Part shown: positions 1 through 32,000 of the stretch, in pieces | How the letters are laid out: each line of letters begins with the position of its first letter | Position numbering within the stretch: the first letter of the stretch is position 1 | NCBI RefSeq assembly: GCF_002310835.1 | Contig: NZ_CP011042.1 | Span: forward strand, 1 to 32,000 | From: Pseudoalteromonas tetraodonis | GTDB taxonomy: Bacteria; Pseudomonadota; Gammaproteobacteria; Enterobacterales; Alteromonadaceae | Direction: 5' to 3' | Length of the DNA stretch: 32,000 nucleotides | Position numbers and translations under genes: made by a program | The notes under the pieces: generated by a model | The model's database searches: none | Told to the model about the DNA's origin: nothing | What the model saw: only the letters and a program-made list of their open reading frames with translations

Positions 1-105
1 TATTTAACCATACTTAAACTTCTTTATTTATACTAAGCAATCTTAAAGGTGTAAAAATTATTTTATATGTCATGTATTTAAAAGACATGTCGCCTTAAAT
101 AGTTG

Positions 106-134
106 TTTACAGCTAATTGAATGGACATTATACT
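106..134 (+). promoter_or_regulatory. candidate sigma70 promoter for parA-parB
   Basis: TTTACA (106-111), 17-nt spacer, TATACT (129-134). GAGGA Shine-Dalgarno at 149-153 precedes the ATG at 161. Confidence 0.4.
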
Positions 135-160
135 AAACACCTAACTTTGAGGAATAAAGT

Positions 161-1399
161 ATGTCTATCAATAAAAACGCGCTAGATACTTATCGACTTT
201 TGAAAGCAACCGCAGAAGTTGCTGAAAAATCACTAGAAGGACGTATCCAACATTATCGCGCCCATCTTAAATCTGAAGAAAAAGAATTAAGAACTTACAC
301 CCAAAAAGCAGCAGCTGATTTACTTGGCTGTAATAATCGTACCTTAAAAAGACGCCATGACAATGGTGACTTTGACGATTTAAATATAAAACGCGGTGCA
401 AACGGCCACTATGCCTACACCTTAGTTAATATTTTTGCTATGGCTGATATTATGGACATACAGCCTGATCACCGCGCATCAACAGACAAACTCCAAGTTA
501 TTGTTATTAATTCATTAAAAGGTGGTTGTGGTAAAACAACAAGCATTGTTAACATTGCTGCTGCACTCGCTACCACTAACATTAAACGTTACCGTATCGG
601 TATAATTGATTTAGATCCTCAAGGGTCATCATCAAGCTTTTTCCCATCTTCAGAGCCCGATCCAATTACCGTTGGTGATTTGATGCGTGATTGCATTGAC
701 CTTGATGAAGGTGAAACATGGCCAGAATTTGTGTCTAATTCTTTTTTACCTACTCATATTCCTAATATTCGTGTTTTACCATCAGGTATGGATGACTTTT
801 ACTTTGAACACGAAACAGCAACATTACTCAAAGACACCTCCAATTATGAGCAAACACGCCATTACCACAAACTACTAGAACGAGTAATAAATCCGGTAAA
901 AGATGAGTTTGACATTCTTTTAATTGATACAGCGCCAACGCTTAACTTTATGTTTTACAATGCATTAATGGCTTCAACGGCGATGCTAATTCCGGTTCAC
1001 CCTGAAGCGGTAGACTTTGATGCAAATAATAAATATTTAAAACGTTTAGGTGAGATTTATCATACAGTTGCCGCTCTTGGCCATGATGGTTGGGATTTCA
1101 TGCAATTTTTAGTTACTAATTATGTGAAAGGCAATCACTCACAACGCGACATAGTTAAAGATGTGCGTAGTGCTTTTGGTCGCCAAGTAATGAGCTATCC
1201 TATCAATCATAGTTCAGCAATTACCGCCAGTTCATCGTCGTTCAATACTATCTTTGACCAAAAAGCATCTGACAGCTTAGCAAGTAGAGAGTCATTAATG
1301 CGCGCACAAGAAAATATCAAAGATGTAGTTGATGAACTCGAAATGCTAATTCGTTCTAATTGGCAATCCACTCAATCTAAATTAAATACGCCTAAGTAA
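161..1399 (+). CDS. parA: ParA-family partition ATPase, type Ia (long N-terminal extension before the ATPase core)
   Basis: 412-aa ORF. Deviant Walker A SLKGGCGKTT about 120 aa from the N-terminus, IIDLDPQG and LLIDTAP motifs. Immediately followed by a parB-like ORF. The size and N-terminal extension resemble P1/F/Vibrio chrII ParA. Confidence 0.9.
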   Translation: MSINKNALDTYRLLKATAEVAEKSLEGRIQHYRAHLKSEEKELRTYTQKAAADLLGCNNRTLKRRHDNGDFDDLNIKRGANGHYAYTLVNIFAMADIMDIQPDHRASTDKLQVIVINSLKGGCGKTTSIVNIAAALATTNIKRYRIGIIDLDPQGSSSSFFPSSEPDPITVGDLMRDCIDLDEGETWPEFVSNSFLPTHIPNIRVLPSGMDDFYFEHETATLLKDTSNYEQTRHYHKLLERVINPVKDEFDILLIDTAPTLNFMFYNALMASTAMLIPVHPEAVDFDANNKYLKRLGEIYHTVAALGHDGWDFMQFLVTNYVKGNHSQRDIVKDVRSAFGRQVMSYPINHSSAITASSSSFNTIFDQKASDSLASRESLMRAQENIKDVVDELEMLIRSNWQSTQSKLNTPK

Positions 1400-1414
1400 G
1401 GATGTTGACTAAAA

Positions 1415-2377
1415 ATGGCTAAAAAACGTAAAAATGACACCCGCTTAGATCCCTTTGCAACCGCTGTTGGCAGTAGCAGCTTAGATGCCCTTTTAGAGCA
1501 AGCCAATGCAGGCGATGTTATTCGTATGCCTGCTCCTAGTGATCCTAATCGGGAAATTACGCTTGTTTGTAAAGTGATAGCACATAACGAGATTGAAAAC
1601 TCAACTCAGGTTTATGGTAAAAATCGTCGCGTACAAGCGCTTTTAAACGAAAAGTCAGTCGCAGATATTCTTCCTGCTATTAAAGAAGATGGCCGTAATC
1701 AGCACCCTGCTCTATTGTGGGAGCAAGGTGATATGAGCCTTGTATTAGCTGGCTCTAGACGTCGTAAAGCCTGTATTTTAGGTGGCGCAGACTACCTCGT
1801 ATTGAGTTCTAGTGACTTTAGCGAGCAAGATGCCAAAGTACTTGCGGTTTCATCAGATCAATACATTGCCCCAAGTCTTTGGGAGTTGGGTCAAGCGTAT
1901 CAGCAAACTAGAAACGATCTTATTCAACAAGGCAAAAAAGGCTCGTACCGTGAAATTGCTGTTATTGAAGGGGTATCGCATACAGCGATTGCTGATGCGA
2001 TAAAAGCGTATGAGCAAATATCTGCAGATGTTATAGCCCTTTACCCAACAGCTAATCATGTTGGTAGAGAAGTTGCTAAAAAGCTGATTAACGCAAAGGA
2101 GCGCGATGAGGAAGCATTTAACGAGTTAGTTGTTGCACTTGCCAGCAATGATGAAATTAACGCCTTAGAAGCCGACGACAAGCGCGCTATGCTAATTACT
2201 AAATACCTAACTGCAGAGCCTAAAACAGCATCAAAACGTGAAGCGGTTTTAGAAAATGACTTTATTAGTGTGCAACGCAACCTTAAAAGTGGTGACGTTT
2301 CAATTAAAATAAATAATAAAGTGATGACAGACAAGCGCTTAGAGCAACTTACTAAGTTATTAAGTGCCTTTAATTAG
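1415..2377 (+). CDS. parB: ParB-family partition (centromere-binding) protein
   Basis: 320-aa ORF 15 nt downstream of parA. It has an arginine-rich LAGSRRRKA ParB-box-like motif and an HTH-like segment SYREIAVIEGVSHTAIADAIKA. Gene order is parA-parB. Confidence 0.8.
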   Translation: MAKKRKNDTRLDPFATAVGSSSLDALLEQANAGDVIRMPAPSDPNREITLVCKVIAHNEIENSTQVYGKNRRVQALLNEKSVADILPAIKEDGRNQHPALLWEQGDMSLVLAGSRRRKACILGGADYLVLSSSDFSEQDAKVLAVSSDQYIAPSLWELGQAYQQTRNDLIQQGKKGSYREIAVIEGVSHTAIADAIKAYEQISADVIALYPTANHVGREVAKKLINAKERDEEAFNELVVALASNDEINALEADDKRAMLITKYLTAEPKTASKREAVLENDFISVQRNLKSGDVSIKINNKVMTDKRLEQLTKLLSAFN

Positions 2378-2712
2378 TTAGTAATATCGTGATCTGTAAA
2401 AGGGGTTGGGTTAGTTAAAACATGATCTAAACCTCTTTTTTAGTTGGTAAAAATCTGATCTTTAGTGGCATAAAAAGGCTAAAAACATGGCTTAAACCAT
2501 CAAGGATCATATTTTTACTAACTAAACACCTCCTTTTAATGCCATTTTTCACCTTGTTAGTAAAAACCTGATCTAAGCCTAACTAAATCTCCTTTTAAAG
2601 TTAATTAATTGTTTTTATTTTGTAATTTAAACGTACTTTTTTAGTGAGCAAAATTAAACAATGATCGCCAATTCGCTATAAACCAATTTTTTACTAACCA
2701 ATCAGATCCAAC
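2377..2712. repeat. GATC-dense iteron-like repeat array (candidate centromere or replication-control region)
   Basis: AT-rich non-coding stretch with 7 GATC sites (2391, 2424, 2457, 2505, 2570, 2663, 2705), mostly as TGATCT. Each is preceded by TTAGT(N)AAAA-type words (2377, 2411, 2441, 2557, 2641, 2691). CTCCTTTTAA-like words also recur (2433, 2529, 2589). Confidence 0.55.
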
Positions 2713-2773
2713 CAGTTTATTTTAAAAATAATATTGCTTTAGCTCAGCGCTGATAAGGCATATACTGGAAAAA

Positions 2774-5700
2774 TTGTTTTTAAATTTTAATACTTTGAGT
2801 GACATGTCTGCTAACTTATCAAAAAATGATTTAATGGCTATTTTTGAAGAAATTAAAAATGAGCAGGCTACCCAGTTTCCTCTTTCTGAGCGATTCATAA
2901 AAAAATTATTTAAACCCGCGGTGTTGGCCAAAGGAAAATCGTACTATAAAAACGGCCAAATCAGTTGGTTAGAACATAATGCAGATTTTTCTGTGGTTGA
3001 CTCTACGGTGCAAGGTGATAAAGGAATCGCGTTCAACCAACGTATTGAGATCAGTAAATTACCAACTGGTTATTCGGTCGATACCCACTGTACCTGTAAT
3101 GTTAAAACAAAATGCCGCCATTTGGCCGCTATTTTGTTAAAGCTTAAAATTGAGCATTCTGGTGAGTACGGTGAAGATTATTTTATTAATGATTGGTTTA
3201 GTGAACTAAGCGCACTTAAAAACACCGACCAAGCTCAACCCTCGCAAGTATTACTGTTTGTATTAGACATAGAAAACAACAAAGTATTTTTAACCCCTAA
3301 AATTGCCAACTACGATAAAAATAATAATTATGCACTTGGGCGAAATTTAACTGAGCAACAGCTTAATAGTTTTGTAACCCCTAGCGATTTGCTCGAAAGT
3401 GATTTTAGATTATATAGCTGGATCCGATCGCAAAATGCGGTCGGTAATATTGAGCTTAAAGGTCAATGGGGTTTTAATGCGCTGCAGCAATTACTAGCCA
3501 CAGACAGATTATTTTTACAACGCTCTCGAGTACCTATTAAAGCGCAACCTGGTTTACCTCTTAACTTTGTTTGGGAAAAACAAAAAGAGGTAACCCAGTT
3601 AAAAATTCACTTGGATCAAATTCCTAATTGGGCGTTAATTAAAACAACGCCGCCTATCTACTTAGATTTAGATAAATATAAATTAGGCCGTATTCGTACG
3701 CCCCTCAGTGCTGATGAAATTGCGCACTTACAAACTATACCGGCGCTGCACGATACAAACTTTGACCGAATTTATAAGCAGCTTGCTGATAACTTTGGAG
3801 TAGGTGTTATTCCCCACCCTACTAATACACCAAGCACGCCTGTTAAGTCGTTGAGTAATGCCATACTTAAAGTTAGCATGTCGGGCTCAGTAATGGCTAT
3901 TTCGTTATCGTTTAAGTATAAAAATAAAAACTATTTAGCGGGCACCGCGCCTGCAAAGTTAATTAATAGCGCCTTTGAAAACACCGTTACCAATGAGTTA
4001 GTCAACTTAGGCTTCGATTTTTGTAAAGGGGGTTTACACAGCGAGTTTATTTTTAGTCAGGAATCGGCTATTCACTTACATTGGCTAGTTCACGAGGTAC
4101 TGCCCAGCTTTAAACAACGCGGTTGGCAAGTATCAATGAGCAAAGTTAATGTTGCTGATACTAAAAGCCAAATCTCATTGCATGTAAACAGAGCTGCAAA
4201 TCATCAAATGCATAGTAAAGTAATGCTAAACGATACCAAAGTAGCCACCCTATTAAATGTAAATAATAAACTGTATGAATCGTTAAACCGTCAAAGTGAA
4301 TTATTTTATTACTACCCTGTTGGCCGTCAATTTGGGGTTATTGATAAAGCAGCGTTTAATTTATTAATTGAGTTTAAACTGCGGTTTGAATTTATTAAAA
4401 CCCGTGACGAATTTAACATTCCGCTTTCATACTTACCTGAATTAGTTCAGCACACAGCTATTAATGTAGAGCTACATGACCCGTCATTAGAGCGTTACCT
4501 TGATGAACTAAATAACGATGCACTGCTATCACCTAACACTGCCATTCATGGCTTACACGATTCTGTAGTATTAAGAGAGTATCAGCAAGAAGGCGTGGCT
4601 TGGCTTAACTTTTTAAAGCGTAATCAGTTAGGTGGGATTTTAGCGGATGATATGGGCTTGGGTAAAACGTTACAAGTGATTGCCTACTTAGCAAGCTCAT
4701 ACAATACACCGCAAGCAGGGCCTACGCTTATTGTGTGCCCTACAAGTTTAGTGAGTAATTGGCAAAACGAAATTACCAAGTTCGCAAAAAGCTTAAAAGT
4801 GACCACTATTTTTGGTGCACACCGAAATGATTCGTTGCAGCATTTGGCACAAGCGCAGTGTATTTTAACCACGTATCCGCTATTAAAACGTGACATTGCT
4901 TATTACTCACCGCTGTATTTTGAAAACATTATTCTTGATGAAGCCCAGTATATTAAAAACGATACCGCACAAGTTTCGCGGTTGGTAAAACGTTTAAATG
5001 CCGACTTTAAGCTTTGTTTAAGTGGCACACCAATTGAAAACAATTTATTTGAATTAAAGTCATTGCTCGACTTTGCAATGCCCTCGCTTTTAGGTTCACA
5101 GGCGCACTTTAAGCAGCATTTTCAAGGCCCTATTGAACGCGAAAGCAACATTGAACGTGCAGAGCAACTAAAAGCGTTAATTATGCCGTTTATTTTGCGC
5201 CGTACTAAAGCCCAAGTGGCTCAAGAGCTGCCGCAAAAAACCGAACTTATAAAAGAGTTTGAGTTTGAACCTAAACAAAAAGATATGTATCACGGCATTA
5301 CGCGTGCGCTTGAAGAAAAGCTCATCGATTTATTTGCTGAGCAAGGTGTGCAAAAAAGTAAACTCGCCTTTTTAGAAGCCTTGTTAAAGTTACGCCAAAT
5401 TTGTTGTCATCCTAAACTCATTGAACCTGAAACTGAGGCAGCCAGTGCTAAATTAGAATGGTTATCGAGCCACTTACCTTTAATGCTAAGCCTTGGCCGT
5501 AAGGTCATTATATTCAGTCAGTTTACCTCTGCCCTTGATTTAATTGCCGAGCGTTTAAATGAGCTAAATATTAATTTTAGTATGCTAACGGGGCAAACGC
5601 GTCATCGGGATAAAGTAATAGACGAATTTACCAGTGGTAACACTTCTGTGTTTTTAATTAGCTTAAAAGCCGGTGGCACAGGGCTTAATTTAACCCAAGC

Positions 5701-5950
5701 CGACACGGTTATTCATTTTGATCCATGGTGGAACCCTGCCGTTGAAAAACAAGCCACCGATCGTGCTTATCGAATTGGGCAAACAAACCCAGTGTTTGTT
5801 TATAAACTAATTATGGCTAACTCTATTGAACAAAAAGTATTTCAAATGCAGCAAGATAAGCAAGCGCTTGTAGATGCATTATTTACCGAAAAATCAATGA
5901 GTTTTACCCAGTTTGACGAACAACAAATGCTGTCTTTAATTAAAAGCTAA
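2774..5950 (+). CDS. SNF2-family DNA/RNA helicase with N-terminal SWIM zinc finger
   Basis: 1058-aa ORF. SWIM CxC...CxH signature CTCNVKTKCRHLAAIL. Helicase motif I LADDMGLGKT, motif II DEAQYIKN, motif VI QATDRAYRIGQ. The true start may be the MSANL Met a few codons downstream. Confidence 0.9.
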   Translation: MFLNFNTLSDMSANLSKNDLMAIFEEIKNEQATQFPLSERFIKKLFKPAVLAKGKSYYKNGQISWLEHNADFSVVDSTVQGDKGIAFNQRIEISKLPTGYSVDTHCTCNVKTKCRHLAAILLKLKIEHSGEYGEDYFINDWFSELSALKNTDQAQPSQVLLFVLDIENNKVFLTPKIANYDKNNNYALGRNLTEQQLNSFVTPSDLLESDFRLYSWIRSQNAVGNIELKGQWGFNALQQLLATDRLFLQRSRVPIKAQPGLPLNFVWEKQKEVTQLKIHLDQIPNWALIKTTPPIYLDLDKYKLGRIRTPLSADEIAHLQTIPALHDTNFDRIYKQLADNFGVGVIPHPTNTPSTPVKSLSNAILKVSMSGSVMAISLSFKYKNKNYLAGTAPAKLINSAFENTVTNELVNLGFDFCKGGLHSEFIFSQESAIHLHWLVHEVLPSFKQRGWQVSMSKVNVADTKSQISLHVNRAANHQMHSKVMLNDTKVATLLNVNNKLYESLNRQSELFYYYPVGRQFGVIDKAAFNLLIEFKLRFEFIKTRDEFNIPLSYLPELVQHTAINVELHDPSLERYLDELNNDALLSPNTAIHGLHDSVVLREYQQEGVAWLNFLKRNQLGGILADDMGLGKTLQVIAYLASSYNTPQAGPTLIVCPTSLVSNWQNEITKFAKSLKVTTIFGAHRNDSLQHLAQAQCILTTYPLLKRDIAYYSPLYFENIILDEAQYIKNDTAQVSRLVKRLNADFKLCLSGTPIENNLFELKSLLDFAMPSLLGSQAHFKQHFQGPIERESNIERAEQLKALIMPFILRRTKAQVAQELPQKTELIKEFEFEPKQKDMYHGITRALEEKLIDLFAEQGVQKSKLAFLEALLKLRQICCHPKLIEPETEAASAKLEWLSSHLPLMLSLGRKVIIFSQFTSALDLIAERLNELNINFSMLTGQTRHRDKVIDEFTSGNTSVFLISLKAGGTGLNLTQADTVIHFDPWWNPAVEKQATDRAYRIGQTNPVFVYKLIMANSIEQKVFQMQQDKQALVDALFTEKSMSFTQFDEQQMLSLIKS

Positions 5951-5979
5951 AATAATTTTAAAAAATCATGACGAGTTTT

Positions 5980-6007
5980 TGAACTTATTTAAATTGTAGG
6001 CGTCTAT
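5980..6007 (+). promoter_or_regulatory. sigmaE(ECF)-like promoter of sRNA unit 1
   Basis: TGAACTT (5980-5986), exactly 16 nt, then TCTAT (6003-6007). The same geometry is conserved in all three units although the spacers differ. Confidence 0.45.
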
Positions 6008-6012
6008 TAATA

Positions 6013-6119
6013 TGCTTGGTTAAATTGCAGTTTCTCCAAGCTTTCATGTTGATATCCCATATAGTAGTTACTAGACATAGTAATGATTAAGCCAGCCAGT
6101 AATGCGCTGGCTTTTTTTT
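6013..6119 (+). ncRNA. candidate small RNA, unit 1 of 3 tandem paralogs
   Basis: 5' hairpin GCTTGG...CCAAGC (6014-6041). Conserved single-stranded TTTCATGTTGATATCCC (6042-6058). Terminator hairpin at 6090-6111 plus T8. The 5' end is only inferred from promoter geometry. Confidence 0.55.
6090..6119 (+). terminator. Rho-independent terminator (sRNA unit 1)
   Basis: AGCCAGC ... GCTGGCT stem followed by 8 T. The T-tract is present only on the + strand. Confidence 0.85.
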
Positions 6120-6155
6120 GCTTTTAAAAATATTTATTTTTTATTTAATTTATTT

Positions 6156-6183
6156 TGAACTAATCACAAATGGCTGGGTCTAT
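6156..6183 (+). promoter_or_regulatory. sigmaE(ECF)-like promoter of sRNA unit 2
   Basis: TGAACTA (6156-6162), 16 nt, TCTAT (6179-6183). Confidence 0.45.
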
Positions 6184-6189
6184 TATTAT

Positions 6190-6288
6190 GCTTGTAGTTG
6201 ATGTGTTGTTATACAAGTTTCATGTTGATTTCCCTGTTTGATTACTAATTTAGTAATATTGAGCCAGCTTTATTAGCTGGCTTTTTTT
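6190..6288 (+). ncRNA. candidate small RNA, unit 2 of 3 tandem paralogs
   Basis: 5' hairpin CTTGTA...TACAAG. Conserved TTTCATGTTGATTTCCC (6218-6234). Small hairpin TTACTAatttTAGTAA. Terminator 6263-6288. Confidence 0.55.
6263..6288 (+). terminator. Rho-independent terminator (sRNA unit 2)
   Basis: GCCAGC tttatta GCTGGC followed by T7. Confidence 0.85.
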
Positions 6289-6320
6289 ATGCCTCAAATT
6301 CAACTTTTTTAAAATTATTT

Positions 6321-6348
6321 TGAACTAATTTAATCAGAGCGCGTCTAC
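6321..6348 (+). promoter_or_regulatory. sigmaE(ECF)-like promoter of sRNA unit 3
   Basis: TGAACTA (6321-6327), 16 nt, TCTAC (6344-6348). Confidence 0.45.
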
Positions 6349-6354
6349 AATTAT

Positions 6355-6469
6355 GCTTGTAGTTGATATGTTGTTTTACAAGTTTCATGTTGATTTCCCT
6401 GTTTGATTACTAATTTACTAATTTACTAATTTAGTAATATTGAGCCAGCTTTACTAGCTGGCTTTTTTT
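6355..6469 (+). ncRNA. candidate small RNA, unit 3 of 3 tandem paralogs
   Basis: Near-identical to unit 2: hairpin CTTGTA...TACAAG, seed TTTCATGTTGATTTCCC at 6383-6399. It also carries a TACTAATT x3 expansion (6408-6431). Terminator 6444-6469. Confidence 0.55.
6444..6469 (+). terminator. Rho-independent terminator (sRNA unit 3)
   Basis: GCCAGC tttacta GCTGGC followed by T7. Confidence 0.85.
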
Positions 6470-6554
6470 ATGCGCTTAATTTAGTGTTTTACCCTACTGC
6501 TAAAGAGCGTAATTCGTTATGATGGCATGTCACTAAATTTTAAAAGTTTATTCT

Positions 6555-8024
6555 ATGTTTACTTCGTTTTTATCCCATTTAGATTGGTTAAGTGTTGGTA
6601 CTGGCGCTATAGCCGGTATGGCTATTTTCAGCGTTGTATCAGTCCAGTTAAGTAAAAAAATAAAGCGCCAAGTGAGTGAGCAGCAACAAGAGTTATTGTT
6701 ATTACAAAGCCAGTATGAGCATACGCAAAATCAATATGCCTCTTTAGTGGAAGAGCACGACTTGTTAGGGCTTACTCATCAAGAGCAACGTGATCAGGCG
6801 CAACATTTTAAAACGCGATTAACTGAGCAAGAAAAACAAAGTCAACTTTATAATCAATATTGGCGTAAAACCGAAGCCGAGCTAACCGCCCTGCGCGAGC
6901 AATACAATCTGCGCGATGTCGAGCTTAATAATATACGCACCACCCTTGAGCAAAAGCAGCAACATTTCAGCGAGCAACTCGCCCATATAGAGCAAAGTAA
7001 AGAAACGCTTAAAAAAGAATTCGAAAATTTAGCCAATCAAATCTTAGAAGAAAAATCGCAAAAATTTAAAACCCTCAATCAAGAAAGCATAGAGCAGTTA
7101 CTCAAGCCGGTTCAAGGTGAGCTAAAAGGCTTTAGAGATAAAATGGAATCTATTCACGTTGAAGACTTAAAACAACGTGCTGCGCTTAAAACCGAACTAT
7201 TGCATTTACAAGCCAAAAGCCAAGCCATTACCGAGCAGGCTGACAAGCTCAGTAATGCGCTGCAAGGACAAAAGAAAACCCAAGGTAATTGGGGCGAGTT
7301 AATGCTTGAAAACGTGCTTGATAGCGCAGGACTTCGAGCTGGCACAGACTATAAACGCGAAGTGTCGTTTAATACCGAAGACGGCCGTCTTCGTCCTGAT
7401 GTGGTGGTGTATTTACCTCAAGGTCGCCACTTAGTGATTGATGCAAAAACATCGTTAAATGCCTATACCCGTTATGTAAATGCCGAAACAGAGCTGGAAT
7501 CTCAACAAGCGATTAAAGAGCATGTAAATGCCGTAACTTCCCGTATAAATGAGCTGGCCAGTAAATCGTATGACCGTTTACCAGGGATAAACTCGCCTGA
7601 GGTTGTTATTATGTTTGTACCGATTGAATCTGCGTTTGTAGAAGCACTTAAATACCAAAGCGACATTTACCAGCAAGCAATCGAAAAAAACATTTTGGTT
7701 GCTACTCCTACTACCCTGCTAACCAGTTTAAATATTGTTAAGCAGTTATGGCGCTTTGAAGAGCAAACTAAATATTCAAAAGAGCTGGCTAATCGTGCTG
7801 AGCGTTTTTACAGTAAGCTCAACGGCTTTTTAACCAGTATGGAAGGGGTGGGTAAACAGCTCGATAAAGCCAAAGAAACCTACGATAAAGCATTCTCTCA
7901 GTTATACCGTGGTAAAGGTAACTTAATTAAACAAGCCTCAGAATTTAAAGAGTTGGGTGTATCGGTGCAAAAAGAGTTACCTCAAGAAAGCGTTGAACGC
8001 GCTCACTTAGAGCTTGATGAATAA
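6555..8024 (+). CDS. rmuC: DNA recombination protein RmuC
   Basis: 489 aa. N-terminal TM segment, a long Q/E-rich coiled coil, then the RmuC-type core (GNWGELMLENVLDSAGL, RPDVVVYLPQGRHLVIDAKTSL, MFVPIESAF). Confidence 0.9.
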   Translation: MFTSFLSHLDWLSVGTGAIAGMAIFSVVSVQLSKKIKRQVSEQQQELLLLQSQYEHTQNQYASLVEEHDLLGLTHQEQRDQAQHFKTRLTEQEKQSQLYNQYWRKTEAELTALREQYNLRDVELNNIRTTLEQKQQHFSEQLAHIEQSKETLKKEFENLANQILEEKSQKFKTLNQESIEQLLKPVQGELKGFRDKMESIHVEDLKQRAALKTELLHLQAKSQAITEQADKLSNALQGQKKTQGNWGELMLENVLDSAGLRAGTDYKREVSFNTEDGRLRPDVVVYLPQGRHLVIDAKTSLNAYTRYVNAETELESQQAIKEHVNAVTSRINELASKSYDRLPGINSPEVVIMFVPIESAFVEALKYQSDIYQQAIEKNILVATPTTLLTSLNIVKQLWRFEEQTKYSKELANRAERFYSKLNGFLTSMEGVGKQLDKAKETYDKAFSQLYRGKGNLIKQASEFKELGVSVQKELPQESVERAHLELDE

Positions 8025-8128
8025 ACACCACATATAATATTTGCGCACTGAGGTTGTGCGTTTATGTGGCTAGTTATTTACTAACTGCGCAGGCACTATA
8101 ATAATATCTGTCCTTTAGGATTAACCAC

Positions 8129-8926
8129 ATGCAACGCCCAACCGTCTTTTTCATTTCTCATGGTGGCGGCCCAATGCCATTACTAGGTGATGCTAACCAT
8201 GCAGAAATGCGAGCCTGCTTAGAACAAGTTGCCGCTACAATCCCAAAGCCTAGCGCTATTTTAATGGTCAGCGCGCATTGGGAAGCTCAACCAATTAGTA
8301 TAACTGCGCACTCTTCACCGCCGCTTATTTACGATTACTATGGTTTTCCTGAGCAGGCGTACCAATTAACTTACCCTTGTACTGGCCAGCCGCAACTTGC
8401 TAATTTAGTACAGCAAGCGCTCGCAACACATAATATTGACTCAAAACTCGATCCACAGCGTGGTTTTGATCACGGTATGTTTGTACCGTTAAAAATTATG
8501 TACCCAGAGGCCGATATTCCTTGTGTGCAAATATCCTTGCATCCAAGTCTTGATCCGCTGTTGCATGTTGAAATTGGTAAAGTGCTGCAACGTATTGATT
8601 ACGATAACTTATTAATTATAGGCTCAGGCTTTACCTTCCATAATATGCGCGCTTTTGGTGTTACTCAATCAAACGATGTTAACCAGCAAAATCAGGCATT
8701 TGAAAATTGGTTGGTAAGCACAATCGCAGATCAAACATTAACCGAGCAACAGCGTGAACAGCAATTATTAGCATGGCAGCAAGCTCCAGCTGCACGCTTT
8801 AATCACCCCAGAGAAGAGCACTTGTTACCGCTACATGTATGCTATGGCGCTGCTATGTGTGCAAGCACTGAGGTATTTGAATTAAATATTGCCAATAAGC
8901 GAGCCAGTATGTATTTGTGGCAATAA
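8129..8926 (+). CDS. class III extradiol ring-cleavage dioxygenase, YgiD / 4,5-DOPA dioxygenase family
   Basis: 265 aa. Blocks recalled from E. coli YgiD: FISHGGGPMP, VSAHWE, YDYYGFPEQAY, GFDHGMFVPLKIMYPEADIPCVQIS, EEHLLPL. Confidence 0.85.
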   Translation: MQRPTVFFISHGGGPMPLLGDANHAEMRACLEQVAATIPKPSAILMVSAHWEAQPISITAHSSPPLIYDYYGFPEQAYQLTYPCTGQPQLANLVQQALATHNIDSKLDPQRGFDHGMFVPLKIMYPEADIPCVQISLHPSLDPLLHVEIGKVLQRIDYDNLLIIGSGFTFHNMRAFGVTQSNDVNQQNQAFENWLVSTIADQTLTEQQREQQLLAWQQAPAARFNHPREEHLLPLHVCYGAAMCASTEVFELNIANKRASMYLWQ

Positions 8927-8932
8927 TAAAAA

Positions 8933-8962
8933 ACACGCCAGACTTTGCTAGGCGTGTTTTTT
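8933..8962. terminator. bidirectional intrinsic terminator between convergent genes
   Basis: ACACGCC...GGCGTGT stem, flanked by an A-run upstream and a T-run downstream. Confidence 0.8.
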
Positions 8963-9001
8963 GGTTCTACTGTATTTATTACAGTGGTTAAGCGTAAGCA
9001 A

Positions 9002-9898
9002 TTACCATTTCATTTCGCCTTTATGAACTTTAGCGCCAATGCTAAGAGCCATAGGTAATACAGCCTCTGGGTATGAGTTGGTCATTTTATCTATCAGCAG
9101 CTTACTGCTATCACTACTTTGCTTAGCGTGTGCAAAATCCTTTAAATACTGGATTGAAAAATCAATATTTGCAGCATCTAATTGAGTGCCTGCTTTCATA
9201 TGCCCAGGGATCACCACGTCAGGGTTGAGTGCTTTCATTTCATTAAGTTGCTTTGCCCATGCATTTTGCTCTGCCTGAGTTTGTGCATCGGCCATCCATA
9301 AATGAACATTAGCGTATACAGCCACATTCCCTAAAATAGCTTTATTATCAGGGATCCATAAATAAGGGCGATGATTATGCTCACCCTCTGCGCCACGAAT
9401 TTCAATGGTATGGCCTTCTATTTTTAAGATATTACCATTAAATACCTTAGGTACGACGGGGTTTTTTGGTGCGTTTTCACCCATTTTTGGGGTCCAGAAA
9501 GCAAGTTTACCTTTAAGCTTTGCTGCTATTTTTTGGTGCACTGCGGGCGTAGTAATAACCTCTGCATTTGGGAAAAACTGCTGTAACACTTCAGCGCCAA
9601 AGTAGTAATCAGGATCGGCCTGGCTAATAAAAATAGTTTTTAGTTGTTTACCAGAGTCAATTACTTTGGCGGCAATGCGCAGTGCATCGGCTTTGGTAAA
9701 TCCGGTATCAATTAAAATTGCATCGGTACGGCCATAAACCAGCGTGGCATTAACATGAAAGCTATTGCTGTCAGCGTTATACACATCAAGGGTTAATGGG
9801 GTTTCGTCTGCAATAGCGATATTGCTGGTTAATAGTGTGCTTAATAAAAGCGTGCGTAGGTTCATGGTATTTTCATCATTGGTTGCTAATGCGAGCAT
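9002..9898 (-). CDS. secreted MBL-fold (metallo-beta-lactamase superfamily) protein with a degenerate His motif
   Basis: LIDTGF block followed by SQADPDYYFG at the position of the canonical THxHxDHxGG. PGH lies near the C-terminus. The signal peptide MNLRTLLLSTLLTSNIAIA suggests the real start is at 9865 (Met12). Confidence 0.75.
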   Translation of the reverse strand: MLALATNDENTMNLRTLLLSTLLTSNIAIADETPLTLDVYNADSNSFHVNATLVYGRTDAILIDTGFTKADALRIAAKVIDSGKQLKTIFISQADPDYYFGAEVLQQFFPNAEVITTPAVHQKIAAKLKGKLAFWTPKMGENAPKNPVVPKVFNGNILKIEGHTIEIRGAEGEHNHRPYLWIPDNKAILGNVAVYANVHLWMADAQTQAEQNAWAKQLNEMKALNPDVVIPGHMKAGTQLDAANIDFSIQYLKDFAHAKQSSDSSKLLIDKMTNSYPEAVLPMALSIGAKVHKGEMKW

Positions 9899-9969
9899 AA
9901 TAAAGGTTTGATATGTTCAGAAAAACAACCAATAATTAGCATCATTGTTTCATAAATCGTGCAAATACT

Positions 9970-10857
9970 ATGGATAAACTCACCGCAGCGCAGGTTTTTG
10001 TTGATGTTGCCTACTCAGGCAGTTTTACTGCCACTGCCGATCGGCTTGAAATGTCACGCCCTATGGTTACTCGTCATATTGAGTCGGCAGAAGCATGGCT
10101 CAATACTCGTTTGCTACACCGAACTACCCGCAAAGTTACACTTACCACCGCTGGCGAGGCCTGTTTACCCGAAATAGAGCAATGGTTAGCACAGGCTAAC
10201 CGTTTAGTTGAACAAACTAAAAGCCAGCAACAGTTGTCAGGTAAAATTCGAGTAGCGACCAGTATGTCGTTAGGCTTTGCACAATTAGCCCCTATATTTA
10301 CACGCTTTATGAAACGTCACCCTAACGTGCAAATAGACATAGATCTTGAAGACTCAACCACAGATCTAATAGAGCAGCGTGTTGACTTAGCAATACGTAT
10401 TGCAGCCAATCCTGATCCTTCGTTAATAGGTAAACCTATTGCCGAGTGTGAATCTATATTAGTGGCCTCAGCTGATTACCTCGCAGATTATCCGCCAATA
10501 ACGACACCACAACAGTTAAGCACTCATCAATGTTTAGGCTATAAAAACTTTGACCGATATATTTGGCATTTACACAACGGGGATGAATTTCAATCGGTTG
10601 ATGTTAAATGTAATTTAAGTGCAAACGAGGCCACCACATTACTTCATGCAGCCATAGCCGGTGGTGGTATTTCAGTGCAGCCTACGTATTTGGCAAATCA
10701 ATATATACTGGATGGTCGCTTGCAGCGTGTATTAGCGCCATGGACATTAAACCCAATGAAAATATATGTGCTTTACCCTTCTCGTCAGCATTTATCAGCA
10801 ACAGTAAGAGCACTAATCGACACGCTCAGTGAAGAATTTAAAAATCCAGCATGGTAA
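9970..10857 (+). CDS. LysR-family transcriptional regulator, divergent from the MBL-fold gene
   Basis: 295 aa. N-terminal LysR HTH (FTATADRLEMSRPMVTRHIESAEAWLNTRLLHRTTRKVTLTTAGE) plus a C-terminal substrate-binding domain. Confidence 0.9.
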   Translation: MDKLTAAQVFVDVAYSGSFTATADRLEMSRPMVTRHIESAEAWLNTRLLHRTTRKVTLTTAGEACLPEIEQWLAQANRLVEQTKSQQQLSGKIRVATSMSLGFAQLAPIFTRFMKRHPNVQIDIDLEDSTTDLIEQRVDLAIRIAANPDPSLIGKPIAECESILVASADYLADYPPITTPQQLSTHQCLGYKNFDRYIWHLHNGDEFQSVDVKCNLSANEATTLLHAAIAGGGISVQPTYLANQYILDGRLQRVLAPWTLNPMKIYVLYPSRQHLSATVRALIDTLSEEFKNPAW

Positions 10858-10961
10858 TTAATTATAAAAGTTTGGGTTTAAACCATAGCTTTGTGCGTTA
10901 AGCATGCTGATATTGTGTAGGTTATTTTGTTACAGTAAATGTAATAAGCGCCTTAATCTAT

Positions 10962-10977
10962 AAAGGTCAACAGACCC
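10962..10977. repeat. solo copy of the AAAGGTCAACAGACCC terminal word of the 22.2-22.4 kb inverted-repeat element
   Basis: 16-nt exact match to 22428-22443, located 15 nt upstream of the DPP-IV start codon. It contains the GGTC-N4-GACC palindrome. Confidence 0.5.
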
Positions 10978-10991
10978 AAGGAACAATAACA

Positions 10992-13328
10992 ATGAATCTG
11001 ATCAAAACATCGGGCTTGGCACTGGCCATTGTTGCGGGCTTAGGCTTGCAAGCATGTTCAAGTACCAGCATAACAACCAACAATAATGCAGCGATGAGTA
11101 CCGTGAATAATCCATTAAGCCTAGCGCAAATTTATAAAGATAAAGAGTTTAAAACCCAGCGAAGCACTTACTTTAAGTGGCTAGACGATGGTACCGGCTA
11201 CACTGTGCTTGAAGAGCGCGAAAGCGAAAAAGAAAAAGCAGACGATAACAACACCGATGACGACAGAGAGCACGGTGTAAAAGGCAACGACATTGTATTT
11301 TACAATGCTGACGGCACAGGCCGTAAAGTATTGGTTGAGTTTGAAAAGCTGTTGCCAGAGGGCGCAGACGAGCCATTTGCAATCGAAAGCTATCAGTGGT
11401 CAAAAGACGGTAAATGGTTGATGGTATTTACCAACAGCGAGCAAGTTTGGCGTTCGCGCAGCAGAGGCGACTTTTGGTTACTTAACCTTGAGACAAACCA
11501 ATTACAGCAATTAGGTGGTAAAGACGTTGAGCCAACTAAGTTAATGTTTGCTAAGTTCTCGCCAGATAGCTCAAAAGTGGCTTACGTACGCGACAACAAT
11601 ATTTATATGCAAGCGGTTGGTAGTAACGATGTAACTGCGCTCACAACCGATGGCAGTGCCACCCTTGTTAACGGTAATTTTGATTGGGTATACGAAGAAG
11701 AGTTTACTATTGCCGATGGTTTTCGTTGGAGCCCCGACAACAAATCAATCGCCTATTGGCAGCTTGATACTAGTGACGTTAAATTTTTCACTATGATCAA
11801 CAACACTGACGAACTGTACCCTACCCTAAAAGAATTCCCTTATCCTAAAGCCGGTGAAACCAACTCTGCCGTGCGTGTTGGTGTGGTAAGCCTTAGCGAC
11901 AAACAAACCCGTTGGGCTGAGCTTGAAGGCGATAACCGCGACCGTTATATTCCGCGTATTAGCTGGGCAGGCACCGGTAATGAATTAATGATTCAAGACT
12001 TAAACCGCCCACAAAGCCATAACAAAGTGTGGTTGTTTGATTGGCAAAAGCAGCAACTGACCAAGATTTTAGAAGACAAAGACGATGCGTTTATCGAATG
12101 GTTTTATAAAGCAAACTGGTCAAAAGACGGCGAGTTTTTTATTTGGCATAGCGAACGCGACGGTTGGCGTCATCTTTACCGTGTATCGCGCGATGGCAAA
12201 ACTATTATCGACCTAACCCCTGGTGATTACGACATTATTGATATGCTGAGCATCAATGAAGATAAAAACGTAATGTATTTTATTGCCTCGCCAAACGATC
12301 CTGGTCAGCGTTATTTATACAGCACACCGCTTGATGGCAGCAGCAAACCGGTACGGGTAACGCCTGCTGAGTTTGAAGGTTCAAACAGCTACTACATGTC
12401 AAAAGATGCCTCATGGGCTGTGCACACTTACTCAAAATTTGGTACGCCACCGACTAAAGAGATCATTAAAGTGAGCGATCATAGTAATGTAAAAACCTTA
12501 GTTGAAAATACAAAGCTTAAACAAAAACTGGCTGAGCAAAGCTTACCAAAGCATGAGTTTTTTAAAGTAAACGCGCAAGATGGCACCGAGCTTGACGGCT
12601 ACATTATGTTCCCAGAGAACATGGATAAAAGTAAAAAATACCCAATTGTGTTTTACGTATACGGCGAACCATGGGGTTCAACCGTGCAAGACCGCTGGGA
12701 AGGTAACAGTTACTTATATAAATCGTTACTAACGCAAAAAGGCTTTATTGTGGCATCGGTTGATAATCGTGGTACACGTGCACCAAAAGGCCGCGATTGG
12801 CGTAAATCAATTTATAAAAAAATTGGCTCAATTACCGTGCAAGACCAAGTAGACGCGCTTGATGCTATGGCTAAACGTTGGGATGTAATAGACACAGACC
12901 GTGTTGGTGTGTGGGGGCATTCAGGGGGCGGTAGTTCAACCCTTAACTTATTGTTCCGCCACGGTGATAAATTTAAAGTAGGCATTGCCTCAGCACCCGT
13001 GCCAGACATTCGTTTATACGACACCATTTACCAAGAGCGTTATGCGGGTAACCCAAATACCGATCCTGAGAGTTACTATAACACCTCGCCGATTACCTTT
13101 GCTAAAAACCTAACCGGTAAGCTATTGCTTATTCACGGCACAGGCGATGATAACGTGCATTACCAAGGCTCAGAGCGTTTAATTGACGAGCTTGTAAAGC
13201 ATAACAAGCAGTTTGAGTTTTTCTCATACCCTAACCGTTCACACAGCTTGCGCGAAGGCAAGGGCACCACTTTGCATTACCATACTATGATGGCTGACTT
13301 TTTTGAAAAGCACTTACTAAACAAGTAA
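10992..13328 (+). CDS. S9B-family serine peptidase, dipeptidyl-peptidase IV type, probable lipoprotein
   Basis: 778 aa. Signal peptide ending in the lipobox-like LGLQAC. Beta-propeller DPP-IV N-terminal region. Nucleophile elbow GVWGHSGGG. C-terminal GTGDDNVH and RSH consistent with the Asp/His of the triad. Confidence 0.9.
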   Translation: MNLIKTSGLALAIVAGLGLQACSSTSITTNNNAAMSTVNNPLSLAQIYKDKEFKTQRSTYFKWLDDGTGYTVLEERESEKEKADDNNTDDDREHGVKGNDIVFYNADGTGRKVLVEFEKLLPEGADEPFAIESYQWSKDGKWLMVFTNSEQVWRSRSRGDFWLLNLETNQLQQLGGKDVEPTKLMFAKFSPDSSKVAYVRDNNIYMQAVGSNDVTALTTDGSATLVNGNFDWVYEEEFTIADGFRWSPDNKSIAYWQLDTSDVKFFTMINNTDELYPTLKEFPYPKAGETNSAVRVGVVSLSDKQTRWAELEGDNRDRYIPRISWAGTGNELMIQDLNRPQSHNKVWLFDWQKQQLTKILEDKDDAFIEWFYKANWSKDGEFFIWHSERDGWRHLYRVSRDGKTIIDLTPGDYDIIDMLSINEDKNVMYFIASPNDPGQRYLYSTPLDGSSKPVRVTPAEFEGSNSYYMSKDASWAVHTYSKFGTPPTKEIIKVSDHSNVKTLVENTKLKQKLAEQSLPKHEFFKVNAQDGTELDGYIMFPENMDKSKKYPIVFYVYGEPWGSTVQDRWEGNSYLYKSLLTQKGFIVASVDNRGTRAPKGRDWRKSIYKKIGSITVQDQVDALDAMAKRWDVIDTDRVGVWGHSGGGSSTLNLLFRHGDKFKVGIASAPVPDIRLYDTIYQERYAGNPNTDPESYYNTSPITFAKNLTGKLLLIHGTGDDNVHYQGSERLIDELVKHNKQFEFFSYPNRSHSLREGKGTTLHYHTMMADFFEKHLLNK

Positions 13329-13353
13329 TCGCTTTAAAAAAATAAAATACTAA

Positions 13354-13387
13354 AGCCGCACACTAATTATTAGTATGCGGCTTTTTT
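13354..13387 (+). terminator. Rho-independent terminator of the peptidase gene
   Basis: AGCCGCACACTA...TAGTATGCGGCT stem followed by T6. Confidence 0.85.
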
Positions 13388-13493
13388 AATCAAAATGTAA
13401 CGGGGATTTACAGCTGGGTTTAAAGGTTAAAGGAACAAGGTCAAAGAATTTTAGTTACGGTAAGTTGGGTATAGCCGAACAAAACCCAACAAG
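13388..13493 (+). repeat. dispersed intergenic repeat, copy A (starts directly after a terminator T-tract)
   Basis: AATCAAAATGTAACGGGGATTTACAG...GTTGGGT..AACAAAACCCAAC aligns by eye with 18468-18576. Its 5' third also aligns with 21298-21345. Confidence 0.55.
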
Positions 13494-13562
13494 GAAATAC
13501 TGCTCAATAGGTAATAAGTGAATCGTTTAATGTTAAACACAGCTTGGTACGAGAATAGAAAT

Positions 13563-13586
13563 AAAAAGAGTAGCATCCATGCTACT
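13563..13586 (-). terminator. intrinsic terminator of the small minus-strand gene
   Basis: AGTAGCATggATGCTACT hairpin followed, on the minus strand, by CTTTTTATTT. Confidence 0.6.
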
Positions 13587-13608
13587 GCAAGTGCGATATT
13601 AATAAAAA

Positions 13609-13920
13609 TTAAGAGCTTGGTTGCGAAGGTTGATACTTATTAACGAGAATGTGCTGCAAACTTTTAAGTGCTCGCTTTATCGCTTGCAGCATACTTCTTC
13701 CCTTTGTATTTACATTAATACTGGGTAGCCCAGGCAAAAGAATATTAATTTTGCATTGCTGCAAAGTGCCGTGGCGCTCACTCGAAAAATCATTTATTTG
13801 AATCTCAACTTTACGAATATTCAAAGCATGTTTTGCCAATTGGCTTTTTATCAACTTCAAAAGCGACATCTTTTCACTTGCGTTAATTATCTTGTTTTTA
13901 ACTGTAAGTTTTAGCTTCAT
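13609..13920 (-). CDS. small HPF/RaiA (S30EA)-like ribosome-associated protein (tentative)
   Basis: 103 aa. The pattern matches the layout I recall for S30EA/HPF proteins: alternating hydrophobics, IRKVEIQINDFSSERHG..QCKINILLPGLPSINVNTKG..MLQAIKRALKSLQHIL. No search was done. Confidence 0.5.
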   Translation of the reverse strand: MKLKLTVKNKIINASEKMSLLKLIKSQLAKHALNIRKVEIQINDFSSERHGTLQQCKINILLPGLPSINVNTKGRSMLQAIKRALKSLQHILVNKYQPSQPSS

Positions 13921-14029
13921 GCAATCACACCTTTTAATAGTAACTATGTTGCAGGCATGACTGTAATCTACTAACTTAGTGGCAAAGGAAAAAGCTGATT
14001 GTTTCTTACTTTAAAACAGGTATTTTCGA

Positions 14030-14923
14030 ATGATTACCAACATTAACTACAATCACTTATATTATTTTTGGCAAGTAAGTAAGCACGGCAGTATTGCAGC
14101 GGCGAGTAAAATACTTAATTTAACGCCGCAAACGGTCAGCTCGCAAATTACTAACTTAGAGCAACGACTAGGAAAACCGCTATTTATTCGTCAAGGGCGA
14201 GGCCTACAGTTAACGGAGTTTGGCCATGTAACTCAGCAGTACACTAATGATATGTTTGCTATTGCTCACGAATGGCTAGAAACCACGCAAGGTGATACCA
14301 CGCACTATTCACGAACACTAAAGGTCGGTATTTCAGATGTGTTACCCAAATCACTGGTGTCGAAGTGGCTAGCGCCTTTAATTAATAACGACCGTATTAC
14401 AAACTTGCACTGTATTGACGGCCAACAAGATGAACTGCTTGCGCAAATGGCGATTCATAAGCTCGACTTAGTGTTAGCTGATAAACCACTCGATACCACC
14501 TTGCCATTTAAGGCGTTTTGCCATGAAATAGGTAAAAGCCAAATCGCTCTTTTTGGTAACGAAACATGGCATTCGCAACTACATAAGCAGTTTCCGCAGT
14601 CTTTAAACAATAAGCCTTTAGTGCTCCCCGCAAAAGAAAGCCCCGTCGCGCGAGCTATTTATTATTGGCTGCAAGAGCAAGACATTGAAATGACAATAGC
14701 TGGCCATGTTGACGACAGCGCATTAATGAAGTCACTCGGTGAGCAAGGGTTTGGTATATTCCCTGCGCCTATTTTGGTAAGAGCCGAAGTAGAGCGCCAT
14801 TACGGCGTTAATTACATTGGTACAATTGATAATGTTTATCAGCATTATTATGCCTTTACACCTGACAGGCTCATTAAAGACAGTATTTATGACGAATTTA
14901 TAAAGCACGCGCAAATGACGTAG
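14030..14923 (+). CDS. LysR-family regulator of the NhaR subtype
   Basis: The N-terminus INYNHLYYFWQVSKHGSIAAASKILNLTPQTVSSQITNLEQRLGKPLFIRQGRGLQLTEFG closely parallels E. coli NhaR (INYNHLYYFWHV...LTPQT...). No nhaA gene is adjacent, so no symbol is assigned. Confidence 0.85.
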   Translation: MITNINYNHLYYFWQVSKHGSIAAASKILNLTPQTVSSQITNLEQRLGKPLFIRQGRGLQLTEFGHVTQQYTNDMFAIAHEWLETTQGDTTHYSRTLKVGISDVLPKSLVSKWLAPLINNDRITNLHCIDGQQDELLAQMAIHKLDLVLADKPLDTTLPFKAFCHEIGKSQIALFGNETWHSQLHKQFPQSLNNKPLVLPAKESPVARAIYYWLQEQDIEMTIAGHVDDSALMKSLGEQGFGIFPAPILVRAEVERHYGVNYIGTIDNVYQHYYAFTPDRLIKDSIYDEFIKHAQMT

Positions 14924-15014
14924 ATTTTAGTTAATCGTTTTAAGATTGACGGGCGTCGGGGTGCGGGTTACGGGGGGGCTAAAAGCTATTATTTAACCTC
15001 GACGCGGGGTGAAC

Positions 15015-15055
15015 CCGCTGTTACTAGTAGCTAATACGGTAGCAGCGGCTTTATG
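15015..15055. terminator. possible terminator hairpin between convergent genes
   Basis: CCGCTGTTAC...GGTAGCAGCGG imperfect stem followed by CTTTAT. The T-tract is weak. Confidence 0.35.
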
Positions 15056-15086
15056 CCTCGTCTTTTTAAGGCTCATATAAATGCTC

Positions 15087-15896
15087 TTATCGAGTAAACA
15101 TATTGATTGCCATTACAATTAATAAGCCGGCAAATACTTTCTTTATGGTTGAAACTGGCAAATAATGGGTGGCTTTAGCACCGAGTGGCGCGGTAAACCA
15201 TGAGGTGCATACAATACCCAATAAAGCGGGCAAATACACAAAACCTGCAAATCCTTGTTTTAATGTAAATAACTGGCTGCCTGAGCTGATATAACCCATT
15301 GAACCAAACAGCGCTATCACAATGCCTGAGGCCGAGGCGCAGCCAATGGCTTTTTTCATATCAACAGAAAAAAACGTCAGTAACGGCACTAATACTGCCC
15401 CGCCGCCAATACCTATCATGGCAGACAAGCCACCGGTTATGGTCGTATAAACACTTAGCAACCCTTTGCTTGGCAACGGGCGCGCTATTGCTGAATCATT
15501 CTTACCAGAAAAAATCATTTTTAGTGCAATTAGCACCACACTTACTGCAAATACCAAACGCACTACATGCTCAGGTAACAGCGCAGCTATAAAGCCACTA
15601 ATAAGCGCGCCAAAGGCAACGCCCGCCATAACCCAAGGTGCAATATCCCAGGGTACATTGCCATTTTTATGATGCGCAATAGCCGACGAGGTCGAAGTAA
15701 ATAAAATAGAGGCCAGCGAGGTCGCAATGGCAACCACCACTACTTGTTCAGGTGGCAAAGCATTAAAGTGCAGTAATATCATGCTGAGTATGGGCACAAT
15801 CACCAGCCCGCCCCCTATCCCTAAAAGGCCAGCTAAAAAACCAACACCACTACCTAATATGGCGCAGTATATAATTAACACTATTAAATCACTCAT
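15087..15896 (-). CDS. TauE/SafE (TSUP) family anion permease
   Basis: 269 aa and polytopic. Duplicated GIGGG(L/A)(V/L)(I/V)VP motifs (LLGIGGGLVIVPIL and IGIGGGAVLVPLL) are typical of TSUP/YfcA proteins. Confidence 0.85.
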   Translation of the reverse strand: MSDLIVLIIYCAILGSGVGFLAGLLGIGGGLVIVPILSMILLHFNALPPEQVVVVAIATSLASILFTSTSSAIAHHKNGNVPWDIAPWVMAGVAFGALISGFIAALLPEHVVRLVFAVSVVLIALKMIFSGKNDSAIARPLPSKGLLSVYTTITGGLSAMIGIGGGAVLVPLLTFFSVDMKKAIGCASASGIVIALFGSMGYISSGSQLFTLKQGFAGFVYLPALLGIVCTSWFTAPLGAKATHYLPVSTIKKVFAGLLIVMAINMFTR

Positions 15897-16094
15897 TCCT
15901 TTTGTCTCTTCTTATGTTAAGGGTTGTTATGCTCTGTGGTGGTGAGTTGCGTGTAAAAAACGTTCAATAAAACATCTAAGCTCACCAAGGTTTATTCGAG
16001 TATATCAACAACCGTTTATGCAAATGGCACTTTAAGTACTTATAAGTATTGAATAATACTCACGTTTTGTATGAATAAATTACAACAACCGTAA

Positions 16095-16118
16095 AAACAT
16101 CTAGAAATCTAGACTTCT
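16095..16118. promoter_or_regulatory. candidate MetJ operator (three tandem met boxes)
   Basis: AAACATCT AGAAATCT AGACTTCT, scoring 6/8, 6/8 and 7/8 against the AGACGTCT met-box consensus and exactly phased at 8 bp. Located upstream of a methionine-synthase-type operon. Confidence 0.5.
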
Positions 16119-16359
16119 AAAGTGGCTTTTGTGAGAGGGTCAAAGGCAATTCGCTGAATTTACCCATTTAACTTTGCTACAGAATGAATCTGACTCATGT
16201 TTTACCTGAAATAATACCGTTTTTCTTCATGCTACATACCGCGTATAAATTTATTAACTCTGCAGAGCACCATTACAGCTAACCCGTTATGTCGGTTTTA
16301 ACAGCGAGTAATGCGTCATCAATAAAAGCAGCAACAACTCAGATTGAAAGGATACGGCT

Positions 16360-17334
16360 ATGAGCACTGATCTTACATTTACTATTAAAAGCACTAACTT
16401 GGATGAAAACTACCATCCATCAAATAACACACGTATTACGACCAATTTCGCTAATTTAGCAAGGGGTGAAAGCCGCCAACAAAACCTGCGTAATACCCTA
16501 AAAATGATCAACAATCGTTTTAATGCTTTGGCTAGTTGGGATAACCCACAAGGGGATCGTTACGAGGTTGAGCTCGAGATCATTTCGGTTGATTTAGACA
16601 TTGCAGGCAGTGGCCAAGCATTTCCGTCAATTGAGGTATTAAAAACCAATATTATTGACCACCAAACTAATGAGCGAATTGAAGGCATGGTGGGTAATAA
16701 CTTTTCATCCTATGTGCGCGACTACGACTTTAGCGTGTTATTGCTTGAGCATAACAAAAGCAAACCGCAATTTAGTATCCCCGATAATTTTGGTGACTTA
16801 CACGGTAAGTTGTTTAAATGCTTTGTAAACTCAGATACCTATAAACAGCATTTTAAAAAGCCGCCAGTTATTTGCTTAAGCGTGTCTGATAACAAAATCT
16901 ATCAGCAAACCGAAAACTTACACCCTATCTTAGGCGTAGAGTATCAGCCTAATGAGTCGTCGTTAACAGAGCAATACTTTAAAAAAATGGGCCTACAAGT
17001 GCGCTACTTTATGCCACCAAACAGCGTTGCACCGTTAGCGTTTTACTTTTTTGGTGACCTACTTAACGACTACAGCAACCTTGAGCTAATTAGCACTATT
17101 AGCACCATGGAAACGTTTCAAAAAATTTATCGTCCAGAAATTTATAACGCTAATGCCGCCGCAGGTAGTCGTTATAAACCAAATTTAAAAAATGATGATC
17201 ATTCATTAACGCAAATTGTGTATGACCGCGCAGAGCGAGGTCAATTAGCGGTTGAGCAAGGCAAATTTACCGAGCAGCACTTTATTAAGCCTTATCAGTC
17301 AGTGCTGCAGCAGTTCTCGGCAAGTATCGCTTAA
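16360..17334 (+). CDS. mesX: DUF1852-family protein (MesX-type partner of a core-MetE methionine synthase)
   Basis: 324-aa ORF immediately upstream of a ~346-aa core-MetE homolog. This DUF1852/MetE-like pairing is the MesX-MesD arrangement described in the literature. The family assignment itself is from memory of the pairing, not from a search. Confidence 0.65.
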   Translation: MSTDLTFTIKSTNLDENYHPSNNTRITTNFANLARGESRQQNLRNTLKMINNRFNALASWDNPQGDRYEVELEIISVDLDIAGSGQAFPSIEVLKTNIIDHQTNERIEGMVGNNFSSYVRDYDFSVLLLEHNKSKPQFSIPDNFGDLHGKLFKCFVNSDTYKQHFKKPPVICLSVSDNKIYQQTENLHPILGVEYQPNESSLTEQYFKKMGLQVRYFMPPNSVAPLAFYFFGDLLNDYSNLELISTISTMETFQKIYRPEIYNANAAAGSRYKPNLKNDDHSLTQIVYDRAERGQLAVEQGKFTEQHFIKPYQSVLQQFSASIA

Positions 17335-17365
17335 TCACACAACAAAATTAAAGGCAGCATTTATT

Positions 17366-18406
17366 ATGAAAAAACTATTACCCACTTCATCAGCAGGCAG
17401 CTTGCCAAAACCGTCATGGCTTGCTGAGCCCGAAACCTTATGGTCACCGTGGAAATTACAAGGTAGTGAGCTGATTGATGGCAAACACGATGCCCTGCGT
17501 ATTTCCCTGCACGATCAACAAACCGCAGGCGTAGATATAGTCAGCGATGGCGAACAAACTCGTCAGCACTTTGTAACCACCTTTATTGAACACTTAAATG
17601 GCGTTGATTTTGAAAACCGTAAAACAGTTAAAATTCGCGACCGTTACGACGCCAGCGTACCCACAGTGGTTGGCCCTGTGTCTCGTACTAAATCGGTATT
17701 TGTTGAAGACGCCAAGTTTTTACGCCAACAAACCAGCCAACCAATTAAATGGGCACTGCCTGGGCCCATGACCATGATCGACACCCTGTATGACGATCAC
17801 TATAAAAGCCGTGAAAAACTAGCATGGGAATTTGCTAAAATACTTAACCAAGAAGCCAAAGAGCTAGAAGCCGCTGGGGTTGATATAATTCAATTTGATG
17901 AACCTGCTTTTAACGTGTTTTTTGACGAGGTAAACGACTGGGGCATAGCCTGCCTAGAGCGAGCTATAGAAGGGTTAAAATGCGAAACCGCCGTGCATAT
18001 TTGTTACGGCTACGGCATTAAAGCCAACACCGATTGGAAGAAAACCCTCGGCACCGAGTGGCGACAATACGAAGAAGTATTCCCTAAGCTGCAAAAATCG
18101 AATATAGATATTATTTCGCTAGAATGCCAAAACTCACATGTACCCATAGAGCTACTCGAACTGGTGCGCGGTAAAAAAATAATGGTAGGCGCAATCGATG
18201 TAGCCACCAATACCATAGAAACTCCCGAAGAGGTGGCCAAAACCCTACGCGAAGCACTCAAATATGTTGATGCCGACAAACTCTACCCCTGCACCAACTG
18301 CGGCATGGCCCCCCTGCCCCGCAATATTGCAAACGGTAAGCTCAACGCCCTAAGCAAAGGCGCAGAGTTAGTACGTAACGAACTATTAGCAGCAAATGTC
18401 GCTTAA
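17366..18406 (+). CDS. mesD: core-MetE-type (single-barrel, cobalamin-independent) methionine synthase, MesD-like
   Basis: Start chosen at MKKLLPTSSAGSLPKPSWL (ATG 17366) rather than the upstream in-frame Met at 17252, which overlaps mesX. Motifs: GSLPKP, DGEQTRQHF, IQFDEPAF, HICYGY, C-terminal CTNCGM (Zn ligands). Confidence 0.85.
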   Translation: MKKLLPTSSAGSLPKPSWLAEPETLWSPWKLQGSELIDGKHDALRISLHDQQTAGVDIVSDGEQTRQHFVTTFIEHLNGVDFENRKTVKIRDRYDASVPTVVGPVSRTKSVFVEDAKFLRQQTSQPIKWALPGPMTMIDTLYDDHYKSREKLAWEFAKILNQEAKELEAAGVDIIQFDEPAFNVFFDEVNDWGIACLERAIEGLKCETAVHICYGYGIKANTDWKKTLGTEWRQYEEVFPKLQKSNIDIISLECQNSHVPIELLELVRGKKIMVGAIDVATNTIETPEEVAKTLREALKYVDADKLYPCTNCGMAPLPRNIANGKLNALSKGAELVRNELLAANVA

Positions 18407-18430
18407 TTTTTAGTTATAGCTGCTGTAAAA

Positions 18431-18467
18431 AGCCACACCTTAGCACATGTTGAGGTGTGGCTTTTTT
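18431..18467 (+). terminator. Rho-independent terminator of mesD
   Basis: AGCCACACCT...AGGTGTGGCT stem followed by T6. Confidence 0.9.
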
Positions 18468-18576
18468 AATCAAAATGTCATGGGGGTTTACACAACGAGG
18501 TTAAAGGCAAAAGGTGCTAGGTGAAAGGTTTAAGTTCGTTGAGTGTTAGTTGGGTTGAGTGCAACAAACCTAGCAA
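18468..18576 (+). repeat. dispersed intergenic repeat, copy B (left edge of the AT-rich island)
   Basis: AATCAAAATGTCATGGGGGTTTACAC...GTTGGGTTGAGTGCAACAAACC aligns with copy A (13388-13493). Confidence 0.55.
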
Positions 18577-18653
18577 AAGTAATTAAACCTAACCGAGCCG
18601 CAAGGTATTATTGATTGAGTAGGGAGTGTCATTTGCAGAGAAAGGCAACGCCC

Positions 18654-18744
18654 GCCTAACATGCATTGTGTTGGTGTGGCTTTTTGCGTTGCTTGCCAAA
18701 ACCATGGCAAAGTTACATTGTCCTTGTTTAACAGCTTTTTAGGC
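18654..18744 (-). mobile_element. attC-like site 1 (weakest of three)
   Basis: On the minus strand: GCCTAAA (contains the TAA stop of the 2-TM ORF) ... central hairpin TTGCCA/TGGCAA ... GTTAGGC (18660..18654). One core is imperfect. Part of the site duplicates the mesD terminator arm. Confidence 0.4.
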
Positions 18745-19446
18745 GCTTTTAGAGAGTACCTCATATTCTGGATTACCATATGAGCCAATTAATATATCTT
18801 CGCGTGTTTCTTCGCCTCTAGAATCAAAGAAATTGTAACCATCCAGATTCAGCTCGTTAGCAAGCTTTATTGCAACATCTATCTCTCGATTCTCTAAATA
18901 TTGGGAAATAGACATGATTCTCTTTTCAGGGACATCATTAGAACCAAAACTTGTAACTCTAAGTACGCCATTTGTAGAAAGTACCTCTTTGATACGATTT
19001 TTATCCGCTAAATGCTTATTGACACCAATAAGGAGTGAGGTTTCCGGTGCACCTTGGTTTGGCTCATTTACAAAACTCAGTTTAGATAACTTCTCTTCTA
19101 TTTTTTCTATAGAAATAGTTAACTCGTTTAATTGAACTTCGTTTTTAGGGACTTTAACTGGCTCGTTTGTCTTTTTATTTAAATAACTTGAATAATAAGA
19201 GTCTTCTTGTAGCTCTGGCCTAAATTTAGTTTGTAGTAAAAAAACAGAACCTAAAAATATTGGTACATTGATTATAGCCGCTAAAACTAATGCGCCAGAC
19301 TGCCATGAATTAACATCAAAATTTGCAGCGCCAACTAAGTAACAACTATTTATAGAAAACAGACCAACTAACCAAGCTCCAAGAAGTTGGATAGGTTTAG
19401 TAATTTTTTCAGGTTTAATTTGATTTTCTGACATACTTAGATGCAA
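18739..19446 (-). CDS. 2-TM membrane protein of unknown function (cassette ORF)
   Basis: 235 aa. Two predicted TM helices (LLGAWLVGLFSINSCYLVGAA and ALVLAAIINVPIFLGSVFLL), a short coiled-coil-like stretch, and a ~100-aa soluble C-terminal domain. The track start is TTG at 19446; ATG at 19434 (MSENQ) is the alternative, with AAGGAG upstream. Low GC. Confidence 0.7.
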   Translation of the reverse strand: MHLSMSENQIKPEKITKPIQLLGAWLVGLFSINSCYLVGAANFDVNSWQSGALVLAAIINVPIFLGSVFLLQTKFRPELQEDSYYSSYLNKKTNEPVKVPKNEVQLNELTISIEKIEEKLSKLSFVNEPNQGAPETSLLIGVNKHLADKNRIKEVLSTNGVLRVTSFGSNDVPEKRIMSISQYLENREIDVAIKLANELNLDGYNFFDSRGEETREDILIGSYGNPEYEVLSKSA

Positions 19447-19456
19447 CTCCTTAAGC

Positions 19457-19556
19457 GCCTAACGCCGCCTTGAGCGGTGAGTAATAGTTGGCTAAAATGT
19501 GAAGCGAAGCGGAACCGAGCCAACTGTTACGAACCGACTTTAAGCCCTTGTTAGGC
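19457..19556 (-). mobile_element. attC-like recombination site 2 (best example)
   Basis: 100-bp imperfect palindrome bounded by GCCTAAC (19457-19463) and GTTAGGC (19550-19556). Inner arms pair with bulges (AGTTGGCT/AGCCAACT, GTAAT/GTTAC, CGGT/ACCG). The TAA stop of the upstream ORF lies inside the core. Confidence 0.65.
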
Positions 19557-20621
19557 GAAATATTGCAACCCATACTTTTTACTATTTTCTTGAACATTTT
19601 CTAATGTTTCAATTTCTGAATAATACTTATAACCATGCCCCATATCAATTTCTTTACAGAAGATTAATCGCTCATAAGGTTCTTGGTTTTTTTCAGAGAA
19701 GTGACAGAAAATATGAGGGAAATAGTCATACTCATCTCCGTAAAAATTGATAGTTTCAATATTAACAAAGGGAATTTCACCTACAAGAAAAACTCTTTCG
19801 TCACCTTGCTCTCCACTTTTGGTATCTCTGAACCTTAAGCTTCCATCTTCACAGAGTGAAAGCGCTCCAGCTTTTAAAAAAACTTGAACTCCACGATGAT
19901 AAAGTTGAGCTAACTCAACCTTAAACCAAGGAGATATTCCATCATCATCTGATACTTCTGGGTAATTATCAACGCGATCTAAGTCGCGGAGAATAACCCT
20001 ACGCCTTAATTTCTCGTAATTTATTTTTTGAATATATTCAGATAACTGCTGTCTTACGGCTTCTTGGTGTTTAACTTTTTCACCATTACTGGAAAACTTA
20101 GGGCCTACAACTTTAGGCTGTTTAGCATAGGGTTTTAATGCGCTAACAAATGAATCAATTAGTTTTTTCTTAACTTCAGCTTTGTCAGATATATTTTTAT
20201 CACTTAATTCATAGCTAATAGGCCAACGCTTGTGAGCTAAATCGAAAGGAATATTACCATTTGCCTCACCAAAAGAAGTATTAATTACGTTAATAACTCT
20301 TTCATCGCCTAAAGCGTACATTGCATAGCCTAACTCTATTAGCACATTTGGGTTGGATAATGCTCTGCCACTTTCAGAAAATGACACAAAAGTAATATCA
20401 CCAATAAAAATATCACTGCTTTCTATTTTAGATAAAATAGTTGTAGCTATATCGGGAGATCCCGGAACGCCCTTCGTATCGTGATCTTCTCGCATCGATT
20501 CTTTAAGATCGAACTCTTGATTGACTTTCTTTACAGCTGCCTTAAGGCAATCTAGTTGAAAATATCGATTGTATTTCGCATTGATATCACTTTGCCAAGA
20601 ATAGAAAACCTTTATTGTCAC
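19551..20621 (-). CDS. TIR-like (COG4271 / nucleoside 2-deoxyribosyltransferase-like) N-terminal domain fused to an uncharacterised C-terminal domain (cassette ORF)
   Basis: 356 aa. GTG start with AAGG 8 nt upstream. N-terminus KVFYSWQSD...DIFIGDITFV...NPNVLIELGYAMYALGDERVINV matches the strand/acidic-residue/NVxxELGY-Glu layout of bacterial TIR-like effector domains. The C-terminal ~180 aa has no motif I recognise. Low GC. Confidence 0.6.
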   Translation of the reverse strand: MTIKVFYSWQSDINAKYNRYFQLDCLKAAVKKVNQEFDLKESMREDHDTKGVPGSPDIATTILSKIESSDIFIGDITFVSFSESGRALSNPNVLIELGYAMYALGDERVINVINTSFGEANGNIPFDLAHKRWPISYELSDKNISDKAEVKKKLIDSFVSALKPYAKQPKVVGPKFSSNGEKVKHQEAVRQQLSEYIQKINYEKLRRRVILRDLDRVDNYPEVSDDDGISPWFKVELAQLYHRGVQVFLKAGALSLCEDGSLRFRDTKSGEQGDERVFLVGEIPFVNIETINFYGDEYDYFPHIFCHFSEKNQEPYERLIFCKEIDMGHGYKYYSEIETLENVQENSKKYGLQYFA

Positions 20622-20644
20622 AGATATGCCTTAATTTGAGTTTC

Positions 20645-20701
20645 GCCTAACATTTTAGTATTTATGCGACACGCTGTTTGTGTTGCATAATCGCTTGTTG
20701 G
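20645..20701 (-). mobile_element. attC-like site 3 (short, 57 bp)
   Basis: GCCTAAC (20645-20651) ... TTATGCGACA/TGTTGCATAA inner arms ... GTTGGAC (20695-20701, fits GTTRRRY). On the minus strand it sits directly upstream of the TIR-like cassette. Confidence 0.5.
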
Positions 20702-21297
20702 ACTGAGCCGCTACCTGCTCGGTGTATCAGAGTTGGTGTTGTTTATGCTATGGACTTTTTATATAAAAGAAGGGCTTTTTATGACCTAAGCTAAATCAGC
20801 TAATTTAATCAGCTGACCAATTATAATTTAAGCTTTCCCTGCGTCGCTCAGTGTTCATTATTTATCCATTAAACCTAATATTTAACCGTTAAGCAAGGAT
20901 ATTTTTCGCTCGCACAGCCGCTATTAGCCTGAGCAGTTAAGCAGGTTAACTCATTGATTTGATGCAGCAACCAAGGCAGCTAACTTTTTCGAACTATTTC
21001 ATTCGTAGCAATACCTGAGGTTATCCCTCCGATACAAAGGACAAAGGAGGAAAATCTTAACTTCAGGCATCAAATACTTTGGCTGACCCATTATCAATAT
21101 TTTGCTTATCAGTAACAGTCTAAAACAATAAGATAAACAAATAACCCCTACTTTTAGCTATTACTTAGTTTGATTTCTAACTAGCACTTACAAACTCAAC
21201 AGTCCTTCTACCCATTCTAAAACAAAGCGTGTGTTTTGGGTTTGTTCGCGCTGCTGATTAATTACTTTATCAACCCCCACCTACATGCGGTATTTTT

Positions 21298-21345
21298 AAC
21301 CAAACCGTAACGGGGGTTTACAGCAACGGCTTAAAACGCGGGTGC
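21298..21345 (+). repeat. dispersed intergenic repeat, partial copy C (right edge of the AT-rich island)
   Basis: AACCAAACCGTAACGGGGGTTTACAGCAACGG matches the 5' part of copies A and B. An inverted fragment of the AACAAACCCA word occurs at 21237-21248. Confidence 0.45.
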
Positions 21346-21429
21346 TGTTACTGTACTTTATTAACTGATAAGGTGATTAAGCGAAGCAATAAAATTGCGT
21401 TTTAGTAACGATTTAAACAGGAGTCATTA

Positions 21430-22110
21430 ATGGCAACTACACTGGCGTTTGATGTATACGGTACGCTTATAAACACTCATGGCGTGGTGTCGTTACTTGA
21501 AAATATGATTGGTGATAACGCGCACGCATTTTCAACTACCTGGCGTGAAAAGCAGCTTGAATACTCGTTTAGACGCGGCTTAATGCAAAACTACGTGCCG
21601 TTTTCTGTGTGTACTGAGCAGGCACTTAATTATGCGTGTTTACTGCACAAGGTAACTTTAAGCGATGAGCAAAAAGCACAGTTATTAGCACGTTATAAAA
21701 CCCTCCCCGCATTTGATGATGTAAAAGCGGGGCTTGAGAGCTTAAAAGCACAAAACTATCGGTTGTTTGCGTTTTCTAATGGTGCGGCCAGTGCGGTAAA
21801 TACCTTGCTCGAAACGGCGGGTATAAGTGAGCTTTTTGAAGGTGTGGTGAGCGCCGATGATATTAAAACCTTTAAACCCAACCCCGGTGTTTATAGTCAT
21901 TTTTTACGTCAGGCAAATTCAACATGCGCTAATACCTGGTTGATATCGAGTAACCCGTTTGATGTTATTGGGGCGTTATCGCATGGTATGCGTGCTGCGT
22001 GGATACAGCGCTCAAGTGAGGCTATTTTTGATCCCTGGGAACTAACGCCTACAACAACGGCGTGCGATATACATGATTTAAAAACCAAGCTAGCCAGTAA
22101 TAACCAATGA
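21430..22110 (+). CDS. haloacid dehalogenase, type II (HAD superfamily)
   Basis: 226 aa. Nucleophile motif AFDVYGTL, then FSNG, KPNP, and a C-terminal SSNPFDVIGA block typical of L-2-haloacid dehalogenases. Confidence 0.85.
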   Translation: MATTLAFDVYGTLINTHGVVSLLENMIGDNAHAFSTTWREKQLEYSFRRGLMQNYVPFSVCTEQALNYACLLHKVTLSDEQKAQLLARYKTLPAFDDVKAGLESLKAQNYRLFAFSNGAASAVNTLLETAGISELFEGVVSADDIKTFKPNPGVYSHFLRQANSTCANTWLISSNPFDVIGALSHGMRAAWIQRSSEAIFDPWELTPTTTACDIHDLKTKLASNNQ

Positions 22111-22144
22111 TTTAGTTGGCAGGGGTTAAATTACACCAATGAAA

Positions 22145-22177
22145 GGCTAGGTTTGCGCTTACAAACCTAGCCGTTTT
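22145..22177 (+). terminator. probable intrinsic terminator of the dehalogenase gene
   Basis: GGCTAGGTTTG cgctta CAAACCTAGCC followed by GTTTTA. Confidence 0.6.
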
Positions 22178-22444
22178 AGGGTCTGTTGATCTTTCAAGGT
22201 TAAATTTGCAGCAGTCTGTTTGGTATTTAGGCAAGGCAGAGCCTATGTGGTGTGGTTATTCCCCATAAATAGGCGATAACGCAGCATCAATGCCAAACAG
22301 GCGCTGCCCTTCGGGTTCTGCCTAGGGGCGATTTACTCTTTGTTGCTCGGTTTTTACTTAGCCCACTAGGTTACAAACCTCGCGCCGCGATTAAACCGCC
22401 CCTAGTTTGAACAAATTTTAATCCGCAAAGGTCAACAGACCCTA
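22177..22444. repeat. 268-bp inverted-repeat-bounded, internally highly palindromic element (MITE-like or structured RNA)
   Basis: Terminal inverted repeats TAGGGTCTGTTGATCTTT (22177-22194) and AAAGGTCAACAGACCCTA (22427-22444), with a 12-bp perfect core. Nested internal stems: GCAGCAGTCTGTTTGG/CCAAACAGGCGCTGC, AGGCAGAGCC/GGTTCTGCCT, CCTAGGGGCG/CGCCCCTAG. Confidence 0.5.
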
Positions 22445-22894
22445 GTCTTTAATTGCAATGGCAATTTCTATTTCGTTACTGTTTTTATAATACTCAAAAT
22501 CACTGGTGTAAGTACGTTCATAGCGGCAATCGTCTGAGCTGAAGTATTGCCAAATTTCGCCCCATAAATCGATTACTGCATCGGGCATTTCACCTTCACC
22601 TTTAAATACCAAATAACGCCCCGCTTGGGTGGTTACTTTTTTAGCTTCAGGGAGTTTAATTGATAAATTATCGCAGCAGGCAATTACGTCAAAATCGCCA
22701 GTGAGATCGCTTTCGTAATTAGTATACACACCATACACTTTGGTGTTTTGGGTAAGGCTGTTGGCAAACTTTTCACCAAATTTTTGCCAAAGTTCAGCTA
22801 TATTTGCAGTGCCAGCGTTCATTTCATTGGCGTTGCAGGTTCTTACTTTTAAGCCGATTAAGGTCTGACTTGCTAATTGTTTTACTTCCATCAT
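22442..22894 (-). CDS. GyrI-like (SbmC/AraC-effector-binding fold) small-molecule-binding protein
   Basis: The pattern LIGLKVRT...IAELWQKF...VYGVYTNYESD...FDVIACC...AGRYLVFKGEGEMPDAVIDLWGEIWQYF is typical of stand-alone GyrI-like domains. The likely start is MMEVKQ (22894 or 22891, with AAGGA upstream). The track ORF extends to 22924. Confidence 0.75.
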   Translation of the reverse strand: MMEVKQLASQTLIGLKVRTCNANEMNAGTANIAELWQKFGEKFANSLTQNTKVYGVYTNYESDLTGDFDVIACCDNLSIKLPEAKKVTTQAGRYLVFKGEGEMPDAVIDLWGEIWQYFSSDDCRYERTYTSDFEYYKNSNEIEIAIAIKD

Positions 22895-23210
22895 GACGTC
22901 CTTTAGCGTTAATACAAACACCAACGTAACAGAAAAACCGCCAATACTTTAAATTTTGTATTAAATATTTCATAAACAGTGATTATTGAGCTCAATTGCG
23001 TGTTTATTGCTCATGTTTAAATAGGTGCCAATCGCTAAACGTGGCTTTGCTACCGCTAAAATAATTGCTCAATTCCCCCTTTTTTAACTTTATTTTTGCA
23101 TGTAATGCTTGTCGTTTAATAATATGGCTTATCGATTTTTGTTAAAAATATACGACAAGCTTATTAGCTCTAATTTAAAAAAAGTTGTTATCTAATCCTT
23201 TTTCATTATT

Positions 23211-23229
23211 GTAAATAGAAATCATTATC
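23211..23229. promoter_or_regulatory. Fur box upstream of the siderophore operon
   Basis: GTAAATAGAAATCATTATC matches the 19-bp consensus GATAATGATAATCATTATC at 14/19. The 3' half AATCATTATC is perfect. It lies 24 nt upstream of the first ORF. Confidence 0.65.
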
Positions 23230-23252
23230 ATTAAGATCCTTGCACCTAAAAA

Positions 23253-24812
23253 GTGTACTCAAGGAATGTTGATGTGTCTCAATCTCACGTGTTAAATATT
23301 AATACCATTGAAAAACAGGCTGTATTTGAACAAAGCGGCCTGCCCCCACAATTCAATTTAGAGCAGTTCATTAATTATCAAATAGCGTCTTTGCAAGGGT
23401 TGTCGGCGGTACAGCAAGCGATGGCTAAAGCCCAAAAGCCATTTTCAGGTGTGTCGGTAAATGCGTTAGCAAAAGTAGTAAACGATGTTGATTTATCAAA
23501 GCCTTTGGCTGACTTTCCGGCGGTGCTTGAAGAGCTAAAAGGCGTGTATTTAGATCATGCCGTGTATTTTCATCATCCTCGCTACATGGCGCATTTAAAC
23601 TGCCCTGTAACCTATCCTGCTGTGGTGGCCGAACACATTATTGCTGCTATTAATACCTCGGTAGATACGTGGGATCAAAGTGCAGGTGCGACCTTAATTG
23701 AGCAAAAGCTGATTGATTGGACATGCCAAAAAGCAGCATTGCCAAGCACTGCCGATGGAGTATTTACTAGTGGCGGCACACAATCAAACTTAATGGCAAT
23801 GTTAGTTGCTCGTGAAGTAGCAGTTAGCCGATATGCGCCAGAACATCAGGTAAAACTTCAGGGCTTACCAGCTGTTGCCTCGCGCTTTAAAATTTACTGC
23901 TCTGAGGTGGCGCATTTTAGTATTCAAAAAGCGGCGGCGTTATTGGGGCTCGGTTACAACGCTGTGGTGCCGGTGGCTACAAACAGCGAAATGCAAATGG
24001 ATATGCATGCACTTAAAACCGCCATAGCAACAAGCAAAGCGCAAGGCGATTTACCCATTGCAGTGGTTATTACCGCAGGTACAACCGATTTTGGCTCAAT
24101 CGATCCAATCCATAATATTGTCATGCTAGCTAAAGAAGAGCAGCTATGGTGCCACGTAGATGGCGCTTATGGCGGCGGTTTGTTGGTGAGCGAGCACCAC
24201 CGAAATGCGCTTAATGGCATTGAGTTGGTTGATTCAATAACGATTGATTATCACAAATCATTTATGCAACCGGTTAGTTGTAGTGCCTTTTTATTAAGTG
24301 ACAAACGCCATTTTAGCCACATTACTTTATATGCCGATTATTTAAACCCATTAGCAGAGGCTGGAAATGGCACGCCTAATTTGGTTGATAAAAGCCTACA
24401 AACCACCCGCCGTTTTGATGCCTTAAAGTTATGGCTAACACTGCGCACCACTGGAGAAGCACCGCTGGGTCGCGCGTTCGATAAAGTTATTGGCCTTGCG
24501 CGCCAAACGCATATTGTACTTAACGACCATCCCGACTTTGAAGTAGTAAATTACCCCGAGCTTAGTGCCTTGGTATTTAGATTTGCCCCTGATGATTTAA
24601 AACATGACCTTGATTTACTCGACTCTTTAAACCTGCATGTACGACAAACGTTTTTACAAACCGGTGAAGCCATGGTTGCCCGTACAAAAATAAATGGTCG
24701 TCATTACCTTAAATTTACATTGCTTAATGCGCAGTGCCAATTAACAGATGTACGCGCTGTTATTGAGAAAATTAGCCACATTGCATGGCAAACTTATAGG
24801 GAAATTGCATAA
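23253..24812 (+). CDS. PLP-dependent group II amino-acid decarboxylase (DesA/BibA; diaminobutyrate, lysine or ornithine decarboxylase type)
   Basis: 519 aa. PLP-lysine motif ITIDYHKSF, and TSGGTQSNL. First gene of the hydroxamate siderophore operon. The track start is GTG 23253; GTG 23274 has a better AAGGA Shine-Dalgarno. Confidence 0.9.
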   Translation: MYSRNVDVSQSHVLNINTIEKQAVFEQSGLPPQFNLEQFINYQIASLQGLSAVQQAMAKAQKPFSGVSVNALAKVVNDVDLSKPLADFPAVLEELKGVYLDHAVYFHHPRYMAHLNCPVTYPAVVAEHIIAAINTSVDTWDQSAGATLIEQKLIDWTCQKAALPSTADGVFTSGGTQSNLMAMLVAREVAVSRYAPEHQVKLQGLPAVASRFKIYCSEVAHFSIQKAAALLGLGYNAVVPVATNSEMQMDMHALKTAIATSKAQGDLPIAVVITAGTTDFGSIDPIHNIVMLAKEEQLWCHVDGAYGGGLLVSEHHRNALNGIELVDSITIDYHKSFMQPVSCSAFLLSDKRHFSHITLYADYLNPLAEAGNGTPNLVDKSLQTTRRFDALKLWLTLRTTGEAPLGRAFDKVIGLARQTHIVLNDHPDFEVVNYPELSALVFRFAPDDLKHDLDLLDSLNLHVRQTFLQTGEAMVARTKINGRHYLKFTLLNAQCQLTDVRAVIEKISHIAWQTYREIA

Positions 24813-26131
24813 TGGATAATCAACCTTACGATTTTATAGCTATTGGCCTTGGGCCATTTAACTTATCTTTAGCGTGTTTAAGTGAACCGCTCGAAGATGT
24901 AAAAAGCCTGTTTTTAGAGCAGCGCAGTGAATTTGATTGGCACCCAGGAATGATGCTTGAGGGCGTTACATTACAAACTCCGTTTATGTCGGATTTAGTA
25001 ACCATGGCAGATCCAACCAGCCAGTATAGCTTTTTAAATTATGCCAAATTAAATAATCGTTTATACCCGTTTTATATTCGCGAAAGCTTTTTTTTATTGC
25101 GCCGTGAATACAACTTATATTGCCAATGGGTTTGCTCGCAGCTTTCAAATGTTAACTTTGAACAAACAGTCACTCACGTTGAATTTTGCCCGCAAAGTGA
25201 GTGTTATACCGTTAGCTGTAACACCCCTAATGGCATACAACATTATGTGACTCGCCATATTGTTTTGGGCACAGGGCCTGCACCGTATATTCCTGATTGC
25301 GCTGTGCAAAGTAACTCAAATAACGTAATGCACAGTAGCGATTTTTGTCATCGGCTTGATGAATTAAAAGCGGCTAAACGGGTTACCGTGGTAGGGGCTG
25401 GACAAAGTGCAGCAGAAATTTACCACACCTTATTGCAGCAAGCAGTACCGCAAGGCTTGCAGTTAGATTGGATAGCACGCTCACCGCGCTATTTTCCGCT
25501 TGAGTATACTAAACTCACCCTTGAAATGACCTCTCCTGAGTATGTAGATTACTTTTATAATTTAAAAACTGAGCAGCGAGATTGGCTCAATCAAAACCAA
25601 AAAAATCTATTTAAGGGCATTAATGGCGATTTAATTAACGACATTTTCGACACCCTCTACGCGCAAAGCCTTGATGGGCCAATTTCTACTACATTTAAAA
25701 CTAACAGCAGGCTAACAGGTACTCAAAAAGTAGGTAAGCGTTTACTGACTGAGTTTTATCATCAGGAGCTTGAGCAGCCCTTTTCAATAGAAACCGACTT
25801 TTTAATTTGCGCCACGGGCTTTAAATATCAGCGCCCTGCTTTTTTAAATAATATTGCCCATCAACTACCCCAAGATGAGCAAGGTCGTTATTTAGTGAGC
25901 CGTGACTATGCGGTAGATACAGAGCAAAAACGTATTTTTGTACAAAATGCTGAGCAGCATACTCATGGTTTTGTAACTCCAGATTTAGGTATGGCTTGCT
26001 ACCGTAATAGTATTATTTTACGTGAAATTTTAGGTTATTCGCCTTATCAGGTTGAGCAAAAAATTGCTTTTCAAAACTTTGATTTAAGTGATGTCACCCT
26101 ATCAACACAACAGCAGAGTAGCGCCGCATGA
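24812..26131 (+). CDS. diamine/lysine N-hydroxylating flavin monooxygenase (IucD/AlcA/DesB/BibB family)
   Basis: 439 aa. FAD motif DFIAIGLGPFNLSLA, NADPH motif VVGAGQSAAEI. The start overlaps the upstream stop (TAATG). Confidence 0.9.
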   Translation: MDNQPYDFIAIGLGPFNLSLACLSEPLEDVKSLFLEQRSEFDWHPGMMLEGVTLQTPFMSDLVTMADPTSQYSFLNYAKLNNRLYPFYIRESFFLLRREYNLYCQWVCSQLSNVNFEQTVTHVEFCPQSECYTVSCNTPNGIQHYVTRHIVLGTGPAPYIPDCAVQSNSNNVMHSSDFCHRLDELKAAKRVTVVGAGQSAAEIYHTLLQQAVPQGLQLDWIARSPRYFPLEYTKLTLEMTSPEYVDYFYNLKTEQRDWLNQNQKNLFKGINGDLINDIFDTLYAQSLDGPISTTFKTNSRLTGTQKVGKRLLTEFYHQELEQPFSIETDFLICATGFKYQRPAFLNNIAHQLPQDEQGRYLVSRDYAVDTEQKRIFVQNAEQHTHGFVTPDLGMACYRNSIILREILGYSPYQVEQKIAFQNFDLSDVTLSTQQQSSAA

Positions 26132-27306
26132 GTCTTCGTTTAGCGCTAATTTTGCTGACGGTTATTTCGGTGGTATGCGATACCTTGCTGCTACCGTTTT
26201 ATCCGCAATTTTTTGCTAGTGAATTTGCTATTAGTAACGCCACTCTAATCGGCCTCTTTGTGGCTAACTGTTGTATTACTGTAATGCTGGCTTTACCGCT
26301 ATGGGCTAAGGTCGCTAAAAAATACAATGAATTGGCTTTGTGGTTAGTAACCCAAGTAGTAGCCGCTGGTTTTGGCCTGCTTTGCTACTTTGCGACCAAT
26401 GTGTGGGAGTTTTGGGTTTACTACCAACTTATGTTGGTGCTCAAGGCAAGCTACCTACTTATATACCCATTTGCACTGCGATTAGAGCAACAAACTAAGC
26501 ATTTATCTATTATTGGTTTGTTTTCTGTATTGATGCATTTTGGTGCGATTGGTGGTGCTTTAATTGGTGGTTACTTCTTTAGTTTAGCAGAGCCACGCTA
26601 TGCGTTATTACTCAGTAGTGCCGGTGACCTAATCCAGGTTTTATTATGCGCCTACTTAATGTATTCATTAAAAACAGGTATTTATCAGCAAGTAATAGCG
26701 ACTGAAAAACCGCGAGAACGTATTCCCTATTTTATTTGGCAATTTTGCTTTTTAAGTGTGGTGGTTTATTTTAGCGCGTTTTTAATTCGCCCTTTCTTTA
26801 CTACTCATTGGCAAGCATTAAACGCACAAAGCAGCACCTTGCAAAGCGCTGTTGTATACGCCATTCCTGCTTTTTCAGCGCTTGTTATGCTGGTTTTTAA
26901 CCATTTCAGGCAGCATCTACCACTGCCAACATTAAGCCGCACTAGCACTTTGTTATGTGCACTTATTTTAGGGGCGCTTGGGCTTTATTTACAAGCGCAG
27001 GCGTCGGTGGGGTTAGTGATTTTATCACGTGTTTTATATGGCTTTGCGCTATTTCAAGTGATGGTACTGCTAGAGGTAATGCTATTTGCTAAAAGTGAGC
27101 CTGCACATTACGGCAGCGACTTTGCCAAAGTGCACATTGCTCAAAATATCGGGGTTATTTTAGCGTCGTTACTAGTGGGTATGAGCGTAGAGCATCTTTC
27201 AACCACGGTTGTGTTTTACTTTGCTGCCATTGGCTTTGCAAGCCTTGCCTTTATTTTGCTTTGGCGGGTTAAGGCTGTTGCTCGAACTGCGCGTTCAGCG
27301 TCTTAG
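26128..27306 (+). CDS. MFS transporter (probable siderophore exporter)
   Basis: 392 aa with about 12 hydrophobic segments. ATGA overlap with the monooxygenase gene. Embedded in the biosynthetic operon. Confidence 0.75.
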   Translation: MSLRLALILLTVISVVCDTLLLPFYPQFFASEFAISNATLIGLFVANCCITVMLALPLWAKVAKKYNELALWLVTQVVAAGFGLLCYFATNVWEFWVYYQLMLVLKASYLLIYPFALRLEQQTKHLSIIGLFSVLMHFGAIGGALIGGYFFSLAEPRYALLLSSAGDLIQVLLCAYLMYSLKTGIYQQVIATEKPRERIPYFIWQFCFLSVVVYFSAFLIRPFFTTHWQALNAQSSTLQSAVVYAIPAFSALVMLVFNHFRQHLPLPTLSRTSTLLCALILGALGLYLQAQASVGLVILSRVLYGFALFQVMVLLEVMLFAKSEPAHYGSDFAKVHIAQNIGVILASLLVGMSVEHLSTTVVFYFAAIGFASLAFILLWRVKAVARTARSAS

Positions 27307-27330
27307 TTTTTAAGATTTATTGGAGTTTTT

Positions 27331-29679
27331 ATGTATTTTTCATCTTTTGTAAGCACCCTACAGCATACCGGCAAAGTAACGATGCGGTTATTACAGCAAA
27401 CAGATATGCCAACAATATGCGATTGGCTTAAGCAACCGTATGCGCACTTTTGGGGGATGCAGCAGCAAACCGAGCAACAAATAACTAAAGCGTATCAAGC
27501 TATTATTGATACGCCTCATCATCAGGCATACGTGATCGAGCAAAATAATAACCTATTGGCTTTAGTTGAGCTTTATAGCCCAGAGCACGAAAGCTTAATG
27601 AAAGCGGCGTACGAAGTTGAACCGAATGATGTGGGTATGCATATTTTATTAGCGCCTAACACGGCACCTAAGCACCATTTTAGTTTTGAAATGATGCAGT
27701 GCGTGCTGCAAAGTATTTTTGCTCAAAACAGCGCCGCTCGTGTTGTGGTTGAGCCTGACATTGCTAATAGTAAAATTCATACATTAAATAAGCGTTTGGG
27801 GTTTGTGCATACCCAGCAAATTCAACTGGGCGAAAAAGCCGCTTATTTAGGCTTTTGTAATAAAGCAGCCTTTGATAGGCACAGCCAACTATTTACTGAT
27901 TCGTTAGCGCCTTTACAAACTGATTACGTGATACAGCCACATTGGCAATGGGCAAATCGGCATTTACAAGCTAAAGCACTCACCGAGCTTGTGCACGAGC
28001 GTTTATTGGCCGCAGAGACAACAAAGCAAGGCTTTAAAGTGAATGTTGAAGGCGGTTACTTTATTTTTAATGGCCGTGCTATGGCACTAAACCATATTGA
28101 TATAGACGAGCCAAGCCTATGCTTTTACAACCTTAACGAAGAGCTGCAGCCGCTAGATGTGTTGCACTTTTTTAGTATGCAAGGGCCTGCGCTAGGTTTA
28201 ACGGGTAAGCGCCTTGCCACCTACCTTGAAGAGCTAAATGCTACTTTAGCCAGTGCGTGCTTTAAACGCGAAAATAACACCTTAACAGCGGCGCAGTTAG
28301 CTAATTTAGGGCTGCAAAAAATAGAAGCTGCAATGAGTGAAGGTCACCCTGCGTTTGTGGCTAATAATGGCCGCATTGGTTTTAGTAAAGCTGACTTTTT
28401 ACGTTATGCGCCAGAAGTAGGCAAACCGTTTAAAATACTGTGGTTAGCAGCGCATAAAGCGGTATGCGACTTTGCCCATAGTGAATACTTTGCCGATTAC
28501 CCAAGCCATATAAGTGATGAGCTAGATTTAACCACCCGAGATGCGTTTAACAAAGCGCTAAAAGCTCAAAACCTTAACCCCGATGATTACTTACTCATTC
28601 CTGCTCACCCTTGGCAGTACCAACACAAATTGAGTGTGGTATTTGCAAATGAGTTGGCAAATCAGCGATTAGTGTATTTAGGTGAAGGTGACGATTTATA
28701 TCAAGCGCAACAATCAATTCGGACCTTATATAATTGCTCGCACCCGCATAAGCCGTATTTAAAAGTGGCGTTGTCGATTTTAAATATGGGATTTATGCGT
28801 GGCCTATCGCGTGCTTACATGGCGGTGACTCCTGCCATTAACGATTGGGTATTTGAAAAGGTTAGCCAAGATCAACAACTCGCAGGCGCTAATTTTACAG
28901 CGCTTAGAGAATACGCCACCTTAGGTTATGCCCATCATACGTTTGAGCAACACGCCCTTGGGGATACACCCTATCGTAAAATGTTTGCCTGCTTATGGCG
29001 AGAAAACCCAAACCATAATTTAAATAGTGATGAACAACTGACCACTATGGCAGCGTTATTACACTTAGATAATAATGGCCAAAGTTTAGTGGGCGAATGG
29101 ATAGCGCAAAGTGGTTTGAGCACGCAGCAGTGGTTACATGAGTACTTTAATGCCTATTTAATTCCGCTAGTACATTGCTTTTACGCGCATAAATTAGTGT
29201 TTATGCCCCACGGTGAAAACCTCATTTTAAAGCTTAAAAATTCGGTGCCAGTGGGCGCATATATGAAAGACATAGGTGAAGAGGTTGCCTTACTTAATAG
29301 CACTGAAGTATTGCCTGCAGGGGTTGAACGTATTCATGTTTCTATGCCTAAAGAGCTTGAGCTGTTAAGTATATTTACCGATGTATTTGACTGCTTCTTT
29401 AGATACTTAGTGGCAATTTTAGTGCGAGAAGAGCGTATTACAGAGCATGACTTTTGGCAGTGTGTTACGCAAAGTGTTAAAGCATATCAACATGCTAACC
29501 CTGCTTTAAATGAGCGATTTAAAGAGTATGACTTTTTTAGTGATGAGTTTGCTCACTCTTGTTTAAACCGCTTACAGCTGGGTAATAATGAGCAAATGGT
29601 TGATTTAACGGATCCGGCAGGTAGTTTGCAGTTTGCTGGTAACTTAAACAACCCCGTATCGGCAAAGCTGTATGGCTAA
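27331..29679 (+). CDS. fused N-hydroxydiamine acyltransferase (IucB/AlcB/DesC-like) and IucA/IucC NIS synthetase (BibC-like)
   Basis: 782 aa. The N-terminal ~180 aa carries WLKQPYAHFWGM and VVVEPDIANSK (siderophore acyltransferase type). It is followed by IucA/IucC hallmarks IPAHPWQ, QSIRTL and MPHGENL, and a C-terminal FhuF-like helper region. Confidence 0.9.
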   Translation: MYFSSFVSTLQHTGKVTMRLLQQTDMPTICDWLKQPYAHFWGMQQQTEQQITKAYQAIIDTPHHQAYVIEQNNNLLALVELYSPEHESLMKAAYEVEPNDVGMHILLAPNTAPKHHFSFEMMQCVLQSIFAQNSAARVVVEPDIANSKIHTLNKRLGFVHTQQIQLGEKAAYLGFCNKAAFDRHSQLFTDSLAPLQTDYVIQPHWQWANRHLQAKALTELVHERLLAAETTKQGFKVNVEGGYFIFNGRAMALNHIDIDEPSLCFYNLNEELQPLDVLHFFSMQGPALGLTGKRLATYLEELNATLASACFKRENNTLTAAQLANLGLQKIEAAMSEGHPAFVANNGRIGFSKADFLRYAPEVGKPFKILWLAAHKAVCDFAHSEYFADYPSHISDELDLTTRDAFNKALKAQNLNPDDYLLIPAHPWQYQHKLSVVFANELANQRLVYLGEGDDLYQAQQSIRTLYNCSHPHKPYLKVALSILNMGFMRGLSRAYMAVTPAINDWVFEKVSQDQQLAGANFTALREYATLGYAHHTFEQHALGDTPYRKMFACLWRENPNHNLNSDEQLTTMAALLHLDNNGQSLVGEWIAQSGLSTQQWLHEYFNAYLIPLVHCFYAHKLVFMPHGENLILKLKNSVPVGAYMKDIGEEVALLNSTEVLPAGVERIHVSMPKELELLSIFTDVFDCFFRYLVAILVREERITEHDFWQCVTQSVKAYQHANPALNERFKEYDFFSDEFAHSCLNRLQLGNNEQMVDLTDPAGSLQFAGNLNNPVSAKLYG

Positions 29680-30310
29680 ACCGATTACCCTTGCGCAGTT
29701 TTTATATTGCCATCAACCCGTACAACGAACTTTTAAACCGAGCTTATTATTAGTGCGCGCTTTAACAGTTCGTTGTAAGGCGCAGTACCCGACTGCGCCT
29801 AAGCAATTTATTAGTCGGCATTTGTATTTGCAGCTTTGTTGGCAAGCTATTTACGCTTATTGCTATTGGTTTGCTTGCAAGCAAAGTACGGCTGACCCCA
29901 TTAACATGCCGTTAGCGGTAAATGGCGCTTATTGTCGTGGGTTTAACCTGAATAATGGCGTGTTAGTAAGTAAAGCTGAGCAAACCAAAGCGTTTACTCA
30001 TTTTATAAGCCAAGTTGGTGAATGGGTAAATACCGACTACGCGCTGGGTAAAAAAGAACAAGCACGGTTATTACTCGATTCGTTAAGTAGTGCTATTGAG
30101 CGAGCTCATAGCTTAGCCCTTGCAACCACTTTACATATCAATAATTGCCATCGTCAGCTGCATACCCTTATTTGTGAGCACTTTAGCCTTGATGCGCCAT
30201 TTACTGAAAACCCCCAGCGTTTAACCTGTTGCCGCTATTATTTAGCCGGTTATAGCAAATGCCAAACCTGCCCTAAAAAGGATATTAAAACCAATGAACC
30301 AACGTCTTAA
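29672..30310 (+). CDS. FhuF-like ferric-siderophore reductase, (2Fe-2S)-binding
   Basis: 212 aa. C-terminal CC-x9-C-x2-C cluster (LTCCRYYLAGYSKCQTCP) resembles the FhuF C-terminal iron-sulfur motif. Overlaps the end of the synthetase gene. Confidence 0.7.
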   Translation: MAKPITLAQFLYCHQPVQRTFKPSLLLVRALTVRCKAQYPTAPKQFISRHLYLQLCWQAIYAYCYWFACKQSTADPINMPLAVNGAYCRGFNLNNGVLVSKAEQTKAFTHFISQVGEWVNTDYALGKKEQARLLLDSLSSAIERAHSLALATTLHINNCHRQLHTLICEHFSLDAPFTENPQRLTCCRYYLAGYSKCQTCPKKDIKTNEPTS

Positions 30311-31373
30311 AACGATTGATCTTGCGCGTGGTGCGAGCGTTTTCATTATGATTATTGTGCATACCTTATGGATGTATGCCACCACAGCGCTTCAAAGTGA
30401 AAGCGCATTTGGTACGGTTGTACATATACTTGGCAAAGGCACCGCCTCGTTTTTGGTGGCAATGGGGCTATCTATGGCGCTTTCGCGCAGGCAAACACCC
30501 TTGCTATTAATTAAGCGTGGTTTACAGCTTTTACTGCTTGCCTATTTAATGAATGCGGCCAAGTTTTGGCTACCTATTGAAGTATTTAATACCATGCCCG
30601 AGGCGTTTATAAATGCTTATGGCTGGCAAAGTCCGCTCAGTGCTGGGCAGTTACAATTTATGGTGTTAACAGGTGATATTTTACAACTGGCTGGAGTTAG
30701 CTTATTGCTGTTTGGTGTGCTTAATATTGCCCGTTGGAAAACAATATGGATTGCGGTTTTAGCCATTGCAATTGCAGTTATGAGCCAGTTTGTGAGGGGG
30801 CAACAATTTACGCTTTCACCTTATATTAGCGATTTGTTTTTTGCTAATAACTATCAAGTGTATTTTCCGGTATTTCCTTGGATAAGTGCGATATTAACGG
30901 GGTATGTACTTGGTCGTTTATACCTTAGTAATCAACAAAATGCCGATTACTTATATAAAGTATGTGCACAACTTGGTGCTGCTTTACTTGTTATTGGCGG
31001 CATATGGTTAGCCATTGATTTTAAAGGACAGTTTGGCAACTTTTTCCATTTAAATGGCGGCGGTATTAGCTATTTAGTTGGCTTAAATTTATGTGCCCTA
31101 GCGGCTATACAGTATATTTTTGCTGATAAATATAATGGTCCTATTACACGTGCTCTTTTATATGCCAGTAAACATGTAACCGCGCTATATGTTATTCAAT
31201 GGGTACTTATTTGCTGGTTTATGGGGGCGCTTGGTTATCATACCCTTAGCCTTTGGCCGACACTTTGTATGATGGTACTAATGACTTTACTGACTTTTGC
31301 TGTGCATAAGGTTTATTTAAAAAGCAAACAGAGCTTCACAGACATTACGCAAAAAACTAAACGTACAGCTTAA
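30294..31373 (+). CDS. DUF1624 / acyltransferase-3-like polytopic membrane protein
   Basis: 359 aa with about 10 TM segments. The N-terminus KTIDLARGASVFIMIIVH resembles the R..S.D..RG.a...M...H start of DUF1624 / heparan-glucosaminide-N-acetyltransferase-like proteins. Overlaps the fhuF-like gene by 17 nt. Confidence 0.6.
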   Translation: MNQRLKTIDLARGASVFIMIIVHTLWMYATTALQSESAFGTVVHILGKGTASFLVAMGLSMALSRRQTPLLLIKRGLQLLLLAYLMNAAKFWLPIEVFNTMPEAFINAYGWQSPLSAGQLQFMVLTGDILQLAGVSLLLFGVLNIARWKTIWIAVLAIAIAVMSQFVRGQQFTLSPYISDLFFANNYQVYFPVFPWISAILTGYVLGRLYLSNQQNADYLYKVCAQLGAALLVIGGIWLAIDFKGQFGNFFHLNGGGISYLVGLNLCALAAIQYIFADKYNGPITRALLYASKHVTALYVIQWVLICWFMGALGYHTLSLWPTLCMMVLMTLLTFAVHKVYLKSKQSFTDITQKTKRTA

Positions 31374-31410
31374 GCTGTAAAGGGGCTTTACGGGCGCTGA
31401 TTTGGGTGCC

Positions 31411-32000
31411 CTAGCCTGCTTTTATTGCGTTAATAACGCTATGCATACGCTTTGCTAATGGTCTATTTCGGTGATGACTCACATAAATATTTTCGCTAAT
31501 TGGTTTGGTTAAATGATGCGTTTTAATAAGCGCAGGTTTATTAAAAGCACTTACTGCGTGTGCTGGTAAAACCGTAAAACCCAGCCCTAAACTTACCGGC
31601 TCCAGTATTAAACTTATTTGGTTAGAAAACCCCGTTTGCTTAATTTGATCAACATGTTCAAATTCTGGGAAATTTTCACTTAATAAAAGCTGTGCATGAT
31701 GTTTTGCATCGGGGTGGCTAATAAAACCTAGTTGATTTAATGCGCTCCATGTTGGGTTTTCTATATGTGCGGGCGTTACTAATAATAGGCATTCTTTACC
31801 AATTTTGTGGCTGGTAACTTCACTAAGGGTAGGCGCTTGAGTTAAAAAGCCAATATCGGCACTATGATTGGCCACTGCTTGTTCAACACTGGTATTTGGA
31901 GCAAAGCGGTAATCTATAATTAGCTCCTTGTACTCTACTTGCAATGCTAATAGTTGATTGTAAAACTTTAGCCCGCAACTGCCTGGCGACTGTATTTTAA
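31411..32000 (-). CDS. LysR-family regulator, 3' portion (gene runs off the window end)
   Basis: The C-terminal substrate-binding domain pattern is present. The reading frame stays open upstream of the listed Met (…KIQSPGSCGLKFYNQLLA-MQVEY…) up to position 32000, so the HTH domain lies outside the window. Confidence 0.8.
   Translation of the reverse strand, partial: KIQSPGSCGLKFYNQLLALQVEYKELIIDYRFAPNTSVEQAVANHSADIGFLTQAPTLSEVTSHKIGKECLLLVTPAHIENPTWSALNQLGFISHPDAKHHAQLLLSENFPEFEHVDQIKQTGFSNQISLILEPVSLGLGFTVLPAHAVSAFNKPALIKTHHLTKPISENIYVSHHRNRPLAKRMHSVINAIKAG

What the first reader, a model, noticed from the sequence alone, without database searches (positions are those of the whole stretch)
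5975..6470. Three tandem paralogous sRNA-like units with sigmaE-type promoters and an anti-RBS/start-codon seed
Three units of about 165-175 bp are repeated head-to-tail between the SNF2 gene and rmuC. Each contains four elements.
- A promoter-like element: TGAACT(T/A), exactly 16 nt, TCTA(T/C). The spacing is conserved while the spacer sequence is not. It resembles the RpoE/ECF consensus GGAACTT-N16-TCNAA as I recall it.
- A 5' hairpin with a compensatory change between units (GCTTGG/CCAAGC in unit 1, GCTTGTA/TACAAG in units 2 and 3).
- A conserved unpaired word TTTCATGTTGAT(A/T)TCCC.
- A strong + strand intrinsic terminator.

The conserved word is complementary to GGGA-N8-ATGAAA, that is, a Shine-Dalgarno plus a Met-Lys start such as a signal-peptide gene would have. 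sigmaE-dependent sRNAs that silence outer-membrane protein mRNAs (MicA, RybB, VrrA) are the obvious analogy. I do not recognise these sequences as any named sRNA.
Basis: partly seen in the sequence, partly recalled or inferred. Interest (0 to 1): 0.7.

Follow-up and report, generated by a model that had tools for sequence, protein, structure and literature searches.

The report
Tandem envelope-stress small RNA genes
The gap between two DNA-repair genes on the second chromosome of a marine Pseudoalteromonas holds three sibling genes for roughly 100-nt regulatory RNAs; they form an undescribed family, found in this genus only, that appears to be switched on by the envelope-stress sigma factor and to block the ribosome-binding sites of target mRNAs.

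Summary
Window 5980-6469 (+) holds three head-to-tail units. Each has a sigmaE-type promoter (TGAACT[T/A], 16 nt, TCTA[T/C]), a 5' hairpin, a single-stranded word and an intrinsic terminator. The predicted RNAs are 106, 99 and 115 nt.

No Rfam family matches, and no paper in the library holds the word.

The units belong to a family seen here only in Pseudoalteromonas. There are 1 to 6 tandem copies, always just downstream of the same SNF2 helicase gene on chromosome II. I found 106 copies in 41 loci.

- **Promoter:** the hexamers are invariant while the spacer varies freely.
- **Structure:** 90.9% of cells pair, against 24-47% in slid controls. All 12 pairs of the 5' hairpin show compensatory changes.
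- **Core word:** UGUUGAU..CCC is nearly invariant and unpaired. The C-run varies from 3 to 6, so it is not coding.

The best reading is sibling trans-acting sRNAs, probably RpoE-dependent, that mask the Shine-Dalgarno and start codon of their targets.

A scan of one complete chromosome II gave two predicted targets. One is the anti-sigma factor gene chrR (20 contiguous bp; 0 of 100 shuffles reach it for unit 1, 4 of 100 for unit 4). The other is a TonB-dependent outer-membrane receptor gene, whose complementary site is kept in five species. Both are predictions.

Expression, RpoE dependence, Hfq binding and targets on chromosome I were not testable. I file it as a new member of a known kind.

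The parts
2774..5950 (+). SNF2-family helicase gene. The sRNA array always begins just downstream of its stop codon.
   Evidence: Pfam SNF2-rel_dom and Helicase_C. Same neighbour in every locus whose upstream gene was read.
5980..6007 (+). Unit 1 promoter: -35 TGAACTT (5980-5986), 16-nt spacer, -10 TCTAT (6003-6007), with a T-rich stretch upstream.
   Evidence: Architecture as in PMC1312014.
6014..6119 (+). Unit 1 predicted sRNA, 106 nt. Stem-loop 1 is 6014-6041, the single-stranded seed region 6042-6061, stem-loop 2 6062-6089, and the terminator plus U-tail 6090-6119. The +1 at G6014 is inferred.
   Evidence: MFE -30.3 kcal/mol, z -4.23. CM R1 83.2 bits. Terminator found.
6042..6058 (+). Unit 1 seed word TTTCATGTTGATATCCC.
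   Evidence: Unpaired in the MFE fold.
6156..6183 (+). Unit 2 promoter: TGAACTA (6156-6162), 16 nt, TCTAT (6179-6183).
6190..6288 (+). Unit 2 predicted sRNA, 99 nt. Stem-loop 1 is 6190-6218, the seed region 6219-6240 (the word starts at 6218), stem-loop 2 6241-6257, and the terminator plus U-tail 6261-6288.
   Evidence: MFE -23.8 kcal/mol, z -3.49. CM 87.3 bits. Terminator found.
6218..6234 (+). Unit 2 seed word TTTCATGTTGATTTCCC.
6321..6348 (+). Unit 3 promoter: TGAACTA (6321-6327), 16 nt, TCTAC (6344-6348).
6355..6469 (+). Unit 3 predicted sRNA, 115 nt. Stem-loop 1 is 6355-6383, the seed region 6384-6405, stem-loop 2 6406-6438 (lengthened by the 8-nt repeat TTACTAAT), and the terminator plus U-tail 6442-6469.
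   Evidence: MFE -25.7 kcal/mol, z -3.44. CM 72.4 bits..
6383..6399 (+). Unit 3 seed word TTTCATGTTGATTTCCC.
6555..8024 (+). rmuC, the downstream neighbour in this species. It is not part of the element: in P. phenolica and P. luteoviolacea other genes lie between the sRNA and rmuC.
   Evidence: Pfam RmuC..

Best explanation
The region is an array of three sibling genes for small trans-acting base-pairing RNAs of about 100-115 nt.

Each gene has its own promoter of the RpoE (sigmaE/sigma24, envelope-stress ECF) type. Transcription most likely starts at the conserved G six nt after the -10 element and ends at a strong intrinsic terminator.

The RNA has a 5' stem-loop starting at +1, a stretch of about 20 nt that stays single-stranded, a small second stem-loop, and a terminator hairpin with a U-tail. 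This is the usual layout of Hfq-type sRNAs.

The single-stranded stretch carries the near-invariant core A-UGUUGAU-(UU)-CCC. It is complementary to GGG(AA)AUCAACAU(G), that is, a Shine-Dalgarno element, a spacer and a start codon. The RNAs therefore most likely bind translation-initiation regions, block ribosome entry and lower synthesis of the encoded proteins when sigmaE is active.

Predicted targets on chromosome II are the anti-sigma factor gene chrR and a TonB-dependent outer-membrane receptor gene. Further targets on chromosome I are expected.

Shown: the gene anatomy, its conservation, structure covariation, seed accessibility in predicted folds, and complementarity to the two sites. 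Inferred: transcription, RpoE dependence, Hfq use and repression of the targets.
For: - **Anatomy and chance controls:**
- **Unbiased synteny test:** loci were fetched through RmuC relatives, not through the RNA. P. translucida-like loci have 4 copies, P. shioyasakiensis 5, P. lipolytica 1 and P. luteoviolacea 1. All lie right after the SNF2 gene and all have the same promoter hexamers and seed core.
- **Genus restriction:** the scan of 185,579 species genomes gave 45 Pseudoalteromonas loci plus 14 scattered single hits. None of the 14 had a significant match to the covariance model.
- **Family size:** CM R1 finds 106 copies with E<1e-5 in 41 loci.
- **Covariation:** 90.9% of cells pair against 24-47% when partners are slid. 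19 of 28 pairs have double changes, including all 12 in stem-loop 1. 0 of 500 shuffles reach the score. Frequent G-U pairs fit only the + strand.
- **Promoter logo from 90 distinct upstream sequences:** TGAACT is near 2 bits per position and GTCTA is at 2 bits. The spacer carries 0.05-0.9 bits, falling to 0.05-0.4 just upstream of the -10. A T-rich region lies upstream. This matches GGAACTT, a preferred 16-nt spacer, (T/C)GGTCAAAA, a 5/6-nt discriminator, a purine start and an A/T-rich UP region (PMC1312014).
- **Seed:** it is invariant and unpaired.
- **chrR site:** it is the best non-self site on the whole 680-kb chromosome II of strain HL-AS2. It has 20 contiguous bp and -27.8 kcal/mol, or -26.8 with window units 2/3. 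It ranks first among 670 predicted initiation regions for three of the four paralogues. 0 of 100 shuffles reach it for unit 1 and 4 of 100 for unit 4.
- **chrR site conservation:** it is invariant in 40 loci of that clade, although ChrR protein identity to the query is about 76% in most and nearby synonymous sites vary.
- **Receptor site:** its initiation region keeps seed complementarity in five species. In P. fuliginea this is 16 contiguous bp, with a matching sRNA/mRNA double change.
Against: - There is no expression data. The sRNA lists of P. fuliginea BSW20308 that I could read do not include the locus.
- The -10 (TCTAY) differs from E. coli TCAAA at two of five positions.
- I found no independent sigmaE-regulon promoter of this genus to compare with.
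- Pseudoalteromonas has several ECF sigma factors.
- chrR complementarity is lost in P. mariniglutinosa, P. luteoviolacea and another clade that keep the seed. chrR therefore cannot be the constraint that holds the seed.
- On the whole-chromosome control, 3 of 60 shuffled seeds reach -27.8 kcal/mol somewhere.
- The receptor site is only at about the 5% level of shuffled minima.
- Neither target locus could be read in the window's own species.
Confidence: 0.65

Rival explanations
1. They are sRNA genes as described, but another sigma factor transcribes them. This could be another ECF sigma that recognises a GAAC-type -35, or sigma70 with an activator. The inducing signal would then not be outer-membrane stress.
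For: The -10 TCTAY is not identical to TCAAA. No second promoter of this type was found on chromosome II to anchor the regulon. At least one other ECF sigma is encoded on chromosome II.
Against: That other ECF (the ChrR-paired one) has its own, clearly different promoter, TGATCC-N16-CGTA. No sigma70-like promoter precedes the units on the + strand. The full match to sigmaE architecture includes spacer length, GTC and the A/T-rich upstream region.
Confidence: 0.2
2. The RNAs do not act by base-pairing. They might titrate a protein, or act in cis on the flanking SNF2 or rmuC genes, for example as a set of attenuators.
For: The position next to the SNF2 gene is strictly conserved. The target predictions are statistical only.
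Against: - Each unit has its own promoter and a full terminator.
- rmuC is not always the downstream gene.
- The RNAs contain no GGA motifs of the CsrB type (direct reading).
- The most conserved part is a single-stranded anti-Shine-Dalgarno/start word, as in base-pairing sRNAs.
Confidence: 0.08
3. The units are non-functional repeats, such as miniature mobile elements or duplicated terminator regions, kept by recombination and not by selection.
For: Copy number varies from 1 to 6. It varies even within the species, with a hybrid unit that points to unequal crossing-over.
Against: They occupy a single syntenic site per genome. The conservation pattern is selective: hexamers and seed are invariant while the spacer and loops are free. 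Stems change by compensation across more than 40 species. In HL-AS2, whose chromosome II was read in full, the units occur nowhere else on it.
Confidence: 0.04
4. The units encode very small peptides.
For: ATG, TTG or GTG is frequent at the 5' end, and an ATG lies inside the word.
Against: ORF lengths differ among units (3, 9 and 17 codons). AAG and AGG also occur at the first position. The C-run after the internal ATG varies from 3 to 6 nt, which shifts the frame. No Shine-Dalgarno precedes either ATG.
Confidence: 0.03

Closest known systems
RybB, MicA and MicL (Enterobacteriaceae); VrrA and MicV (Vibrio): sigmaE-dependent Hfq sRNAs
   Same: They have a sigmaE-type promoter, a length of about 80-140 nt, an intrinsic terminator with a U-tail, and a short conserved single-stranded seed that targets mRNAs of envelope proteins. 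They belong to the envelope-stress response (PMC6694218, PMC1804206).
   Different: - No sequence or structure homology: no match to any of them even at E up to 10.
- The shared seed CRCUGCUUUU is absent.
- The seed here follows a 5' hairpin; in RybB and MicV it lies at the 5' end.
- There are up to six tandem copies.
- The best predicted target on chromosome II is an anti-sigma factor gene.
LhrC1-5 of Listeria monocytogenes (multicopy envelope-stress sRNAs). This is from my own recollection and was not checked in the library.
   Same: They are sibling sRNAs, partly arranged in tandem and induced by cell-envelope stress. They use C-rich (UCCC) single-stranded motifs to pair with Shine-Dalgarno regions of mRNAs for surface proteins.
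   Different: They are from a Gram-positive organism, are controlled by the LisRK two-component system and not by an ECF sigma, and carry several UCCC motifs per RNA. There is no sequence relation.
Tandem sibling sRNAs OmrA/OmrB (E. coli) and PrrF1/PrrF2 (Pseudomonas). This is from my own recollection.
   Same: They are adjacent paralogous sRNA genes, each with its own promoter and terminator, sharing a seed and targeting outer-membrane receptor mRNAs (OmrA/B).
   Different: They have two copies only, different regulators (OmpR, Fur) and unrelated sequences.

Membership tests
RpoE (sigmaE, ECF02-type) dependent promoter | -35 motif GGAACTT | tested here: met
   TGAACT[T/A]A: 6 of 7 positions in unit 1 (TGAACTT), 5 of 7 in units 2 and 3 (TGAACTA). 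GAACT is in 89 of 90 distinct upstream sequences. Consensus from PMC1312014.
RpoE (sigmaE, ECF02-type) dependent promoter | Spacer of 15-19 nt between GGAACTT and the -10 pentamer, with 16 preferred | tested here: met
   Exactly 16 nt in all three window units and in nearly all family members.
RpoE (sigmaE, ECF02-type) dependent promoter | -10 motif (T/C)GGTCAAAA | tested here: inconclusive
   The motif here is (C)GTCTA(C/T)T. GTC and the A at pentamer position 4 match; positions 3 and 5 differ (T and C/T for A). It is invariant in the family.
RpoE (sigmaE, ECF02-type) dependent promoter | 5/6-nt discriminator, purine start, A/T-rich UP region | tested here: met
   A conserved G lies 6 nt after TCTAY, and a T-rich stretch precedes the -35. 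The start site itself is not mapped.
RpoE (sigmaE, ECF02-type) dependent promoter | Transcription depends on RpoE | not testable with these tools
   This needs rpoE induction or depletion, or in vitro transcription.
Hfq-type trans-acting base-pairing sRNA | Stand-alone gene with its own promoter and an intrinsic terminator with a U-tail | tested here: met
   Three + strand terminators with 7-8 U were found. Promoters as above.
Hfq-type trans-acting base-pairing sRNA | Conserved, structurally accessible seed | tested here: met
   The core UGUUGAU..CCC is invariant or nearly so. It is unpaired in the MFE folds.
Hfq-type trans-acting base-pairing sRNA | Conserved secondary structure | tested here: met
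   90.9% paired, 19 of 28 pairs with double changes, controls far lower.
Hfq-type trans-acting base-pairing sRNA | Hfq binding and regulation of targets by pairing | not testable with these tools
   Only predicted duplexes are available.
Rfam RybB / MicA / VrrA and other curated sRNA families | Match to the family covariance model | tested here: not met
   No match at gathering score anywhere in the window. None of these families appears even at E up to 10; the best match of any family is 28.8 bits against a 51.4 cutoff.
RybB/MicV/VrrA seed group | Seed CRCUGCUUUU | tested here: not met
   Absent from both strands of the intergenic region. Motif from PMC6694218.
CsrB/RsmZ-type protein-sequestering sRNA | Multiple GGA motifs in loops | tested here: not met
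   There is no GGA in any of the three predicted RNAs (sequences).
Small-peptide gene | Conserved reading frame | tested here: not met
   Frame-shifting C-run length and variable ORF lengths and start triplets.

The most novel reading that the evidence does not exclude
The sRNAs couple two sigma-factor systems. Envelope stress (RpoE) induces them. They then pair over the Shine-Dalgarno and start codon of chrR, which overlaps the stop codon of its partner ECF sigma gene. This lowers anti-sigma synthesis and so switches on, or resets, the singlet-oxygen/photo-oxidative ECF regulon. That would be an sRNA acting on an anti-sigma factor to build a sigma cascade, with gene dosage tuned by tandem copy number.
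Probability: 0.25. Interest if true: 0.75.

Novelty: new member of a known kind. Interest (0 to 1): 0.55.

Why it matters
SigmaE-dependent sRNAs form the repressing arm of the envelope-stress response, but they are known mainly from enterobacteria and Vibrio.

This family would give that arm to Pseudoalteromonas, a widespread marine and cold-adaptation model genus. It has an independent seed, which shows that the same regulatory solution arose again from unrelated sequence.

The array changes copy number between and within species (1 to 6). This makes it a natural system for studying how sibling sRNAs are born, diverge in their seed flanks and are lost.

The predicted pairing with an anti-sigma factor mRNA, if real, would be an unusual link between two stress regulons.

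The covariance model built here could be the basis of a new Rfam family.

Tried and rejected
- **Rfam:** nothing at gathering or permissive thresholds.
- **Tandem Repeats Finder:** it misses the array and finds only the 8-nt repeat in unit 3.
- **Literature:**
  - Searching for the seed string gave only unrelated primer and guide hits.
  - Searches for Pseudoalteromonas transcriptome and sRNA papers found no description.
  - The P. fuliginea BSW20308 supplements list no sRNA at 681,974-682,914 of NZ_CP013139.1.
  - The original sRNome paper is not held.
- **Viral contigs:** 30 single matches to the word, none with a significant match to the covariance model, so chance.
- **Pattern matches outside Pseudoalteromonas:** 14 loci, none significant by the model, so chance.
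- **Targets inside the window and in about 490 kb of fetched Pseudoalteromonas loci:** only one 2-mismatch site (18903), and it is not at a gene start.
- **The sRNA promoter as that of the ChrR-paired ECF sigma:** rejected, because that operon uses TGATCC-N16-CGTA.
- **Other sigmaE-type promoters on chromosome II to calibrate the motif:** hits were at or below chance and lay inside genes.
- **chrR of the window's own species:** clusters were listed, but none is named P. tetraodonis, and the fetched assemblies differ from those carrying the window's RmuC.
- **chrR as the universal target:** rejected, because the site is degraded in three clades that keep the seed.
Full report
**1. What is in the window**

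The 604-bp gap between an SNF2-family helicase gene (2774-5950) and rmuC (6555-8024) contains three head-to-tail units on the + strand. Each unit has four elements.

- A promoter-like element: TGAACT(T/A), exactly 16 nt, TCTA(T/C). The positions are 5980-6007, 6156-6183 and 6321-6348.
- A hairpin that begins at a conserved G six nt after the -10 element.
- The word TTTCATGTTGAT(A/T)TCCC, at 6042, 6218 and 6383.
- A small second hairpin and a GC-rich hairpin followed by 7-8 T.

The word occurs three times in the 32 kb and nowhere else, even with three mismatches allowed. Chance expects 0.18, and 0 of 100 shuffles gave three. The terminator scan finds three + strand terminators against 0.2 expected, and no sigma70-like promoter on the + strand.

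The predicted RNAs are 6014-6119, 6190-6288 and 6355-6469. They fold with z-scores of -4.2, -3.5 and -3.4, and the word is left unpaired.

**2. Organism and genomic place**

RmuC is 99% identical to that of Pseudoalteromonas tetraodonis. The window starts with a ParA-type gene and its partner. The homologous region in other strains lies on records labelled chromosome 2, or on 'plasmids' of 660-984 kb. The array is therefore near the origin of chromosome II.

**3. It is a gene family, not a local oddity**

I first fetched loci through RmuC relatives, so that nothing about the RNA was assumed. Contigs of the same species carry three units, and one carries four. A P. translucida-like group has four, P. 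shioyasakiensis five, P. lipolytica one and P. luteoviolacea one. In every case the array starts directly after the SNF2 stop codon, and the promoter hexamers and the core ATGTTGAT..CCC are the same.

P. phenolica has a unit with the same promoter at the same place but a different word, UUUAUUUCCCCCC. One locus has lost synteny and has no unit next to rmuC.

A pattern scan of one genome for each of 185,579 species required TTGAACT-N16-GTCTA-N30-50-ATGTTGAT. It returned 45 Pseudoalteromonas loci and 14 scattered single hits in unrelated phyla. A covariance model built from 91 distinct units gave none of those 14 a significant match (best E=0.22). It found 106 copies with E<1e-5 in 41 Pseudoalteromonas loci, with 1 to 6 per locus. 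As far as exact-pattern scanning can tell, the family is restricted to this genus.

**4. Structure**

On the model-guided alignment, 90.9% of cells form standard pairs. The figure is 24-47% when the 3' partners are slid by 1-3 columns. 19 of 28 pairs show changes on both sides, including all 12 pairs of the 5' hairpin. No shuffle out of 500 reaches the observed covariation score.

That alignment leans towards the model's structure. However, independent single-sequence folds of the 91 units give the same three hairpins. Abundant G-U pairs, which would be A-C on the other strand, together with the U-tails, fix the strand as +.

**5. Promoter**

The logo comes from 90 distinct upstream sequences and reads as follows.

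- A T-rich stretch upstream.
- TGAACT (1.9-2.0 bits per position), then A/T, then A.
- A spacer whose information stays below 0.9 bit and falls to 0.05-0.4 bit just upstream of the -10.
- GTCTA (2.0 bits each), then C/T, then T.
- About five weakly conserved bases, then a conserved TGC.

Rhodius et al. (PMC1312014) describe E. coli sigmaE promoters as follows: GGAACTTTT, a spacer of 15-19 nt with 16 strongly preferred, (T/C)GGTCAAAA, a 5/6-nt discriminator, a purine start, and A/T-rich upstream sequences.

The units fit in the -35, spacer length, GTC, discriminator length to the conserved G, and the upstream region. They differ at two positions of the -10 pentamer (TCTAY against TCAAA).

The only other ECF system I could inspect is the ChrR-paired sigma on chromosome II. 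It has a clearly different promoter of its own, TGATCC-N16-CGTA. I could not find an independent RpoE-regulon promoter of this genus to calibrate the motif. RpoE dependence is therefore a well-founded inference, not a result.

**6. Not coding, not a known family**

The first triplet is ATG, TTG, GTG, AAG or AGG. ORFs from it run 3, 9 or 17 codons. The C-run after the internal ATG varies from 3 to 6 nt.

Rfam has no match at gathering thresholds. At E up to 10 there are only terminator-driven noise hits, and RybB, MicA and VrrA are not among them. The CRCUGCUUUU seed shared by RybB, MicV and VrrA (PMC6694218) is absent. No paper in the library contains the word.

**7. How it most likely works**

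The most conserved part of the RNA is the single-stranded core A-UGUUGAU-(UU)-CCC. Its complement, GGG(AA)AUCAACAU(G), reads as a Shine-Dalgarno element, a spacer and a start codon. The sequence on the 5' side of the core varies between siblings (UUUC, AUC, AUU, CAC). This is what one expects if siblings share a core but extend pairing into different second codons. The likely mechanism is occlusion of translation-initiation regions, as for many Hfq-dependent sRNAs.

**8. Search for targets**

Chromosome I could not be reached with the tools. Chromosome II of strain HL-AS2 (NZ_CP133572.1, 680,547 bp, four units) is held in the plasmid collection. I fetched it whole and scanned it with the four seed regions.

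*chrR.* The best non-self site on either strand is the initiation region of a ChrR-family anti-sigma factor gene. It overlaps the last codons of its partner ECF sigma gene. The mRNA 5'-GAAAUGGGAGAUCAGCAUGAUU-3' forms 20 contiguous pairs (two G-U) with sRNA 5'-AUUAUGUUGAUUUCCCAUUU-3' of HL-AS2 unit 1.

| Seed variant | Duplex energy with the chrR site (kcal/mol) |
|---|---|
| HL-AS2 unit 1 | -27.8 |
| HL-AS2 unit 4 | -27.5 |
| Window units 2/3 | -26.8 |
| Window unit 1 | -23.8 |
| Commonest variant in the genus | -32.1 |

Among 670 predicted initiation regions, chrR ranks first for three of the four siblings. No shuffled seed out of 100 reaches it for unit 1, and 4 of 100 do for unit 4. On the whole-chromosome control, 3 of 60 shuffles reach that energy somewhere. 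The weight of the evidence therefore lies in the position of the site, not in the energy.

The 22-nt site is invariant in 40 loci of the haloplanktis/arctica/agarivorans/undina-type clade. This holds although ChrR protein identity to the HL-AS2 query is about 76% in most of them and synonymous sites just upstream and downstream vary.

The site is degraded in P. mariniglutinosa, P. luteoviolacea and a third clade, all of which keep the seed. chrR can therefore be a target in part of the genus, but it cannot be what holds the seed constant.

*TonB-dependent receptor.* The second initiation-region hit is a 1,068-aa TonB-dependent outer-membrane receptor gene next to an S1/P1 nuclease gene. Its site is kept in five species of three clades, in the form GGGAAA[U/A][C/-]AACAU[A/U]AUG.

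In P. fuliginea the first sibling pairs over 16 contiguous bases. There the mRNA reads CAUUAU and the sRNA AUAAUG, where other species have CAUAAU and AUUAUG. This is one compensating double change. Its energy in HL-AS2 is only at about the 5% level of shuffled minima.

Both targets are predictions. Neither locus could be read in the window's own species.

**9. Comparison with known systems**

Functionally the nearest relatives are the sigmaE-dependent sRNAs RybB, MicA and MicL of enterobacteria and VrrA and MicV of Vibrio. Membership in any of them is excluded by the model search and by the seed.

From my own recollection, two other groups resemble it. Listeria LhrC siblings share the use of tandem copies, envelope stress and UCCC anti-Shine-Dalgarno motifs. 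OmrA/B and PrrF1/2 share the tandem arrangement.

This is a new family of a known kind. Its distinctive points are the independent seed placed after a 5' hairpin, the fixed position behind one helicase gene on chromosome II, the variable dosage of 1 to 6 copies, and the possible link to an anti-sigma factor.

**10. Verdict**

- That these are independently transcribed sRNA genes: about 0.9.
- That RpoE drives them: about 0.7.
- That they act by masking initiation regions: about 0.65.
- That chrR or the receptor gene is a true target: about 0.4 each.

Overall interest is moderate (0.55). It is a clean, testable, undescribed regulator family in an ecologically important genus, but of a familiar type.

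Noticed in passing
L001:2250-2915, compared with window 5975-6470: Copy number differs within the species. One assembly has four units. The extra one combines the promoter of unit 3 with the body of unit 2, as expected from unequal crossing-over.
   Followed up: partly
window 6407-6438: An 8-nt tandem repeat (TTACTAAT, 4 copies) lengthens stem-loop 2 of unit 3. The four-unit strain has one more copy (L001:2791-2915).
   Followed up: partly
L039:460-1734: A group II intron reverse transcriptase/maturase gene (RVT_1 and GIIM domains) lies just upstream of the array, where the SNF2 gene lies in other strains. The first unit is missing in this strain.
   Followed up: no
L105:3670-3850; also L052:2371-2473, L075:1360-1461 (-), L087:3275-3376 (-), L080:3571-3668: In the P. 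fuliginea/distincta group the array ends with a longer, divergent unit. Read in L105 only: its -35 is GAATTA and not GAACT, it has extra 5' hairpins, and its seed is ACAUGUUGAUUUUCCC. The covariance model gives it 41-77 bits.
   Followed up: partly
L044:1283-1398 (P. phenolica): A syntenic unit has the same promoter and a terminator but a different single-stranded word (UUUAUUUCCCCCC). It may be a diverged relative with other targets. In P. phenolica and P. luteoviolacea, a 66-68-aa ORF and an OmpR-type response regulator gene lie between it and rmuC.
   Followed up: no
window 161-2377: A ParA-type ATPase gene is followed by a 320-aa ORF with no Pfam match, annotated elsewhere as a transcriptional regulator. 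Together with a terminus-site-binding protein gene nearby in strain HL-AS2, this suggests the partition/origin region of chromosome II.
   Followed up: no
window 23253-31373: This is a siderophore biosynthesis cluster of the NRPS-independent type. It includes a PLP-dependent decarboxylase, a lysine/ornithine N-monooxygenase, and an acetyltransferase-IucA/IucC-FhuF fusion.
   Followed up: no
L110:34300-43700 (NZ_CP133572.1 about 233,900-243,300): An ECF sigma/ChrR operon has its own TGATCC-N16-CGTA promoter. It is followed by genes for DUF523/DUF1722, photolyase, cyclopropane-fatty-acid synthase and others. From my recollection, this is the layout of the singlet-oxygen stress regulon.
   Followed up: partly
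PMC11882849, Supplementary Data 6 (NZ_CP013139.1): In the P. fuliginea BSW20308 list, numbering jumps from sRNA0109 (659 kb) to sRNA0115 (684.9 kb). The array at 682.0-682.8 kb could be among the unlisted sRNA0110-0114 of the earlier sRNome study, which is not held.
   Followed up: partly

Follow-up and report, generated by a model that had tools for sequence, protein, structure and literature searches.

A probable strain-variable integron cassette array without its own integrase beside mesD in Pseudoalteromonas tetraodonis

We analyzed a 32,000-nucleotide stretch of the Pseudoalteromonas tetraodonis chromosome (hereafter the window) and found that its region from 18.6 to 21.0 kb is, in all likelihood, the remaining part of a strain-variable integron cassette array lacking its own integrase (CALIN type). 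With the same high confidence, we place this array at a chromosomal hot spot flanked by mesX-mesD on one side and a HAD gene on the other. The cassette block (18649-20650, minus strand) consists of two genuine integron gene cassettes, and the order on that strand is an ISShvi3-like end (∼390 bp), the ORF2 cassette, the ORF1 cassette, and a fixed tail junction, G|TTGCC (Table 1). The cassettes are contiguous, co-oriented, and joined core to core to an IS91-family module. Homology breakpoints placed three recombination junctions (20651|20650, 19463|19462, and 18649|18648) and, in two independent contexts, coincided exactly with G|TTRRRY cores. Four points were demonstrated directly: the limits of the cassettes, the mobility of both in other genomes, the lack of intI in the window, and turnover of cassettes at the same locus in close relatives. 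The original prediction of an integrase-less cassette array in a variable spot beside mesD is supported by the breakpoints, by Vibrio homologues, by the score of a covariance model, by the lack of an integrase in the window, and by the related strains. The type of array is already known, but closely related strains hold different cassettes at this position; the array is small, decaying, and headed by the stump of an IS91-type element.

TABLE 1 Features between mesD and the HAD gene (window coordinates; L numbers denote loci used for comparison)
Feature	Coordinates	Strand	Details
mesD (Meth_synt_2) terminator hairpin, end of conserved left flank gene	18427..18466	+	19-nt arms, 89% complementary, then T run
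Left copy of dispersed intergenic motif (TGYGGYWTTTTTAAYCAAAMYGTAACGGGGGTTTACA)	18456..18505	+	Outside cassette array
Fixed tail flank after last cassette	18497..18648	-	Minus strand starts TTGCCT; homology in L106/L108, L113, L138
Site 1, degenerate attC of ORF1 cassette	18643..18744	-	R'' GCCTAAA 18744-18738; L' GTTAGGCG; R' GTTGCCT 18649-18643
ORF1 gene cassette (TTAGGC...G)	18649..19462	-	L102 homology (85%) and tail junction 18649|18648
ORF1, 231 aa	18739..19434	-	Two predicted N-terminal membrane helices and C-terminal LytR_C-like domain
Site 2, intact attC of ORF2 cassette	19457..19556	-	R'' GCCTAAC 19556-19550; R' GTTAGGC 19463-19457
ORF2 gene cassette (TTAGGC...G), 1188 bp	19463..20650	-	93.6% identity to L013/L014
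ORF2, 356 aa	19551..20621	-	Predicted N-terminal TIR/nucleoside-deoxyribosyltransferase-like domain, helical linker, C-terminal beta-rich domain
Site 3, 59-nt terminal hairpin of ISShvi3-like module	20645..20703	-	R''-like GTCCAAC 20703-20697; R' GTTAGGC 20651-20645
3' remnant (about 390 bp) of IS91-family (ISShvi3-like) module, no coding capacity	20651..21034	-	77-83% identity to module ends (about 100 loci)
Remnant of segment bearing LysR and flavodoxin-like genes in relatives	21130..21260	.	Identity to L106 and L105
Right copy of dispersed intergenic motif	21286..21335	+	Upstream of HAD gene (21430-22110)

Both units recur in other arrays. The homology of the ORF2 cassette to its copy in a different Pseudoalteromonas array is confined to window positions 20651-19459 and stops exactly at both G|TTAGGC cores. 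In Vibrio vulnificus, a homologue of ORF2 (71% identity) is the first cassette, directly after the attI of a curated integron integrase (TIGR02249, 476 bits) that adjoins rplT, and ORF2-type genes also follow VCRs in two further Vibrio arrays. The cassette start TTAGGCRAAA is common to the ORF2 cassette and these homologues, after attI as well as after VCRs. The homology of the ORF1 cassette to L102 begins exactly at 19463/19462, and in V. parahaemolyticus arrays (L010-L012), the ORF1 homologue P0127 occupies a single cassette with VCRs on both sides. Each unit is therefore discrete, bounded by G|TTRRRY, and present in different arrays, as a gene cassette should be. As originally predicted, there are two minus-strand ORFs (ORF1 may also be read as 18739-19446, 235 aa); both end in ...GCC TAA with the stop codon within a core-like heptamer, and each starts 22 to 23 nt after a GTTAGGC. 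A search upstream of ORF2 gave no promoter-like site. The drop in GC content was likewise real: the hand counts made at the outset (15/60, 23/60, and 30/60) were exact, ORF1 (34.1%) and ORF2 (34.8%) are the lowest-GC ORFs in a window averaging 40.3%, and only 3% of 2-kb segments are as low in GC as the cassette block.

To score attC sites, we built a covariance model, R1, which is a proxy and not the official IntegronFinder model, from 14 Vibrio and 5 Pseudoalteromonas-type attCs, none taken from the window or its homologue. The structure of R1 was backed by covariation (87.8% of cells paired; 0/500 shuffles equally good). R1 matched site 2 over its full length and on the correct strand (47.9 bits, E 3.5e-10), scored site 1 at noise level (10.9 bits, E 1.2), and did not list site 3 at an E value of ≤10. 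Three palindromes forming three integron-type sites had been proposed; sites 2 and 3 do fold (z -3.9 and -3.1 versus shuffles), whereas site 1 shows no palindrome beyond its 7- to 9-nt ends, and site 2 is the only canonical attC of the three. Indeed, site 2 has R''/R' cores, an imperfect palindrome (z -3.9 to -4.2), and, as anticipated, extrahelical bases, namely, two additional bases, which lie on the R''/L'' arm (the 5' arm of the top strand) just as they do in VCRs. Changes in its stem relative to the L013 copy are compensatory.

Site 1 is degenerate. Its upstream core is GCCTAAA and not the proposed GCCTAAC, and related attCs put the downstream core at GTTGCCT; therefore, the GTTAGGC first taken for that core is the L' box. 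The 3' end of site 1 matches the family pattern GTTAnnnGGGC|GTT, and homology to the intact attC in L102, where the cassette carries the ORF1 homologue, is limited to the 5' arm of site 1 (18744-18720). Compared with z -4.5 for the L102 attC, site 1 reached only -0.25 to -0.35. Site 3, which ends at 20703 and not at 20701, carries R''/R' cores at a cassette junction but departs from canonical attC structure: its spacer is asymmetric (5 nt against 1 nt), on the opposite arm, and it has no bulges. The hairpin is conserved at the module end in 106 metagenome loci, where its flanks read GTTA[G/T]RY, and no R1 match overlapped it in the window or in 100 module loci. Site 3 is the end hairpin of the module and not an ordinary attC.

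No intI had been noticed in the window, and our searches of the 32 kb likewise turned up neither an integrase nor a vestige of one: no ORF of ≥90 aa matched PF00589 in Pfam scans, and the best tblastn hit with curated IntIA had an E value of only 0.77. IntegronFinder defines a CALIN as at least two attC sites found by its attC covariance model less than 4 kb apart. Under this strict rule, with the proxy R1 scoring one site, the element could be named a SALIN instead, that is, a single attC lacking an integrase (bioRxiv 10.1101/2022.09.11.507474). It resembles both classes in its co-oriented, promoterless-looking cassettes with G|TTRRRY borders, in the lack of intI within about 10 to 18 kb on either side, and in having only two cassettes, of unknown function, with an adjacent IS remnant; neighboring ISs were reported for 38% of CALINs in 2016 (PMC4889954). 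It differs in combining one demonstrably canonical attC, one decayed attC, and one atypical IS91-type end hairpin, and in its location, a chromosomal hot spot that is fixed, has head and tail junctions that are conserved, and shows cassette turnover among near-identical strains. With the Vibrio superintegrons it shares single-cassette homologues of both genes (57 to 71% identical), the cassette start, and the stop codon inside R''; however, those arrays hold dozens to hundreds of cassettes, while the window has two and neither intI nor attI. The attCs are built like VCRs (R box, spacer, L box carrying additional bases on the R''/L'' arm, and a stem that is long and variable) but are of the Pseudoalteromonas type, 86 to 117 nt with the loop motif CGCTTCGCT..ATTTTAGC, versus 126 to 129 nt for VCRs.

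The comparison of the mesD/dehalogenase junction suggested at the outset revealed that close relatives, with flanks 92 to 98% identical, hold other cassettes between the same junctions. L106 has three other cassettes, two of them with attCs at 51 to 52 bits, and L113 (MesD 98% identical) and L138 have other cassettes in a different order plus a full module. The tail junction is common to L106, L113, L138, and the window, and the homologous tail flank (87% identity in L106/L108) lies in each directly after a different last attC. In Pseudoalteromonas aliena, homology does not extend beyond 18496, and the locus contains 9.8 kb of unrelated genes with no scoring attC; thus, the array is not old or universal in the genus.

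Two other readings of the cassette block were weighed against these data. That the region is an ordinary low-GC accessory island with no integron element, its palindromes being terminators or chance occurrences, is barely credible. The GCCTAAC heptamer alone is not enriched in the window (8 observed versus 4.9 expected), site 1 does not fold, and an Rfam search returned no match, but such an island is at odds with homology breakpoints lying exactly at cores in two contexts, with homologues of the cassette genes in Vibrio superintegrons, and with the E value of site 2; moreover, among 18 candidate RYYYAAC...GTTRRRY pairs in the 32 kb, only sites 2 and 3 fold end to end. It is very unlikely that the two cassettes arrived singly, by integrase-catalyzed insertion into genomic GWT sites (the attG route), and not as part of an array. 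The tail junction, and in relatives also the head junction, serves different cassettes in four or more strains, and the cassettes are contiguous, co-oriented, and joined core to core with the module; these features argue against separate arrivals, even though the tail core GTTGCCT departs from GTTRRRY in the way that a hybrid between an attC and a genomic site would, and this route may account for small two-cassette CALINs and single cassettes, both of which are common (bioRxiv 10.1101/2022.09.11.507474).

The IS91-family module calls for a separate weighing. At full length it measures roughly 2.3 to 2.5 kb and encodes an IS91 transposase and, upstream, a 277-aa tyrosine recombinase. Full-length relatives have a Y2 HUH transposase with an N-terminal zinc-binding domain (in L130, PF04986 E 1.7e-49, PF14319 E 2.7e-20, and NF033538 359 bits versus a cut-off of 125), of which nothing is left in the window; the remnant there is 86.8% identical to annotated IS91-family elements of Pseudoalteromonas replicons. 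In 95 contexts, the module opens with G|TTGAAC behind an attC or attI and closes with ...G|TTRRRY ahead of the next cassette. It adjoins 95 different cassette starts among 106 metagenome contigs, and 88/90 attC matches near it lie on the cassette side and in cassette orientation. The module is therefore packaged like a cassette, often at array heads, and the papers we read contain no description of such systematic packaging. ISShvi3-like IS91-family elements with an accessory tyrosine recombinase have been noted in Shewanella integron variable regions (PMC9229058); the full-length relatives of the remnant share with them the transposase, the recombinase, and the attC-adjacent integron setting, whereas the window has only the noncoding 3' end.

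We regard as improbable a third reading, in which the array belongs to this module, whose IntI-like recombinase would capture cassettes at site 3 and the head site. On this proposal, the IS91 transposase would move the whole platform, and integrase-less arrays would be served or seeded by the module. Several observations favor it: the module lies directly upstream of cassette arrays in one orientation at no fewer than 56 loci, one case being a complete replicon for which no integrase is annotated within 7 kb; its head end and site 3 end are related sequences that flank it as direct repeats; and among proteins other than IntI, its recombinase is the one most closely related to integron integrases (30 to 33% identity). 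This recombinase lacks about 30 aa and a further 9 aa present in two bona fide IntIs, just as the end hairpin of the module lacks bulged bases; the ∼30-aa insertion of IntI contacts the extrahelical bases. Against the proposal, the recombinase scores 175 bits with TIGR02249, below the integron-integrase cut-off of 265, and the downstream cassettes carry canonical bulged attCs that score with a model of classical attCs. Such attCs need the IntI-specific domain. In addition, the module behaves as a passenger cassette, being inserted behind a classical attC in L164 and L214 and, in L117, at the attI belonging to a bona fide intI, and the megaplasmid pPBSW1 reportedly has a classical intI elsewhere (PMC9229058).

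We retain the reading of a cassette array, which an integron integrase would have served in trans. That integrase, encoded elsewhere in the genome or on an incoming element, would have inserted and exchanged cassettes, with strands exchanged at G|TT on the folded bottom strands of attCs. Deletion would later have taken the array head, most of the IS91 module, and the neighboring LysR and flavodoxin genes, leaving ORF2 excisable in principle, between sites 3 and 2, and ORF1 probably locked in place. Integrase-less arrays are common, and their origin is debated among integrase loss, IS-mediated splitting, and insertion at genomic sites. The locus forms a clean natural series, with 92 to 98% identical flanks, different cassettes, and the same head and tail junctions, and the IS91-type module is full in some strains and a stump in the window strain; therefore, turnover, array decay (an attC without a fold), and the role of the IS are directly comparable here. 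The module, with its transposase and IntI-like recombinase, may interest integron specialists more than the array in the window does. We consider it doubtful, on present grounds, that the module is a dedicated companion of cassette arrays, whether as an IS targeting attC/attI sites or as an alternative, self-sufficient platform for cassette capture, which would seed, move, and perhaps service integrase-less arrays; this idea draws on a transposase and an IntI-related recombinase without the IntI-specific domain being enclosed between the head site and the 59-nt hairpin. If it were true, it would partly explain the puzzling abundance of CALINs among marine Gammaproteobacteria.

The direct repeats said to bracket the island are real, being 72% identical, but are unrelated to insertion. 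A third copy lies near 13376-13440, the motif occupies the same places in relatives whatever sequence intervenes, and the right copy is conserved upstream of HAD in L105, L106, and L107; the repeats are a pre-existing intergenic motif and not an insertion mark. The 0.7 kb described as ORF free indeed contains no ORF of ≥40 aa (20702-21429); most of it is the truncated module, of which no more than the final ∼390 bp survives here. The rest includes the remnant of the presumably deleted LysR/flavodoxin segment, with 78.6% identity to L106 (8119-8249, the 3' end of the LysR gene and downstream sequence) and 84% to L105. In relatives, the LysR and flavodoxin-like genes lie between the array and HAD.

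Defense or toxin functions are frequent among integron cassettes. The original prediction saw no obvious characterized homologue of the cassette proteins; for ORF2, a TIR-like N-terminal domain is suggested by a PF10137 match (E 0.005) that, at 17.2 bits, lies below the gathering threshold of 24.7, and by Foldseek, whose best matches (TIR-STING 9lmr at E 4e-4, MilB, DNPH1, SARM1, and RUN1 TIR) had probabilities of 0.97 to 1.0 but TM-scores of only about 0.3 across the whole chain. Several ORF2 homologues have precomputed PF10137 matches, a UniRef entry names an ORF2-type protein after this domain, and the PADLOC TIR effector profile gave an E value of 0.037. FYSWQ.D and E96 are invariant in 29 homologues. 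The predicted fold of the N-terminal ∼140 residues and the conserved glutamate, in a matching motif, may resemble those of CBASS, Pycsar, and Thoeris TIR effectors (PF10137 CAP12-PCTIR_TIR; TIR-STING). Unlike these systems, ORF2 is a single-gene cassette and so comes without a cyclase or any other partner gene, and its C-terminal beta-rich domain matches no known nucleotide-sensor domain. We tentatively suggest that ORF2 might be a single-protein, NAD+- or nucleotide-cleaving (TIR-like) effector with a C-terminal sensor domain, a candidate that also circulates in Vibrio superintegrons. ORF1 has 677 homologues of patchy taxonomy; its AlphaFold model (pLDDT 77.8) best matched the C-terminal domain of Rv0431 in Foldseek (2m5y, E 7e-3), and the protein is presumably membrane anchored.

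The two minus-strand genes of the low-GC island, ORF1 and ORF2, lie between the mesX-mesD genes and a dehalogenase-type (HAD) gene, in a window whose sequence is identical to that of Pseudoalteromonas tetraodonis GFC. Both have the lowest GC content among the window ORFs (34.1% for ORF1 and 34.8% for ORF2, for a window mean of 40.3%), and recounting reproduced exactly the three GC counts made by hand in the original prediction. As had also been described, both ORFs end in GCC TAA with the stop codon within a core-like heptamer, and each starts 22 to 23 nt past a GTTAGGC. The 0.7-kb stretch beyond ORF2 has no ORF of at least 40 aa.

Features of the window around the cassette array
Feature	Position	Strand	Remark
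TauE gene		minus	upstream of array
MesX gene and Meth_synt_2 gene (mesD of the original prediction)	16360-18406	plus	upstream of array; Meth_synt_2 gene ends at 18406
Dispersed motif TGYGGYWTTTTTAAYCAAAMYGTAACGGGGGTTTACA	13376-13440, 18456-18505, 21286-21335		~45 nt, intergenic, directly after rho-independent terminators
Tail	18497-18648		fixed flank after last cassette
Site 1	18643-18744	minus	after ORF1
ORF1 cassette	18649-19462	minus
ORF1	18739-19434	minus	231 aa
Site 2	19457-19556	minus	after ORF2
ORF2 cassette	19463-20650	minus
ORF2	19551-20621	minus	356 aa
Site 3	20645-20703	minus
Remnant of IS91-family module	20651-21034
HAD-type dehalogenase gene	21430-22110	plus	downstream of array
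MITE-like insertion	22177-22444		268 bp; 31-nt terminal inverted repeats
Cass2/GyrI-like gene	22442-22924	minus	downstream of HAD gene
Siderophore-type biosynthesis cluster	23253-31373		after Cass2/GyrI-like gene

The ORF2 unit is a genuine integron cassette. Identity to the window in L013/L014, a Pseudoalteromonas MAG, was 93.6% and limited to 20651-19459, a match that spans exactly one GTTAGGC to the next, with different cassettes on both flanks. The attC copies of the window and of L013/L014 differ by compensatory stem changes (GTAA/TTAC versus ACAAAAA/TTTTTGT). In V. vulnificus, the gene for P0010, a protein 71% identical to the ORF2 protein, is the first cassette after attI, and the integrase beside it, located downstream of thrS-infC-rpmI-rplT, passes the curated integron-integrase model TIGR02249 with 476 bits. 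An ORF2 homologue also follows a Vibrio-type attC (VCR) in two other Vibrio arrays, and the cassette start reads TTAGGCRAAA in all these Vibrio cases. Single-strand folding gave z scores of -3.9 for site 2 and -3.1 for site 3, and no other RYYYAAC...GTTRRRY pair in the 32 kb showed end-to-end pairing; this strict regex-plus-fold detector served as a specificity check only, as it misses most true VCRs in Vibrio controls. Rfam returned nothing relevant, either at the gathering threshold or at E<=1, and scanning for promoters gave no hit upstream of ORF2.

We then scored the sites with a covariance model of foreign attCs (R1), seeded with 14 VCRs and 5 Pseudoalteromonas-type attCs from other loci, the window and its homologue being excluded. 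The imposed structure (R box, L box with one bulge, and two inner helices) was backed by covariation, with 87.8% of cells paired and 0 of 500 shuffles as good, and R1 recovered attCs outside its seeds, namely, L013B (46.5 bits) and a third site of the metagenome contig L102 (23.3 bits). Site 2 was detected at full length on the cassette strand (47.9 bits, E 3.5e-10). Site 1 scored at noise level (10.9 bits, E 1.2) and is unfolded (z -0.25 to -0.35), and R1 did not list site 3 in the window. Hence, of the three palindromes put forward as attCs, site 2 holds on both score and fold, whereas site 1 does on neither and site 3 folds but is unscored.

The ORF1 unit is likewise a cassette, but its attC has decayed. 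L102 is 85% identical to the window from exactly 19463 to 18720, so that the homology covers the ORF1 gene and the first 25 nt of its attC; past this point, L102 continues into an intact 96-nt attC (R1 70 bits, fold z -4.5), from which the window diverges. The GCCTAAC core assigned to site 1 actually reads GCCTAAA. The 3' end of the site, GTTAGGCGGGC|GTTGCCT, matches the family pattern GTTAnnnGGGC|GTTRRRY, and the crossover thus most likely lies at G(18649)|TTGCCT, the GTTAGGC formerly taken as the core being probably the L' box. In a relative, L113, an intact site-2-related attC is joined straight to the tail at the equivalent of position 18652, which places the crossover at G|TTGCC. The Vibrio ORF1 homologue P0127 (57%) is encoded by a single cassette between VCRs. 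A two-gene system made of ORF1 and ORF2 is excluded, since the two are adjacent in no other locus and are therefore independent cassettes. The cassette adjoining the ORF1 homologue in L102 (997-1983) encodes pP_pnuc_1/pP_pnuc_2 domains, a predicted pPIWI-associated nuclease of defence type.

An exact 21-mer of site 3 was found in 106 metagenome contigs. On one side of the hairpin, all 106 carry a conserved 2.3- to 2.5-kb ISShvi3-like module of the IS91 family, whose two genes, for a tyrosine recombinase (277 aa) and an IS91-family transposase (347 aa; NF033538, 359 bits), are read toward the hairpin; full copies occur, for example, at L130 3494-5770 and L217 7001-9336. The other side shows 95 distinct cassette starts among the 106 contigs, the cassette strand beginning with ...ACTAAAATG|TTA[G/T]RY. 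R1 detected 90 significant attCs in 100 module loci, and 88 of these, spread over 56 loci, lay on the variable side and were all oriented as in cassettes. An annotated Pseudoalteromonas megaplasmid has the same arrangement, with three attCs. The other end of the module, G|TTGAAC..., is preceded by a canonical attC (L164, L214), by the attI region of a curated intI (L117, 456 bits), by a second module copy in tandem (L155), or by a conserved ~230-nt "head," itself located before an ordinary cassette in L106, a P. tetraodonis MAG. L187, L195, and L205 carry short derivatives in which a deletion has fused the head with the end hairpin.

These data bear on what site 3 is. Its reading as an attI beside a lost intI was dropped, because the conserved side in the 106 metagenome loci is the IS91-family module. 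The reading as a plain IS91 oriIS unrelated to integrons is weakened by the other end of the module, which is also joined at G|TTGAAC to attC or attI. With cassette-like joins at both ends, the module behaves as a large cassette with site 3 as its "attC." The site is atypical all the same: its spacer of 5 versus 1 nt lies on the wrong arm, bulged bases are absent, and R1 does not score it. The recombinase is IntI-like (30 to 33% identity), but the ~30-aa IntI insertion is missing and its score is under the curated cutoff. The tight, oriented association of this IS91/IntI-like module with cassette arrays is the less ordinary result of our analysis. The window retains only a remnant of the module, 77 to 87% identical to other copies and devoid of any coding remnant.

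Comparison of the mesD/HAD junction across relatives, which the original prediction had proposed, showed that the island is not fixed: cassettes truly turn over in this interval, which is a hot spot. The flanks of L106 are 94 to 97% identical to the window (left up to 18659, right from ~21108 and from 21286) and enclose three other cassettes, namely, a cupin gene, an ORF-less tandem-repeat unit, and a 231-aa gene unrelated to ORF1, two of which have attCs scoring 51 to 52 bits with R1. The ORF-less cassette (L106 6680-6900, minus strand) is built of about five AT-rich repeats, each ~45 nt long and arranged in tandem, with a well-scoring attC after them. L113 and L138, with MesD proteins 98% and 96% identical, carry further cassettes in another order between the same tail and the IS91-type module. 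The head reads …CACTATTAAATTG|TT and the tail G|TTGCC on either side of the cassettes in this interval. P. aliena has 9.8 kb of unrelated genes at the locus, with no attC scored by R1, and the HAD gene of strain 3J6 has another upstream neighbor. Informative relatives were found via exact lookup of HAD cluster members; a contig scan with MesD listed 80 loci, the closest species not among them, none with HAD downstream of mesD, and gave no empty-site information, and the plasmid collection held no further copy of the locus. The L106 array is followed by a LysR gene and a flavodoxin-like gene, both missing from the window, where 21130-21260 matches the 3' end of the LysR gene and its downstream region. 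The simplest history would be a single deletion that took out the LysR/flavodoxin pair together with the head and most of the module. In other Pseudoalteromonas loci, a 324-aa IS200/RAYT-like transposase gene interrupts the cassette region (L013 2410-3384 and L104 2101-3075), with GC-rich hairpins nearby.

No window ORF contains an integrase domain, and tblastn with IntIA revealed no intI remnant, ORF-free stretch included, in line with the earlier statement that no intI is visible in the window. By mechanism and anatomy, the array is an integrase-less integron cassette array of the CALIN type (PMC4889954). If two attCs are strictly required, it may instead count as a single-attC element (SALIN), because one attC is decayed and one is atypical.

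The repeats said to bracket the island do exist (72% identical, with a third copy near 13.4 kb), but they are not an insertion footprint. Target duplications are excluded, since the motif follows terminators elsewhere and keeps unchanged positions in relatives whatever content separates the copies. The motif, which has no Rfam match, may be a protein-binding site; it holds an imperfect palindrome, TGTAAC-GGGGG-TTTACA, and occupies the same places in other Pseudoalteromonas species.

ORF2 has more than 3,500 homologues of patchy taxonomy (Vibrio, Colwellia, Nitrosomonas, and Nitrospira); residues FYSWQ.D and E96 are invariant in 29 homologues. In its AlphaFold model (pLDDT 77.8), a flavodoxin-like domain at the N terminus is followed by a helical linker and a beta-rich C-terminal domain, and the best Foldseek matches were the TIR of TIR-STING (E 4e-4), MilB, DNPH1, nucleoside deoxyribosyltransferases, and the SARM1 and RUN1 TIR domains. 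Sequence searches of the PDB returned nothing, and weak matches were obtained to Pfam PF10137 and a PADLOC TIR effector. Our guess is that ORF2 could act as an effector, a TIR-like NAD+/nucleotide glycosidase that carries a sensor domain of its own. ORF1 has two membrane helices, and the only structural match of its C-terminal domain is the LytR_C-like domain of Rv0431.

We also compared the mesX-mesD pair, which encodes a DUF1852 protein and a MetE-like "methionine synthase," with loci L015-L094. Protein identity is 85 to 91% (~90%) among Vibrio, Pantoea, Pseudomonas, Burkholderia, Achromobacter, and others. Values this high are unusual between genera so distant and suggest a recent horizontal spread of the pair. 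Downstream of the array, the MITE-like insertion between the HAD and Cass2 genes is present in L106/L107 and absent at the same spot in L103 and L105, and two further copies occur in P. aliena (L104). The Cass2 gene (PF14526, "integron-associated effector binding protein," E 7e-24) is resident and conserved here, has no attC, and is missing in P. aliena. The siderophore-type cluster is kept in relatives and encodes a PLP-dependent decarboxylase, a Lys/Orn N-monooxygenase, an MFS exporter, a GNAT-IucA/IucC-FhuF fusion, and an acyltransferase.

What the first reader, a model, noticed from the sequence alone, without database searches (positions are those of the whole stretch)
19551..20621. Cassette protein: TIR-like catalytic-type N-terminal domain fused to an unknown ~180-aa C-terminal domain (candidate NADase or abortive-infection defence protein)
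Residues 1-~170 show KVFYSWQSD (strand 1 plus acidic residue), DIFIGDITFV, and NPNVLIELGYAMYALGDERV. This layout, including the NVxxELGY glutamate, matches bacterial TIR-like / COG4271 / deoxyribosyltransferase-like domains that act as NAD+-degrading or nucleotide-processing effectors in Thoeris, CBASS and Pycsar-type systems.

The C-terminal half (RVILRDLDRVDNYPEV...FYGDEYDYFPHIFCHF...) matches nothing I recognise and could be a sensor domain. A single-gene TIR-sensor fusion inside an integron-type cassette would be a compact, uncharacterised defence candidate.
Basis: inference. Interest (0 to 1): 0.75.

Follow-up and report, generated by a model that had tools for sequence, protein, structure and literature searches.

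The report
Integron cassette: TIR-like enzyme plus unknown sensor
This is a real, mobile single-gene integron cassette whose protein joins a TIR-type (probably NAD+-destroying) enzyme domain to a widespread domain with no recognisable fold that other bacteria attach to nucleases or membrane helices, which makes it a good but untested candidate for a new one-protein anti-phage defence.

Summary
The ORF is real: 19551-20621, minus strand, 356 aa. It is identical to a Pseudoalteromonas tetraodonis "hypothetical protein".

**Cassette.** It is a genuine integron cassette with attC sites on both sides. Similarity to a second Pseudoalteromonas locus starts and stops exactly at the GTTAGGC cores. In Vibrio vulnificus a 71% homologue is the first cassette after intI. 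The window has no integrase.

**N-terminal domain (residues 1-166).** The model folds like TIR/NDT enzymes. The best PDB match is the SfSTING TIR domain (E 4e-5). Glu96 is invariant, lies on the predicted alphaC helix, and sits in the same N-x-x-x-E spacing as SfSTING's catalytic E84. The Pfam PF10137 hit is below threshold.

**C-terminal module (residues 174-356).** The model is confident (pLDDT 87) but has no neighbour in PDB, BFVD or Pfam. The module defines about 690 protein clusters. Elsewhere it is fused to TM helices, a canonical TIR, Mrr nucleases and a MerR HTH, with weaker signs of DUF4062 and HNH-like partners.

**Context.** No partner gene is conserved. Homologues lie near Kiwa, R-M and toxin-antitoxin genes.

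**Verdict.** The most likely function is a single-protein, sensor-activated NADase that causes abortive infection. Function is untested. I rate it a new variant of a known kind.

The parts
19551..20621 (-). CDS, 356 aa (GTG start, TAA stop): TIR-like domain, helical linker and novel C-module
   Evidence: ORF list. 32-sequence alignment A1 with 66% mean column identity. Exact match to P. tetraodonis WP_244186394.1. dN/dS 0.083 against L001.
20124..20621 (-). N-terminal TIR/NDT-like domain (res 1-166), the putative NADase effector
   Evidence: AF2 model at pLDDT 81 with beta-alpha topology. Foldseek: SfSTING TIR at E 4e-5, then SARM1, TIR-1, MilB, DNPH1 and NDT. 30 of 32 homologues give weak PF10137 hits. 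Residues invariant across the wide family: F6 Y7 S8 W9 Q10 D12 D46 D48 D75 N90 N92 E96 G98 Y99 H130 R132.
20334..20336 (-). Codon of Glu96, the predicted catalytic glutamate (motif N90-P-N92-V-L-I-E96-L-G-Y)
   Evidence: Invariant. Lies on model helix 91-104, taken as alphaC. Same i/i+2/i+6 spacing as SfSTING R78/N80/E84, where E84 on alphaC is catalytic (PMC9402430). The Pfam PF10137 local match covers res 89-114.
19554..20102 (-). C-terminal module (res 174-356): a long helix followed by a ~9-strand beta domain and a terminal helix; putative sensor or regulatory domain with no recognised fold
   Evidence: AF2 at pLDDT 86.7 and pTM 0.81. No structural neighbour: PDB best E 1.1, BFVD best E 0.32. 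No Pfam, NCBIfam or PADLOC hit to this region. 687 clusters at 50% identity match its profile. Alternative N-terminal partners are TM helices, TIR_2, Mrr_cat and MerR, plus a weak DUF4062 hit and an HNH-like motif read by eye.
19457..19556 (-). attC of this cassette (100 nt): R'' GCCTAAC overlapping the stop codon, R' GTTAGGC
   Evidence: Pattern match, with 0 expected in shuffles. Bottom-strand DNA fold has R and L boxes paired, z = -3.9. It is the only site passing the strict scan. Homology with L001 ends at its GTTAG.
20645..20703 (-). Upstream attC (59 nt; R'' GTCCAAC ... R' GTTAGGC) that marks the 5' boundary of the cassette
   Evidence: Fold of 20640-20770 shows the R boxes and a 12-bp inner stem paired, z = -3.2. 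Homology with L001 begins exactly at this GTTAGGC.
19463..20650 (-). The mobile cassette unit (about 1188 nt, from G|TT to G|TT)
   Evidence: In the pairwise alignment with the 96%-identical copy in another Pseudoalteromonas genome, the cassette is conserved and both flanks are unrelated.
18739..19446 (-). Next cassette in the array: a 235-aa protein with 2 predicted TM helices. It is a neighbour, not a functional partner.
   Evidence: No family hit. No tblastn hit in any of the 89 loci carrying relatives of the TIR-like protein. Unrelated to the 234-aa neighbour in L088.
18654..18742 (-). Degenerate attC-like site after the 235-aa gene (GCCTAAA ... GTTAGGC)
   Evidence: Read from the sequence. 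GTTAGGC at 18654-18660. Weak fold, z = -1.0. Tentative.

Best explanation
The gene is a self-contained, integron-borne immune or suicide protein with two working parts.

**Effector.** The N-terminal 166 residues form a TIR-type glycohydrolase of the PF10137 (Cap12/PycTIR) lineage, with Glu96 as the catalytic residue.

**Sensor.** The C-terminal 180 residues form an autonomous sensor or regulatory module of unrecognised fold. A helical stalk (residues ~141-203) joins the two.

**Proposed mechanism.**
1. At rest the enzyme is inactive.
2. When the C-module meets its cue, either a phage component or an infection-linked small molecule, it drives self-association.
3. Self-association brings the TIR domains together, which completes the active site as in other TIR NADases.
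4. The enzyme cleaves NAD+. The cell stops growing, which aborts the infection.

**Shown here:** the cassette structure and its mobility; the TIR/NDT-like fold; the invariant Glu in the correct structural position; the modular swapping of both halves; the absence of a conserved partner gene; neighbourhoods rich in defence genes.

**Inferred:** the substrate (NAD+), activation by oligomerisation, the nature of the trigger, and the anti-phage phenotype.
For: **Effector**
- Foldseek matches the SfSTING TIR domain at E 4e-5 and probability 1.0, followed by SARM1, TIR-1, MilB, DNPH1 and NDT.
- E96 is invariant. It lies on the predicted alphaC helix 91-104, with N90/N92/E96 spaced like SfSTING R78/N80/E84.
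- 30 of 32 homologues hit PF10137, and some wider family members carry that annotation.

**Modularity**
- The N-domain is constant while the C-termini fall into five or more unrelated types.
- The C-module recurs in 687 clusters. It is fused to 1-2 TM helices, TIR_2 at 1e-26, Mrr_cat at 1.5e-5 and a MerR HTH at 2.4e-8. There is also a weak DUF4062 hit and an HNH-like motif.
- This is the pattern expected of one sensor paired with interchangeable toxic effectors.

**Stand-alone gene**
- Neighbours differ in every locus.
- The adjacent 235-aa gene never co-occurs with a homologue.

**Mobility and defence context**
- attC-bounded cassette.
- First cassette next to intI in V. vulnificus.
- Kiwa lies 1.3 kb away on a relaxase-bearing element in V. 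splendidus.
- TM-fused relatives lie next to type I and type ISP R-M systems and TA genes.

**Selection:** dN/dS is 0.07 for the N-domain and 0.10 for the C-module.

**Precedent:** integron cassettes are known reservoirs of defence genes. Swarozyc is a single protein with a TIR-like NADase and an auxiliary domain, and it is activated by the phage portal.
Against: - There are no experimental data for this protein or any family member that I could find.
- The Pfam PF10137 hit is below the gathering threshold (17.2 vs 24.7 bits).
- PADLOC gives only E 0.037.
- No solved TIR is reachable by sequence profile.
- Foldseek also matches nucleotide N-glycosidases (MilB, DNPH1, NDT) at E ~1e-3, so the substrate could be a nucleotide rather than NAD+.
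- The C-module has many invariant polar residues (R216, Y220, S230, W232, Y241, D296, H303, C306, H307, Y316). These could form a catalytic site rather than a sensing site.
- The window has no integrase, and no sigma-70-like promoter was found upstream of the gene, so expression in this genome is not established.
- Some homologues sit in ordinary chromosomal contexts, for example L086.
Confidence: 0.6

Rival explanations
1. Same architecture, different chemistry. The N-domain acts as a nucleotide or nucleoside N-glycosidase (NDT, MilB or DNPH1-like). It would deplete or process (d)NMPs or modified nucleotides rather than cleave NAD+.
For: Foldseek hits MilB (4ohb, E 2e-3), DNPH1 (9i9q, 3e-3) and NDT (8pqp, 4e-3). 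Two homologues give weak PF05014 hits. The family has extra invariant acidic and His residues (D12, D46, H47, D48, D75, H130) that were not named among the SfSTING pocket residues.
Against: The best structural and profile matches are TIR NADases: SfSTING at E 4e-5 and PF10137 in 30 of 32 members. The N-x-x-x-E context and F6/S8 on beta1 mirror the SfSTING NAD+ pocket.
Confidence: 0.15
2. An orphan, signal-activated effector. The C-module binds a nucleotide second messenger made in trans by a CBASS, Pycsar, Thoeris or type III CRISPR system encoded elsewhere in the genome. The cassette would then be an add-on effector, not a complete system.
For: The N-domain belongs to the lineage used by the CBASS and Pycsar effectors Cap12 and PycTIR. 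The swap between TIR and TM partners on one ligand-binding module is what is seen for STING and the Pycsar cNMP-binding domains (background knowledge). The strongly conserved polar pocket residues and the MerR-HTH fusion fit small-molecule binding.
Against: No cyclase, CD-NTase or signalling TIR is adjacent in any of about 15 inspected loci. The C-module has no similarity to STING, SAVED, CARF or cNMP-binding folds. Cassettes move singly between genomes, which disfavours dependence on a specific partner.
Confidence: 0.12
3. Not an immune protein. It could be a regulated NAD or nucleotide-metabolism protein, a stress-response growth-arrest protein, or a cassette-borne toxin with another ecological role.
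For: Most integron cassettes have unknown functions. Some relatives lie in plain chromosomal contexts, such as L086 between flagellar and housekeeping genes. DefenseFinder-type models (PADLOC) do not call it.
Against: Every N-terminal partner I could identify for the C-module, apart from the MerR HTH, is a domain type used as a cell-killing effector: TIR, DUF4062, Mrr, HNH-like, TM. There is recurrent proximity to Kiwa, R-M, TA genes and mobile elements. N-domain relatives occur on 74 plasmids, mostly conjugative.
Confidence: 0.1
4. A Thoeris-like signal producer. The TIR domain would synthesise a cADPR-type signal for a separate effector.
For: TIR domains can be signal generators. P0281's TIR also hits ThsB_TIR weakly.
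Against: No conserved neighbouring effector exists. The PF10137 lineage is the effector type of TIR. Yirmiya et al. treat standalone TIR proteins as outside Thoeris.
Confidence: 0.03

Closest known systems
Cap12 / SfSTING (TIR-STING) of CBASS, and PycTIR of Pycsar (Pfam PF10137 TIR lineage)
   Same: Best structural match for the N-domain (7un8_A, E 4e-5). Same catalytic-Glu context on alphaC. Same logic of an N-terminal TIR effector joined to a C-terminal sensing domain, with TM-effector siblings that use the same sensing domain.
   Different: There is no CD-NTase or cyclase partner. The C-domain is not STING, SAVED or cNMP-binding and has no known fold. The gene is a single-gene cassette. The Pfam score is below threshold.
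Swarozyc (DUF4062 TIR-like NADase + auxiliary domain; bioRxiv 10.64898/2026.05.01.722283)
   Same: A single polypeptide built as TIR-like NADase, helical stalk and C-terminal auxiliary domain. It causes abortive infection by NAD+ depletion, its catalytic Glu is at nearly the same position (E97), and it is triggered directly by a phage protein, the portal. A DUF4062-like N-domain is also found fused to this C-module in P0251, though the hit is weak.
   Different: The N-domain here is not DUF4062 (no PF13271 hit). Whether Swarozyc's AUX domain is related to this C-module could not be tested, because its sequence was not on hand.
Defence cassettes of integrons (BRiCs, e.g. TIR-containing Brc236; Kieffer 2025, Darracq 2025, Getz 2025)
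   Same: A compact defence candidate carried as a promoterless, attC-bounded cassette. Vibrio chromosomal integrons carry homologues of it.
   Different: No evidence was found that this family was among the cassettes tested. TIR is not mentioned in the Darracq preprint. Brc236 comes from mobile integrons and its relationship to this protein is unknown.
Nucleoside 2-deoxyribosyltransferase / MilB / DNPH1 N-glycosidases
   Same: Same Rossmann-like fold class with a catalytic Glu. Foldseek E 2e-3 to 5e-3.
   Different: These are weaker matches than the TIR NADases. They are small stand-alone metabolic enzymes without sensor fusions.

Membership tests
TIR domain, PF10137 lineage (CAP12/Pycsar-effector TIR) | Pfam PF10137 HMM score at or above the gathering threshold (24.7 bits) | tested here: not met
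   17.2 bits, E 0.005, local match at res 89-114 only. 30 of 32 orthologues give sub-threshold hits, best 7e-5. Several paralogous family members carry PF10137 in precomputed annotation.
TIR domain, PF10137 lineage (CAP12/Pycsar-effector TIR) | Flavodoxin-like beta-alpha fold that superposes on solved TIR domains | tested here: met
   AF2 model at pLDDT 81. Foldseek 7un8_A at E 4e-5 and probability 1.0. Also 9lmr, 8p2m, 6o0u and 9mw2.
TIR domain, PF10137 lineage (CAP12/Pycsar-effector TIR) | Conserved catalytic glutamate on helix alphaC | tested here: met
   E96 is invariant in A1 and A4. It lies in model helix 91-104. N90/N92/E96 have the same spacing as SfSTING R78/N80/E84. No residue-level structural alignment was available.
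TIR domain, PF10137 lineage (CAP12/Pycsar-effector TIR) | NAD+ glycohydrolase activity | not testable with these tools
   Needs a biochemical assay.
CBASS / Pycsar effector | Encoded in an operon with a CD-NTase or a pyrimidine cyclase | tested here: not met
   No such gene beside it in the window or in homologue loci L001-L006, L088, L089 and L095.
CBASS / Pycsar effector | C-terminal cyclic-nucleotide sensor (STING, SAVED or cNMP-binding domain) | tested here: not met
   No Pfam hit to the C-module. No PDB structural neighbour, best E 1.1.
Thoeris (ThsB TIR) | Adjacent signal-responsive effector gene (ThsA-type or other) | tested here: not met
   Neighbours vary in every locus. The 235-aa neighbour is absent from all 89 related loci.
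Integron gene cassette | 3' attC site with paired R''/R' and L''/L' boxes | tested here: met
   19457-19556, GCCTAAC...GTTAGGC, fold z = -3.9.
Integron gene cassette | A discrete unit bounded at the G|TT core sites and found in different genomic or array positions | tested here: met
   Homology with L001 begins and ends at the GTTAGGC cores. The Vibrio homologue sits in four different cassette neighbourhoods and next to attI/intI.
Integron gene cassette | Linked intI, attI and Pc platform in the same locus | tested here: not met
   No integrase among the window ORFs that were scanned. The three largest ORFs (778-1058 aa) were not scanned. The locus is therefore an integrase-less attC cluster (CALIN type). 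A complete platform is present in V. vulnificus L005.
Swarozyc (DUF4062 + AUX) | DUF4062 (PF13271) N-terminal domain | tested here: not met
   No PF13271 hit at E<=1.
Swarozyc (DUF4062 + AUX) | AUX (portal-binding) domain homologous to the C-module | not testable with these tools
   No KpSwz sequence or structure was on hand. No PDB chain matches the C-module by sequence or by fold (PDB copy to April 2026).

The most novel reading that the evidence does not exclude
The C-terminal module would be a structurally new, widespread sensor domain: about 690 clusters at 50% identity, across Gamma-, Alpha-, Beta-, Delta- and Epsilonproteobacteria. It would define a previously unnamed family of one-protein defence systems. 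In that family the same sensor drives interchangeable killers: several kinds of TIR-like NADase (two supported by profile hits, a third only weakly), Mrr nucleases, possibly HNH-like nucleases, and membrane helices. Integron cassettes, plasmids and other mobile elements would spread it.
Probability: 0.45. Interest if true: 0.75.

Novelty: new variant of a known kind. Interest (0 to 1): 0.62.

Why it matters
Single-protein defence systems with a TIR effector are an established theme, so the effector half is not surprising. The partner domain is the interesting part.

- It is conserved, under purifying selection and confidently modelled.
- It has no Pfam family and no structural relative in PDB or BFVD.
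- Across hundreds of protein clusters it is wired to at least five different cell-killing or regulatory modules.

That combination points to an infection sensor that has not been described. Because the gene is a 1.2-kb self-contained cassette, it is easy to clone and test. Phage escape mutants would reveal what the new domain senses. The result also adds a concrete TIR-type example to the recent finding that chromosomal integrons stockpile defence genes, and extends that finding to Pseudoalteromonas and to attC clusters that lack an integrase.

Tried and rejected
**Partner gene.** I first suspected that the adjacent 235-aa two-TM protein was a membrane effector partner. I rejected this. It lies in its own cassette, it is absent from all 89 related loci, and it is unrelated to the similar-sized neighbour in L088.

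**Sequence bridge to solved TIRs.** Two profiles gave only spurious PDB hits. The E96 = E84 equivalence therefore rests on motif spacing, the Pfam local match and the position of the helix in the model.

**attC regex scan.** My strict scan missed the Vibrio-type attC sites. I replaced it with repeat finding and direct reading of the sequence.

**Other negative searches.**
- PADLOC, NCBIfam and PHROGs gave nothing useful. The only hit was phrog_3634, of unknown function, on the N-domain.
- Rfam found nothing real in the islet.
- The promoter scan found no convincing promoter upstream of the gene.
- tblastn against phage genomes found no match.
- A literature search for the family's sequence motifs found no paper.
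- Getz et al. 2025 could not be read.

**Relationship between C-terminal types.** hhalign between this C-module and the commonest alternative C-terminus of the N-domain family gave probability 0.1%, so they are unrelated.

Full report
**1. Observation**

The exact sequence is on record as a "hypothetical protein" of Pseudoalteromonas tetraodonis (WP_244186394.1). UniRef labels it "CAP12/Pycsar effector TIR domain-containing".

A database search returned 3575 relatives. About 50 clusters are full-length (45-96% identity; Pseudoalteromonas, Colwellia, Vibrio, Nitrosomonas, Rheinheimera, Halieaceae, Desulfobacter). A much larger set shares only the first ~165 residues.

Against an independent 96%-identical copy, dN/dS is 0.083 overall, 0.072 for the N-domain and 0.101 for the C-module. 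Both halves are therefore functional.

**2. It is a true integron cassette**

- The stop codon lies inside GCCTAAC. This is the R'' box of a 100-nt attC (19457-19556) that ends in GTTAGGC.
- The bottom strand of that attC folds with the R and L boxes paired, z = -3.9. It is the only site in the window that passes a strict attC scan.
- A 59-nt attC (20645-20703; GTCCAAC...GTTAGGC) ends 25 nt before the start codon.
- In an alignment with the second Pseudoalteromonas locus (L001), similarity begins exactly at the upstream GTTAGGC and ends at the GTTAG of the downstream attC. Both flanks are unrelated. This is the signature of a unit moved by integrase recombination at G|TT.
- In Vibrio vulnificus the 71% homologue occupies four different cassette neighbourhoods. 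In one strain it is the first cassette after intI, with attI's GTTAGGC 25 nt before its ATG and its stop codon again inside GCC TAA C. Nine repeated attC sites follow it.
- The window has no integrase among the ORFs I scanned. The locus is therefore a small integrase-less attC cluster. It sits in a 2.8-kb low-GC islet bracketed by a 37-nt direct repeat.

**3. N-terminal domain**

Pfam gives only a sub-threshold local hit to PF10137, the CAP12/Pycsar-effector TIR family (17.2 vs 24.7 bits; res 89-114). However, 30 of 32 homologues give the same weak hit.

An AF2 model built on 32 sequences (pLDDT 81) shows a beta-alpha domain at residues 1-166. Foldseek places it among TIR/NDT-like enzymes:

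| Match | E-value |
|---|---|
| SfSTING TIR domain (7un8_A) | 4e-5 (probability 1.0) |
| TIR-1, MilB, DNPH1, NDT | about 2e-3 to 5e-3 |
| SARM1 TIR | about 1e-2 |

E96 is invariant in the full-length set and in 22 distant N-domain relatives, together with F6-Y-S-W-Q10, D12, D46, D48, D75, N90, N92, G98-Y99, H130 and R132.

The SfSTING paper states three relevant points (PMC9402430):
- E84 is the catalytic residue, and the catalytic Glu lies on alphaC in all TIR-like hydrolases.
- R78 and N80 coordinate the ribose and phosphate.
- F6 and S10 line the pocket.

Here N90, N92 and E96 have the same spacing, E96 lies on model helix 91-104, and F6 and S8 sit on beta1. I could not obtain a residue-level structural alignment, and sequence profiles did not reach any PDB TIR. 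The equivalence is well supported but not proven.

**4. C-terminal module**

Residues 174-356 modelled alone give pLDDT 86.7 and pTM 0.81. The model is a long helix, about nine strands and a terminal helix. It has no significant neighbour in PDB (best E 1.1, TM 0.2) or BFVD (best E 0.32). It has no Pfam, NCBIfam, PADLOC or PHROG hit.

The module also occurs without the TIR-like domain, in ~200-245-aa proteins whose N-termini are one or two TM helices.

An exhaustive profile search found 687 clusters at 50% identity, 420 of them at E<=1e-10. The longer members fuse the module to other N-terminal domains:

| Fusion partner | Example | Support |
|---|---|---|
| Canonical TIR_2 | P0281 | E 1e-26 |
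| Mrr-type endonuclease | P0316, P0317, P0276 | best E 1.5e-5 |
| MerR HTH | P0305 | E 2.4e-8 |
| DUF4062-like domain | P0251 | weak, E 0.0046 |
| HNH-like motif | P0300 | by eye only |

Residues invariant across all forms are R216, Y220-P221, I229-S-P-W-F233, Y241, G295, P302, C306-H307 and P315-Y316.

Conversely, the N-domain family carries at least five unrelated C-termini. The commonest of these is unrelated to this module (hhalign probability 0.1%).

So both halves are independently swappable. The partners of the C-module are, with the exception of the MerR HTH, domains used as cell-killing effectors. This is the comparative signature of a sensor or regulator joined to interchangeable effectors.

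**5. No partner gene, and defence-type neighbourhoods**

Neighbours differ in every locus. The adjacent 235-aa two-TM protein is in its own cassette and never co-occurs with a homologue. No cyclase or CD-NTase is nearby anywhere.

| Locus or hit | Form | Context |
|---|---|---|
| L095, V. splendidus | full-length | relaxase-bearing element; after a DUF2971 gene; 1.3 kb from KwaA/KwaB (Kiwa) |
| L094 | TM-fused | beside type I R-M genes and a RelB-like gene |
| L091 | TM-fused | in a row of small genes that includes a TA pair |
| L090 (H6), Paracoccus plasmid | C-module protein | follows a type ISP R-M enzyme |
| L089 | full-length | abuts a Cas1 + PolB block |

N-domain relatives occur on 74 plasmids, 56 of them conjugative, and on no sequenced phage.

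**6. Most likely mechanism (confidence 0.6)**

The protein is a stand-alone, sensor-activated TIR-type glycohydrolase. The C-module detects an infection cue. This drives self-association, which activates the N-terminal enzyme. NAD+ is destroyed through Glu96, and growth stops, so the infection aborts.

Activation by oligomerisation is inferred from how TIR NADases work in general. In SfSTING, D110 from the dimer mate completes the active site. In Swarozyc, assembly with the phage portal activates the enzyme.

Rival explanations:
- nucleotide N-glycosidase chemistry (0.15);
- an orphan effector answering a second messenger made elsewhere (0.12);
- a non-immune role (0.10);
- a Thoeris-like signal producer (0.03).

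**7. Relation to what is known**

It works like Cap12/PycTIR and like Swarozyc, but it is not a member of CBASS, Pycsar or Thoeris. The tests for a partner gene and a known sensor domain were made and not met. It also lacks DUF4062.

Integron cassettes are now recognised reservoirs of defence genes. A large TIR survey explicitly excluded stand-alone TIR proteins. I found no paper describing this family or its motifs. I could not read Getz et al. 2025. I also could not compare the C-module with the Swarozyc AUX domain.

**8. Verdict**

The effector half is a divergent member of a known family. The sensor half is the novel element. I classify the finding as a new variant of a known kind, with interest 0.62.

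Noticed in passing
window 13376-13412, 18456-18492, 21286-21322: A direct repeat of 37 nt or more. The first two copies are alike over ~120 nt and include a terminator hairpin. Copies 2 and 3 bracket the 2.8-kb low-GC cassette islet. Its nature is unknown; it could be a REP-like element or an insertion-site duplication.
   Followed up: partly
window 18739-19446 (-), and 18654-18742: The neighbouring cassette encodes a 235-aa protein with two predicted TM helices and no family hit in any library. Its stop codon also lies in GCCTAA, and a degenerate attC-like site ending in GTTAGGC follows.
   Followed up: partly
window 22442-22924 (-): A Cass2 gene (PF14526, 'integron-associated effector binding protein', GyrI-like) lies about 1.8 kb from the attC cluster, beyond a HAD hydrolase gene on the opposite strand. 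I did not check whether it is a further cassette.
   Followed up: no
window 20704-21285: A 580-bp stretch with no ORF over 32 aa lies between the outer direct repeat and the first attC. No sigma-70-like promoter for the cassette strand was detected there, so how the cassettes are expressed in this genome is unclear.
   Followed up: partly
window 6178-6490: Two tandem-like units of ~165-181 nt (87-94% identical), each ending in a terminator-like hairpin (GAGCCAGCTTTATTAGCTGGCTTTTTTT). They lie in the gap upstream of the rmuC gene.
   Followed up: no
L095 6251-10996 (Vibrio splendidus) and L087 165-1106: The full-length homologue sits directly after a DUF2971 gene and 1.3 kb upstream of a Kiwa system (KwaA/KwaB), on a relaxase-bearing element. 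A DUF2971 gene also lies upstream of the TM-fused relative in Methylotenera.
   Followed up: no
L089 8027-13883: A full-length homologue abuts a block encoding Cas1 and a family-B DNA polymerase (casposon-like). This suggests carriage by, or insertion next to, another class of mobile element.
   Followed up: no
L003 93-1532 (Vibrio vulnificus integron array): The array that holds the homologue also encodes a 479-aa protein with a PF10137 TIR domain fused to TPR repeats. This is a second TIR-effector cassette with a different C-terminal module.
   Followed up: no
cluster of the window protein: Copies at 90% identity or more occur in Colwellia sp. MB02u-10 as well as in several Pseudoalteromonas species. 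Truncated versions (201 and 231 aa) are annotated in P. espejiana and P. xiamenensis. This fits recent horizontal spread with occasional decay.
   Followed up: no
window 23253-29679 (+): A run of same-strand genes: PLP-dependent decarboxylase, Lys/Orn N-monooxygenase, MFS transporter and a 782-aa ORF. It looks like a hydroxamate-siderophore biosynthesis cluster and is ordinary chromosomal context.
   Followed up: no
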